Assembly (NCBI GenBank): GCA_030704615.1
Contig: CM060731.1
Coordinates: 28,272,001 to 28,336,000, forward strand
DNA from: Takakia lepidozioides
Taxonomy: Eukaryota > Plantae > Bryophyta
Length of the DNA: 64,000 nucleotides
Direction: 5' to 3'
In this document: positions 1 to 64,000 of the stretch, one piece after another
How the letters are laid out: each line of letters starts with the position of its first letter
Numbering within the stretch: the stretch's first letter is position 1
Translations under genes and position numbers: made by a program
Notes under the pieces: generated by a model
The model's database searches: none
What the model saw: only the letters and a program-made list of their open reading frames with translations
Told to the model about the DNA's origin: nothing

Positions 1-501
1 CCGAATGTCTCCATACACTGGAAGAGCGGAGTGATCTGCACGTATATAGTTTTCCCCGGTGCCGTCCTCCCTGGTCCACTGGCAGCAGTTCCAGCGCCAA
101 AGCGAGGCCGTGCGTGATCTGTCCGGCATCCCTTTCCAGCTTGGTATATCGAGGTCAACAATTTTCAGGACCCACGGACCGCATTGACCCTCGCCCTCAC
201 CTCGCTCAAAGCGGTAATAGCCCTCCAGATACTCCATTGCGCGCAAAGACTCTTGCTTGATTCCAGCAGCGTCTGTGAAAACAGAGAGCCAGACAATGAT
301 GTCTCCTGATTCTGGTTTGAACATAGCATAATCGTGGCCATGATAAGGGCAGTCGGCTGGATTTCGGCGGCACGGCATCCTTGAAAAAGAGTAGCGGAGT
401 ACGCTCAATGACAGCAGCTCCCGGATGGAGGAGGAGCAGCGCGGTGGCTGGAAAAAGTTCAAGCTAACGCTGCAATTCCTCACAAACACTCCAGGGCACA
501 T
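1..501 (-). CDS. Unknown protein, paralog of the 891-1493 ORF; runs off the window start and is absent from the ORF track
   Basis: Manual translation from the ATG at 501 is open to base 1: ...MPCRRNPADCPYHGHDYAMFKPESGDIIVW...AMEYLEGYYRFERGEGEGQCGPWVLKIVDLDIPSWKGMPDRSRTASLWRWNCCQWTREDGTGENY...PVYGDIR. It is collinear with the + strand ORF. Confidence 0.7.
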   Translation of the reverse strand, partial: MCPGVFVRNCSVSLNFFQPPRCSSSIRELLSLSVLRYSFSRMPCRRNPADCPYHGHDYAMFKPESGDIIVWLSVFTDAAGIKQESLRAMEYLEGYYRFERGEGEGQCGPWVLKIVDLDIPSWKGMPDRSRTASLWRWNCCQWTREDGTGENYIRADHSALPVYGDIR

Positions 502-890
502 TTAAATTTCCCCCCTACAGGATCCTGGACCGATGAAGATTGGCTGCTTCATGAATGTAGCCGTTTCAGTTTCCTACCCTGCCATGCAAACTATGGGCAC
601 TCACTGCCAGGTGGGCCGATAGCCACTGGACACGACGAAGTCCATCCCCTCTTCGATGTAAATGCGGCGCCGAATTTCCATCCGGGGGGATGGACTTTGG
701 TGGCAGATCTCAAACTATAACTTGTTGATGAGAAAGATGTATGGGTTCATCCACCGCCGGCGTGATGAACACGTTCCACCTTCGTCGGTGGGTACGTGGG
801 ACCCAGATGCTCCATTATTGGAGGCCGGACTGCTCTTCCGCTTCGCATCATTTCCAAAATCTAAGGGCTTCGTAGCTGTCCGCAAGGTCA

Positions 891-1493
891 TTGTCATCTG
901 CATCCAAGTCGTCCTCAGGTCCTCCTTTGCAAGGATGCTTCCGGAACCGGGACGACTGCCCATTTGGAGGCATCGATTATGCAATGTATTCAGCCACATC
1001 GGGAGACATTGTTATCTGGTACACAGATTACAGAGAAGATACTGGTTCGATTGTGGAAACATTGGTGGCTTTTGAGTATATCCTAGGCCACTACGCCTTT
1101 GAGCGGGGTGACGATCTTGGTCTGAGGAGTCCGTGGCTCCTGCGCATCCTCGATTCCGATTTTCCCAGCTACGACGGTCACCCATGCAGAAGAATGCGCA
1201 CTGCTATGCTGTTGCGGTGGAACTGCTGCCACTGGACGTGGGTGGACTCCATCGGAGAGACCTATTCTCCTCAAGGAGTGCGCTCCTCTTCTCCATTGTA
1301 TGGGGACATTCGCATTGGTGTGGACGACGAAAACGTGAAGATTTCCATATTCGATGGTGGTATGATTGAAGGGCAGGACATTGTGGTGAACATCACTAGG
1401 GGCGGTACAACGGCTGCAATCGACTTTACATGGATGAGCCCCATGACTCATGAGCTAGTTCTGAGAGCAGTCGAAGTCCCATTGACAACGTGA
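891..1493 (+). CDS. Unknown protein with an RWNCCxW motif; 5' end possibly frameshifted near 935
   Basis: CFRNRDDCPFGGIDYAMY...AFEYILGHYAFERG...PWLLRILD...RWNCCHW...PLYGDIR aligns with the - strand paralog. The ORF-track start is TTG. Upstream homology (VLRSSFARM vs VLRYSFSRM) lies in another frame. Confidence 0.6.
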   Translation: MSSASKSSSGPPLQGCFRNRDDCPFGGIDYAMYSATSGDIVIWYTDYREDTGSIVETLVAFEYILGHYAFERGDDLGLRSPWLLRILDSDFPSYDGHPCRRMRTAMLLRWNCCHWTWVDSIGETYSPQGVRSSSPLYGDIRIGVDDENVKISIFDGGMIEGQDIVVNITRGGTTAAIDFTWMSPMTHELVLRAVEVPLTT

Positions 1494-1904
1494 CTTGTAT
1501 TCAGTAGGCACAGGGGTAAAGATTTGATTGCACAATCAGCATAGTAGACGTGCTTCAAATGCAATTCATGTGGATCAATAAAAACCTCATTGTGCCCTCT
1601 TTTTATTCTATTCTGTGTCCATCGTTCCGAGAATGCGTCATTGCTCATTTCGTTTGGGATTGGGAGTGTGGGTGGATTTTGCAAGTGGCTGGTAGGCTGA
1701 AATGGGCCCCCATTGTACAGAGCAGTACCACCCTACCATTCGCGAAACATTGCCTTTCAATATATAATTCTAAATAACATTGCCGAACCTCCTTCATCGG
1801 GAGGTCCTTCTCCCCCTATGACCGTGGCACCCTAAACCCTATTCCCGCGGACACTCATTTCCGAAAAATAGTGCTGCTCATGTTTTTTTCCACACTTACG
1901 ACTC

Positions 1905-1942
1905 TGCTCATGGCTCATGCCGCTCATGGCTCATGGCTCATG
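1905..1942 (+). repeat. Short tandem repeat (GCTCATG)n
   Basis: gctcatg-gctcatg-ccgctcatg-gctcatg-gctcatg. Confidence 0.7.
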
Positions 1943-2321
1943 AAATAGCAGCCCCCAAAATGAGAGAGCGGCATACAACCAAGGGAGAGAAGTGCTTTGT
2001 AGAGCAACAAACCCTACTTTAAGTAATTCCGGACTTTTGGCTTAAATCCGGACCAAACTTAATATATAACATAATTAAAATTAATTTAGGCATTAATAAT
2101 AATATCGTGGAATATTGAGTCATTTAACTTGTGAAGTTGCACAATCCCATTCATGTAACATCGAATGGTAAGTCGAATGACATACTTTGCATCAGAAAAT
2201 TATAAAGATAAGATAGATTGAATGAAGTTATTAATAAATTGATAGATGTATGACATAAGCAAAACAACAAATGACCGAAAAAATATAGAATTTAGAAAGT
2301 GGTAAACAAAATAAGAACTCA

Positions 2322-3467
2322 CCTGATTACACTCCTCACGAACTTTTTTCCAGTTCAGTTCAGGTGACAGATTTCGAAGAGTATATCTCCGTCCGTCTCC
2401 AATACATCGGGTCTTATAAGGCATGAGATCGGAATTTCCGTTTATAATGGACATTAAGTTTCTTTCAACTTGACGAGTTTGTGGACGGGGCCGTTTCACT
2501 CCGGAATTCTCGTGCAACGATGTAACCATACCCTCTCTGCTTAGCTTTTTGTATTTCATGTAGGTGACCGACCGATTCCGTGAATTGTCCACCAAGCTGT
2601 CTCACACACATCAACGCCCTCAATGGTTATGTAGGCATTTGTCGAAACCCCGTCGATTCGATGAAGTCTTTTGGGCATATCAGAACCGAGCTATCTCCGT
2701 TTGTCGTAAGAGGATCCCCAATAAGTGGTTCGGATAGCGAGTGTTTTTCTCTAGTCGAAATATTGGCAACACTGTAAATTGCAACATTGTTTGCTGCTGA
2801 CTTCTTGAACTGCATGCAGAGAGAGGCGAGTATTTATCTTTTTGGAATCGTTTTTTTTCGGATCTTTTTTTGGTATGTTGAAATGCCGATATGCTGCTTT
2901 TTTCACATCTTTCTCGTTGTGACCAATATCTGCTTGTTCCTCGCTATTGACAAACTTATCAAGCTCATGTGACAATGTCGTGCCACTATCAGTCAACCGA
3001 GTCTGCGTCAATGGTCAGTTCACGAGACACATGAGATTGGTCGAACCACCATTCAAAATCCTTGTAACAAGCACCCCGACGTGATGTTCTCCAACTTTAA
3101 GTATCACCTCGTCAGGATGACATGCTTGAATTCTGCCCTCGTACAAAGCACTTTGTTCGTCTCCAAGGAGAATACACATCTTATTTCTCCAGCTGTCTCT
3201 ACCCATAGCAACATCATTATTTGGAGACAGCCTTGACATGTCAGATTCAATTTGTTCATTGAATTTTGGATCGGAATCATCCGCAGATGTCAATTCCACC
3301 TCCGAGACCTGAGGATCCTCATTATTGGTGTTGGTGTCACTCCCACTATCTTTTTGAATTTGCACAACATCCCAAACAACAGGTGTTCCGATTGCTTCTC
3401 CCAAAGAGTCCGCATCCATATGCGGATATGGCAACGACACAAAAGAATGTGTCAGATCGCAAGACAC
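2322..3467 (-). pseudogene. Degenerate N-terminal part of a putative DNA-transposon protein (Cys-rich; resembles the Sola-like/DUF7869-type proteins of bryophytes)
   Basis: Read-through gives CCNLQCCQYFD*RKTLAIRTTYWG...KRR*LGSDMPKRLH...ITIEGVDVCETAWWTIHGIGRS/TYMKYK...HENSGVKRPRPQTRQVE...SDLMPYKTR...LNWKKV, with 2 stops and 1 frameshift, then a CAG|GTGAG donor near 2322. The family assignment is from memory of the motif pattern. Confidence 0.5.
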
Positions 3468-4204
3468 TATAATAACAGATATTGTGGACCCATTTAGCTG
3501 TCGTCAATGACAACTTCCGCAACTAGTCACGTTGAGACATTCTGCTGTTGCGACGATAGAGTTCGAGCCCTGAAGAGTGATGAATACTTTTTGACCAGTT
3601 TGGAACGACGACATTTCTACGAACCTCGCGCGTGTATCCTACAGTAGAGATGCTGGTGATTAATGATTTGGCACTATATCGATGGATACTAAGAAAGAGT
3701 GAAACAATAAGTTACTGAAGTTTGTTTAGGAAAACTGAGGAAGAAGATGAAAAAGAACCTCGCGCGATCGCCCGCGTTTAGGGTTATAATAATTTAGGAA
3801 TTGATAATAGAACTCGGACTCTTGGATTATGTACTAGAATGTAGAATGTAGGTATGTATTGGTCGAAATAAAAATTTGTAGAAAATAAAAGGATTTGCTA
3901 AAGCTACAACCCGAATGTACAACATTGTCTACGACTCCATAACATAAATAGAACTAAATCGATGGAGTGGTTCAGATGGATGAAATGAAGGACGGATGAA
4001 TAATGGTAAACGAGTTTTGGATGACAACAAAGAAAATGGATGAATAAATGAAAACATGGATGAACGAAACAGCTGTAGTGCGAGTGATTATTCGAAGTAC
4101 ATAAAACAGTCGGGTGTGTAGGTAAGATCTTCGCGGACAGTGGATGGGAACAGATGAGCAGAGAGACAGAAGAAAAACCTAGATGAAGTGGAGAGGCTCT
4201 CAAT

Positions 4205-4910
4205 ATTCCGATCCCTCTCCTTGGCAGTCACACTAGCTGCCGTGTCTCCAGTGCGGAGGTAGTCCAACACAACCAAATCCTCATGTATATCTCTGGTACC
4301 ACCTGGCTCATCACTAGCCTCAGGGTCCTCAGACACTTCGTCTACAGTCATCCCTGTTGTAGGTCCAACCTGACCTCCCGATGCCAAGATACACAAAAAG
4401 GCAGATGCATGCCATCCCGACACCATCTCCTCGTCTGTCTCACCATGCCACCGAGCTCCAGTGTCATCTTGCTGGCTCGTGCATGGATTGCGACTCAATC
4501 CATCCGCATCCCTATTGACCAAACCCGGTCAATGCACAACCTAAACATGTCTCTCATGCTCCTCCACCATAGCACGAGAGGCAAAGCAATTCCTGCAAGC
4601 CTCAGGAACCGCCGTATACGTCGTCTCTCTCCTCTAGTGACAATAGGTCCAATGTCAGGCTCCCAATTGCCTTTCGTAACTGCAACCTTAAGTCCAACAG
4701 ACTTAGAGGTAGAGGACGCGTTCCGTGGTTGCTATGCCGCAACCTCTTGAGTAGTACTCCCTGCCTGCTCAGTCAATGACAAGGCTTCATCCTGCCCCAT
4801 CATCTCATCCTTGAGGACCTCCTCAACCCGAGAAGAATCCCCAACCTCATCCATCACAGCCGCCTTGGCTGCCAACTCTCTCTGAACCTCGAGCACCTCC
4901 CACGTGTGCT
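4205..4910 (-). pseudogene. Pol remnant: post-DNMT linker, RT and RNase H stubs, pre-integrase linker
   Basis: A single frame reads RNCFA-SRAMVEEHERHV*VV-H*PGLVNRDADGLSRNP...DIHEDLVVLDYLRTG...KERDR. Confidence 0.75.
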
Positions 4911-5029
4911 ATGGATGTCTACACCCTGTGGTCCTCACCGGCTCGCCCCCACTCACTGCATGTACCGTCTCGGTAGGCAGAGAGACCATAAAGAGAAGTG
5001 TACTACGCACTCTGTGTTGCTCAGCCATA

Positions 5030-5977
5030 GCCAAGCTGATAATCCAGGTCAAGCAATTGAGATCCATTGCTTGTCCCAACACCTGACGACGTGATGCCTC
5101 AGAAAGAGACGACATCGCCGTGGTACCAGTGGTAAAACCCATTGCCCGCTCACGCTCGTCAGCATTAGGTTCCACTAACTGATGCAACTGAGCATCCCAC
5201 AGGAAGCCAGGTCCACTATCCCGGAAAGCATGCGTTCTTGGGAAGCTGAGCAGTATAGGTAATGCTGCTCGTGGTTGACCTACTCTATTGACCACTGCCA
5301 AAGGCAAACGGTCATCGTGTCTCACACGCTGAGACTGCCTTCCTGTATCCAAAATGCTATCCACTATGAGGTGTGCTGGCCGTTGCACCCCATCAAATGC
5401 ACGCTTGAGCAGTGCGGGTGACATCAAGTTAGTCCACCATAGCCGTGGACGATGAGCCCGTGACCCCACTGTAGCTGCATCCAGCAACACTGCTGACCCA
5501 AGCCACGACCGGACTTGATGCACACTGGCTATCATCCTGGCCCGAGAATCGCCCATCAGTGGCACATTCTCCAAGATATATGCTGGAGATACAGCTTGAT
5601 GAAGCTGCAAGTGGCGCAAAACCCGCACCATCTCCCAAAACAGACCCGACCTCGAGTCTCGCAATCCATTGCCATGCCCGCTGATGAATGCCCTGGCAGG
5701 GCCAACCTGCCACTACCAGATCAATGGAGCCAACCCGCTCCAAATCCTGCGCCCCCAACAACAAAATGTCTGCTGGCAACGCCTGCTGATATCCATGAAC
5801 CGCAGACACCGGCAACAACTCAGGGTACTGCTGCACCAACTGAGCAATATGACGGAGTAAGACGTGTCGTGCAGTCTCATCCTTCTCCACATACAAGTAA
5901 CGCCGTACTCGTACACCTGCCTGTAGAACAACAGCCAATCCGGTGCTGATCCCGCCAAACAAGTCCAAAAGGCACAT
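5030..5977 (-). CDS. DNMT3-like C5-cytosine methyltransferase domain embedded in retrotransposon Pol (frameshifted near 5675-5692)
   Basis: Motif I LDLFGGISTG, II YVE, IV IDLVVAGWPCQG, V GLRDSRSGLF, VI YILENV, VIII AHRPRLWWTNL, IX ERERAMGF and X RRQVLGQAM are all present in linear (non-permuted) order. Confidence 0.93.
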
Positions 5978-5995
5978 GCCTTCATCCGGACACGG

Positions 5996-6790
5996 TCACA
6001 CAATCGGTGTGGTGTCTAATGGTGACAACTGAGGTGGTCCTGGTGCAATCCCCGCACTGTCCTCATCTCTTGACGGTACAAAAGCCTCTACCCAGGCTTG
6101 TTGCACACGACAATCAGCAACCCGCTGCAAATCCTTGCTCAAACCCCACAATGGAGTGTGAGCAACCATGGTAGGCAACTCCGCCATACCATACATGTCA
6201 TCCTGCTCTCCCGAAGGTGACACATCCTCTGAATGAGCGTTGCCCTCTAGCAACTCTCCAGGCCCACTCACTGCAGCTATGAATGCTGCCAGTGTTGGCA
6301 TCTTGCCTCGCTGGGCAACCGCAACTCCTCCTATGAATGTCACAGGGATCTGCACACGCCGGCCCTCCCCTGACTGCCATCCAGGCCTATAGGAAGTTGA
6401 CTCCTCCCAAAAATCCAGGGTGAAGCCCATGGGGTACAACATTGCTCCACCAACCAGGACATCGTACGAGACCGCGTCTGTCACAATGGCCTTGGTTCGC
6501 ATCACTGAGCCATCTATAGAGAGATCCGGCCATAGTCTGATAGCCAACTCACGCCGTGTCATGCCCCGAGCCTGCTCCGATCCTCCCAGAGACGTCTGTA
6601 TCTGGAAAAGACAAGGCTCCATATCCGCCTGCGTGAGGCCCAAGCCTGTAATAGCAGCTCTGCCCAGCATCAATGGCTGAGCTCCTGAGTCCAACAAGAC
6701 CCGCAGTGGCCAGTACCTCTTGCCTGCCGGTCCACTCAAACATAAAATGTCATCCTGGTTGTCTAACATGACAACTCCAGGTGTCACCAT
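5996..6790 (-). CDS. Retroviral-type aspartic protease region of Pol
   Basis: RVLLDSGAQPLMLG (D-S-G at ~6683-6691) and YDVLVGG. It is in frame with the DNMT and separated only by one TGA (probably a former TGG) and 6 codons. Confidence 0.85.
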   Translation of the reverse strand: MVTPGVVMLDNQDDILCLSGPAGKRYWPLRVLLDSGAQPLMLGRAAITGLGLTQADMEPCLFQIQTSLGGSEQARGMTRRELAIRLWPDLSIDGSVMRTKAIVTDAVSYDVLVGGAMLYPMGFTLDFWEESTSYRPGWQSGEGRRVQIPVTFIGGVAVAQRGKMPTLAAFIAAVSGPGELLEGNAHSEDVSPSGEQDDMYGMAELPTMVAHTPLWGLSKDLQRVADCRVQQAWVEAFVPSRDEDSAGIAPGPPQLSPLDTTPIV

Positions 6791-6900
6791 GGCTCACTCA
6801 ATGGCTGGCCTAGCTAGCAATTCCATCAACCTGGCAGCTACAGCTTGCCATGGCGCCGTCGTGGCAGTCTTGACCCTCAAATCCGAGGATCCCTCCGGCA

Positions 6901-8904
6901 CTACAACCCTCCCACTATCTCCGCAGAAGATGAAGTAACCTCCCCACTCTCACAAAGTGTAGCTGCCAGCCTGAACACCTCAGCTGGTCTTACCCCCGGC
7001 GTCGCAATCATGGTAGCCGAGAACAATAGAGCTTGACACACAGATGTGGCCGCTCTCAGCAGCACACTAGCTGTTGTAGCCTTGGCAACACTAGGTAGTG
7101 GTGCTACCCGTGTAGCTCTCCCCAATGGCGTAGTAACCTCCGCCTCGGTAACAGTCGGGCGAGAACTAGGTGACATGGATGGCGTCGACACTGTCTCCAC
7201 CAATATGAATGACTGAGGGAGCCTAGCCTGACGGCTTGCCTCCCCACGCTGTGGATCCAACTCCACCTCTGCACTTCGTGGCTCAGGAACTCGTGCTGCT
7301 CCTCGAGTCACGGCTGCAGCAGACTCCACCTGCACTAGTGGTAGTGCTGCTCCGCACATGAATCCCATGCCTCCCATATCTCCTCCCTCAGGAGCAGGAG
7401 GTGGACCATCCAGCCTTGGAGCCGGTATAACCTGAGCTGTAGCCATGGCAGTGAGCCTCTGCTCTAGCTGCTGAAGCCGGTTGGCCATGCCTTGGTCAAC
7501 ACCCTGACCTCCGCGTCCTTGGCCATGTTGAGCTTGCCCTTGGCCTGCACCTCGTGCCTGGCCACCTCGTCCTCTCTGGGCTGCTCCACCTCGCCCCCGG
7601 CCACCATTGTTCCCTTGGAACTGGCCTGGGCGCAACTCAGGATGCAAACCATAACACTGGGCCTCTCCATGCCCGTGCTTGCCACAATGCCCACACTGCA
7701 ACTGTGCAGGCTGTGCATGTGCCGGCCCTTTGCCTCCCTCTGGGCAATCCTTCTAGACATGGGGTCCTCCACATGTCCAGCACACCATATCCGCCCATTG
7801 TTGGCCAGCAAATGATGGGAGAGACCCATGCATCTGAGGTCCTCTCTGCCCTTCCTTGAGCTTCACCTGAGCCCCTTTGTTGCATTGAGCATGTTGAGCC
7901 TTGGTGTCTCCTTAGCACTTGGTGTCTCCTTAGCAAATCCCACCATGACCATTCGTTCTTCTACCATGTTGGGCTCTATCCGCTCTGCCAGCAAAAACAC
8001 ATTTGCTAAGGTGGGTTGGGCCGCTTGTAGGAGAGTTGCATCCCGCACCCTTCTCTCTCAGCTCCTTGTCCAATATCCCATACCAGAATTGGACTGCCTG
8101 AGCTTCCGTAACCCCTTGGGTTACATTTATCAAGCGCCTCATGCAAGTGAAAGCCTCCCTCAAGCTCTCAGTAGGCTTCCGTTGGAACTCTTGCAAGCTC
8201 CGCAACTTCTCTATCCTCACCCCTTGGTAGTTCCCTCTCAACTCTTCGAAGAACTCCACAACAGGGTTGAAGGCAGGCACGGGTAGTAGTGCTGGTGCGG
8301 TAGTGGCTTGGATGGACGTCGTAGCTACTGTACCACCAGTCCCACTAGTCCCACTGCTGCTTGCTGAAGCTGCCGGTGCAGCGGCAGGTGTAGCCACTGC
8401 CCTCGTGGCTCTAGTGCCCCTAGTGATGGAGACATAGTCGGGTGACCAGTACATCCTCCACTCTTCGATCTCAACCTCATGCCCCCACCTGAACTCATGG
8501 TAATCATCCATAGGCGGCCCCTCAAGGTGCTGAAACAGCCCCTTCCATGCCATAAAAGGCGTAAATAGTTGTGGATTACGCATTTGCTACAAATCACACC
8601 AACTATCAAACTCTTGGATAAAATCATCCAACTCGATGGTGCCCACCGCCCTAGAGTACCTTCGTGGCCCCTTGGTAGCTCCATACATCTCCTCCATTGT
8701 GTCCCACAACAATGACAAGAAAACAACTTGCACCGCCGGTATGAGTCCTCTTGATTCACAATCCGAATCAGAACCTTCCGTAGTAGACACAGGACGTAAA
8801 GGTGGCCTAAACCACACACCTCGTCTCGTGTACCCACTAGTATCGCTAGTGCTCGAACCGACACTGTCCCCAGCAACTAGTGGCACCTCCATGTTGACAC
8901 TCAA
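6901..8904 (-). pseudogene. Gag with CCHC zinc knuckle and RGG-rich tail (stops and frameshifts)
   Basis: IELDDFIQEFDSWCDL*QMRNPQLF...LRSLQEFQRKPTESLREAF...AVQFWYGILDKELR; CGHCGKHGHGEAQC (CX2CX4HX4C) at ~7657-7698. Confidence 0.8.
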
Positions 8905-9146
8905 CCGGTCATGAACATGTCCCTAACCCCCTCTCCACAAGGTAACCGGGTAGAGAACCTGTTGCGGCTTATGGTTTGGAATACTAAGCTCCTAACATAG
9001 CCTACACCTGTACCTGCATCCACCGCAAGCACTCCTATGGTTGGCTGGTCATCACCTCTAACCTCACCACAGGAGAAACAATGATGGTCTGGTTGGTCAT
9101 CACCCCAGCCACACCATCGACAGCATGCTCTAGGATTGGCCGGTGA

Positions 9147-9160
9147 TCAAATCCGGACCA
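9147..9160 (-). promoter_or_regulatory. Possible primer-binding site (tRNA-Tyr-like, internally deleted)
   Basis: The - strand reads TGGTCCGGATTTGA, upstream of gag. The complement of the plant tRNA-Tyr 3' end, as I recall it, is TGGTCCGACCTGCCGGATTCGA. Confidence 0.35.
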
Positions 9161-9599
9161 ATCACCTATAAAAACAAGCGCCCACACAAAACTAGCATGG
9201 CGCATAGTCAAGCATGCAGGTATGGAGGGGATCCAAACACAAGAAATCAGAACGACAACTCCCCCACACCAAAAACAACTCCACGGTATTGCTCTTGCAA
9301 GGACACCCCAGCCCAGACCCGGACTGACTCTTGCCTCTACCTACGGAAAGGTCTTGGCCTAATGAGAGGGTGGAAACTACGAGGAAGAGAAGCTAAAGCA
9401 ATGCCTAACCCCAGCATGCCCTCATCCCAACACTCTTCATCTCCTCTCTTCCCTCACTTGCATGACCATGGGAATATCATGAAGATATTCCTCAAACTGC
9501 CCTCCACGAGCTTCAAAATTCGGCCTTCAAGACCACATGTCAGTCCTTAGGCAGTCCACCAGTGCCTCCACGAGTCAGTACAGGCCGTCCACAGGTCAA

Positions 9600-9995
9600 C
9601 ACGGGCCACCACAGACCAGCACAGGCCCACACAGCTCACTGGTCACAGCCATCACAGCCCCACACAGGCCACAGCCTGTCACAGCCCTACACAGGTCACA
9701 GGGTCACAGCCCCACAGGCCGTAGCCTGTCACAGCCCATCACAACCCCAAAGGCCACAGGCACAGCCTGTCACAACCCTACAAAGGTCACAGGGTCATAG
9801 CCCCAAAGGCCACAGCCTGTCACAGCCCCTCACAGCCCCATAGGCCACAGGGCACAGCCTGTCACAGCCCGCCACAGCCCCACAGGCCACAAGGCACACC
9901 CTGTCCCAGCCCCCACAGCGTGTCACAGCCCCTCACAGCCCGTCACAGCCCCACAGGCCACATGGCACAGCCTATCACAGCCCTACACAGGTCAG
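9600..9995. repeat. Degenerate GC-rich tandem repeat, probably within the LTR of the DNMT element
   Basis: Recurrent cacagcctgtcacagccc / cacaggccacagggcacag units. Confidence 0.8.
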
Positions 9996-11899
9996 TGACC
10001 TTGATGCATGGATGAATGAAAGGCAGGATGTTTGTCCCACCGGTTCGCTGAGGACCCCTAAATTTATGTAGGTACAATCAATGATACGACATGACTGTTA
10101 GTAATGAATGGACTCCACTACCATAGTGGGAAGGCTGATCCGGCAGTGAAATGCCGAATATTTATTTTCTTTACAACAAAACACTTCGGCACAACTTAAG
10201 GAAATTTCTAGATTTTACGGCAATGCCACGATGAGATTTTAAGTAATTCGGCGGTGACTCCCTGCATGAACTACTGTACCATTATGTACCAACAGTCAGT
10301 AGCTTAGATGTGTCAGGTTATTTTACCACTAGTGTGAAACTAGCTAGGAAATAGCTAGCTTTTACATATTGACATTTGGGATTGGCCCAAGTGTCAATCC
10401 AGGGGTCAAGGCAGATTTAGGCCCTGGAGTGGTTATCTTCACGGCAGCGCGGGAGACTCATCTTTCTCGAGTTGAGCCTCACCGTGCCTAGCTATGGCGC
10501 CGTAGTGTGGATTCCCCATGGCGTGGGGTGCACTTGGCTTGACTTGTATTTGAGTGATGAGGTTATATATGCATGAGTTTATGCTTCAGATTTGTGAGCT
10601 CGTGCTTGTATTCTTCTTCTTTATCACTCGAGAAAGATGAGCTCGTATTTGTGAGTGCCAGATACGAGTTAGTTGTAGCACTTGTGGTTTTTGCTTGAGA
10701 ATGAGAGAAACCAGGTTGTTATGCAAGGAGCACTGTGGAGCTCTTGGTTGTTAGAAGCGGAGGCGATGTGGCTTACGAGATGGTAGACCTTGGCATTCGA
10801 TCTTCAGCTTCAGAGATGAAAGCACCATGCTGTGGGATTGTAAGACCAAGCGAAAGGGCTGATTTGGCTTGGGGCAAATCAGTGCACTTCGTGGAGTATG
10901 TTGAGATTGGGTTTCAATCTTGAGCTTCAGCATTGAGAGGGCTCTTGTCATGGCAAGAGCAGGGCTGGAACAGGAGCTAAGAGGTGCGGCAAGGCCATGG
11001 AATGTGCACCTAGGGTTTCAGAGCTTGGAAGAAGAGCTCTTGCACCACAAGAGGAGTGTCTTGTGGCTGGAAATGTAAGCCTTAGGGTTTCAGGAGCTTG
11101 GCAAGGGCTGTGGAGTGCTTAGTCTTGTCTTAGAGAGCATCAAGGAGCTAAGGAGCCAAGATAGGGGGCTGATACCTCTTGAGTGAAGAGGTTGCATGTG
11201 TGGAGCATGTATTCAGCTCATTGAAGCTTCCATCTTCAAGCTTTGCATTCATTTGAGACACGCGGAAGCCTTGCTCAATTTTGGACTCAGAGATGAGGTG
11301 CGAGAGAGAGCGACAGAGAGGTGAAAATCAAGGAAGCGAGAGAGTGAGAGATCGAGGGAGCGTGAGTTGGAGTGAGTGTGGGTTTGAGCAATTCGCCGTG
11401 TATGGGGGAGTGTGACAGAGTGAAAGGAGGGCAAAACAAGATAGTACGCTATCCTGCAAGCTGTTGTGCGCACCCGGGCGAGAGAGCTCATCCAGCCTTG
11501 TAGGGACGATCCTTGCCTGAAATGACATCAAGCAGATAAATTTTTTTCGTGTCTTCTTCGTGCATGCAATGAGGGATTTTTCCATGGGCTGCAGAGATTA
11601 CAGGAAAATAGAAGTTGCATGCTTGATTGATTGCTTTTTTGAGTGAATGATAGATTGTTTTGATTGTTTTGATTGCTTATTTTTTTTGGATTGATTCCAG
11701 GGTTACAGAGGTAGGAACGTCGATAGAAGGATTGGGAATTACGGAAGATTTCGGGATATGTACGCTTTCCTTGAGGAACGACTCCGAATTCGAGAAATCA
11801 GGAATTCTGATTTCATAGGGTTCGTAGGTACAGCTGGCAACTGTTTAGGTTTTGCAACCTATGGTGTAGGCCTCAGTATAGGTACCATGACACAGTCCA

Positions 11900-12435
11900 T
11901 TCACGCGCGATCGTGCGTGAATTCATTTTACTATATACAGCTCGGGATACCGAACTATGTTTTTGGCTCGATTCGGTTATCTACATTATTTCCAAGATCT
12001 GCATTACGTGCCTATCGAAATATGGATTCCTAGTGATTTAGAAAGCCGTAGAGAAACCTCGCGCGATCGCCCGTCTTTATATCAATTATAGTATTGCGAA
12101 ACATGGTTTAGTTAGGTCTTGGAGTCAGGTCAATAACCACTTTTGGCAAGGGAATGGTCTGAAGAAGCACGCGCGATCGCGCGTGCTACATTCGGTACAA
12201 GTCATCACCTACAGGAGCACTAACGAACAGTAGCTAATACCAAACTGTATAGGGTCGAAGAAATCATTCATTAGTAAGACAATAAACTCAGTGTTCTCAA
12301 TTTTAAGGATTATGCAATTATTGAACCTTGCGCAATCGCGCGAATTTGACTCCGTAGTTTACTGAATGGGATGAGAAATTGAAGATCTGATGTGAAAGAA
12401 TGCCCTGAAGAAGCATGCACGATTGCGCGTGCTTC
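11900..12435. repeat. Dispersed palindromic motif CACGCGCGATCGCGCGTG, with degenerate copies also at ~3623 and ~3757
   Basis: Perfect 22-bp palindrome AGCACGCGCGATCGCGCGTGCT at 12166-12187; variants at ~11903, ~12056, ~12326 and ~12412. Confidence 0.75.
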
Positions 12436-14448
12436 ATTTGATACTTGTATTCTTGGGACTAACAACAACACCATTGATACCCAGATGATTAAAAGACACA
12501 TATGAGGACATGTCTGAGTGCATACTCAAAACTGTAAAGTGTTTCGGAAGACATTAGTTCACATTATACAATGTCAACTAAAATCTTTCGGCGCATTTTA
12601 TCAGTCTTGCATGCACACAAAGTATGATAATTCCTGTATGTGGGGGCATAGTCACTCGTGTGATAGGCAGAGATGTTTAGTGTGGACCCAATAGTATACA
12701 ATAGTATCCAAATATCGATCCAAAAGTCCAGGGCAATTTGTAATATTACTTGTCGTCAATATCCATTAGGTTGTTCATCGATTATGTCGTCTACTGTTTC
12801 AGATTAGACAGTGAAGATGTGATGTGAAAGAATCACTATAACAAATTCTGGCTTTTACGATTGTTGTTTAGCAGTTATATCAGCCTCTTATGATTGCATC
12901 ACTGGACAGTGAAATAAACCCAGTCAGTTGTGACATTGTAGTCGTAAATGATATGCAGTCATAAAATGCCAGTCATGCAGCTATCTGTTGACGTGGCACA
13001 TCAGCTGCCTACTCATAGTCATGGGCCACGATTGGGTTTTATGACTATAGTAGTCCATGTCAGCGCCACCAAGGAACTCCAGTCGGGCAACACGTGCCTT
13101 TGCCAGATTTGGACACGTATCATATGGGGAGGGGGGACAACAATGTAGCAGTCATGGTGCTTTTGGGGGTGATGCTTGTTGTTTGGGGAGGGAGAACTGT
13201 TTGCACAATGGGCAGATCGGGGGGTTCAACTCCCCCCAGTACTGGGATCATGATATTCCTGGGGAGCTTTGTATGGGATAAAAGCATGTAGTTGGTAGTT
13301 AGTTTTCAGATACTTGTCAGGTGAAACGCCGAAACAGAGGGCTTCCCCGGGGCCTTCTTAGGGTTTCGCATTTGGGGTCCCCCGACATTCTGTCGTATGT
13401 CGGTGACGTAGCCCATTTTTTGTAGCCAGAAATGTCTACCGGCTCAGCAATACTTGGTCTGAGCTAGGATTGAAGTAGAAATTCACAGAAACAGAAATCA
13501 GTGTTAAAATTTGCTGAAATTCTGAAATTCTTTTTGGAGGTGGTACTTCATCATTCAAGGGAGACTTTCACCACAATAATTGTGATTCCAAGGGAATTTG
13601 GACCCCCTCAGCCTGAATTACATGTCATTTGAGCTTCATGGTGTGCTTTGACCCCCCTGTTTTCCCTTACAAAACAACCTTGTGAAAATTTGGGAATTCT
13701 CCTTTGGAATTTTGCCACAACATGCTTTAGGCCACATAATGGGAATCTGGATGGGGTCTTGTGAGGAATTTTATTTTGTCGATCCAGTTTCCTGGTCAAA
13801 CCATTTTTCCACTGCAAATTTGGAGTGTACCCTAAATTTAGGGCTTGCAAATTTCTTATAATCTTCCAAAATACACGTTGAAATGAGCTGAAATTTTCGC
13901 AGAAGCTGGATGAAGTAGGTAGCCTCCCATTCATATGGTTCATCCCTGTGGATGTTAATTTCGTGAGAGATATACCCTCATCCGTGAGGGTGAGGGTATG
14001 TCCTGTTTTGGAGGGGGGCCCACCAAAAACTGCCTCGTCCATTAGGGGTTAACAGTGTCCAATCCCATATCATGTAGGGCTATGTAGCTCGTTCCAAACC
14101 ACTGTAGATGGAACATGCATAGTCCAGGGATCAAAATCTCATAGTCACAGTGAAAATTCAGGACACTAGCATACCGTATATAAACTGCAAATTTAGCCGT
14201 CCACGGCGAAAAACTGCTTTTCAGGCCGGCATGTCCCAGGGCCGTGAAGAGGTCGTTAGGTAGTTAGTCTTTCCACAGAAAGACTTCTCTCGCCTTCCTT
14301 TTGCATCTCTTCCCACCTTTACCCGTCATACATTTCGAGCATAACCTTTGACTCTCTCTGTCGCTGCAGTCTGCGTCTCTCTCTTGAAAGGAATAGGATC
14401 TATTGATTAGAGAACGAAGAAACTACTCACAAACACAAGGTGGTTGAC

Positions 14449-17400
14449 ATGGGGAGTCGCAAGATTACGATATACGCGACACTGCCACCCGGTGGCAGAA
14501 GCGCCCGCAGATTAACTGCATTTACGACAGAGTTGGCCGAGTTCTCAAAGCCGGCTCATCAACGGACCAGCAATTTTGAACAGCCCGGAGGAAGCATATT
14601 TGGGGAGATTGACCGAGATGTAGACCCAGAAGTCTTAGCGAGGTTGGATCTGACAAGGAGTAGAAAAGAGAGTATGCGTTTGTCAGCTGCTAGAGCAAGT
14701 ATCTTGGCCATGGAGGGTCACCTTCATAATCCATCTATGGAGGAAGAATTCGAACCCGAACCAGAGCCTTTACCAGAGCCAGTAGATATTGTGGAGATAT
14801 TGAAGGAGCGACTGGCAAGATTGCATATGGTATATAAACCGCCGGAGCTAACTGAAGGCCCAGCTGATGTCGTGATCGCTGTCAGAAGCGCTCCCAATAG
14901 TGATTCTAGAGAGTGGGTTAGGGCACACTCTCAGGTTTTGAGGAGATGTTGCAATGGTTTTGAGGAGTTGCTGGAATCTGCCATGCGTCCAATGGACCTG
15001 CGAGAGTATCTCGATAGACAATTCATTCGCACCAGAACATTTGGTTTAGTGCCTGAAAACCCTAAAACTTGCCTTAGTTTTTATGCTATTTTCTCTTCCC
15101 TGAGAGAGCTACTTCCATTAGGGATGAAACAAAATAGACTCCTCTTACAGCTCAAAAGGTCATGATGCCATGAACGTGGAAGAAGTCCACCGAGGAGAGA
15201 GAGAGAGCAGAGCGTGGTGCGCTTATCAAATGCGAGTTCTGATGCAGATGGTTGGAAATGCAGATGACACAAGCTCAAGTGAAAGTCTGGAGACAGATGT
15301 ATCATTGGCATGGTGTAGGATGGGACATCCGAACAAGGAAATACCAGAAACGAGAGTTGTTACTACAGCTTTTCTTGCTTTCCAGGAAGAAAAGAAGAAA
15401 GAGGCAGGGGAAACAATTGGAAAGGAGGAAGGAAAAGAGGAAGAACTACTGTCAGAGGACTTATTGCGAGAAAAGCGTGAGAAGGAGACTGAGGAAATTG
15501 TCAAAGCCAGCCAATCCCTAGTGCAGGACTTGGCAATGCTCGATCTGCCAGAGGAAGTGAAGGAAAGCTATGAGAAATTTGCAGCTATGGTGGCTGAGTG
15601 TGTGCCACAAGCCGGGGAAGAAGGTGAAGGACCAGCTAGTGAAGGTGAAGGCGAGGGCAGGGGGGATGGAGAAACCCAAGGTGTACCTCCACCAGAGAAA
15701 GAACCGCAGCCTTTCGTAAGAACTGTGAGAGTGAGTTTTTCAGACTACGCACCCCCTGGTTGGAAAAAGCCAGATAAGAGAGAGAGTCTTTTGAGACGTC
15801 AAAGCCTTGTGGAAGGGCAGCTAGCGGAAGATAGCCTCGTGAAAGGTACTCTTATAGATGGGAGCATTGTCAGAGCCAGCCTTGCTGAAGGGGGCCTTCA
15901 CGGAGGGAGCCTTGCAGACGGGGATGGGCGCCATTTGGCGAGCATGGGGGCAGAAGGAAAAATAATAAGTGGGAGCCTCATCAGAGGAAGTCTTGCTAAA
16001 GGGAGCCTTGCACGAGGGAGCATTGTCAGACAGAGCCTTTTGGAAGGGAATCTTGTGGGTGATGAGGTAACTCCCGTTCGGTCTTTCAGTAGGAAATAGG
16101 TTCAAGGAAGAGAGTGGGAAAGAGGATGCCAAAATCTTGTCAGCGCCCCCGTCCAGCACTGTTGAAGTCTCAGTTAGAAAGTAATTCTTCATTTCTTTCT
16201 TGCACCTTTGTGCAACGTGTGGAGTTTGTTTTGTTTTTTGGTGATCTCAGTGGTTCGACTGTGTTGTTCCCCTGTGTCCCATGGGTTCCAATGTCGTGCA
16301 GACGTTATGAGTTTTTCTTCTTCTCTCTCTCTCTTTAATTCCCTCCAATGGACATTATGAAGTTGCTTCTCTCTCTCTCTCTCCTAAGGCACCATTCATT
16401 TCATTTCTTTCCGCGGACGGCAAACAACGTCTTATGAGTACAATCTTTCCGCGGACGAAAATCACTACAGTATCCTTGGCAGAACTTCTAGGTCTAACAG
16501 TGAGGGGTCTTCTGCTGAATGGAGGGACACAGTTGGAAAAACTGTTCCTATGATTCAAAACAGCCCTGATGAACTGGAGTATATTTCAATGGCTTATAAC
16601 GCTCCCATTAGTTCTTCTGAGATTGTGGAAGCAATTGAACATTTAAATGGATATAAAGCTGGTGGACCTGATGGTATTGTCAACGAGCTTATCAAGTACG
16701 GTGGCGATCCCATGATAGAGGCCCTAGTTCTCCTTTTTAACCTTATCTGGAAGACTGAAATGATCCCCTTTCGCTGGCGACAGGGGGTCATTGTATAGAT
16801 TGGTGACAGAGAAGAACCGGGGAACTACCGTGGCATCACGCTCCTCAATGCTGTTGGCAAGACATTCTGCAGAGTTATAAGTACTCGTCTCGAGGTTGAT
16901 CTGGAGTCTAGAGGTTGTTTCCATGAAGGCCAAGCTGGCTTTCGGCGAAACAGGGGCTGTGTGGATCATATCTTCACTCTAAGCCAGATTATCCAGGGAA
17001 GGAAAAAGAAGGGAAACCCACTTATGTTTTTTTCCTGGATGTCAAAAAGGCTTATGACACAGTGTGGAGAGATGGCCTATGGTTCCGCCTCTGGTCTTGT
17101 GGGATCAAGGGAAAGATGTGGAGAGTTGTCCACAACTTGTATGCTCACACCAAAAGCTGTGTCACTGTTAACGGACAGAAGTCCAACTTCTTTGACATAG
17201 ACCAAGGTGTAGCTCAAGGATGTACTCTCTCCCCTCTGCTCTTCAATGTTTTTATCAATCTTCTCCTCGAGGATGTGGAAAGTGAGGGATTTGGGTTAAG
17301 GGTGGGTGATACCACCATACCAGCCCTTATGTTTGCGGATGACTTTGCAGGCATAGGGGAGACTCCAACCAATCTCCAGGAGTTGATTGATTGCGCGAAG

Positions 17401-20400
17401 AGATACTTTGATCTTTGGGGGCTAGAGGCTAATGTCAGCAAATGTGCAGTGGTAGCATCAACGACAGAGGAGAGGGAGGAAGTGATCTTAAGTGGCAGTG
17501 GGGTAGCCAAGAGATCCCGGTCCTCCCTTCCTACACTTACCTGGGCGTTGAGTTTTCCTCCAATTGTAATTGGGATGCACATATCCGGAAAGTTGTTCAA
17601 ACTGGCAAGGGCAAAGCTCTGGGGCTCACTAAATTTTTCCACTGCAGAGGGGTCAACTCTGAGGTTAAGAAAACCATGCTTTGCCGCGTTATTAGACCTG
17701 CCTTGGAGTACGGATCTGCTATATGGGTTGATAACTCCAACCAGGCTAAGTCTCTAGATTCCATTCCATTCAGTGGGGGTGCTTAAGGAGTGTATGTCAG
17801 CATGCTCCAAAACAGCCAATGTGGCTGTTTGGGGTGAGTTTGGCATTCCGTCCTTAAGCTCCCGACGAGATGAATTCAAGGTCAGATGGTGGGGTCAGCT
17901 GCAACATATGCCCAACACCAGATATCCTAAGTTAATCGACTCTATATCTTGGAAACAGGACCGCCCTGTCAAACAGGCTAAGTCCTGGCAGAAGAGAGTA
18001 GAAGAGATTCTCAAGGACCTGGACCTGGATCCGCAAGTCTTGACCCTGCTGGATAAATCTGACTTAGAGGCTGTAGTGTCCGAAGCCATGTCTGTTGCCA
18101 TGAGATTGTCTGATGAAAATGAAGTTAGGCAGAAAACTTCCCTGAACTTGTTTCCAGTCAGTGACATGGGGGAGGACATCTTGGATGACCTCGGGTCTAC
18201 CCACTCTCGGCACTAGACTGAAATTTAAACTCAGGGCAGGAAGCCTACCTTTGAACAGCAAACAGAAGCAGAGAGGAAAGGGAGAGTGCAATTGCCCGTT
18301 GTGTGGGCAATCTGAAGACAGTATTCATTTTCTGATACACTGTCCAGGGTTCTCTCACCAAAGAGACGCTCTCTTCAAATCTATCAAGGGAATTGTGCCT
18401 GTACCCCTGTTTACCAACTTTGAAAGTCTCGAGGCTGAGCCGAAAGCCCAGGCCCTCCTGAGGCCTAGTTTTTGGGCAAATCACACACAGCAGATTGATG
18501 CTTGTGTGAAGGGATTTCTAGAGGATATCTGGAAAACCCGGATTAATTCTATATATCAAGGTAAGTCTTACTACCAACGTCAGCCCCTGACAGAGGTAGG
18601 TTCTGTCCCTTTTGTTCCCGCTCAAACTGGGCGCGGGGTCAATGGCCACAAGGCTACGGCAAAGAACGTCTTATGAGTACAATCTTTCCACGGACGTTAT
18701 AAAGCACCATTTCATTTCATTTCTCTTGTCCCATTGGCACTAGAAATTTAAAGTCAGGGCGGGGAGTCTACCTTTGAACAAAAAACAGATGCCCAGAGGA
18801 AAGGGAGATCCCATGCCCCATGTGCCGGCCGACTGAAGACAATATCCATTTTCTGATACAATCTCCGGGGTATTCTCATCAGAGAGCGGCCCTCTTCAGG
18901 TCCATCAAGAACATCGTCCCTGCACCTCTGTTCACCAACTTTCTAAATCTCGATGCTGAGCCTAAAGCCCTGGCCCTGTTGGGTCTAATTGCTGGGCAGC
19001 TCACACACAGCAGATTGAAGTTTGTGTGAAGTGATTTCTAGAGGAAGTCTGGAAATCCCAAACCAATTGTTTATACCAAGGTAAGTCCCACAACTGGAGT
19101 GAGTCCTTCACAAAGGTAGTGTCTGTTCCCTGTTGTTCCGCCAGAACTGGGCATGAGGTCTATGGCCACAAGGCTACGGCGAACAACGTTTCATTCTCTC
19201 ATGCCATAAGCTCTTTGGACTACTTGTAGAGGTTTCTTTCCGAGCTTTCTGCGGACCTTATAAAGTACCATTTCATTTCATGTCATTCCTCTATACTACG
19301 AGATCCACAGGAGATTCCACTGTCTATTCCGGGGAATTCAATCTCTCACTGAAGTCTTCCACTATGAGGATCAGAAATCCTCTCTCATGTTTTTTTCCCA
19401 TTTTGTCCCATAAGCTCTATGAGCTTTCCGCGGACGTTATAAAGTACCATTTCATTTCATTTCATGTCATCTCCCTTACTCCTTAAACAAGTGTGACTTT
19501 TATGGGCTGCACAAAGCCACCTAGGTAACAAACCTGATGCTTTACAAAGAGCTGATATATCTCCTCTGAAACTAGAGATTTTGCTGTTTAAACAGGTGGA
19601 TATACCAGAGCTAGTAGAGATTGATTTTGGTCCAACAAAAGAAGAGCTGGCAAAAGAGAGACAAGAAGATGAAACATATTTTTTTGCTGATTTTCTGTCA
19701 AGGGTAAGCTCAAGCTCAGACGAGAGTGAGCCTGAAGAAATTGTTCTGCCAAAACCTCCAATATACGAACTTGCCAAAGACTGGACAGCTGCAGCCTTGC
19801 ATGCAATTATGGAGTATTTGTATACTGAACAGTGTCATGTGCCATGCCATGAACTCCCACAAGTCTTTCAAGCAGCCAATGAACTTCTTCTCACTGAACT
19901 CACTGATTTGATCACGTTAATTCCCCTGTTGGATTACCTCCGATTGGCTCTCAGGAATGAGGAGAACCGGGCAGCCTTGCTTGAACTGTGTACTCTTGCA
20001 GACTCTGATGAACGCCCAGGTCAGCTGCTTCTTTTTTCTTTTCTCTTCCAATGCCATTCTTCTTGCCATTCTACAATGTAGGTCCTTACTTCAACACTTA
20101 ATCCCAATTGTTGTGGGCTCTGTGTCACTGCTATGGCAATGTTGTCCCATTCTTGTCCCACCACTGGATACAGGTCTTCATGTATCTCTCACGGAAGTCT
20201 TCCATTGAGAGGATCAGAAATGCTTGGCAGCTTATCTGCACAAAGCTTTGACCCTTGGGCAATCCCTGGAGCAGTAGTTGCTTTTGGGCTGCTTCTGGCT
20301 TCACTATGTCTTTTATTCTCTCTTGTTTCTTGCTTTTCTTTTGTCACATAAGCTCTTTGAGCTTTCTGCGGAGGTTATAAGTTCCATTTCAATTCATTTC

Positions 20401-23400
20401 ATTTCTCTGTGCTTTTTTGGCTCTGGTTTTGTTTCCTCTCTCTTGTTTTTTTCTATTTTGTCCAGTAAGCTCTTTGAGCTTTCCGCGGACGTTATAAAGT
20501 ACCATTTCATTTCATTTCTGTGCTCCTCCAGATCTGGGTTGGAGTCTGTGGGCATCCCTATGCAATGATGGCCCAAAAGCCATCTGTCTCTCACACAAGA
20601 TGAGAGACGGATGGCTTAGGTCAACTCAAGATGAGAAGGTTAAGTGGGTTTATATTGGAGGGAACTGGTCGTCAACTAACACGGAGGTTTAAGGGGCCCA
20701 GATCTCAGGACACTAAGGACTCTATGCGAATCATTTGAGTATGGGGAGGACGTTGATCGATTGCCCTACACTTTCACACTGCATACTGGCTACATGGTCG
20801 GTCGTGACGAAGAGTTTGTGGAGGAGGGCATCCACTTGTATCCACGCTTAAAGGTTAGTGGCTAAGATGTGGGGGGGTCAATGATCTTAAGTGGACACAA
20901 GAAAACAAATCGTTCTGTCCCATAAGCTCTGTGGGGTTCATTGAATGGTACAAAGCTCTTCTTTTCTCTCTCATGTTTTCTTCCATTTTGTCCCATAAGC
21001 TCTACAAGCTTTCCGCGGACGTTATGAAGCACCATTTCATTTCATTTAATTTCATTTCATGTCATTTCTCTCTTTCCTGCAATCTCCTTTCGTTTTGTCT
21101 CTCGTTTCTCTCTCGCACGCGCGCGGCAGCACGTCGGCGCTGCGCTCACGGGCGTTGGCGCGCTAGCGCCATCTCCACCACTCCATGACGTCCAAACGCC
21201 AAAGGACGGCTGCCGACGAGGTAGACTACCCGTCTCCCTCACGTCGACTGATTCCCCTCTGCTTCTTCTTCCTGCCCCTGTCTCTCATCAAGCCTCTCCT
21301 TTGCGTCATTACTCCACAAGGAGTGCTGATGTTCAAACGCTTCGGGACCAAATCTCCATCTTACAACGAAATGCATCTCGGAGGAGACTCTGCAGCAAGT
21401 GCTCGCTGCCCGTGACAATGACTCGGAGGAGCGGTTGGCTTCCCTAGACAAAGACTGGGAGACGCGGATGGCTTCCCTTAACAAAAATTGGGAAAAGCAC
21501 ATGGATTCCTTGGACAAAGATTGGCAGAAGCGCATGACAGACAGATACACAGACTTGGAGAACAATATGCGAGTTCAGGATAACTTTTTGCGGGCCTCTC
21601 TTCAGGAGTGCACTAGCAAACTTCAAGGTCTGGCGAAACATCTCAATGACAAATCCACACATACGCGTCTTTCAAAACTTGAAGGCGAAGTGAAGACCTT
21701 CACAGAGAAGAGCCTCCCAGATCCCCTCACAGCAAGCATCCATCTGCAGGTGGAATCCCTTAGCAAAGAGCTGGAAACACACAGAACTGCGACGTCTACA
21801 ATGGCTCGGGAGCTCCAAGCTCACAAGGCAGAGGCCTCCTCCTGGGCTAATATAGTTAAGGGGAGCACATCCAACAACAGTCCTCACTCTCTTGAGGAGA
21901 CAGTTTCGGCTACCTTGCGAGAGGAACAACAACGGGCTTTCAAAGCCCTTAACATCAGGGTCACTGGGAAGCTAGGGGGCCTTGCTAAGGGGGACCTCTT
22001 GACGCTGCCACCAGCCTTATTCAGCAAAACCTTGCTCTCCCACGGGGCGCGAGTGGCATTGAAAGGGCTTGGCGTGCATGATCTTCAGAGCATAAAGTCC
22101 TCTTCATTAGATTCAAGGTCAAGGGCGCTCGGGATAGAGTCCTCAGGCAGAGACCTCAATTGAGAGGTCAGGGTATGTACCTCAACGATGACTTGACCCC
22201 TTTGCAATACAACGCCATGCGGGCGCAACTCTTGCAGGTTAAGCAAGCTCGAGCTCAAGGGCACTATGCCGTGTACCGAGATAGGAGGGTAATTGTCCGG
22301 GAGCACGAACGTCGCCCCTCTAGCTCTAAATAGGGGTTGGGGCACCATGAGACCAACGCATGCTCACATCTACACATTGGCTCATGGAACTGTAATGGCT
22401 CGTTGTGGAGCCACCCTCAAGGGCTTCTAGATATTCTTTCCAAGTGTGATGTTCTTTTTCTTTTGGAAACTCATGCGTATGAAGGAAAGGACCCCCCCTT
22501 TATTCTCGGGTATAGCTTTCAGTCAGTGATTCGTCCACGTACAGGTCTCAAAGGATCTGGAGGTGTGGCTTGTTACATAGCTGACTGGCTTCTCCCACTT
22601 ATCTCCTTCCCATACAAAGACCCACTGGCAAGGTACATTTGGTGTCACATCAAAGGCTACAACATCCTGCTGGCGGGATGTTATTTTGCTCCGGCCGCAT
22701 CTCCGCACAGCGACCTACATATTCGAACAGATTCACCATATGTTCCATTGGAAAACGATATGGCCCGTCTCCGTACCCCACAAACGGACATTTTCTTGGT
22801 TGGAGATTTCAACGCCCGTACAGGATCACTACAGGCCCCCACCTTCGACCACACAGATCCTCTACACATCCAACGCTCGCGTACGGAATTGGAGAGGCAA
22901 AGTGCAGATTCCTCTTGCGAAATCACAAGTTACGGTCACCATCTACTCAAGTTTTGTGAACAGGGGCTATCCATTTACAATGGAACAACCAACTTCAAAT
23001 CCTCCAGCCAGTTCACTTGCCACACGTACAAGGGCCAAAGCGTGGTTAACTATCTCTTGGGGAGCCCCAACAAGCCTGATAGAATAAGCTCCTTTTACAT
23101 CACGAGGTACCCGGATACTGATCACTCTTGTCTTTCCTTTGCATTTCCTTCCATCTCCCTCCCCGTGAGGATCCCCTCTGCGTCTCTTCCCTTACACCCA
23201 CGTATCCACTTTAATACCCATTTCTCTCACTTACACGACGCCGAGTATGAAACATACCTAGCGTCAACCCTCCCTTCCATTCTACATCTATCATCTCCTA
23301 ACGACAAGGCTACACATCTTACTCAAGCCCTTTGGGACTCAGCCCTGCGATCATTTCCCGTCACCTTTCCATCTATCTCCTCACCCTTCTCCACTCGTCG

Positions 23401-26400
23401 TTACGCACCATTTTATGATGAGGAATGCAAGACTGCTAGACGTCGCATCAAATTTTTACTACTTGATACCAATTCTTCTCCAGAGTCCACTAATCTTGCT
23501 CTTAAGCACTATAAGTCCCTCATTAGATCCAAAAAGCAAGCCTACACTATCAAGTTGCAATCTTCTTTCCTTGCTAAAATCAGATTTTCTCCTCGATCTT
23601 TTTGGTCCCTCCTTAAACCTCATAGAGATCCCCCCCAATCACTGACATTCATGTCTGGCATGAGTATGCACAGTCTTTGTACCATTCCCCAACCCAAACT
23701 CCTTCTCCTATAACCTCTAAACCCCTTCACTTCTCTCTCTTTACTACAGCCAATGTCAGTAAGGCAATCAAGAAGCTGCAAAATGGCAGAGCGGTGGACA
23801 TTTCAGGACTTCAGAGTGAATTCATCAAGCATGTTGCACCTACTTTAGCCCCTTTTATAGCTAACCTCTTCAATGAGGTGGTGCAATGGGGCTTTCCAAC
23901 AGAGTGGACAAAGAGCATCATCCACCCACTTTTTAAGAGCGGTGACAGGCTCGCACCGACAAACTATCGTACTATCATGGTGTCCTCATTACTTGCTAAA
24001 CTGTTTGGGGCAGTAGTGGCCATGGAACTGGATGATTGGGCTGAGTACTCTCGCATTCGTGCTGAGGGACAGGCTGGTTTCCGTCGAAACCGATCCACTA
24101 TTGACCACATCTTCACTCTTCAAGTTATGGTGGAAAGTGCACGCTATGACAAAAGAATGGTCTATTTTTGCTTCGTGGACTTTCACAAAGCCTTTGATTC
24201 AGTTCCTCGGGTGAGGATAAAAAATGCTTGGCAGCCTACCTACACGAGGCCTTCACCCTTAGACAATCGCTAGAACATTAATTGTGGTTTCTGGATTTGT
24301 TCCTCTCTCATGTTTTCTTCCATTTTGTCCCATAAGCTCTACGAGCTTTCCGCGGACGTTATAAAGCACCATTTCATTTCATTTCTCTTTGCTCCTTTCT
24401 CAAGAAGAAACAGGAACACCCCACATCAATCCTCATGAAAGACCTTAATAAAGCCAAGAAAAGCTCTCTTTCATCTACTGTTGTCGTGTGATGTTGTTTG
24501 CAGTGGTTTATTGTTGTTCCGCTTTCTCCCATGGGCGCTCGGGGCCCCCTGTGCATGTTATAATGGTTCTGTCAGTCGCTCTCTATCAGTGCCACTGACA
24601 GCATGGGTGTAAGTAATACGTTGCTAATTGCGATGAATTGTCTGATACCACTGGGCCGCAACAATATCCTTACGTGTTCTGACTTTGTCTTCTGTAACAC
24701 CTACACTCGCGACTATAAATGTCATGATAATTGTAATTTTGACCAGCTAAAGTAAGTCTCAATTTTGCACTTGTATTGGTTATGAGGGAGCTCTGGAAGC
24801 CCACAGTAAGATTGACAAGCAACCGAACGTGTTCATGGCCTCTCTCTTCACTCTTTTGTCTTTTGTTCTCTTTCTCGTTTGTTTCATTTCTCTCTCTGGG
24901 CCCCATGCAGACATGATTTCTACTTTTCTTTTTTCTCAGCCTCTACTGTCCTTTGGCTTTCCATTGAGGTAGTAGATTTCTTTTCTCTTCTCTCTGTGTA
25001 CGTGGTCCTGGTTCTAGTCTCAATTAAAGAGAGATCTGTCCATCCCTGTGGGCAGTGCTTAGAGCTGTGGGCTCTTTAAATCGGACAGTTACATTCTTAT
25101 GTCTTTCTCCGCACTTGAGCAGGTAGCCCAGTGGTTGGGTGTCTGTGCCTGCCTGTGCATAACCTGGGTGATCCTGGGTCCAATCCTTCAACATGTGCCT
25201 TCAGACCGTCCATTGGGCCCTCGATGGCCTGTATGTTGAGCAGCAGTAGGCTCTGTAAATTCACTGGACGTTACAGAAACTTTATCTTATCTTCTCTTAT
25301 CCGCTCTCTCTTCATCAGCTGACATTAAGATTTACTTTAGCTGGTCTAAAACACAAATGAATGGACATTGCGTGGCCAATTGGGTGTTTCCAGGAATACA
25401 ACTGAAATCTAGGACTAAGAAGAGCGCTGCAGCCCAGTGGTACTCTGATCGATACCCCCCACTTTCCTTCGCACCCTAGGTAAAGTGGTGGAGAGAAACG
25501 AGTGAGGGAATGTAATCCTCCACTGTTCCTTGCGAGATTGCTTTGATATACAATTAATGGCATGGTCTCTGCACGGTGTGGGTTTCAGCCCCCGTGGTAG
25601 GGATAGAGAAATGAAATGAAATGAAATGGTACTTTGAAGAGAAAATTTTGAAAATGTCCACTGGAAGTCCAAAGAGCTATGGGAGGATGACGAAAAAACT
25701 TGTGATGTCCATTGGAGGTCTGTGGGAAATTTATAATGTCCGCAGAAAGCTCAAAGAGCTTATGGGACAAAAGGAAAGCAAGAAACAAGAAAGGATAAAA
25801 GACAGAGCGAAGCCAGAAGCAGCCCAAAAGCATCTGAAAGAATCAAAGAAAGAAAGATGTGGAATAATGAAATGAAATGAAATGGTGCTTTATAATGACG
25901 GTCCACGGAAAGGTCATAGAGCTTATGGGACAAAAGGGAAGAAAACATGAGAGAGGAAACAAAACCAGAGCAAGAATAAAAACTATTGCTCGAGTGGAAA
26001 GAAAATAGTGAAAATAGAAAGGAAATTGAACGACACTTTATATGGTCCATGGAAAGTTCAAAGAGCTTTTGTTTTTGTTTCTTATGGGAAGAAAGAAAAA
26101 CCAACAAACTTGTTACGACCGCGAGAGGCTGAGGTATGGAGAGGAAGATACAGAAACTCTAAGATGTTCACAGGGGCCCCGAGGGCCTGTCTGGATCAAA
26201 CTTTCTTGGCTTGCCAACGTTGTAGTTTCCCTTTTCCTCGCCAACAAAATAGAAAGGAGAAAGAGGGTGCTGTGTAACTAACAAAGCAAGAATCAACTTA
26301 TGAGACAGATGGCAATGTAAGTCTCTGATGGAGAGCTTCATCAAGCACTTCGTCTCTGCTTGACTGCTGATGTTAAACCTGGTAGAGATGAGAACGAGGC

Positions 26401-27976
26401 CACAAAAAAATGACATCAACCCTCCAAGGACAGAACTTGGAAAACAGGCGAGCTTTTGGTCTTTAATATATAGAACCCAACAAGCCAGTGACTGAGGTTG
26501 CCCAACTATTACTGTGAATGTTTCTCCAGGTCTGCATATTGCGGGTGCCGCAGCCCTGGATGCGATTGTTTAAGAGAAGTGCCGAACAAGCAAAATACCT
26601 CAATTTTAAGAAGCCCCATCCAGAATGGACTGGGCGGCTTGCTCGCATTAATCCGAGTCGCTGGCTGGGCAGAAAGGTCTGTGACATTTACTTTTGATGC
26701 AATTAACTTACACATCAAAAGGGGCCAAGAGAATGATAATTGCACATGCCATGAGTTCCTATTTAAAATGAGCCTTGTGGAATAGCTCATATAGGTTTCA
26801 TAAGGAGTCCTCATCGAATTTAAATTGAAAGCTTCCAATAGCATAGGGCCCCAGCAGTGGATTGCACTGCAGGTGGTGTGCCTTTTTGGAAGGTTTTACT
26901 GTGATCTTTGCCTCAATCAGGCTTCCTAGTCTCTACAAAAGTATTGAGCAATGATCACACATCTCACACTGTTAACGTGGCCCTTACTATGTGTCCACCT
27001 CCTAGCAGGGAGCATCCATTGGCTTTTGGATGGTCTTCTTCTTCTTCTTTATGAACCTGATGAGGTAGATGCCCACTCTATCACCAACTAATGAAGTAAT
27101 CATGGTTGCAGAAGCCTGATATGTTAAACAACAGGAACAGAGACAAGGCCTGGTTTGTGACTGTCTTTGGACCCAAAATTGCAGAAGAGTGCTATAACTT
27201 TTACAAACACATCCAGTGTCTCACATACAAGGCCATGGAGCCAGAGACGTATAGCCTGCGCATGGTTATGGGTTTTCTCACCTGCCCTATGTTTCAAACT
27301 TCAATCATTAAGGTAAATCCCATTCAACAAATCTCTTGTCAATCAACTCTATCTTTTCCTTCAGATAGTTCGCAGTTTATGTGCTCCTCTACATAGAACA
27401 GAAAACCGGCAGAAATACCGGAATAGGTTGAGCAATCAGGACTGCCCTAAAGTGCTACCTATCTAAATGAGTTGCGAACTGAAAGGCCCAGTGAATCCTC
27501 TACCATGTTGATCCGAAATATCAACTTGGTATGTCAACATTCTGCAATCAGAAAATGGCCAAACAAAATGATCCTGATGACATGATTCTCCGAGACAGGC
27601 TTTCCCAAAAGAGCTAAAGGTCAAAGAATGTCGAGGCTCAGGCTACTTCATTGGTGGTGAAGCACACGGCAACTCCTTGACCCTTACTGGAGAACCTCAC
27701 CTGTTGCTTGCAGCTGCAAAATCCATCCCAAACGACATGGTTGGCCGGACATCCTTCCGGATTGGATTTCCGACGAAGAAAACATTTATCAAAATATATA
27801 CAGTCTCGCAAACTTTTGGATTAGATCTGGAAATGAACACTCTCTATCTACTCAAACACTTGAAGAAAATTATCCGAGTGTTGGAGTATTTGATTGATTA
27901 TGCTGAACCTGCATTCGTCCCTTGGGATGTGCCACGGGAAATTGTTGAATTGGTCGAGCCTTGCGATCCCTTCTAA
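14449..27976 (+). CDS. Multi-exon BTB/POZ-domain protein gene. Proposed exons: 14449-15043, 15159-16066, 19596-20019, 20532-20853 (1-nt frameshift), 26530-26676, 27112-27312; further exons at ~27365-27528 and ~27714-27976 are uncertain
   Basis: BTB N-half ADVVIAV...VRAHSQVLRRCCNGFEELL is in exon 1, and the C-half AALHAIMEYLYTEQCHV...VFQAANELLLTEL is in exon 3. GT-AG junctions have compatible phases for exons 1-4 and 4-6. Confidence 0.65.
16458..18682 (+). mobile_element. LINE family A (RTE-X/L2-like), 5'-truncated ORF2 in intron 2 of the BTB gene
   Basis: KAGGPDGI, GNYRGITLL, QAGFR...DHIFTL, FLDVKKAYD, GVAQGCTLSPLLF, LMFADD, YTYLGV and C-terminal CPLC...HFLIHC. Flanked by a 14-bp TSD, TCTTTCC(G/A)CGGACG. 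Confidence 0.92.
18735..19192 (+). mobile_element. Older 3' fragment of LINE family A
   Basis: Diverged copy of 18210-18670 (...ggccacaaggctacggcgaacaacg). Confidence 0.8.
19200..19470 (+). mobile_element. Tandem 3' fragments of LINE family B with (CATTT)n tails
   Basis: YYEIHRRFHCLFRGIQSLTEVFHYEDQK coding remnant, plus gagctttccgcggacgttataaagtaccatttcatttc. Confidence 0.8.
20180..20518 (+). mobile_element. Two tandem 3' fragments of LINE family B
   Basis: EDQKCLAAYLHKALTL...* remnant followed by the 3' UTR and (CATTT)n; a second UTR-plus-tail copy ends at ~20518. Confidence 0.8.
21066..24385 (+). mobile_element. LINE family B (RTE-X-like): 5' UTR, coiled-coil ORF1, APE endonuclease and RT, internal deletion at ~24211, intact 3' end with (CATTT)n tail
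   Basis: ORF1 runs ~21185-22330 with frameshifts. The APE shows IGSWNCNG, LLETH, GDFNAR and TDH. The RT shows NYRTI, QAGFR and FVDFHKAFDSVPR, then jumps to EDKKCLAAYLHEAFTLRQSLEH* and the UTR/tail. Confidence 0.9.
25112..25300 (+). mobile_element. tRNA-derived SINE family 1
   Basis: A box TAGCCCAGTGG, B-box-like GGTCCAATCC and (TTATC)n tail; close copy at 41133-41320. Confidence 0.8.
25608..26090 (-). mobile_element. Cluster of 3-4 LINE-B 3'-end copies on the - strand
   Basis: (GAAAT)n-ggtgctttataatgacggtccacggaaag...agagcttatgggacaaaa is the reverse complement of the LINE-B 3' end. Confidence 0.8.
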
Positions 27977-29570
27977 CTGTAGCACACAGAAAGGTATCGT
28001 TGCAAATTATCATAAAGGCTGGGTCTGTGGTCTCTTCCGAGCCCCATTTTTCTGCTCTGCTCTTCGGCCCTAATCCCCCAATTCTGCATGGTTTGGGATT
28101 CACCATAACTCGATTTGAAGGGCACGCGGGTAGGCAATCTTCCACATATCGAACTTCCAAGCCAAATCACCAAGACAGAAGATTCTAAGATGCGTAAAAT
28201 TCTCTATAAATTCTATCTCACTGAAGCTCCGTGGTCAGCCCTTTGGAGAAACCTCTACGAGATCTAGTTCCCACATACGAAGTTGTCATCATCAGGAATG
28301 GGCATCTGATTTGGAATAGGATGGTTGCCTTTGCAAACCGGAGTTTGACGGTTCCTGCTTTAGTTGGGATTGACTTTACTTAGAAAATGGTTGGCCCGAC
28401 CTCTTCTGCTACCGGTGTTACTCTCTGCTGGTCCTGCCAGCATTTCTTGGCTTGCCAAGGCTATGGTTGAGGTTTGACTGGTTGGTTTTTCTTTCGCCCT
28501 TTCCTCACCAATTGCTATATACTTTAGCTGTTCAATACGTGTTAACGAAACTCTCAAACACACATTCTTTCTACTTAGAATTCCGAGCGGATTCGGAAGA
28601 ATCAAACCACCCGGCTATCAATTTGTATGTGGGTGACAGAGATGAAAAAACATATTGAGGGATATACACACTCATAGAAGTGGCGGACTCAAGGGAAAAG
28701 TATGACCTGTGAGGAGGCATCCAAGAACATGGCCGCCGAAGATCGCTCTACAAACCTCAGACTAACATCCCCCGCACTTGCATTCTCACTCAGTTCCCCC
28801 ATATCGTCTCCTTCGCTCCCGGCAAAGTGCGTTCGTTCTATCGGAAGACTTTCGTTCATTCCGCCGGAGAGTGTCGTTCGCTCGACCAGGAAACGTCGAT
28901 TGGATGATGCCAGCCCGGATAAGAACATTACATATATTATTCCTATTATTTAGTTATTGACGTGTGACGTGTGAAGTGTCTGTTTAGGGCGGACCAGGCG
29001 GAGGCTCAAATCCAGGCTAGCTATATATATATATATTTTATGAAGTGGCCTCAAGGCTTTACAGTAGTGAACAGTGTTTTTTTGTTCATTTAAGAACTTG
29101 AGCCACGTTGGCTCCTGGCTGGCCTATGAGGAAGATCAATTGGCAACTATGTGGCATGTGATTTCGAACCGGTGGCTACTGTCAAGAATGTTTGATGAGT
29201 TTTATGCGAACTCAACTCATGTAGTGTTCGGTTTGTGGGAACGACAAGGGAGGTAATTTTTTCTCAGTAACAACGCGTTGCATATTGTAAAGCTTAGCAC
29301 AACTCTCACATGGATACAATCCATTGACAAATATGACTAATCTTGTCCAAGATTAGCAACTCTGCTCAAAGCCTCATGTGCCATTGCAAGAGGCGGTGCA
29401 AGTCTGCTTAAATGGAGGTGCATGACACGGATACTAGGCGGGTAAGCGAAACCTAAATGAGAGTTCCCTCCATAGCTTGACCCCTTGGCGAAAGCGGGAA
29501 GACTTTGAACCCAAGGCTTTGCTCCTTGCACTGGCACGGTGGTAGGTTTCTAGAAATTGAGACAATCAAC

Positions 29571-29712
29571 ATGTAGCCCAATGGTAATGGGCACATACCA
29601 CGTTGGATGTGGTTGTGGGTTCAATCCATGGTCTGGTGTGTCATGAAGGTGTCCACCTTTCAGCAGGAAGGTAGTAGCCTTGTGGTGAAATGACACCATA
29701 AGTTACGCTCCC
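29571..29712 (+). mobile_element. tRNA-derived SINE family 2
   Basis: A box TAGCCCAATGG and B box GGTTCAATCC; homologous copy at 42104-42232. Confidence 0.7.
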
Positions 29713-31498
29713 TTTGGGAGGAGTCATATATATATATATTTAGAAATCGATAGGCAAGATCGTATGGATGTAACGAACCATGTGGCTTGTATAGGCGACG
29801 TCCTCATTGCAGCGACATGATGGCATTAGGGAGGGAGTAATGCAAAACAGTGCCATATTTTAACCCATAATTCCTTTGTAAATTTCGTGAGGCCAATTTC
29901 TGGATCGAAAAGTGGCCAAACTTTGCGCAAAAAAAAAACGCTGGTAATAGTGAACATTCTAGAAGTTAAAAATCGGTGGCGGGGAGTCCTAAGATATTAG
30001 TCTGGAGGCTGGACCTTTAAGAGAATAATACTAAATCTGCATCTTTAAGATTTTTAATTTTTCGTCTTTCTATAATTACATGTTCTTAAGGAACCTCTCC
30101 GAGAATTTCAAAAAACAAAAAATAATTTCCTTTAAAAATAATAATTATATTCGGAGATGTGGAAGATCCAATCCACGCACCTTCTCCATCATCAGTCGTC
30201 GTTATCATAACCCAGGTCGAATTAAGATTACTAAACATGATTACTAAACGCAAACGGAGCGCGGTTAGTGAGCATAAAGCGTGATTAGCGGGAGGCCTGG
30301 AGCAAAAAGCAGGCAAACGTATTTATAACACGCTCTCTGCATTTCGCGTGCCGTCTCCCCCTCGGCCTCACACTTCTGCTCCCTCCTTCCCCGTTTGCTC
30401 CGACCGCCATATCCATGCTTACAGAGCTTGGTTTCACCTTCACCTACTTGCGATATCTCTATGAATCGGATCCCCGTCTCTTCGACTGTGTGATAGATCT
30501 CTTCGTACGGAGTCTTATGGTATCTTGATCTCCTCACAGGCGCGGTCGCCATATCCATCGACCTTTCCGCCGGGATCTTCTGGAGATCGTTGTTGATCGA
30601 AGGTAAAGGTGAAAAACTAAAGAGAATCCAAAACTTCCTCCGGTATTTCTTGCGTTTTGATCTGTGATGAGAGTTCAGCTTGAGACTTTCTGGCCCTGTG
30701 TACTGGTGCCGAGTTTCTTCACCTCTACATGTAGGAAAGAGGTGAAGAAATCAGGATCTTGAGGAGGCGTTTCGTAGATTCCGCCAATCTCATTGCCTCG
30801 GGCATTGAGTTGTTTTGTGCAGCCGCCTTGTGCTGTTAGTGGTTTCTCTCGCAATCTCTCTCTCTCTCTCTTTCTCTGTCTCTCTCTTCACCGATCCCTC
30901 GAAGTACCTTGTCCGAAGTTTGACTATGGACGTAAACTCTCCCACTCTCCTCTCTCTCGCACTGTATTCACTAATAAAATTCAGTAGCGAACTTACCTCC
31001 AACAGATATCAGGGGAATCTGGATCTCGTGTCTCTCTGTGCCTAGTACATCTTGACTCTTAAGTACTAAAGCTCTAATCAAGCCCTTAGCTGAGATACAA
31101 TATCTATGTTTGTTCTCTTCATGAGTCTGAACCTAAGCTCTTTGTATTGTATCAGTAAATTCACTCGCTGTCTAGCATCCCATGGGTATACGATGTGGCA
31201 AAAGCAAACTTTACTAATTCCGTCAGTAACGTGTTATCTATCACGTGCTATCTCATATAGTATTTGAATGCTCTCTCCTCCCATGCAGTGATATCTTTCT
31301 CTAGCCGCTCTTTGTCTGTTGCTGGCTCTGGTTCTGTGTGTCTTTGAATCTCTTGATCTTTCACGTTATAGTCTTTCCTCTTTTCTTATGTCCTCTCTCT
31401 CTCTTCACGACCACAAGGCTACTCTCTTCATGAATAGAAAGTATTTGTTTGTCTTTTGAATCTTCACTAAGAAGGACTCCCTCTATATTGCCAGAAAA

Positions 31499-34400
31499 AT
31501 GGCATTCTTAAAAGCACAATTGAAGGAGAAAGAGATGGCAGCTATGGTTGATGGAGTATACAAGCATGTTATGGAGGATGTGACCAGCAACGTTCGGGCT
31601 GACTTCCAGAGTGAGGATGTGGATGAAGGTGTCCTGAATGAGCTGCAAGGGGTGAGCCTCGTTAAGTTGCAAGAGTGAAGGGGTACTAAACATCAGGCTG
31701 CAGGATTGCTGTTTGTACATCTCAGTGGAGGATCAATTTCTAATTACAGTAACACTGAGTGGCAGTTCCAGACTGTAATAGGTTCATTGGAGAAAGGAGT
31801 CTTGTTTTCTGATGATCCACACACCTTAAGCATTGCAGCTGGTCTGACGGGAGACCAGTCGTCTGAAGTTGTGATTTATATTCTGAGGTACATGCTTTAA
31901 TTGCCTAGGATGCAGAGCAACTGCAGCTTTTAGACATTGCAGCCTGTTTTAGTGCTTGGGATTTGGGTATAGCTCTCATGTGGCATATGTGGTTTTGTCA
32001 GTTATGGACGCTGAAGTTGATGAAGTACCCAGGGGCTCTGCTGTCAGGGACAACAAACGAGACACAACAGGCATATCCACCGTCAAAAACAGACCCTGCC
32101 CTTGCCACACCTGCTGCCTCTGTTGCCCCCATCAACATCACCCCCGTGCATGATCTCAATGTTCCTTACGAGCCCACTGAGGAATATGAAACTCCTACAG
32201 TGGAGATGTTATTCCCACCGGTAAGACCAAATTAGTTGTGTAGGACTTGGTATATACCACATTTGTATGCTCAGTCACATCCTTTAACCAGGGAGGCTTT
32301 TCACATTTTCAAGTTTTCCTCCAGCTTGGCCTATATGTCTAGCTATGGAAAAGTTTGGGCAACAATTTTATGGATGTTCCTGGTTAGTCTGTAAATGTAA
32401 CAGTTTCTCCAATAGAACGCACGTACTATGTAAGAAGTGTCAATAGTACGTTGTGTCTGACATATTTATCTGCCTCTAGCAAGGAAAGAAACAATACAAC
32501 AAAGGAACTGTAGCAGTTCAAAGATGTTTTCCTGTAGTGACAGCTTTTATGTAAATAGTGGGGTTGCTTTGCTTGCCATGTGTGTAGACACCTGCACAAC
32601 CCAGCAGTGATGAGCCTGTGATGTATGAGTACATGCCTTCAGGTCCTAGTGACTCATCTCTCCCCTCTGATGTTGGGGTGGATGGCCTTGACAACGAACA
32701 TGGAAAGCCAGCTCCCTACATGGTACCTCATTTCCAGTTTTTGTAAATCATGAAATTTTTCTCATTTGTTTTTCGTTGCTTATCTCATCAGCTCCACACT
32801 CCTTGTTATTGGCTTTGGTGGGAATTTATTCGTTCTTGTGTTCATTATGTCTGTTGGCAATTGGTCCATTTGTAACAGTTCCAGTAAAAGTGAGGATTTC
32901 CTCTTTTTTTTAAGGAGATGACTTCGATGAGGATCTTTCTAACTTGCTACTAAAGTACATTGCTTCTTTAATTGATCAGCTGCTGTTTCTTTCATCTGTG
33001 TACTCAGTCTTGTAGTTCTTCCATATTACACTGCTGTTTCTCTGCATTCCAGTCTATTTGCTTGTATCACCAGTTCTTCCTGTAAATATAACTTTTTCTG
33101 TGTGTATCAGCAACAGCCGACTGCCTGGTTGACTCAGAAGCACCGGTATATGGATATGAATGTTGGTGTGTATTCTCTCTCCCTCACTCTGTCTCTTCAG
33201 GGAAAACAGGCAAGCGCAAAGTGCTAGGTCTAAAATTATTCCACTGCAGAGGGATCCAACTCTGAGGTAAAAAAAACCGTGCTTTGTTGCATTATTAGAC
33301 CTGCCTTGGAGTACGCATCTGCAATATGGGTTGATAACTCCAACCAGGCTAAGTCTCTAGAATCCATTCAAGTGGGGTTGCTTAAGGAGTGCATGTCAAC
33401 ATGCTGCAAAACAGCCAATGTGGCTGTTCGGGGTGAGTTTGGCATCCCTTCCTTAAGCTCCCGACGAGATGAATTCACGGTCCCATGGTGGGGTCAGCTG
33501 CAACATATGTCCAACATCGGATATCCAAAGTTAATCGACTCTATATGTTGGAAGCAGGATTGCCTGTCAAACAGGCTAAGTCTTGGTGGAAGAGAGTAGA
33601 AGATATTCTCAAGGATCTGAAACTTAGCCTGCAAGTCTTGACCCTGCTGGATAAATCTGACTTAGAGGCTGTAGAATGAAGTTCGGCAGAAAACTTCCCT
33701 GAACTAGAGAGACGCTCTCTTCAAATCTATCAAGGGAATTATACCTGTACCTCTGTTTACCAACTTTGAAATTCTCGAGGCTGAGCCAAAAGCCTAGGCC
33801 GTTTTGGGGCCTAGTTATTGGGCAAACCACACACAGCAGGTTGATGCTGAAAATCCCGGATCAATTGTTTATTCCAAGGTAAGTCTTACTACCGGCATCA
33901 GCCCCTGACAAAGGTAGGTTCTGTCCCTTTGTGTTCCGTTCAAACTGGGCATGGGGTCAATGGCCACAAAGGTTACGGCAAACAATGTCTTATGAGTACA
34001 TTCTCTTAGGAAACGGACAATATCCAACTTCTGATACATTGTCCGGGTATTCTCACCAGAGAGTGACCCTCTTCAGCACATCAAGAACATTGTTCCTGCA
34101 CCTTGATCCACCAACTCTCAAAATCTCGAGGCTTAGCTCAAAGAAAGTTGTGAAGTTGTTTTATGGTCCTTGAATGTTTTTTATTTTTGGATTTCTTTCT
34201 TTTCAAGAGGGAAGGGGCAAGAACCCAGATTTACCTTTGTTGTTCGTAAACAGGGGAGACTACCTCAGCAAAAAGTATTGGAATCAATCTGGTCCCATGT
34301 TCGTAGGAGGTTCTTCAGAAAGTCCACAGGAGGAGCAGAGGCCTATGGTGACAGTGGAACTACCTGAGCAAACAGAGGGTCTGAAATGTGAAGCAGCTTT

Positions 34401-37400
34401 CCTGCATGAAGCAATCTGGTGAAATTATCTATTTTGCATAGTTTCTGTTGTTTGCTCGTGTAGTTCCATTGTCACCCTTAGGCTCCACCCCTCATGTGGA
34501 CAGAAGAAAACTTCTTTTCTTAAGAACCTCCTACGAACATAGGACCAGATTGATTTTAATGCTTTTGAACTGAGGTAGTCTACCCTCTTTAAGGACAACA
34601 AAGGTAAATCTGCGTTCTTCTCCCTTGAGTATCCCAGGACTGCTCTGGTTTAGTGGGGGGCGGGGTGGTCGAGGGTCGCGGCCCGCCCAACACCCTCAAC
34701 TGTTGTGTCAGGGTGGGGGGAACAGTCACCCAGGGCTAGCTGCTATCCTCTTAAAAATGGAAAGAAACCAAAAATAAAAAACATGCAAGGACCATAATAT
34801 TCCCGATTCCGCGTTCCTCCTCTGAGGGTAGACACGTAGAGACTAGAGACATAGGTGACTGGTTGTTTAAAGCTTCATTGAGGAAAGCCACCATGACAAG
34901 ATTCTAACATGTCCTTGCCAGGGTCAGGATACAAACCCAATCGAAGCTCTCTCTGACCCTGCCCTACCCTCGGGACCAGACTGAAATTTATACTCAGGGC
35001 ACCTTTGATCAATAAACAGATGCAGAGAGGAAAGGGAGATTGTCAATGTCCGATGTGCGGTGGCCTGAAGCAAATATCCATTTTGTCTGGCGTATTCTCA
35101 TTAGAGAGCAACCCTCTTCAGGACCATCAAGACCATAGTCCCTGCACCTCTGTTCACCAACTTTCAAAATCTTGTTTGAGCCTAAAGCCGTGACCCTGTT
35201 GTGGTGTAATTGCTGGGCAGCTCACATATAGCATGTTGATGCTTGTGTGAAGAGCTTTCTAGAAGAAATCTTGAAATCCTAAACAAATTGTTTATTTCAA
35301 GGTAAGTCCCAGTATTGGAGTGAGTACCTCATAAAGGTAGTGTCTGTCCCGCCCAAACTGGGCGCGGGGCCTATGGCCATAAGGCTACGGCAAACAATGT
35401 CTTATGAGTACATTCTCTCTCTCTGTGGCTGAGCCAAAAGCCCAGGCCCTCCTGAGGCCTAGTTTTTGGGCAAATCACACACAGCAGATTGATGCTTGTG
35501 TGAAGGGATTTCTAGAGGATATCTGGAAAACCCGGATTAATTCTATATATGGAGGTAAGTCTTACTACCAACGTCAGCCCCTGACAGAGGTAGGTTCTGT
35601 CCCAGCAAACCAAGATGTCCATGCTATGGGCATAGTGTGGATACATCAGAGATTTTCTGATGAATAGTGTGTAATGAGTAGTCTTCTGAAGGAGCAATTG
35701 GCTTTGAGAGGATCAAAGGCTTCTCAATTTGCTCCAAGACATGCCAAAAGCTGTGGCCTTGCTTGAGTCTGCACCCTGAGTAGTGCTGCAGGGAAGCTGT
35801 ACCAGTGATAAATTGTTGATGACATAAACCTCATGTGAAGGCCAGTCAAGCATTCTGTAGTGGCAGGCAGCCGTCCTCCCTCCTCCCTTTTCTGCTTGTG
35901 TCGAAAGGCTATGGCAAGCATAGATTTATGACAATCTCTCTCTCTCCCTCTCCCTCTCGCTTTGGGATCCAACATCTTGATTTGGGAATTTTGGGGTGGC
36001 AGCATACGAGGAGGTGGAGGAGGATACCGAGACTAATCCCCCACAGGGCCCAATCCCCAAGGTATGCATTCTGGATGATAAATCTGAGGCTACTTTTGAT
36101 CTGCATATTGTGAGCTGGACAACTCGAGTTTGAATTTGGCATGAAGATACAAACATGTAGCTCCTTCAATGCTAATATGCTTTTCCCCATAGTGGCACAT
36201 TGGACAGGGAAGGAGGAAGAGGAAAGGTGTTGAGTGGCCAAGCTCAGGTGTCGTCCAACCTAGTAACGAGGGAGGAGGGAGTAGTGGCCCAGAGGCTTTT
36301 CTGTGTCTTTCTGCCTGGACAATCCTCATATGGTGTTCACACAAAGAAGAATAACAGCCATACAGTATGATAGAAAAATCCAGGAGCAAGTAAAGAGGGA
36401 GCTCTTTCACAGCTATGGCCGCCTGTCTTTAGAAAGCAATGTCAGATTTCAATGGCAGCATTTCTTTCCTTGCTTGGGTGAATACCAGCTGCACGGCAGG
36501 CATTTTCTTTTAGTCTGAACACCATTTTAGGGGCATCATGCTTACCAAATCAAAGTGTTGTTTACAACTCTTTACGGTGATCCGTTGACCCTTACTGATT
36601 CTAGTGGGGTGCAAGACAGAAGTTTAGTAAGAGGTATCTATTGTTGCTTGACTAATGTGGTTGAAGAGATTACCCTCACGAGGTGAGTTACCCTAAGGTA
36701 GGCTCATCCCGTTATTTTGTCTTCGACTTTTCCCACCTTTGTGTCGAAATAACATGTCAGCATAGGCTTTTCTTCTTTCATGAAGACTTGACATTGTAAT
36801 TAAAACCTATTATGTTTGCGACAGGATTTCTTTACACTCTCGACTGGGAAGCGGAAACGCGAGGAGTTGGCATCTCCAGGTTATTTGTCAGGGAACTACA
36901 TACCTCAACAAGATGGGGCTGGGGAGTTGGACTTGACATTGTCTGCGTCGGTGACTGTCGCTCCCAATACTCAGGCAATACCCCAGAGTAGGGTTTCTCT
37001 TTTGTCTATCGGACACTGCCAAAAGATAGAGGTTGACCACACAGCTGTCATTGGTACATCCTCGTACCAAATCCAGGAACTTCCATATGAAAACTTGCAG
37101 CTTGGCAATAGTTTTGGCACTTTGAGTTGCGTATCCTAAGGTGTCATATGTTATTCTGGTTTAGTGTTCTGTTTGTAACACACACAAGTCCCTTTTACCA
37201 GGGAGTGTTGTAGGTTACCCATGCCATTTTTCAGTCGAGTATGCCAGAAACATACATGGATGTAGAACAGCTCCCTTGAGCTTTGACGGGTCTTTGCAAA
37301 TCCGTTTATAGGGGGTTCTACATTCTATTTGACACAGGCAAATGGCAACCAAATGAAGAGGAGAGATCCACAGAACGCCCATCTCTCCTACAAAGATGGA

Positions 37401-39595
37401 GCATGTTAGGCTGTGGACAGCGTCGCTGGATAGGTCTCTGACCCCTAATTATGGTGGTGTAAGTGAGCATGTAGACTTGGGCGGCTTGCGCTCTGACCCG
37501 GTTATTGGATGACTTGCAGACAACACATGTGAGCACCAAGTGGGTGCACCATGCATCAGGCATTCCTCAGCTCGATGGTAACAATGACAACTTCGATGAT
37601 GTAAGTTGCTGTACCCTCTAATTGTCCTTTCTGCTCTTCTTATTCCTTAAATGTGACATGTGGACAATTCCTTTACTAGTCATGCCACCTAGAACAAAGC
37701 TCATAATTTTTAGGTAGAAATCCTCTTTGTTTTTGTTTCCCAACGCGGAGCGCTGCTTTGCTTCCCCAAAAGCCTTTAGGAACCTGCATTTCCAAACCAT
37801 AACTGATTGACCTGTGCACTTAATGTGTTGACTAGGTTGCTGAAGAGGATTACAATGTGCCTGGGGAAGAAGGCAAGTGCTCCGTGTCCCCATTGTTTCA
37901 TTTGAAAAATCATAGTGCATGTTTTGCTAGGCAACATGAGATGACCTAATGCTTACAATAAGAAGAGCGTTCAATCCTCGGCAAGGATTAACTCGCCAAT
38001 GGTTGAAGCCTACTCTGCCTGAATAAGTGTCCAGATAGTTTGCTTTCGAAAGACGTGCACACCCTGTGCTGTTCAGAAGTTTAAGAGGATCAAGCTACTT
38101 AATATTTGAGGAAGTCTAGTCATACTCTTTGATGATCCCTGGAGAAAAGGTGAGATTAACTTTGCCTTCACAGACATCCCAGAACCAGCTGTGGAGGTAT
38201 TACCCAGTTTATGTGGTAGAAAGATCGGAGGCCTCACAAGGCCCTAGAAAGGGCTCACAGCCTTGTGATCTGACCTCTCATTTGCAGTATTGCAATTCTG
38301 AGAGTCAGCTCTCTCAATAGGGCGTTCTTCAAGTCTACAATTGACATACGAATATATGTGCATACTGCACATGGGGTTTCGATGGATGCAGCCTCCCTTG
38401 TGCATTTCACTGTGTGTTTGCGATAGTTAACAAGACGATGGCCATCATGAATTAAAACCATTATTTGTATGAAAACAGCACATCATTTTAAGGCAGTGTA
38501 ATTTTACTCTGCACTGGAAGAAGCTGAGCTCTAGAAGAGGAATCTAGAAAATTCATAACGTATGTACGACATTACCTACAAATCAATAAAAGGTTAGACA
38601 ATATCTTATCAACTCTAAAGTAAAGAAAATATTCTCTCTGACAAGGTTAGTCACATTGACAAGGGTTTCCTGTGGTTTACAGAGACCCAGCCAGCTAGTG
38701 ATGCTAAAGAAAAAGAGGAAATGGCGACAGACTTGGATGATGGGTCTGAGCCACCATTGAATGAAGCTGATGATGATGAGCCGGATGATTCCACCCAAGG
38801 GGGTGAGGAACTTCCAGTTGAAAATTTGGTTCTTGCTCAGTTTGAGAAGGTGCCTGAAACTAAACCCTGAAACCCTGTTGGTTTGCGAGCCCCATGTTTT
38901 TGCTCCAGCAGCACCATGCTTACTGGTCACATCTCATTTCCTTTTCTGATAGCAGTCAACATTGTCTCTCTGGTCTCGTCTTTGTCAAGTTCCCACAAGC
39001 TCTTTAATGTCATGGGTTTTCGCCTGTCATCTTGATAGGTGACTAGAACAAGGAACAAGTGGAAATGCATTCTCAAGGATGGTAGTATGCGCCTCAACAA
39101 GCGTGACTGTCTCTTTGTGAAGGTTGGTACCTCCTATAGTTTCACTTAAAGAGGAAAAGAAAAGATTCATGAGGAGCCTGACAGACTGGAACATGTATTT
39201 GTGGAGTCGTGTTAGGTGTGTCTAGTGTCTGTGTGCGGAGCAAGGATTCGAGAAGGAAGAGAAAGGAATATTATAATACCCATAAGAAGCCCAAAGGGCT
39301 TATTGGACGGGTCAGGAGAATCAGAAAAACCAACAGAAAGAAATGGTTGCTCTGATGGTAAATCTTATGCCCAGTTTGCATGGAGCTGAAACTGGAGAGA
39401 AATGTGCAGCCTATTTTTGAGGTCTGCCTGTTTCCATCTACTATAATTGCATGGGACAGGGACACAGAAAGGGGGGAAAACGAAATGAGAGCAAAGTTGG
39501 GGACTGTCACTTTGCATGCAGTCTTTGATACAAAGGGTGATAATGCCTTTTCCGTAACTCAACGGTTGCAGGCAATTGGAGAATTTGAGTTCTGA
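31499..39595 (+). CDS. TFIIA-L: Transcription initiation factor IIA large subunit. Exons: 31499/31535-31651, 32002-32220, 32588-32722, 33111-33165, 36003-36061, 36825-~36950, 37520-37600, 37836-37872, 38683-38849, 39039-39122, 39572-39595
   Basis: VYKHVMEDVTSNVRADFQSEDVDEGVLNELQG|LWTLKL; PVHDLNVPYEPTEEYETPTVEMLFPP|TP; GKRKR; IPQQDG; IPQLDG; LVLAQFEK|VTRTRNKWKCILKDGSMRLNKRDCLFVK|AIGEFEF*. Splice phases are consistent. Confidence 0.95.
33200..34140 (+). mobile_element. LINE family A 3' fragments in TFIIA intron 4
   Basis: Matches 17600-18680 with an internal deletion and ends ...atgtcttatgagtacattctc. Confidence 0.85.
34164..34794. mobile_element. MITE with long terminal inverted repeats and TA flanks (Tc1/mariner-Stowaway-like)
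   Basis: TA|TGGTCCTTG...CAAGGACCA|TA. 34164-34320 is the inverted copy of 34517-34794, whose right arm carries a ~120-bp insert. Confidence 0.75.
34960..35605 (+). mobile_element. Two tandem LINE-A 3' fragments
   Basis: An older copy ends at ~35420 in (TC)n and is followed immediately by a copy nearly identical to 18432-18610. Confidence 0.85.
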
Positions 39596-40859
39596 AGCGC
39601 TCCTCCTTATCTACAGTGGGTTGTTCTCTAGTTCCTAAAGTGCGCTACGGTGACATCAGAATCTAGTGATAGATTCGGCGGGCAAATTCCTGTTACAAAC
39701 TAGAAGAGCTAGTATGGCTTATGTGAGCCGAATCTGAGGGCTGTGGTGATCTTTTTGCTAATATGCGCAATAATAGAGGGACCCCAACCTCTTTGTATTG
39801 AAAGAACTTACTGCAAGTTCATTACTTGGCCAACACACTCATGCCTTGTAAGCAGGTGTCTGGTTACAACACTGCATGCATAACCAGCAGAGTACTAGCA
39901 AGTAGCATAAATATTGATCTGTAGGATGCGGGGTGTTGAAGTCAATAGTACCTTGCAATTACTCTGAGGTTGGGAATTTGCATAGAACGTTTTGCACCAT
40001 CGGACAAATATACTGTCAAGGATTCAAGGGATTCACTCTTGAAGTTAGAGAAACTCTGGGATGCAGTTTGAAGCATTCGGAACTTCAGTCTTGGGTGCCA
40101 CGGGCTAAACAAGGATTCAAGCATTGAATACCAGAAGGTTTCCAGGTGTATGAAGGAGAAATCAGGGAGACAGAAAAACTGTACTTTTCTTGCAGCAGGT
40201 TGGGTGGGTCCATGGAAAATGCACAATCACAAAGGGGGTACAGAGGTTGAGAAGAAATCCTTTGGAAGGGATATCCAACTGACTGCAGGAGCAACTGGCA
40301 GGAACTCCCACATTCAGCTTGTTATTCAGCAGCAACACAAGATGCATACTATCCTTGTCATCTCCTAGAGGACTGGCACCTGAAATGCATATGCATGTGT
40401 ACCATCTGTTCGATCTTTCAACATGATCCTGTGTTGTTCATGCACATCTTGGCATGATCTGGAGTGGCTTGCTTACTGGTCATTTCATTGTGGCCGGCAT
40501 TGCAGTTGCCGTGAATGCAAAGAATGGAATCTGTTGCAGCTTGCTTGCCTCAAGTCATGCAGAACCAAGTCTAGCACATGGGATCTGTATTTGCCTGGCT
40601 TCACATCACAATGACGAGAGAAGAGTAAATTATGACAACAGAATCTGGCTTTCCCTTGATCCATTTGAATTAAGTAGAGTCAGTATGCATAGGTTATCAG
40701 AGAAGAAGGTTGATATTGATTCAGTGTGCATTGGCTGCACTTGATTGAAAACCTTACCAGATTGCCTCTAGATCAGTCTTGGCAAATTGTTCTGTTTCAA
40801 AAGTAATGTGAAGGTCATATGTGAAAGTGATATGAGAGAATGAAATTGTACATTATGAT

Positions 40860-41017
40860 GTCACAGAAAGCTCGAAGAGCTTATCGGACAAGAAATGAAA
40901 TGAAATGGTGCTTTATGACGTCCACGGAAAGCTCGTAGAGCTTATGGGACAAAATGGAAGAAAACATGAGAGAGGAACAAATCCAGAAACCACAATTAAT
41001 GTTCTAGCGATTGTCTA
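40860..41017 (-). mobile_element. LINE-B 3' end
   Basis: Near-exact reverse complement of 24260-24385. Confidence 0.85.
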
Positions 41018-41132
41018 TCGGACAAGAGAAAGCCAGAAACAGGAAGGAGCGGGGCACTTCACAAGAGAAAGAGAGTGGCAGGGATGTGCACTGCGTCCCG
41101 TTTTGGTCGCCAGCTGTGGTAACTATACTATT

Positions 41133-41320
41133 CACTTGAGCAGGTAGCCCAGTGGTTGGGTGTTTGTGCCTTGCCTGTGCATAAACTCGATGATCCTGGG
41201 TTCAATCCTTCAATATGTGCCTTCAAACCGTCCATTGGGCCCTCGATGGCCTATGTGTTGAGCAGTAGGCTCTGTAAATTCACTGGACGTTAAAGAAACT
41301 TTATCTTTATCTTTATTCTT
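41133..41320 (+). mobile_element. tRNA-derived SINE family 1, second copy
   Basis: A box TAGCCCAGTGG, B box GGTTCAATCC and (TTTATC)n tail. Confidence 0.82.
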
Positions 41321-41644
41321 TGTTTACCTGCCACATGGAGGAGTTTAGTCGAAATAAGGACATGTGAGAGATGAAATCTATGCAGGCTTGCAGTCTACAG
41401 GAGGCCATACAAGAATGATGTAAAACAGGAATGTGCGCATGTCTAAACATCCTTGCTGTGAACTTGTTGAAGACTAACCAGCCTGGAGGTTGTCTCGATG
41501 GAGGTTAGTCCAGCTCCTTGAGGGCACAAGATTGCGGGGCCTAAATCACAAACATTGTTTCCTAGATTGACCAGATGTGGGCACGTAAGCAAAGAGGTTG
41601 GAATTGTGCACACGCTAACTTCACATTTGAAGAATTGCAGTGAC

Positions 41645-41812
41645 CACTGGTTGGTAGCTCAGTTGGGGAGTGCCACTCGGGTGAATCTGGGTTCCAATTC
41701 CGCTACCTTGTCGGGTGTGGTATAAAGTTCTCCCCGTTATTGGGTGGTGTCTTGTGTCTCACTGAGCATGCCGGGCCTTGCCCGTGCATAACCACAGTGA
41801 TCCTGGGTTCAG
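41645..41812 (+). mobile_element. Degenerate tRNA-like SINE head(s)
   Basis: GGTAGCTCAGTTGG...GGGTTCCAATTCC, followed by a SINE1-like head fragment. Confidence 0.5.
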
Positions 41813-42103
41813 CAAATATCAGACTGAACCACCAAAAATTTAGGGGGGGTCTTTGTATGTGAATTATGGGGTGGGGAAATTAATCCCAAAGTTGCTCTAC
41901 TCAGCCTAATGCTACTAATTGCCCACAGATACTACGTTGATTGCAGATCCAGGCTACGGTTGTATGCACCACGCCACACCAAAGATGACTGCTTAAAAAG
42001 TTTGTGATTCAAAAGAAATTTGCAAGTTGGACGGGACTTTTTTCTAGCCATCGCCAATTCAGGCATATGGGTGCCGGACCGATTCCTTCTCCAGACAACC
42101 AAG

Positions 42104-42232
42104 TTGTAGTCCATTGGTAATGGGCACATACCACCTTGGAAGTGGTTGTGGGTTCAATCCACCGATTGGTGTCACACAGGTGTCCACCTTCCTGCTGGAA
42201 GGTTGTAGCCCTCGAGGTCAAGTTACACTCCC
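42104..42232 (+). mobile_element. tRNA-derived SINE family 2, second copy
   Basis: Homologous to 29571-29712. Confidence 0.7.
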
Positions 42233-45200
42233 TAACGTGCCCCTCAAGTAGACAAGTAGAAATGAAATGAAGAAAGGCCAGCTCATGACTATGGCCCGCC
42301 TCCTTTATGTTAAGTGAACAAATAGTCGGCTATTATCCAGATTAACCTCTGGTTTTCAATGCCGGATATATGGGTTCATAACCTGCTTCTTTTGGCCACT
42401 AGTTCAAATAAAATTTAAACTTTTTTGAAAATAACCGGTTCTCAACCGGATCCGGTTATCCCATCTTTTCAGAGCTGGCCGTAACTCTTATCAGTGGCAG
42501 ATATTTGATTTTTTGACCTCTGGCAAATCCACATATATATATCCGAGTTGGGACCCGCCGGGGGTTTGAGGCTAAATCAAATATTCACGCAACACAACAC
42601 TGGTAGGCACATATCTGGAGATTTGGTTGTGCATCCTTGGTAGGGTCTCACAAACATTAAAGGCACATAATGGGGTGACGGCTGCTAAATTTTCTCAGTA
42701 CGAAATAGGATCAGTTTTAGGGCCACAATTGCTAAGTTTCTCCTTTCTGTTTCCACTCTTTCTTGTCTGACTCATGTTCTTGGTGGATATTAAGCAGCGA
42801 ATTCCTGTATCAGCCTCTATGGCACCCTTTCAGAGGATATTTTTTCCTATACGACACTTTGTCCACCTTTCTCTAAGTTTAAAAAAATGGGGTATATTGG
42901 AATGGGGTATAGTTTGCATCGCCCAAAACTGGGTTCATCAATGAAATTTGTGTTCAATTTGGTGCAATATAATATAATATATATATTTGGTGCATTTTTT
43001 AAGTATACTTGATGGTGGTGAAAAGTATCAATACCCGCATTGATATTCAGCTGATATCTAAAATGAACTCATAGTATTGATACCATATATTGTACATATC
43101 TAAGGGAAATACTTATACTAGTATACTCTTTGCAAATTTGTTATTTTGCAATACTTAGAATGATACCAGAGTTCAAAACAAAGCACCCCTCCAGAAAATT
43201 CTGATACCCGCACAACATTGGTATCAACCACCTTCTTTCTTCCATGCAACATCACAAAAAAATGTCAACCAGAACTAAGTCATGGGGATCGAACCCCCTA
43301 ATCTGCCCCTATGTATAGACAGTTCCCCCACCCCCAACCCCCCCCCAAGCAGTCATACACCCTCCACATCCCAACAACACAATAATGACCATCTCATGGC
43401 CCCCAAAAATGACAATCACTCAACCCAAGCAAAACAACCCAGTCCGCAATGCCCCTGCGACCATCCACCCCCAACCACAACATGACAACCAAAACAAAAT
43501 GCAACCCAGCAAAATGAAATCGGATCCTAAGGGGGGGAAGGGGGGGGGGGGGGGGGGGGGTGGTGGTGGTTGCATTTCCAAATATTCCAATACTACGTGC
43601 AAAAAAATAAAGGATACAATATATTCATGGCAAATAAAATTTAGAAAACAATTACAAATAAAAAGGGGTACCAATATATCATGGTTTTGGAATTTAAGTG
43701 AATATAGGGTCTGGAATATAGACTATTTTTTTTTAATTTACAACTACCAATAGGGTCTTGATAAAGATTTGGGATACGTGTCATCTAGTTATTGGTTTAT
43801 TAGGTGGGCTAGATTTGAATTTGGGGGCTTGAACTATTGACGACACTTGGTTCACAGGGGAGTTTGAGTTTAGGGTGGATGATATTTCGGCAGCCAGTAG
43901 ATCTTTTCGATAAGCCAACGACAACAGTAATGGTCCTCTTAAACTACTATGACTTTTGACAAAGTTCAGAATGCTTACAGCTTGAATGCTACTGATGCCA
44001 AGCTTTGGATGAGTTTGTTTCAACCAAGTAATGAACTATTTTTTACTGTAATGTTTTTTTTTAAACTGTATTGTTACTATAGTGTGCGTGAAATTTGCTA
44101 GCAGCAGTAAAATATAATTAACATAGCCTGTAAAATATTCCAGCATTTTATAAAATTATGTACGTATAGGGTGGATAAAGACCAAAATAAAATAATACCC
44201 CCATACAAATCACCTTTTTTTGCATGTGATATATAAAAGATATAGGGAGTAGCCCCCCCCCCCCACCCCATATCGGAACTCAACATAAAGTAGTCAAGTC
44301 TCATGACCGCCCATCAACAAAACTTGAAATCCCAATGTTCAACAAATTCAAGGCATAACCCACTCAGTGCTCACACACATGACACACTCCACATGCAACC
44401 CCTTGCCAAGCAACAAATGCCAAACCATGGTTATACGATCATAGGCAGATACAGACAAGCCCACAAAACGAAATGACTCATTCACAGGCAGAAGGCAACA
44501 AGCAAGAAAATAGCCAACATGCACCAAACTAAACAGGATAAACAAACTTGGGTGTACGAGGTTGTCCATGACAGGCCTAGGCACATGCCCATTAAACAAC
44601 TCTCTATCACTATAGAATGTACACTCCTTGCACTCCCATGTTTTCAGGGTAAATCATCTACCTCCTCACTCTCATCATGGTCAATATCCCAATCTATTTC
44701 CCCTACTAAATCTCTTTTATTATACACACCCATGCCACTTTCATCTTCCTAGTCTTGAGGCATCAAAATCTCCAAACCATAAGCAAATATGTGAAGAGGA
44801 CGAGTTCGCGCGGAGCAACATCACCTCGAACCAGGTTGGCTTTGTGATGCACAAGCACCGAGGAAGAGGCGAAATCACACTCACTACTCGAGACTGCTTG
44901 ATTCGAGCCATTGGCCACACCTCTTCCCTCAAAATAAATTGACTTCATCAGGAAACCCTTCTGGATCACCCTCTTTCCTCCTCTCTTTCCAACCTCAACT
45001 TATACCTGCAATGTGTCTCCTGAACAGAAATCGGAAGTTAGGAGCTTGAGGATACTTTGGCTAGCGCTGTGCAGAAGAAGACGAAGGTAAGCTCAACAAG
45101 TAATCTTCACTCAAGCAACGAAGAATCTTTGCCAGTTGACCCTTTGTGCAGTGTTGTTGCTCCAAAGCCCAAGTTGAAATGATATGCACAACTTTCATAT

Positions 45201-47460
45201 GCTACAGCAGAAGAGGTGGTGGCGCGAGTGCATCAAGGACCTTGCGCTTGGGAGCCATGAAACTTGCACCCAAACATATGAACCCAAAATCCCAAGCTTG
45301 AAAGCAATCAGGCAGAACTAAACCATTCAACACGACCGTCGGCTGATCATGTTACATGTGCTGTCTACAACAATGGCTGCCTGCAGTGTGAGCATCTAAA
45401 GTGCCTCTTATTATTGCTTCACACTAGACATTATGTAGGAGTCTAAAAGTCGTGCACGGAAAGACTTATTGGTACAGTCGTCTGGTGTTGTTGGAGGCTA
45501 GTCCGTTGTCAAATCCCCACCCCTTGTCATGTCCAACACGGCCCCTCCCACTCTCCCATTTGCAAGCTCCCCTCCTTCCCACTCCCCACCTTCTTGCTTG
45601 CCACCACTGCCCTCCCAACCTTTAGGCCCCTCCCACTTCCCTTTTCCAAGCTCCCATCCTCCCTGCTCCCCCACCTTCATTCTTGCCACCACCACCCTCC
45701 CCTCTCTTACACCCCTCCCATTCTCTTTTTCCAAGCAATTCCCACATCCGTAAATCCTTTCAATGTTATATTATGTTACGGAGGTGGGGAGCAAAAGTGG
45801 GGACCACTTCTACAATGCTAAAAAACCATCTTTTCTTCTTAATCCCTAACGACGAGTGACCCATCAAACGGGGTGCGTCTTTTTCCATCCACGGTGTATC
45901 TTCTGTGGATGAACTTGGATAAAAGTATGCCTTGAACGAAAAAAAATTCCCCACCTTGTCCTCTATGCGCTCCAACAAATGGTGTGTGAAAACAACAAAT
46001 ACCATATATATACTATTGCTATCAAACTACTTATCCGGTTTACTGCAGGGAAGTGCTACTGTTCACTTGATATGGCAAGGATCCACAACCATTTTGTGTG
46101 TTCACTCCTCCCTGCTTTTATAGTTTGGGTTATGTGTTTTTGTTGTTAGGCATGAATGTTGCTATTGTGATGTGCCTTGTATCTAGACTGACCGTGGAGA
46201 ATGGCGTCACCATTGTACATGGTCATATTTATCTTCTTAGCATGATTCTAGGGCAAGAATGCCAATGGACTTTGCAATCTTAGGACCCTTGGAAGCTTGG
46301 AGATCACTGGCAGCTACCACCGACTTGTGTGTCGTGGAGCTCTCTAGTGATGTTAGAGTTGTGATGAGTCGTAGAACTTGTATAAATCCTACCACCGCCT
46401 ATTTGAGTGTGTGTAGAAAGAGGGGTTAATATCCTGTGAGCATGTCAAAAAACAAGCGTGAGCACGATCCACGGTTATAGGGGTAATAGGAATGATAGAC
46501 ATGGGGTACTGCTACATTAATAATGTCAATAACATGGAGTATGAGTGTATTTTAGCAAAACTCTATGTAAAACATAAATATTTAATAGCAAAACACTACT
46601 TTTAATATTATGATATTATAAACAGCAGTATTTTGCTATCGAAACTACTTCAAAAAATTTGCTCACACTAGCACAATGAGTTTCATAGGTAAAACAACGC
46701 CAAAAAAACAAAATCAAAAAGATAGTTTTGCGTGAGCACAAATTTAAACGTTAGGAGTACGCATTTTATGTCAATACGTTCAAACTAATCGTGTCATGAA
46801 GCGTTGAGCGCAAGAATGAAACTAGGGATGTTGTACACTTGTTTTTTCTCCTTATGTAACTCCCCCTCAAGCCATAGTTATTAGCTCAATGTGCGCGCAT
46901 GTTAACTTTCCATTGGGTCCTTAACCCAAATGAAAGCTTCAGCAAAACGTTGGGGCGTAACGGTCCCTTTTAAGCCCCCCCCCCAATAGAGCATTTGACT
47001 ATTGAGGCAACATAAATGGTGGGACTTCCCTATGGTTATAGGCGGTTCGGAACAACTCCCAACACTTCATTTCTAACTCGCGCTTGATCACTTATTGGGC
47101 TTCCACCACTATCGGGTTTAGAGAGAGGTTGGGTAGCTTCTGAGCATACTCATGGGAGCAAACTATAATATTTTTTAGATTTTTTAGATATCTTAAGAAT
47201 ATGCTATGGTCCAAGCTACTTTTAGCTTTATAGTACTTGTAGGTCACCCAATAAGTTGCCTCAAGTAAAGTCCAAGCTACTTTTAGCATTAAGGTAGTTG
47301 TAGATCCAAATAGCGAATGCGTAGTTCTTGCCTTAAGTCAAGTGCACGCTACTTTTAGTTTTAAAGTAGTTGGAAACCCAAATACGTAGTCTCAACGTTA
47401 AGGTCCAAATACTTTCATTGTTAATGTAGTTATAGACCCAAGTTAGTGTGTGGTTCCAAC

Positions 47461-48322
47461 CAGTGTTGGACTAGTATTACGAAAATATGATACCAGACTG
47501 GTCCTGGTATCACAAGGGCCACATTTCCCAATATTGGTATGGTCCTGGTATTGGTGTAAGGGGGCTGGGTAGGGTATAGGAGGGGTATCAATAGCGTAAA
47601 ATTGTGGATATCCACCAGTAGGGTATCAATATTTGTTTTTTTCCATCTCATACGGGGGAATATGAATATTAATATATTCAATAAAATATTCAATAACCTG
47701 AGAAAAAGAATTGACCTTCATAATGGATCACAATTAGAGCACAATGTACATACAAAAATACATTGCTCATACACATTGCACATGCAAAAATACACCATAC
47801 CATACCTGTACTTTTGCACATTGCACATTGAGTATACAGCAGATGCCATAAATGCCCTTGAATTCCCTTGCCCTAACTCACCTAATGTGCCTTTTAAGGC
47901 TCACATACATACTGGTATCAATACCAGATGGGTATCGTATATACCATAATATGGAGCAAGGTATGTATTGCCCCTAGTATGGTATTGTCCGGGTATTGGC
48001 CACCCTACCTACCAAGCCGGGTATGGTATTACCTACTTGGATTGATATTGTTTTTGTTTTTATTTATTTATTTAAATTTAGGAGAGGGAAACACCTTGGA
48101 GTGACAACTCACAAATCAGGCCCCTTAATAGTGAGAGGAGAAAATAATCTCTTTCACAGTAACCCGCCATGAGGCATAGGAATGGAACAAGGTATGTATT
48201 GCCCCTAGTATGGTATTGTCCGGGTATTGGCCACCCTACCTACCAGCCGGGTATGGCTCTACCTACGCGGATTGATATCAGTATTGATACCCAGGTTGGA
48301 CCTATATACCGGTCCAACACAA
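47461..48322. mobile_element. hAT-type MITE
   Basis: Termini CAGTGTTGGAC...GTCCAACACAA; 8-bp TSD GTTCCAAC/GTTCTAAC; internal ~95-bp direct repeat (47950-48045 / 48181-48277). Confidence 0.78.
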
Positions 48323-48694
48323 GTTCTAACTACTAAAGGTGCAAGCTACTTTTAGGGTTAAGAGACTTAAGAACAACAATTTAACTCATACTGATCACAT
48401 TCTTCAATGCTTGAAGTTTGTCGAAATGGAAACATGCAAGGCTTCATTATTTCAAAAACGTCATAATGGAACATTGTTGTACGCAAAATAATTGTTCTAA
48501 TGCACTGTTCAATTATTCTTTTCTCTTTACAGACAATGATTCTTATGGATTATAAGAATTACGATGGGATTGCGGCAAATAATTCATGCATGTGATCTTT
48601 CTTCTAGTTTCACTTCTTAGGGATGTTTTCTTTTGTCTTGTTGGATGTCCTTTGTGGTTCATACAAACTTCAGAGAATCCTCACATGACTATAC

Positions 48695-49375
48695 CAGTGT
48701 TGTACCGGTATATAGGGTTAACCCGGGTATCAATAGTGGGTATCAACCTCGTATGAGAGAACCTACTAGGCGGGTAGGTGACGGCCACAATACCCAGGAT
48801 AGACCAATGTTACCCTATTTCGGGCTGCCATCCTACCATACTCATATTGATACCTCTCGTGAATGCAGAACACGACACAAGTTTCAAAGTCCCCGGTTTC
48901 CTTCTTGAATCCTGGGTAGGGTCTTGCAATATACATACTAACACACATTCTACGGAAGGGTGACGGCTGTGTAGAGGGAACCTTTGGGCGGCAGATTGCA
49001 GTTAGGGTGAGAGATTTGTTAGATTTGGGGTGGTTGTGTAATTGCAGCTGTGATTACACCAAGGACGGCGTTGGCAATGGACAAATCATGGCTGGGTATG
49101 CCTATGTATGTTTTGGAAACCCTTGATGTCACAACCTATCTGTCGTGAGAATAAACTTCATACCCCGGTTGATATTAGCCTGGTATTGCACAATTCCAAA
49201 CCCTACTATTGATACCACATAATGGTTCTTGCAAAAAGCAATACATATACCAGTATTCTATTTCAGAAATCCTTGTTTTGCAATACCTAGGGCCATACCA
49301 GTGTTCGTATTTTTTTTTTAAAACAAGCCCCGGACCCGGCTGGTATGTTAAAAATTCAATACCAATACAACACTG
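48695..49375. mobile_element. hAT-type MITE
   Basis: Termini CAGTGTTGTA...TACAACACTG; 8-bp TSD GACTATAC/GACTATAT. Confidence 0.82.
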
Positions 49376-51949
49376 GACTATATTGACATGAATGAAGGAA
49401 CATTGTGTCTTCGTCAGCATCTCCAGATACCCGTAATCATTCTTTAAAAGAATATGAGCATTTGAAGAAGTTCAAACACAGAATCGTTGGGGGTGGCATA
49501 AGGACAATGTGATATTGGCAATGCTATATTTGTGTGTGTACTGTTTTTGAACCATGAATAGGAGTATCATGTTTCTTGCCAAGCTCTAGCTACTCCCTTT
49601 ACTAAAAGAATGTTTTTTGTTTCTGTTTTTTTAGAGAGCTTTTGGTCATATACCAGATTTTTGTGGAGCCAACGTAGTGGGAACACATGTCAGACGTCTG
49701 GATGAATGACTAGCTGATGGATGAATTTTTCTTTTTCATAAATTGGGATATAACATATAACCATAAATGACAAAAAATTGTAGAAATTCCCTACACGAGA
49801 AGGCAGTGCGCCTGCATGTTTCATGTGTCTTGTTCTTCTTCTTTTGCTAGGGAAGAGGCTCTCATTTACGCTAGCTTCGGTTGGCGTCATATATATATAT
49901 ATATTCTTCTTTTGAGAAGAGGGGATGCCATATTGAAGTGCAAAGGATGTGAAAACCACCCCTAGTTGGTAGCTCAGTTGGATAGAGCACTAATTGCCAA
50001 CTAGGTTTTAATTTTTAATTTTTAGTTTTATTGTTCTTGGTTTCTCAGTCACGGTACGCCGTGTGTGTAAGCCTTATGGCAACCTATGGGCATCAAGGGT
50101 TTTAATTTTTTTTCCCTTCAATAATTCGAATAAATTAACCAAGGCCTTCCCTGTTCCTCAATATATATATATATATATATATATATACAAGAAAGGGCCC
50201 CGACGCCTCATGGCAATAAAGGTTTAATTTTTTCCCTTTAATCAATAAAAGTATCAGGGTTGTGAAGCCTGATTCCGGCGCTATGGGTTTGTTCCCCTTC
50301 CTCTACCGGACTTAATCATATCTGGGGAATGTAGTCGATAGATGGGCCTGGCAAAGAAGACGGAATCTCTCCAAGAGGACACCACAGACCCAGATCCCAC
50401 CCACTCAAGCACACCGTTACACCCAGGAAGAATATCAAAGATAAGGTAAGGGCCATCAATTCTTCGTTTGGCCTTAGAAATCTGCTTACCAGGCTGGAGC
50501 CTGACACAAACAGACTGGCCTACCTTGAATGACTCAGAATACACAACATGTCGGTTGTAATTCTTGGCCTGAGCAGCTTGGGCAAACACAATGTTAGATT
50601 TTGCAGTTTCACGCAAACTACGTTGTCTAGCATCCATGGAAAGCAAAAAGACTTCCCAATTTTCAGGCTCAGTAGCCGAGACCTGCAGCCAGGAGATATG
50701 CAAAGGAGTTCTACATTTCCTACCATACAAAAGTTCAAAAGGTGAGATTTTGGTACTGGCATGGATAGAAGTCTTGTAGGCAAAGAGCAGAATAGGCACA
50801 ACAATATCCCATTCATCAATTAGTGCCCCATTCTTCTCGAGCATCTAGCATATGGTTTTGTTAAATCGTTCTGTCAAACCATTGCATTGGGGATTATATG
50901 GAGCAGTAACGACATGCTTAGTATTGAGATTAAACAAGACAATCTTCATAAGTTGGTTGCAGAACTCTGTACCTTGATCCGTGAGGATTTCAAGAGGGCA
51001 ACCATGACGAAGAATCACATTATCAAAGAAGAACTACACCACCTCATCACTATCCTTAGCAACCAGAGGTCGAAGCTCAACCCATTTCGTCAAGTAGTCC
51101 GTAGCAACCGCAAGGTATGCATGGCCCTTGGACGTGGATTTAAGGGGTCCGACTAGATATAAGCCAACCCTGGCAAATGGTTCAGTCACCGGGATTGGCT
51201 GTAAAGGTAAGGGAGCTTCGGTTCTAGGTAGGATGGTTTTAGCATGACAGGGTACACACCTTGCAATGAAAGCTGAGACATCCTTAACTAAGCCTTTCCA
51301 GTGATACTGCTCCTGTAATCTCTTGACAGTTTTAGCAAACCCCAAATGGCCAACATAAGTTGACGCATGGTATAATTCGAGCAAAGCAGGGACAACGGAC
51401 CTAGAAGGGACTTCCACAGTTACACTACCTTAAAAGATCTAGTCTCCCCTGCTGCACACTCTACATCACCTGTTGTGCCTGTTTCAGATCCCTATGCCTT
51501 GTGTCATTTGCTGGACTATCCTTATGTTCCTCCAGATTTGCTTGACACTTGGGATCTTCTTCAGTTTGATGTTGGTTGACTCTCCCCTGGTATTGACATG
51601 AATTCTGGTCCGGTATCCTGCAGAAGGGTCTGGTACTTTCCTTTACCTTAGACCTTCTCCTCTTGACTTGCGCCTGCCTTGATTTGTTTCCCGACCAAGG
51701 GACTGAGTTGAGCCTTACAGCTTGCTTGCCTCCTCATAGGCAGCCAACTGAAAATGAAGTCAGGATTACGAAAGGAAGAAAACGGGGGCTGCCACTTTCT
51801 TCTCGCCTGCACTAACCTGCTGTTGTGTGGCCATGAGTGATGTAAGCATGGATGATCTATTATACGATGCTCATCTCCATAGGTGCAATACCGGCACCCA
51901 CCTTAGTGGCATATCCAAGCTGCTCATGAGGCAAGTCAACTATCACTTA

Positions 51950-52302
51950 CCCAGCCATCCGGGAAAGTGAAGGGAGATTGTTTAGAGTCACTGCTTTGGA
52001 AGGTACCTCCCAGCCCGTCCTTTGAAGAATGGAAGGATATAGTTGGAAAAACTGTTCCTATGATTCAAAACAACCCTGATGAATTGGAGTATAATTCAAA
52101 GGCTTACAACGCTCCCATTAGTTCTCATGAGATTGTAGAAGCAATTGAACATTTAAACGGATATAAAGCTGGTGGTCCTGATGGCATTGTCAACGAGCTT
52201 ATCAAGCCCAGGGTGGAGAGGTGGTCTATGGCTCCACCTCTGGTCATGTGGGATCAAGGGAAAGATGTGGAGAGTTGTCCATAACTTGTATGCTTACACC
52301 AA
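51950..52302 (+). mobile_element. LINE-A fragment inserted between RNase H and integrase of the gypsy element
   Basis: MIQNNPDELEYNSKAYNAPISSHEIVEAIEHLNGYKAGGPDGIVNELIK is nearly identical to 16550-16697. Confidence 0.85.
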
Positions 52303-53714
52303 AAGAGAGGGACAGATAGAGAGAGGGAGAGAGGGAAAGAGGGAGAGATGAGGGAAAAAAAAGAAAAAGAAATGTGGGGGGGGGGGGAGTGACTAAGCAG
52401 CAGCTGCTCAAAGGTGCAGGAATTTTGGATTCGCCTCGAGTCAAAGCATCTGCATTAACATTATCCTTCCCACGCTTGTAGGAGATGGTAAAGTCATAGC
52501 CTTGCAGAATGAGAGCCCACCAAGCTAATCTGCCAGTGAGTTCACGAGGGGTTAGCAAGGCTTTTAAAGGTAGATGATTAGTTTCAATGGTAAAATGACA
52601 GCTATGTAAATACTGTCTAAAATACTTGACTCCAAAGATAACTGCAAGGCCTTCCTTGTCAGTGATAGAGTAAATTACGCTCATGTTTATCAAGGCAGCG
52701 AGAGGCGTACGTGATGGCATGCTCCTGACCATCTTGAATCTGGCTCAACACTGCAGAGATAGCTAGATCACTGGCATCAGATAAATGGCAAGGTAAAATC
52801 AGGATAAGCAAGCACAAGAGCAGAGGTTAGTGCAAATTTGAGCTTCTCAAATGCGGACGTTTCAGCAGTTACTACCCCATACAAAACGAGCATCCTTAGA
52901 TAACAAGCGAGTGAGTAGAGCGGCAAACTGAAAAATGAAGCCTAAGAAGGCTTTAACGCATGTTTTATCCCGAGGGGCTGGATAGTTCCACACAACTTGG
53001 ATCTTAGCTGGGTCAGGACTGATGCTAGCAGCAGAAAGCAGATGGCCCAAGAAATGAAGCTGTTCCATACAAAAATCACACTTCTTGGCTTTAACTTTAA
53101 GCCTGGCTGCACGCGCGTTTCATTGATGCGTGGAAAAGGGTAAACATCTCTCTTTGTGATGGCATTTAAACGCCAAAAATCAATGCAAAAACAGGTTGAG
53201 CCATCCTTCTTACCCACCAAGACAATGGGACTGGCCCAAGGGGATATGGAGGGGGTGATTACACCAGCATCAAGCATCTTGGTAATCTCTTCATGAATGA
53301 CCTTGCGCTCATGAACACTCTCCCTATAAGCATGTTGTTTGATAGGGTTACCATCCGTAATGATGTCATGATCCAGAAGGGTGGTGCAGCCCAAGTCATG
53401 AAACCCTTCACTAAAGATGTTGAGATTGTCTCAGAGAAACTAGTGCAGGCGATTAATCTGCTGGGGAGCAAGATGAGCACCCACCTTGACATCCTTTAAG
53501 ACCTGCTGGAAATGTTGCTCTACTTCAGGAGTAAGTGTGCCTTTGTCAGCGGAACCAGAATGAGAGGCAAACGCCTGGAGTTGGTCCACAAGGGAGTCCA
53601 CCAGCCCAATATCATGAAGACTGAGACCTTTCTGAACAGAGACCAACTTAGACAAAGGAGAAGCAGTGAGCCTAGCAAGGACCTGGCCCTTGCGGATGCT
53701 GATGCTGATATACG

Positions 53715-53925
53715 TTCTGGATTAGCAATCAGTAATCTGACCTCTCCCTTGAATCCCCTGTCTAAAACCCCAGAAGCAACCAGACAGTGTTTTTGGAGGG
53801 TAAGTTTTTTCCAGCCTTCAACTTCAAGGAAATGACCGATATGGCAAGCAAAAGCTAAGCCTGTAGGTACTATGCGCTGAGAAAAAGCAGGCATGTTGAA
53901 GTCAACTGGAGAACGTAGCAACAGG
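53715..53925 (-). CDS. dUTPase-like domain between protease and RT
   Basis: LRSPVDFNMPAFSQRIVPTGLAFACHIGHFLEVEGWKKLTLQKHCLVASGVLDRGFKGEVRLLIAN. VPTGL and a motif-3-like GVLDxxFxGEV are recognisable. Confidence 0.72.
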
Positions 53926-56900
53926 GTATTCTTTGCCACAGGCAGGGGAGGTCCAGACTTCTTACCTAGTGGAGGGAAATGCCATTGGTACAAAGTATCA
54001 CCAAGTGGTTGGAACTGGCTGAATCTGGCCCAATTATAATGCAAACCTACCTGCTCCTTCATCTACTCAGCTTGAAGCTTGAGACAAGAATAGTTGGCCA
54101 TAGAGGTCCCAGCGGCAATAGTAACATGGCTTAGACTTACCTTGTAAGGTTGCCCTTCACCATTGTGAAGGCACATAAGATTGTTCATGATGTCAATGCT
54201 GGCCTCTGCACCCTTCATCCAATCCAAACCCAGCAAAATTTGTGCACCCATGGTGACAATGCAGGTCAGCAAGACAATTTTTCCACTAATGCGGATAGGC
54301 AATGTGACCAACCCTATGGGTTCATATGCTGTGCCATCAGCTATGGTAACCTCAAGGCCACGAGTAGGGCTAATCTTTAATCCAAGAATGCGAACTGTAC
54401 TAAGAGGAATGGCAGACATGGTACATCCAGTATCAATAACACATGGAAAGGAAAGGTGGGCCACATGACATTGTGTCATCAATGGGTGGATCCGGTCCCT
54501 ACTGATGCGCTTATAGGCCTCACAGTGCATGAGTTTGAAATCACGAGAAAGAACAGCACTTACCAGCGTGTTGGGGTTCTTACCATGGTCATCTGGCACC
54601 CTCACAGACGACCAGGTTTGTTTAAAATGCCCTTCTGTTGTTTGTCTCTTTGTAACTGTTCAATCATAGCAGGTAAGTTAGATTGGTAAGGACACCACCT
54701 GGTGTAATGTTTGGTGGACTTGTAGATCATGCATGCCACCACTGAAGCCCTGGCTTCATGACGAATGCCAGCATGGGTCTTACCTTGAGGCCCAAACTTG
54801 GCAGTGACTGTAGAGTTCCAGCCTACCTCAGCTTTGAAGGCTTGAAGCTCTCCCTAGAATTCATTACGAAAAAGATGACAACTCATGCACAATGGAAGGG
54901 ACCAGATCATCTGCAATACCTTTCACCCCAAGGTCCCCATCAGTAGGCTCTACACAATGACCCTCACTAGCCAGATGCGTGTGTTTTGTGTTGGCAACTT
55001 TAGACAGGCCTGCCTTGACAGCTTTGAGACGTAACCTTTCTTCAATCAATTCCACCATCTCATCTTCAGTGGTGTAAGTCTGTTTTTGCATAAACACTTT
55101 CTCAGTAGGGGGCAAGCCCTTTACAAAACAATGTTTCAAAATAGCAAGTCATCAAAACCGACTTACAGATTGCAGTTCGCAAGTCAGTGTAGTATTTCCA
55201 CACATTGTCGCCATAATGAAATTTTAAGTCTGGTGTGGTGTAAGCTATGGGCTTTTCTTCCCGAAAGAGCTTGCGAGCCAATTCTCTGGCTTCTACCCAA
55301 GTAAGATCATTTTTGTCCTTAATGTTGGACTCAAACAGTTGTCTGATCTCTCCCTTGAGACAGATCCGAAAAGATTTGACTTGGAACCGTGGGGGAACTC
55401 CATTCATTTCAGTGCAGATTTCAAAAAAATCCAAGAAGGACTCAAAATCCTCCCCTAAGTTGTACTCAGGGTATTGTTGCTTATGCATTCGCTCCCCATG
55501 ATCCGTTTTCCGTGGAGTAGTGTCCAGAACTTCAGTTTGTTTCAGCAACAGCTTCATAAGCAGGGGTCAATTGGAAATCACCCCCATGGCTTCACAGCTC
55601 GTCCAAATCAAATGTGGGTTGAGGCATAGTCACCGGATCCTTGTGATCTCCGGACGACTCTCCCCTTTCCATTTTTTCATTAGTTGTTGTCTCTTCCCTC
55701 TCCTCCGCTGCACGGTTTTCCAACTCACTTAGTCCCATTGTCTCTTCTGCTTCCCTTTCTAGCATAGATCTTGTAAATACAGGCATGAGAAGAGGAGTAC
55801 ACGGTTACCTGTCCGAAGGGGCACTGAGCTACGAGTCCCACCCGGACACACAGTGGGATGTGATGAAGCGATGCTTGTGCAGCAGGTACACTCCTTCTTC
55901 CAAGAATGCCCACAGTTCATCTTCACGCTTGAGCCGAAAAGCCACGCGCACGATGCTGCGTACCACCTTTTCCTTCACCAACAGCGTGTGGGCAGGATAT
56001 GTCTGGGCTTCTCGGCCTTGAAGAGACCTACTGTTTCACGCCAAAAACACACCCCTGGAAAGATCAACACATCATTGGGACAAAAAGGAAATTCAGAGTC
56101 GAGGATACCCGTGATGAGCTCTTCCCAAGTGGGATCCCGGGTAGAGGCTGGCGGAACTCGAGGCCTTAAATTAGCAAGCAGAATAGATGTTCCTCCTTTA
56201 ACCAGTTCCCAAAATCGTAGAGGGCTCGACTTGTCAGGAGGCAGGAAGCTCTCAAGCTCTACACCCAATTCTCGACTCACAGAGAATTGTGGAATGCCCA
56301 AGACAGCCCAGCTAAGCTTCTCACCACTCTCCAACTGCTCCTGGAGCCTCTCCAGCTCCTCCCAGTGCACTCTTCTTGGCCTACTTCAAGGCCAAGGAAC
56401 GATCCTCCCCGAGGATCGAATCGCCTTACTACAACAACATTGCTTGCGATCGCTCATGATGCCGCTTTTGGCATCACCTTGAGCAAGGGTTCACCTGGAA
56501 CCCTCTTTGACTAGGAAGATAACCTTGAACCAACCGTGCGCCCCAATCACTACAATTGGGTCCGCCTTGGAATGCTGGCCTGAGGTACGGGAACACGCCG
56601 AAGCCGCACTACGACTTCGTCCCGAGGCTACACGATTATAGTACATGAACGGAAGCACGTGGCTTCCGCGTTAGCCCGCACTACAAGGCAACCCCCTCGG
56701 TAGCGTAGTTATAGTACGCGCACGCGCCAGGTGCGCACTAGCACGTGAACTCCCAAAGAAGGCGCAAGTTTCCTTGCCCTTCGGATGGGAGTCACCTGAT
56801 TTTGGCACTGCGCAAACACACGATTAACCCAATTTATCTCTCCCACTTTTGTAAGCTAGCATGCATTCTACACACTAGCCAACCACACCATGCATCACCA

Positions 56901-57049
56901 TTCCAAACAAAATAGGACGCACAATATTTGGAACCCATTTCCTTTATAACAAATTTTTGTACAATACAAGTTTTTGCAATCGGATTCCTGAGCTAGCTAA
57001 ACCGGGCTAAGCATGCATTTCCTCCCCCACGCTCCAAGGTTGATGTCCC

Positions 57050-60000
57050 TCAACGTTTCTTCCGCTTTTGAGGTCGCCCTTCGAACGCTGCAACTGCCTC
57101 GGATGCGTTTCCCATTTCTGAGGCACGCACCCAAGATGCCTCCACATGATGATAGCCCTTCCATTTGACGAGATACTCCGTTTCTCGGTTCTTGAACCTC
57201 CTCGACTTAAATATTGCCTCCACCTCGTACTCAGGTTCATTTTCATGATCCATCAGCATAGGTGGCGGACGCAACACTTGATGCCGATTCGGACGTGCTT
57301 CATCTTTGAAGTAAGGCTTCAAAAGGGCGACATGGAATACTGGGTGTACCTTGCTGTTTGCCGGCAGCTCCAATTCATACACATCCTCATTCATAACCTT
57401 CCGAATGCGAAAGGGACCCGCATACGGAGGTACGAACTTCGGACTCACTTCCGGAGGTAGTCGGAAATTCTTGATGTTCAACCAGACCTCTGTGCCTGCC
57501 TCAAACTTCACTTCCCTCCGCTTCCGATTCGCCTGCCTTTCATACCGTTTCCTAGCTTTGGCAATGTTGTACTTTGTGAGCTTCAACAACGCTCGCGTTC
57601 TTTCAGTACCGCCGCTACTGCGGTTCCTCCTCAACGTCCTGGGCGGCCCAACTTGTCGGCACCAGAGGTGCTTTTCCATAGACCAATACGAAAGGGGAAA
57701 CTCCCGTTGCGGAGTGTTCTGTGTTATTATAACAGAACTCTGCCGCGTCTAAGTGTTCCATCCAGTCTGATTGGTCTGCCGACACATAATTCCGCAAGAA
57801 TTGCTTCACTACGGAATTCACTCTTTCCGTTTGGCCGTCCGTCGTAGGTCGGAAGGCGGTGCTCATCTTCAGCCTCGTCCCCATCTTCTTCCAAAGTGTC
57901 CTCCAAATTTACTCGTAAACTTTGGATCGCGATCCGAGACAATATCCTTCGGGACTCCATGATGCTTTAAGACGTGGGCGAAGTAAAGTCACCTGTCTCC
58001 TCTCTGCGCCGTTGCTGTCTCTTTGGTGGGATGAAATGGCCCATTTTACTGAACCTATCCACCACCACCATGATTGCATCGAATCCTTTTGACAGCGGCA
58101 TAGCAGTCATGAAATCCATCGAGACGCTTTCCCAAGTCCCCTCTGGAATCGGCAAGGGTTGTAACAGCCCCGCTTGCTTTTTGTACTCGCTCCGGTTTTG
58201 TTGGCATGTGGTGCATGTCTTGACATACTCCTCTGCCTCCTCCCTCAGTTTGGGCCAGAAATACTCTTTCTTCAGGAGTGCCGCAGTGCGCTTGGCTCCG
58301 CCGTGGCCCGCAAGCGGGCTATCATGGCATTCTCTCAAGAGGCTATCTCTGATCCCTCCCTTCGGCACGTAGAGACGCTTTTGCTTATACCGGAGCAGTC
58401 CATTTTGCAAGTGGAACTGTGATTTAACCCCCATTCTCAAGTCCTGCATCACGGACTTTGCCAGCTCATCCTTCCGGCAAGCCTTCCGGATCTTCCTTTG
58501 GAGCGCCGTCTCGCCCTTGTACACCAACAAGAGCTGCTGCTTTCTACTTAAAGCATCGGCCACCACATTGTCCCGTCCGGTTTGTACTAGATATCCACGT
58601 CGAACACTGCCAAAGTATCTTGCCACCTAAGTTGTTTTGGGGACAACTTAGGCTGCGTGGCAAAATACTTCACCGTGACATTGTCCGTGAACACCTTCAC
58701 TGGGTTGGAACCAACATAGTGGCGCCAGAGCTCAAGACAGTGCACCACCGCCTTCATCTCTTTCTCGTGCGTCGGCCACTGTTGCTCCACTTCATTCAGT
58801 TTCTTACTTTCGTAAGCCACTGGACGTCCATCTTGCATCAGTACACCCCCAATCGCGAAGTCCGACGCATTTGTATGTATCTCGAACGGACGATCGAACT
58901 CCGGAATTTTCAAGACTGGAGCTTCCGTCATCCGCTGCTTTAATTCAGCAAAAGCTTGGCCACAAAATGTGTTCCATACCCAGACTTTGGATTTACACAG
59001 AAGGTCCGACAGCGGCCCCTGCGATCTTGGCGAAATTTCTCACATACTTCCGGTAATAGGAGGCGAGTCCTAGGAAGGATCGCACTCCCGGGACCGAAGT
59101 CGGAGGCTCCCAGTCCAAAATCGCCCTCACCTTTCTATCATCCATTTTGATCCCATCCTGTGTAATCACATGCCCCAGGAACTCCACTTTTGTGACCCCG
59201 AATTCGCACTTTGAAGCTTTGGCATACAGCTTCCCTTCCCGTAATTTTTGGAACACCCTTTTGAGGTGCTCCAGGTGCTCCTCCTTTGTTTTCGAGTACA
59301 CCAAGATGTCGTCGATGTACACGATCACAAAGTCATCCAACCACTCCTGGAAAAGGCTGTTCATCTGCGTGCTAAATGTCGCTGGTGCATTGGTGAGCCC
59401 AAAAGGCATCACCAAGAACTCATATGAACCATACCTTGTCCTGCACGCGGTCTTCTCCTCATCTCCTTCCGCCACCCGAATTTGGTGATAGCCGGAGCGC
59501 AAGTCGATCCGGCTGAAATACTTCGCTCCTGCCAACCGATCGAAGAGGTCGTCGATCCTTGGCAAAGGGTACCGGTTTTTTATAGTCACCTTATTCAGAA
59601 GCCCTGTAATCGACACACATCCGCAGCGTCCCATCCTTCTTGTCTGCAAATAGCACCGGGGCTCCGTAAGGTGACTTACTCGGCCGGATGTACCCCTTTG
59701 ACATTAGATCCTTGAGCTGAGTCTTCAGCTCGACCAACTCTCTGTGGCTCAACCGGTAGGGCGCCTTGGCAGGCGGTTCCGATCCCGGCATCACCTTAAT
59801 CTTGTGGTCCACTCCTCTTCGCGGTGGCAAGCCGCTTGGTAAATCCTCCGGCATCACATCCTGGTATTTCTCCAAAATCCCCTTGATCCAATCTGGGCTC
59901 GGCTCCCCATCGCCTTCTCCTTTCACTTCTCTAATGTAAAGCAAAACTGGGGCTCGTGTGCCTCCTCCACGGCCCACTCCTTTGCTGACAGAAGGTTTAT

Positions 60001-61613
60001 TCGCCCTCCCACGGATTTGGGCGTTTCCGACACTCGTAAAACCTCGCCACCATTCTCACATGGCAGCGTGACTACTCTCTTGCGGCCATCTATGACCGCT
60101 CCGGATTTGCTCAAAAATGTCATCCCCAAAATGAGATCCACTCCATCAATCTCGCAGATGGTGAAGTTCTCACGTCCCTCCCAACTCCCCAGTTGAAGAG
60201 GAACATCAATCGCCAACTTTGTCGCCAACTGTGGTTCTCCTTTGGCAGAACGCACCTCAATAGAGGCCCCACGTCACTTGTCGGGAGTCCCAGCTTTTGT
60301 GCCGTTGCCGGTGTCATGAAGGAGTGCGACGCTCCTGTGTCCACCAACAACGACACATTAGTTCCGGATATTATCCCATCCACGAACAATAACTGACTCC
60401 CTTTTCGTAAGGCGCCAGTTTCCTGATACAACTCACAAGAAAATTTGCCTACCTTGCAAGTCCTGGCGACCACCGCTTCCACCAAGCAACTGATGGTATC
60501 TTCCGACAGCTCCGTGGTCGCCCGAGTCATGTTCAATTGCCGGGGCTTCGTGCACTTCTTGGCCATGTGCCCGGGCTCCCCGCAATTGAAACATACTCCA
60601 TCAAAGGTCGCCTTCTGTCCGCCATAAGCCGCTCCACCCGCTTTTCCTTTCGAAGCACCGGGTGCCGCCTTGACGTGTGAAGGCCCTCCCTTCGATTTCC
60701 ACGTGCCATTTTCGCCGCGTGGCCTATCCCACTTCTTTTCCGGTCGGAAGGAGTCACCTTCCCGCCGAATCTTCTTGTGGTTCAGCTCCGTACGGCCTTG
60801 TCTTTCACCCCTAGGGACATCTGAGAAACATTCAGCCCTCTCAATAGCCTCGTTCAAAGTCTTGGGTGGCTTCTCCTCCAACTTTCGCCTGGCCCATGGG
60901 GCCAGTCCCACCACAAAGTTGAAGACCATTTCTGGTTCTGCCATGTCCGCGACTTCGAGCAACAGCACATTGAAAGCCTGGAAATATCCCCGAATCTCAT
61001 CTGTTTGCTTCAAATTCCTCATCTTGTCCCGGGCGAGCCAGGACGCGTTGAGGGGCACAAACTGTCTCTTCATCAATTCCTTGAACCCACTCCAGTTCAA
61101 GGTTTCCGGGCTTGGACCTCGGTCGTGAAGGCGTTTCTGCCACCATTGTTGAGCATAGCCCCTCAAATAGGTGGGAGCCACTTCCACCCGATCCTCGTCA
61201 CTCAACTTAGCCGCCCGGAAGTACTGCTCTAGCTCCAAGAGCTAGGTGTTGAGTACCTTCCGATTTCGGACGCCCTCGAAGGTGCCGGGCTCCTTAGGCT
61301 TCACCTTAAACTTTGCCTTAGCGGAAGTGGCATTAGCCGCCTTCAACACGTCTTTCAACGTCCCGCCAAACTGCGCCAACAACCTTTCCCAAAAGGCTGC
61401 CGGCATGGGAGACATCTCTTGGTTTGTCGGAGCTCTCAAGGATTCCTCGGGCTCCGACTCCTCGGATTCCTCTCGCTCTTGGGCGGCCTCGTTTTCGGAA
61501 ACTTGCATCGCTTCCTCAAACGGCCGCCTCGGTGACACGCCGCCCCCATCGGGCTCACCGGGATCATCATCTTTTGGGCCGTTCCGCTTTCGCTTCGGCT
61601 TGCCCGACCCCAT
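57050..61613 (-). mobile_element. Chromovirus (Ty3/gypsy, Tcn1/Galadriel-like) gag-pol with C-terminal chromodomain; several frameshifts and one stop
   Basis: CFNCGEPGHMAKKC; LVDTGASHSF; [10 protein letters not shown]; RNase H ASDFAIGGVL...EKE; integrase HHCC and SMDF...DGQTERVN; YAGPF; chromodomain YEVEAI...YLVKWKGY...SWV; PPT-like GGGGGAGGA at ~57020-57028. Confidence 0.95.
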
Positions 61614-61654
61614 GATGAGGCCAATCCCAAGGACGATCGCGTACTGAACTCTAA

Positions 61655-61666
61655 GCTCTGATACCA
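61655..61666 (-). promoter_or_regulatory. PBS (tRNA-iMet)
   Basis: TGGTATCAGAGC on the - strand, 2 nt after the LTR end ...CGACA. Confidence 0.92.
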
Positions 61667-61668
61667 AG

Positions 61669-62243
61669 TGTCGTGCACCTCACTTCGGTAAGCTCCCCTT
61701 CAAGTCATAGTTACTCGCTTTGATGTGCGCGCCTGACTCCCAACCTGGCCGCCCGGGCCAACTTGGAGCTTCGGTTGCTCACCGGGACATAACGGTCCCC
61801 CCTTCGCTTCCCTCTAAACCCTCCACCTAATTGGGACTAGGAGAATTCCCTTTGGTAGATGGCAGTCCGGAACAGCTCCCCACTCTTTGGTCGCTTTCCG
61901 GCTCGCACGCTTACTCACTAGTTTTTGGTCACCAACGGGCTTGCACCGTTCTCGGGGTTACTACTCCCTATATATACTTCTGTAGCTGTCCGCGGAGGTT
62001 CCACAACCAGCCATGCCATTTTATGGCGAACCACCACGAAAACCCTCGACTCCCGGTGGTGAGTCGCGGTGAGTCTTGGCCCGCTCACTACGGCCCCTAT
62101 GGACCGTGATGAGTCCCAAGACTCCCCACGACTCCCACCACGAGGTCTCCGCCCCCATGGTGAGTCCTATGCCACCCCCACTAAGTCCCACTAAGCTACC
62201 ACCACCCCTTGTGGAGCCACCCCCACCGCAACCCTGCCACTAC
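61669..62243 (-). repeat. 5' LTR of the left chromovirus copy (outer end truncated)
   Basis: Reverse complement of 62457-63023. Confidence 0.88.
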
Positions 62244-62295
62244 CCGTTCCTTCAATCATGCAGGATCCCCCGTACACAATCTACAGTTCTCAGGT

Positions 62296-63023
62296 TGTCG
62301 CGGCCATTTACCTTGATGGTAGGGGGTCGGGATGCAGGAGGGGCTGCCCTTGTGGTGGGGGCAGTGGCAGCGATAGGTACGGGGGGCTGAAGCACCCTTG
62401 AGTGCCCAAGGCACTCAAGGAGGCGGAGGCGCTCACTAGGTGGAGCCCCGCACACCGGGTTGCGGTGGGGGTGGCTCCACAAGGGGTGGTGGTAGCTTAG
62501 CGGGACTTAGTGGGGGTGGCATAAGACTCACCATGGGGCGGAGACCTTGGGGTGGGAGTTGTGGAGAGTCTTGGGACTCATCACGGTCCAATGGGGCCAT
62601 GGTGGGTGGGCCAAGACTCACCGCGACTCATCACCGGGAGTCGAGGGTCTTCGTGGTGGTTCACCATTAAATGACATGGTTGTTTGTGAAACCCCCGCGG
62701 AGAGTCACAGAAGTATATATAGAGGAGTAGTAACCCCGAGAACGGTGCAAGCCAGTTGGTGACCAAAAACTAGTGAGTAAGCGAGCGAGCCGGAAAGCGA
62801 CCAAGGAGTGGGGAGCTATTCCGGACTGCCATCTACCAAAGGGAATTTCCACTGGGCCCAAATTGGTGGAGGGTCTTTTGGGAGAGTAAAGGGGGACCGT
62901 TATGTCCCGGTGAGCAGCCGAAAGCTCCGAGTTGGCCCGGCGGCCAGGTTGGGAGTTAGGTGCGCGCATCAAAGCGAGTAACTATGACTTGAAGGGGAGC
63001 TTACCGAAGTGAGGTACACGATA
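62296..63023 (+). repeat. 5' LTR (~730 bp) of the right chromovirus copy
   Basis: Starts TGTCG and ends CGATA (CGACA in the sibling copy); followed by a PBS. Confidence 0.85.
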
Positions 63024-63025
63024 CT

Positions 63026-64000
63026 TGGTATCAGAGCTTAGAGTTCAGTACGTGATCGTCCTTGGGATCGGCCTCAGCATGGGGTCGGGCAAGCCAAAGC
63101 GAAAGCGGAACGGCCCGAAAGTTGAGGATCTTGGTGAGCCCGATGGGGGCGACGTGTCACTGAAGCGGCCATTTGAGGAAGCGATGCATGCTTTTGAAAA
63201 CGAGGCCTCTCAAGAACGGGAGGAATCTGAGGAGTCGGAGCCCGAGGAATCCCTGAGAGCTTCGACAGACCACCAGGTGCCTCCCATTCCAGCAGCCTTT
63301 TGGGAAGGGTTGTTGGCACAGTTTGGCGGGACGTTGAAAGACGTGTTGAAGGCGGCTAATGTAACTTCCACTAAGGCAAAGTTTAAGGTAAAGCCTAAGG
63401 AACCCGACACCTTTGAGGGCGTCCGAAATCGGAAGGCACTCAACACCTGGCTCTTGGAGCTAGAGCAGTACTTCCGGGCGGCCAAGTTGAGTGACGAGGA
63501 TCGGGTGGAAGTGGCTCCCACCTATTTGAGGGGTTATGCTCAACAATGGTGGCAGAAACACCTTCATAACCAAGGTCCAAACCCGGAAACCTTGAACTGG
63601 AGTGGGTTCAAGGAACTGATGAAGAGACAGTTTGTGCCCCTCAACGCGTCCTGGCTCGCCGGAGACAAGATGAGGAATTTGAAGCAAACGGATGACATTC
63701 AGGGATATGTTCAGGCTTTCAATGTGTTGTGACTCGAAGTCACGGACATGGTAGAACCAGAAATGGTCTTCAATTTTGTGGCGGGACTGGCCCCATGGGC
63801 CAGTTGGAAGTTGGAGGAGAAGCCATCTAAGACTTTGAGCAAAGCAATTGAGAGGGTTGAATGCTTCTCGGATGTCCCTAGGGGCAAAAGACAAGGCCGT
63901 ACGGAGCTGAACCACAAGAAGACCCGGCGGGAGGGTGATTCCTTTCGACTGGAAAAGAAGTGGGATAAGCCACGTGGCGACAATGGCATGTGGAAATCGA
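63026..64000 (+). mobile_element. Second copy of the same chromovirus: PBS and gag (stop at 63730-63732), running off the window
   Basis: TGGTATCAGAGC at 63026; MGSGKPKRKRNGPK... is closely similar to the left copy. Confidence 0.93.

Follow-up and report, generated by a model that had tools for sequence, protein, structure and literature searches.

A conserved stop codon behind a DNMT3-like methyltransferase domain in a Ty3/Gypsy family of mosses and liverworts

A 64,000-nucleotide stretch of Takakia lepidozioides DNA (the window) contains a DNMT3-like cytosine methyltransferase beside a Gypsy protease, which raises the question of whether this enzyme is a working part of a retrotransposon and, if so, in what amounts the element would make it. 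The role of retrotransposon-borne cytosine methyltransferases is open according to the discussion of de Mendoza et al. 2018 (PMC5890265), and the question has so far been bound up with algae for which few genetic tools exist. Gypsy elements with a DNMT3-like domain are already known from Klebsormidium; the main new result of this analysis is a conserved stop codon directly behind the methyltransferase.

The element in the window

The window element is a dead Ty3/Gypsy copy on the minus strand encoding Gag, protease, and a DNMT3-like C5-methyltransferase (Table 1). The Gag region starts with an ATG at 8697-8695 and matches PF03732 weakly (E 0.015); stops interrupt it, and its frame shifts near 8056 and near 6906 (indels relative to other copies, in a comparison covering 40 of 813 differing places). 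The protease matches PF13650 with an E value of 0.002, below the curated cut-off, and its ORF is 38% identical (E 2e-41) to P0025, a protein that itself passes PF13650. As in the preliminary description of the locus, C5-methyltransferase motifs (LDLFGG, YVEKD, GWPCQ, ENV, RPRLWW, ERERAMGF, and LGQAM) were found in linear order on the minus strand, downstream of the LLDSGA protease motif, with the catalytic Cys codon of GWPCQ at 5698-5696. They had been placed in the protease frame, and motifs I-IV do share it, behind a TGA at 5998-5996 that precedes the methyltransferase in this frame. Motifs VI-X are in another frame: motifs I, IV (PC), VI (ENV), VIII, IX, and X are present in order but split by a frameshift just past the catalytic PC (PCQG), near 5693/5679. 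Between motif X and the linker ahead of RT the copy carries two stops, at 4911-4909 and 4734-4732, and not the single stop described before. The first lies in the ORF1 tail where most relatives carry Trp, and on this comparison it is decay. RT and RNase H sequence amounting to about 1.25 kb is absent (60 nt in the window versus 1309 nt in the relative L008), and the loose ends that runs X5 and X7 show at position 4542 run on into RNase H sequence. The element ends at approximately 4205, ahead of the integrase, where the depth in run X1, about 914,000 on the element's side of position 4202, drops to about 4,300 beyond it; in the same run, depth is uniformly high across the whole element, methyltransferase included. 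At the left end there is a candidate TG start at 10091, and this region of the window gave no match to the non-coding DNA of relatives.

Table 1. Features of the element copy, in positions of the window.
Feature	Positions	Strand	Basis
5' non-coding part with CACAGCC-type tandem array (about 9560-9990)	8698..10050	-	high depth to the bin ending 10051
Gag region (capsid-like part, two Cys/His knuckles, low-complexity linker)	6907..8697	-	tblastn with slices of Marchantia P0005
Aspartic protease, LLDSGA, Asp at 6691-6689	6386..6739	-	tblastn with P0005 slices, and PF13650
DNMT3-like C5 cytosine methyltransferase, motifs I-X linear	5020..5992	-	motif reading, PDB ranking, P0008 model
ORF1 C-terminal tail	4735..5019	-	comparison with relatives
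In-frame stop (4734-4732) in TMV-type readthrough context TAG-CAA-CCA	4726..4734	-	conserved across junctions and four families
Predicted long-range stem 3' of the stop, weakly supported	4620..4721	-	folding
Pre-RT segment WEPDIG...RRFLR	4600..4665	-	23 codons after the stop and in its frame
Junction of the deletion that removed RT and most of RNase H	4540..4600	-	comparison with L008
RNase H end and pre-integrase linker	4205..4540	-	comparison with L008

In profile searches, the frameshifted methyltransferase piece of the window reaches 19 bits (E 0.001) against PF00145, for which the cut-off is 22, and a full-frame Pfam scan of the window with X at the stops returned a weak PF00145 match only, whereas the unbroken relatives pass with 35-43 bits (P0005, E 9e-9; P0006, E 1e-8). 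Ranking by sequence against the PDB placed DNMT3A (2e-19) ahead of DRM2 (4e-8) and HhaI (1e-5), and DNMT3A also came first in a fold search with the predicted structure of the relative P0008 (Foldseek E 2.5e-19, with a TM of 0.81 over the target), in agreement with the earlier assignment to an unpermuted, DNMT3-like type. A DRM identity was rejected because the permuted order (VI-X before I-V) is absent. Besides these best matches, the domain shares the AHRxRxxWxNL and ERxxGF motifs with the catalytic domain of mammalian DNMT3A/3B, but it is about 21% identical to it, has neither PWWP nor ADD, and is longer in the stretch from motif VIII to motif IX, so that the sequence context of methylation cannot be read from it.

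The fusion in related elements

Relatives were found in Marchantia and Calypogeia at 67-71% identity, and further ones in Sphagnum, as expected from the land-plant lineage that had been suggested. Their domain order, Gag-PR-DNMT-RT-RH-IN-PHD, contains the PR-RT-RH-IN order of Ty3/Gypsy elements and is the same in three named genera and across 80 loci. About 75 of these 80 loci belong to one Sphagnum-type family, so the copies are not independent; counted independently there are four families, with methyltransferases 57-69% identical to that of the window. Judged by this shared order, the protease-methyltransferase fusion is a family trait and the methyltransferase a polyprotein domain, not a bystander, as the preliminary description had held; its position after the protease and before RT is true of the family but not of the window copy, which lacks RT and integrase.

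The catalytic Cys is kept in 71 of 72 sequences and the Glu of motif VI in 67 of 74. The pN of the methyltransferase (0.20-0.27) is similar to that of Gag and protease, synonymous sites between families are near saturation (pS 0.67-0.81), and between-family dN/dS is 0.09-0.17 for the 3 of 7 pairs with computable dS, the other 4 being saturated. In the Sphagnum-type family, dN/dS is 0.47 for the methyltransferase, above RT+RH (0.39) and Gag (0.36), within-family values that are all inflated by post-insertion decay. The dN/dS comparison among copies that had been proposed for this locus thus indicates that the methyltransferase domain is under purifying selection. As another explanation, the domain could be a pseudogene of a host DNMT3 or have landed by chance in one decayed element, with every stop due to decay; this would suit a copy as heavily broken as this one, with its domain under the Pfam cut-off. 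Against it stand the same order in relatives, the uniform high depth in run X1, and the purifying selection. Two of the three refuting conditions set in the preliminary description fail: protease-methyltransferase junctions occur beyond this locus, and across the fetched loci the domain lies intron-free between protease and RT. We consider this explanation extremely improbable and, on the order shared by the relatives, already refuted.

The relatives have TG..CA ends, and among the 5 with both outer ends, the 4-bp target duplication is exact in 4 and has one mismatch in the fifth. Membership in the Phygy clade (PMC6317226) was rejected because the duplications (TACA, TGTG, TCTC, and CATA) do not follow its NCGN preference. 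Two identical LTRs flanking the coding region were not found in the relatives; L037, L069, and L079 instead carry DIRS-like split repeats in the order A1-coding-B1-A2-B2. In more distant relatives, the methyltransferase domain follows RNase H and precedes the integrase (99 of 282 proteins). A quick tree used 95 of 241 rows, those left after thinning by identity, and had no host DNMT3 or DRM rows among them. A pattern search of viral contigs gave 78 matches, 0 of them confirmed. In searches aimed at the host, a BTB-like ORF had no relative, and a second ORF yielded weak Atlas leads only.

The stop between methyltransferase and RT

Of 60 distinct junctions, 57 have an in-frame stop at this position (40 TAG and 17 TAA), as do 61 of the 64 sequences having a pre-RT anchor; the three stop-less junctions (2 TAC, 1 GAG) are all one base from TAG. 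The stop is followed directly by CAA-CY in 58 of the 60 junctions, compared to CARYY in 11 of 862 cases after other premature stops. Four families retain the TAG-CAA-CC context, with the frame into RT visible in all but L048, and the exact TAG-CAA-CCA, which fits the TMV readthrough signal UAG-CAR-YYA as given in PMC4132726, PMC3159437, and PMC2194720, occurs in the window, L008, L066, and L048. The Sphagnum-type family has CAA-CCC (5/6 of the consensus, one base off) with an ATG following, and uses TAA in 16 of its 56 distinct junctions. In L008, one frame of 2064 codons runs from Gag to integrase with two stops only, one of which is the junction stop. The linker from motif X to WEP measures 117, 131, or 138 codons, and the stop is in frame with RT in each case. 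Going by protein ends alone, the Marchantia P0004 and P0005 and the Calypogeia P0006 proteins stop at the matching place, 98-100 residues past motif X. Altogether, the compared junctions indicate that the stop at 4734-4732 is not decay. Since it is conserved at the junction, the methyltransferase ends the Gag-protease ORF, and the earlier picture of one ORF continuing from the methyltransferase into RT had to be given up. RT and integrase are likely to be made by readthrough of this stop.

This conclusion was weighed against the possibility that the stop is real and the methyltransferase ends ORF1, but that RT-RH-IN-PHD is expressed through splicing, an internal promoter, or re-initiation. Three families have a pyrimidine tract with an AG 28-30 nt after the stop, a possible splice acceptor, yet the AG sits in a different codon phase in each family (+28, +29, and +30). 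Three codons past the stop, 55 of 56 Sphagnum-type junctions have an ATG, whereas the window, L008, and L048 have none there. Gene models predicted automatically for Marchantia and Sphagnum splice over this place (P0007, P0011, P0012, and P0034), but they do so with differing junctions, as predictors do when dodging a stop. Tca2 provides a precedent for a stop without readthrough, since a similar-looking stop in this element is reported in PMC2194720 not to be read through from local context in yeast. Also against these routes, the stop stays in frame with RT despite differing linker lengths, and CAA-CC is retained. We judge these routes unlikely and favor readthrough.

Folding predicts a stem 3' of the stop, with a pyrimidine arm at about 4721-4704 and a purine arm at about 4640-4620 (z -2.5 in the window). 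All six folds contain such a stem (z -0.7 to -2.6), and its long-range pairing is 0.83 compared to 0.03-0.45 in 11 control windows; its mean z of -1.29 is not the lowest, which is -1.60 at offset -115. No covariation was found in the stem in a hand-set register (178 of 500 shuffles scored as high), and the RNAalifold consensus contained no two-sided changes in the outer stem. The stem is thus a weakly supported lead only.

Proposed dosage and comparison with known elements

We propose that ORF1, consisting of Gag, protease, and the DNMT3-like methyltransferase, is closed by the conserved stop, and that occasional readthrough by ribosomes would give RT, RNase H, integrase, and the PHD finger. 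Low-frequency readthrough would bring the methyltransferase to Gag-like (bulk) amounts. The enzyme would be packaged with Gag and released by the protease, which we find fairly probable, and would probably methylate new element cDNA inside the particle; for catalytic activity on cDNA we see even odds. A pre-methylated copy would then enter a methylated genome resembling host heterochromatin, or already damped. To the reading as a whole (a dead, RT-deleted copy of a liverwort and moss Ty3/Gypsy family with low-frequency readthrough, a Gag-like methyltransferase dose, and probable cDNA methylation) we assign a probability of roughly 0.55.

Readthrough could also be right while the abundant enzyme acts outside the particle, methylating integrated copies or host DNA (self-damping or silencing of rivals), or only binding DNA or SAM. 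Bulk expression with Gag equally suits a nuclear or structural role, the Klebsormidium domain produced no methylation in yeast, a result that its authors call inconclusive (PMC5890265, section 10), and a host benefit from slowed transposition is among the options of de Mendoza et al. (PMC5890265, sections 10 and 11). A pure binder, however, would not need the conserved catalytic PC, ENV, and motif I residues, and the location between RNase H and integrase in distant relatives ties the domain to the cDNA machinery. We hold both options, action outside the particle and mere binding, to be rather unlikely and prefer cDNA methylation within the particle. More tentatively, the element may belong to an ancient clade of PHD-finger Gypsy elements, spread across the green plants, with an active DNMT3-like enzyme at two polyprotein sites, between RNase H and integrase in chlorophytes and between protease and RT in streptophytes. 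Its land-plant branch would have added the leaky stop, so that in mosses and liverworts, Marchantia among them, methyltransferase present in bulk in the particle would act on each cDNA before integration, and possibly on host DNA.

The conserved stop adds a new point on dosage, as the element appears selected for far more methyltransferase than RT and integrase. Among Marchantia gene models, Mp4g09160, Mp8g17980, and Mp6g11220 contain close relatives that have gone unrecognised, so the question of function becomes testable in a model plant. Gene models appear to splice falsely over the conserved stop, and an element-borne de novo enzyme may confound bryophyte methylation studies. A literature search, mostly outside subscription papers, found nothing on land-plant members or on the conserved stop.

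KnitGypsy-Dnmt3 of Klebsormidium nitens, as presented in PMC5890265, is likewise a Gypsy polyprotein with an unpermuted, intron-free Dnmt3-like domain under purifying selection, and the DIRS-like split repeats match the legend of its Fig. 4c. Its DNMT is described there in one ORF with RT and RNase H, whereas the bryophyte family, likened to it by layout, has the conserved in-frame stop between DNMT and RT and sits in named land plants; the relatives' search matches included no named Klebsormidium protein. The amber stop followed by CAA-CCA, with a polymerase in the downstream frame, resembles the type I readthrough of the TMV replicase (PMC3159437 and PMC4132726). The retroelements MuLV, SIRE1, and Tca2 also have an in-frame stop, which PMC2194720 places between gag and pol in MuLV and Tca2 and between pol and env in SIRE1. 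In the window family, by contrast, it stands behind protease and methyltransferase, so that readthrough would be predicted to leave both on the abundant side. EpiLTRs and DAM-LTRs (bioRxiv 10.64898/2026.05.21.726589) are Gypsy elements with built-in DNA methyltransferases as well, but their DNMT is given as sister to DNMT4 and accompanied by DAM and a chromodomain, and their authors set them apart from streptophyte Gypsy-DNMT3.

A methyltransferase within a family of Gypsy polyproteins

Placing sequenced contigs on the window (run X1; 78,939 contigs placed) gave depths, which are no copy number, of 0.45–1.26 million over positions 4202 to 10051 versus 3–4 thousand in the flank below 4202, showing that the element, including its methyltransferase, is an abundant repeat. 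With a 245-residue C-terminal piece of the methyltransferase as query, 986 representatives were found at E ≤ 0.001 and 53 longer relatives were matched, among them sequences from Marchantia polymorpha (up to 69% along most of the query length), Calypogeia fissa (70%), Sphagnum fallax and S. troendelagicum. As judged from these matches, the nearest named relatives of the window element are liverwort and moss elements of about 70% identity. A JGI metagenome scan gave 140 confirmed stretches, the best 80 of which were used as related loci (L handles). The full order Gag-protease-DNMT-RT-RNase H-integrase-PHD finger was present in 10 of these best 80 of 140, and most of the others had parts of it in the same order (RT, RNase H, integrase and PHD assigned by Pfam). 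One Sphagnum-type family accounts for about 75 of the 80, and locus L002 is identical to an S. fallax model along 141 integrase residues. Carrying the methyltransferase in the Gypsy polyprotein is a family trait, and the order shared across the best 80 loci bears out the preliminary description, which had taken the domain for part of the polyprotein and not a bystander gene. The position between protease and RT claimed there holds in the relatives but not in the window copy, where RT is deleted; the land-plant lineage that it considered possible is partly backed by the relatives in Marchantia, Calypogeia and Sphagnum.

The window copy itself is dead. It carries stops inside Gag and at 6796–6794, 5998–5996 and 4911–4909, and frameshifts near 8056, 6906, 5693/5679 and 4599 that are absent from many other copies in the contig runs. 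Because the break at 5693/5679 lies directly behind the catalytic PCQG, the methyltransferase motifs occupy two frames and not, as first described, one. The copy has lost RT and most of RNase H: the distance from the pre-RT segment to the RNase H end is 60 nt in the window versus 1309 nt in locus L008. Loose contig ends at 4542 (runs X5 and X7) continue into RNase H sequence, and the copy stops at about 4205, ahead of the integrase. The short sequence bridging the RT deletion (4543–4585) contains an inverted repeat, and a CACAGCC-type tandem array in the 5' non-coding part (9560–9990) is highly variable among the run X1 copies.

Features of the window element and its relatives (coordinates are window positions unless a locus is named)
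Feature	Position	Strand	Remark
Gag	start ATG 8697	minus	six-frame translation
Aspartic protease, LLDSGA	Asp 6691–6689	minus	six-frame translation
C5-methyltransferase	about 5992 to 5020	minus	motifs I, II, IV, VI, VIII, IX, X in linear order
Stop, window family	115 codons behind motif X		
Stop, Sphagnum-type family	100 codons behind motif X		
Stop, L008/L066	114 codons behind motif X		
Stop, L048	148 codons behind motif X		two stops precede it; contig does not reach RT
A/B split repeats	L037:12198–12740, L069:10378–10971, L079:12201–12769		A1...B1-(2 nt)-A2-B2

Among solved structures, profile comparison ranked DNMT3A first (E 2e-19), followed by DNMT3B, DRM2 (4e-8) and HhaI (1e-5). The predicted model of P0008, an unbroken related protein (pLDDT 84), matched DNMT3A with a TM score of 0.81 over the target at 21% identity. 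Together with the linear motif order, this agrees with the DNMT3-like assignment made earlier. The catalytic Cys is conserved in 71 of 72 sequences covering the site, the motif I Gly in 63/63 and the motif VI Glu in 67/74, with more decay at the Arg and Gln sites. Between families, synonymous sites of the methyltransferase are near saturation (pS 0.67–0.81) and its pN is 0.20–0.27, similar to Gag and protease; its dN/dS, computable in 3 of 7 pairs, is 0.09–0.17, so that the dN/dS comparison proposed in the preliminary description indicates purifying selection on the domain. Within the large Sphagnum-type family, the values are all inflated by post-insertion decay (methyltransferase 0.47, Gag 0.36, protease 0.62, RT plus RNase H 0.39).

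A conserved stop behind the methyltransferase

In the window, the methyltransferase is separated from the pre-RT segment by an in-frame stop at 4734–4732, in the context TAG-CAA-CCA, which matches the TMV readthrough signal UAG-CAR-YYA (PMC4132726, PMC3159437, PMC2194720). We surveyed this junction in 81 sequences (the window and the best 80 of the 140 JGI loci), 64 of which had the pre-RT anchor; the other 17 were left out as too short, interrupted or unmatched. An in-frame stop was found at the matching codon in 61 of the 64. The 60 distinct junctions, which within one family are not independent and represent four families, comprised 40 TAG, 17 TAA, 2 TAC and 1 GAG, and CAA-CY directly followed the junction codon in 58 of them. 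By comparison, of 862 other premature stops within the aligned coding regions, 11 had CARYY directly behind them. In locus L008, a single frame extends over 2064 codons, Gag through integrase, and is interrupted by two stops, of which the junction stop is one. Related proteins from Marchantia (P0004, P0005), Calypogeia (P0006) and JGI data (P0013) terminate 94–100 residues past motif X, and P0017 terminates at the L048 stop position; these five were compared as protein sequences. Sister-clade ORFs of 1300–1800 residues (P0026, P0030, P0036, P0060, P0231–P0236) end about 90–160 residues behind the methyltransferase and might likewise be interrupted there by a stop or a frameshift. At the sequence level, ORF1 is thus shown to comprise Gag, protease and methyltransferase and to be closed by a conserved stop, with RT, RNase H, integrase and PHD finger following in frame.

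The conserved stop is probably leaky, as its context suggests; a stem predicted 3' of it is weakly supported. The stop might instead be bypassed by splicing, an internal promoter or re-initiation, for which Tca2 is a warning case. A pyrimidine tract with an AG lies 28–30 nt behind the stop and could be a splice acceptor, but this AG falls in three different codon phases. Under readthrough, a few percent of ribosomes would continue past the stop, like at MuLV and TMV-type sites (5% in MuLV, PMC2194720). Methyltransferase and protease would consequently be about as abundant as Gag, with RT and integrase scarce; we infer both readthrough and this dosage effect by analogy. In retroelements, Gag-fused domains are packaged and then released by the protease. 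Gag-side packaging and protease release would bring the methyltransferase in many copies close to the newly made cDNA, which the enzyme, if active, may methylate, as de Mendoza et al. suggested (PMC5890265). Alternatively, it might act on integrated copies or host DNA. In yeast, the Klebsormidium domain showed no activity, a result that its authors regard as inconclusive (PMC5890265).

Element ends and relation to known elements

In the integrase-bearing loci L037, L069 and L079, the direct repeats are split, in the order A1 (about 310–345 bp), coding region, B1 (about 115 bp), A2 and B2, with two bases between B1 and A2. The relatives' elements end in TG..CA, and the 4-bp target duplication is perfect in four loci (L022, L035, L069, L079) and differs at one base in L037; these ends and duplications point to integrase-mediated insertion. 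The B1-A2 joint resembles a built-in circle junction, and some copies have just one terminal B.

Among described elements, KnitGypsy-Dnmt3 (PMC5890265) is the closest. By description, both have a Dnmt3-like domain, Gypsy domains, split repeats and purifying selection, and the relatives' A/B repeats fit its DIRS-type repeats with Gypsy domains (Fig. 4c legend there). However, the DNMT of KnitGypsy-Dnmt3 shares one ORF with RT and RNase H, unlike that of the window family. In the literature searched, we found neither land-plant members nor the conserved stop described, but PMC12344493 and bioRxiv 10.64898/2026.05.21.726589 speak of Gypsy-DNMT3 elements in "streptophytes", so such members may stand in figures or supplements. 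The available text of a plant LTR classification (PMC6317226) mentions no methyltransferase, PHD, Marchantia or Sphagnum. On sequence evidence, the window element is real and represents a land-plant branch of Dnmt3-bearing Gypsy elements with a conserved, probably leaky stop that leaves the methyltransferase together with Gag.

In a quick phylogeny built from 95 of the 241 domain rows (SH-aLRT support only), the window's domain falls inside a 17-row clade (support 99) with Marchantia, Calypogeia and all four stop-bearing families. Outside it lie a Closterium gene model and metagenomic P0039, P0074, P0230 and P0238, in which no stop intervenes between DNMT and RT. Of 282 collected proteins containing the domain, it precedes RT or RNase H in 26 and follows RNase H (before integrase where present) in 99, with P0086 (Scenedesmus), P0262 (Monoraphidium) and probably P0123 (Cymbomonas) as named RNase H-DNMT-integrase examples. 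In these three and about 100 further proteins, the polyproteins that hold the DNMT3-like domain are green-algal Gypsy ones with a PHD finger. A Gypsy with a PHD finger is described in Chlamydomonas (PMC11982613, bioRxiv 10.1101/2022.06.16.496473); in the accessible text of the literature on such elements, we found no description of the RNase H/integrase position of the domain.

Other elements in the window

Two decayed LINEs lie at 16400–18700 and 22334–24270 (plus strand), and pieces of the first recur at 33257–35645 and 52017–52305. It is flanked by BTB-like ORF pieces (14407–15162 and 19497–20078, plus strand), for which relatives were sought and none found; they are possibly a lineage-specific host gene. 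A decayed Gypsy at 50280–55560 (minus strand) carries, between its protease and RT, a stretch resembling dUTPase (PF00692, E 0.003). A chromovirus-type Gypsy with a chromodomain occupies 57050–61756 (minus strand), and an inverted partial copy of it (62936–64000, plus strand; 1065 nt, 91%) forms a large palindrome around 62350.
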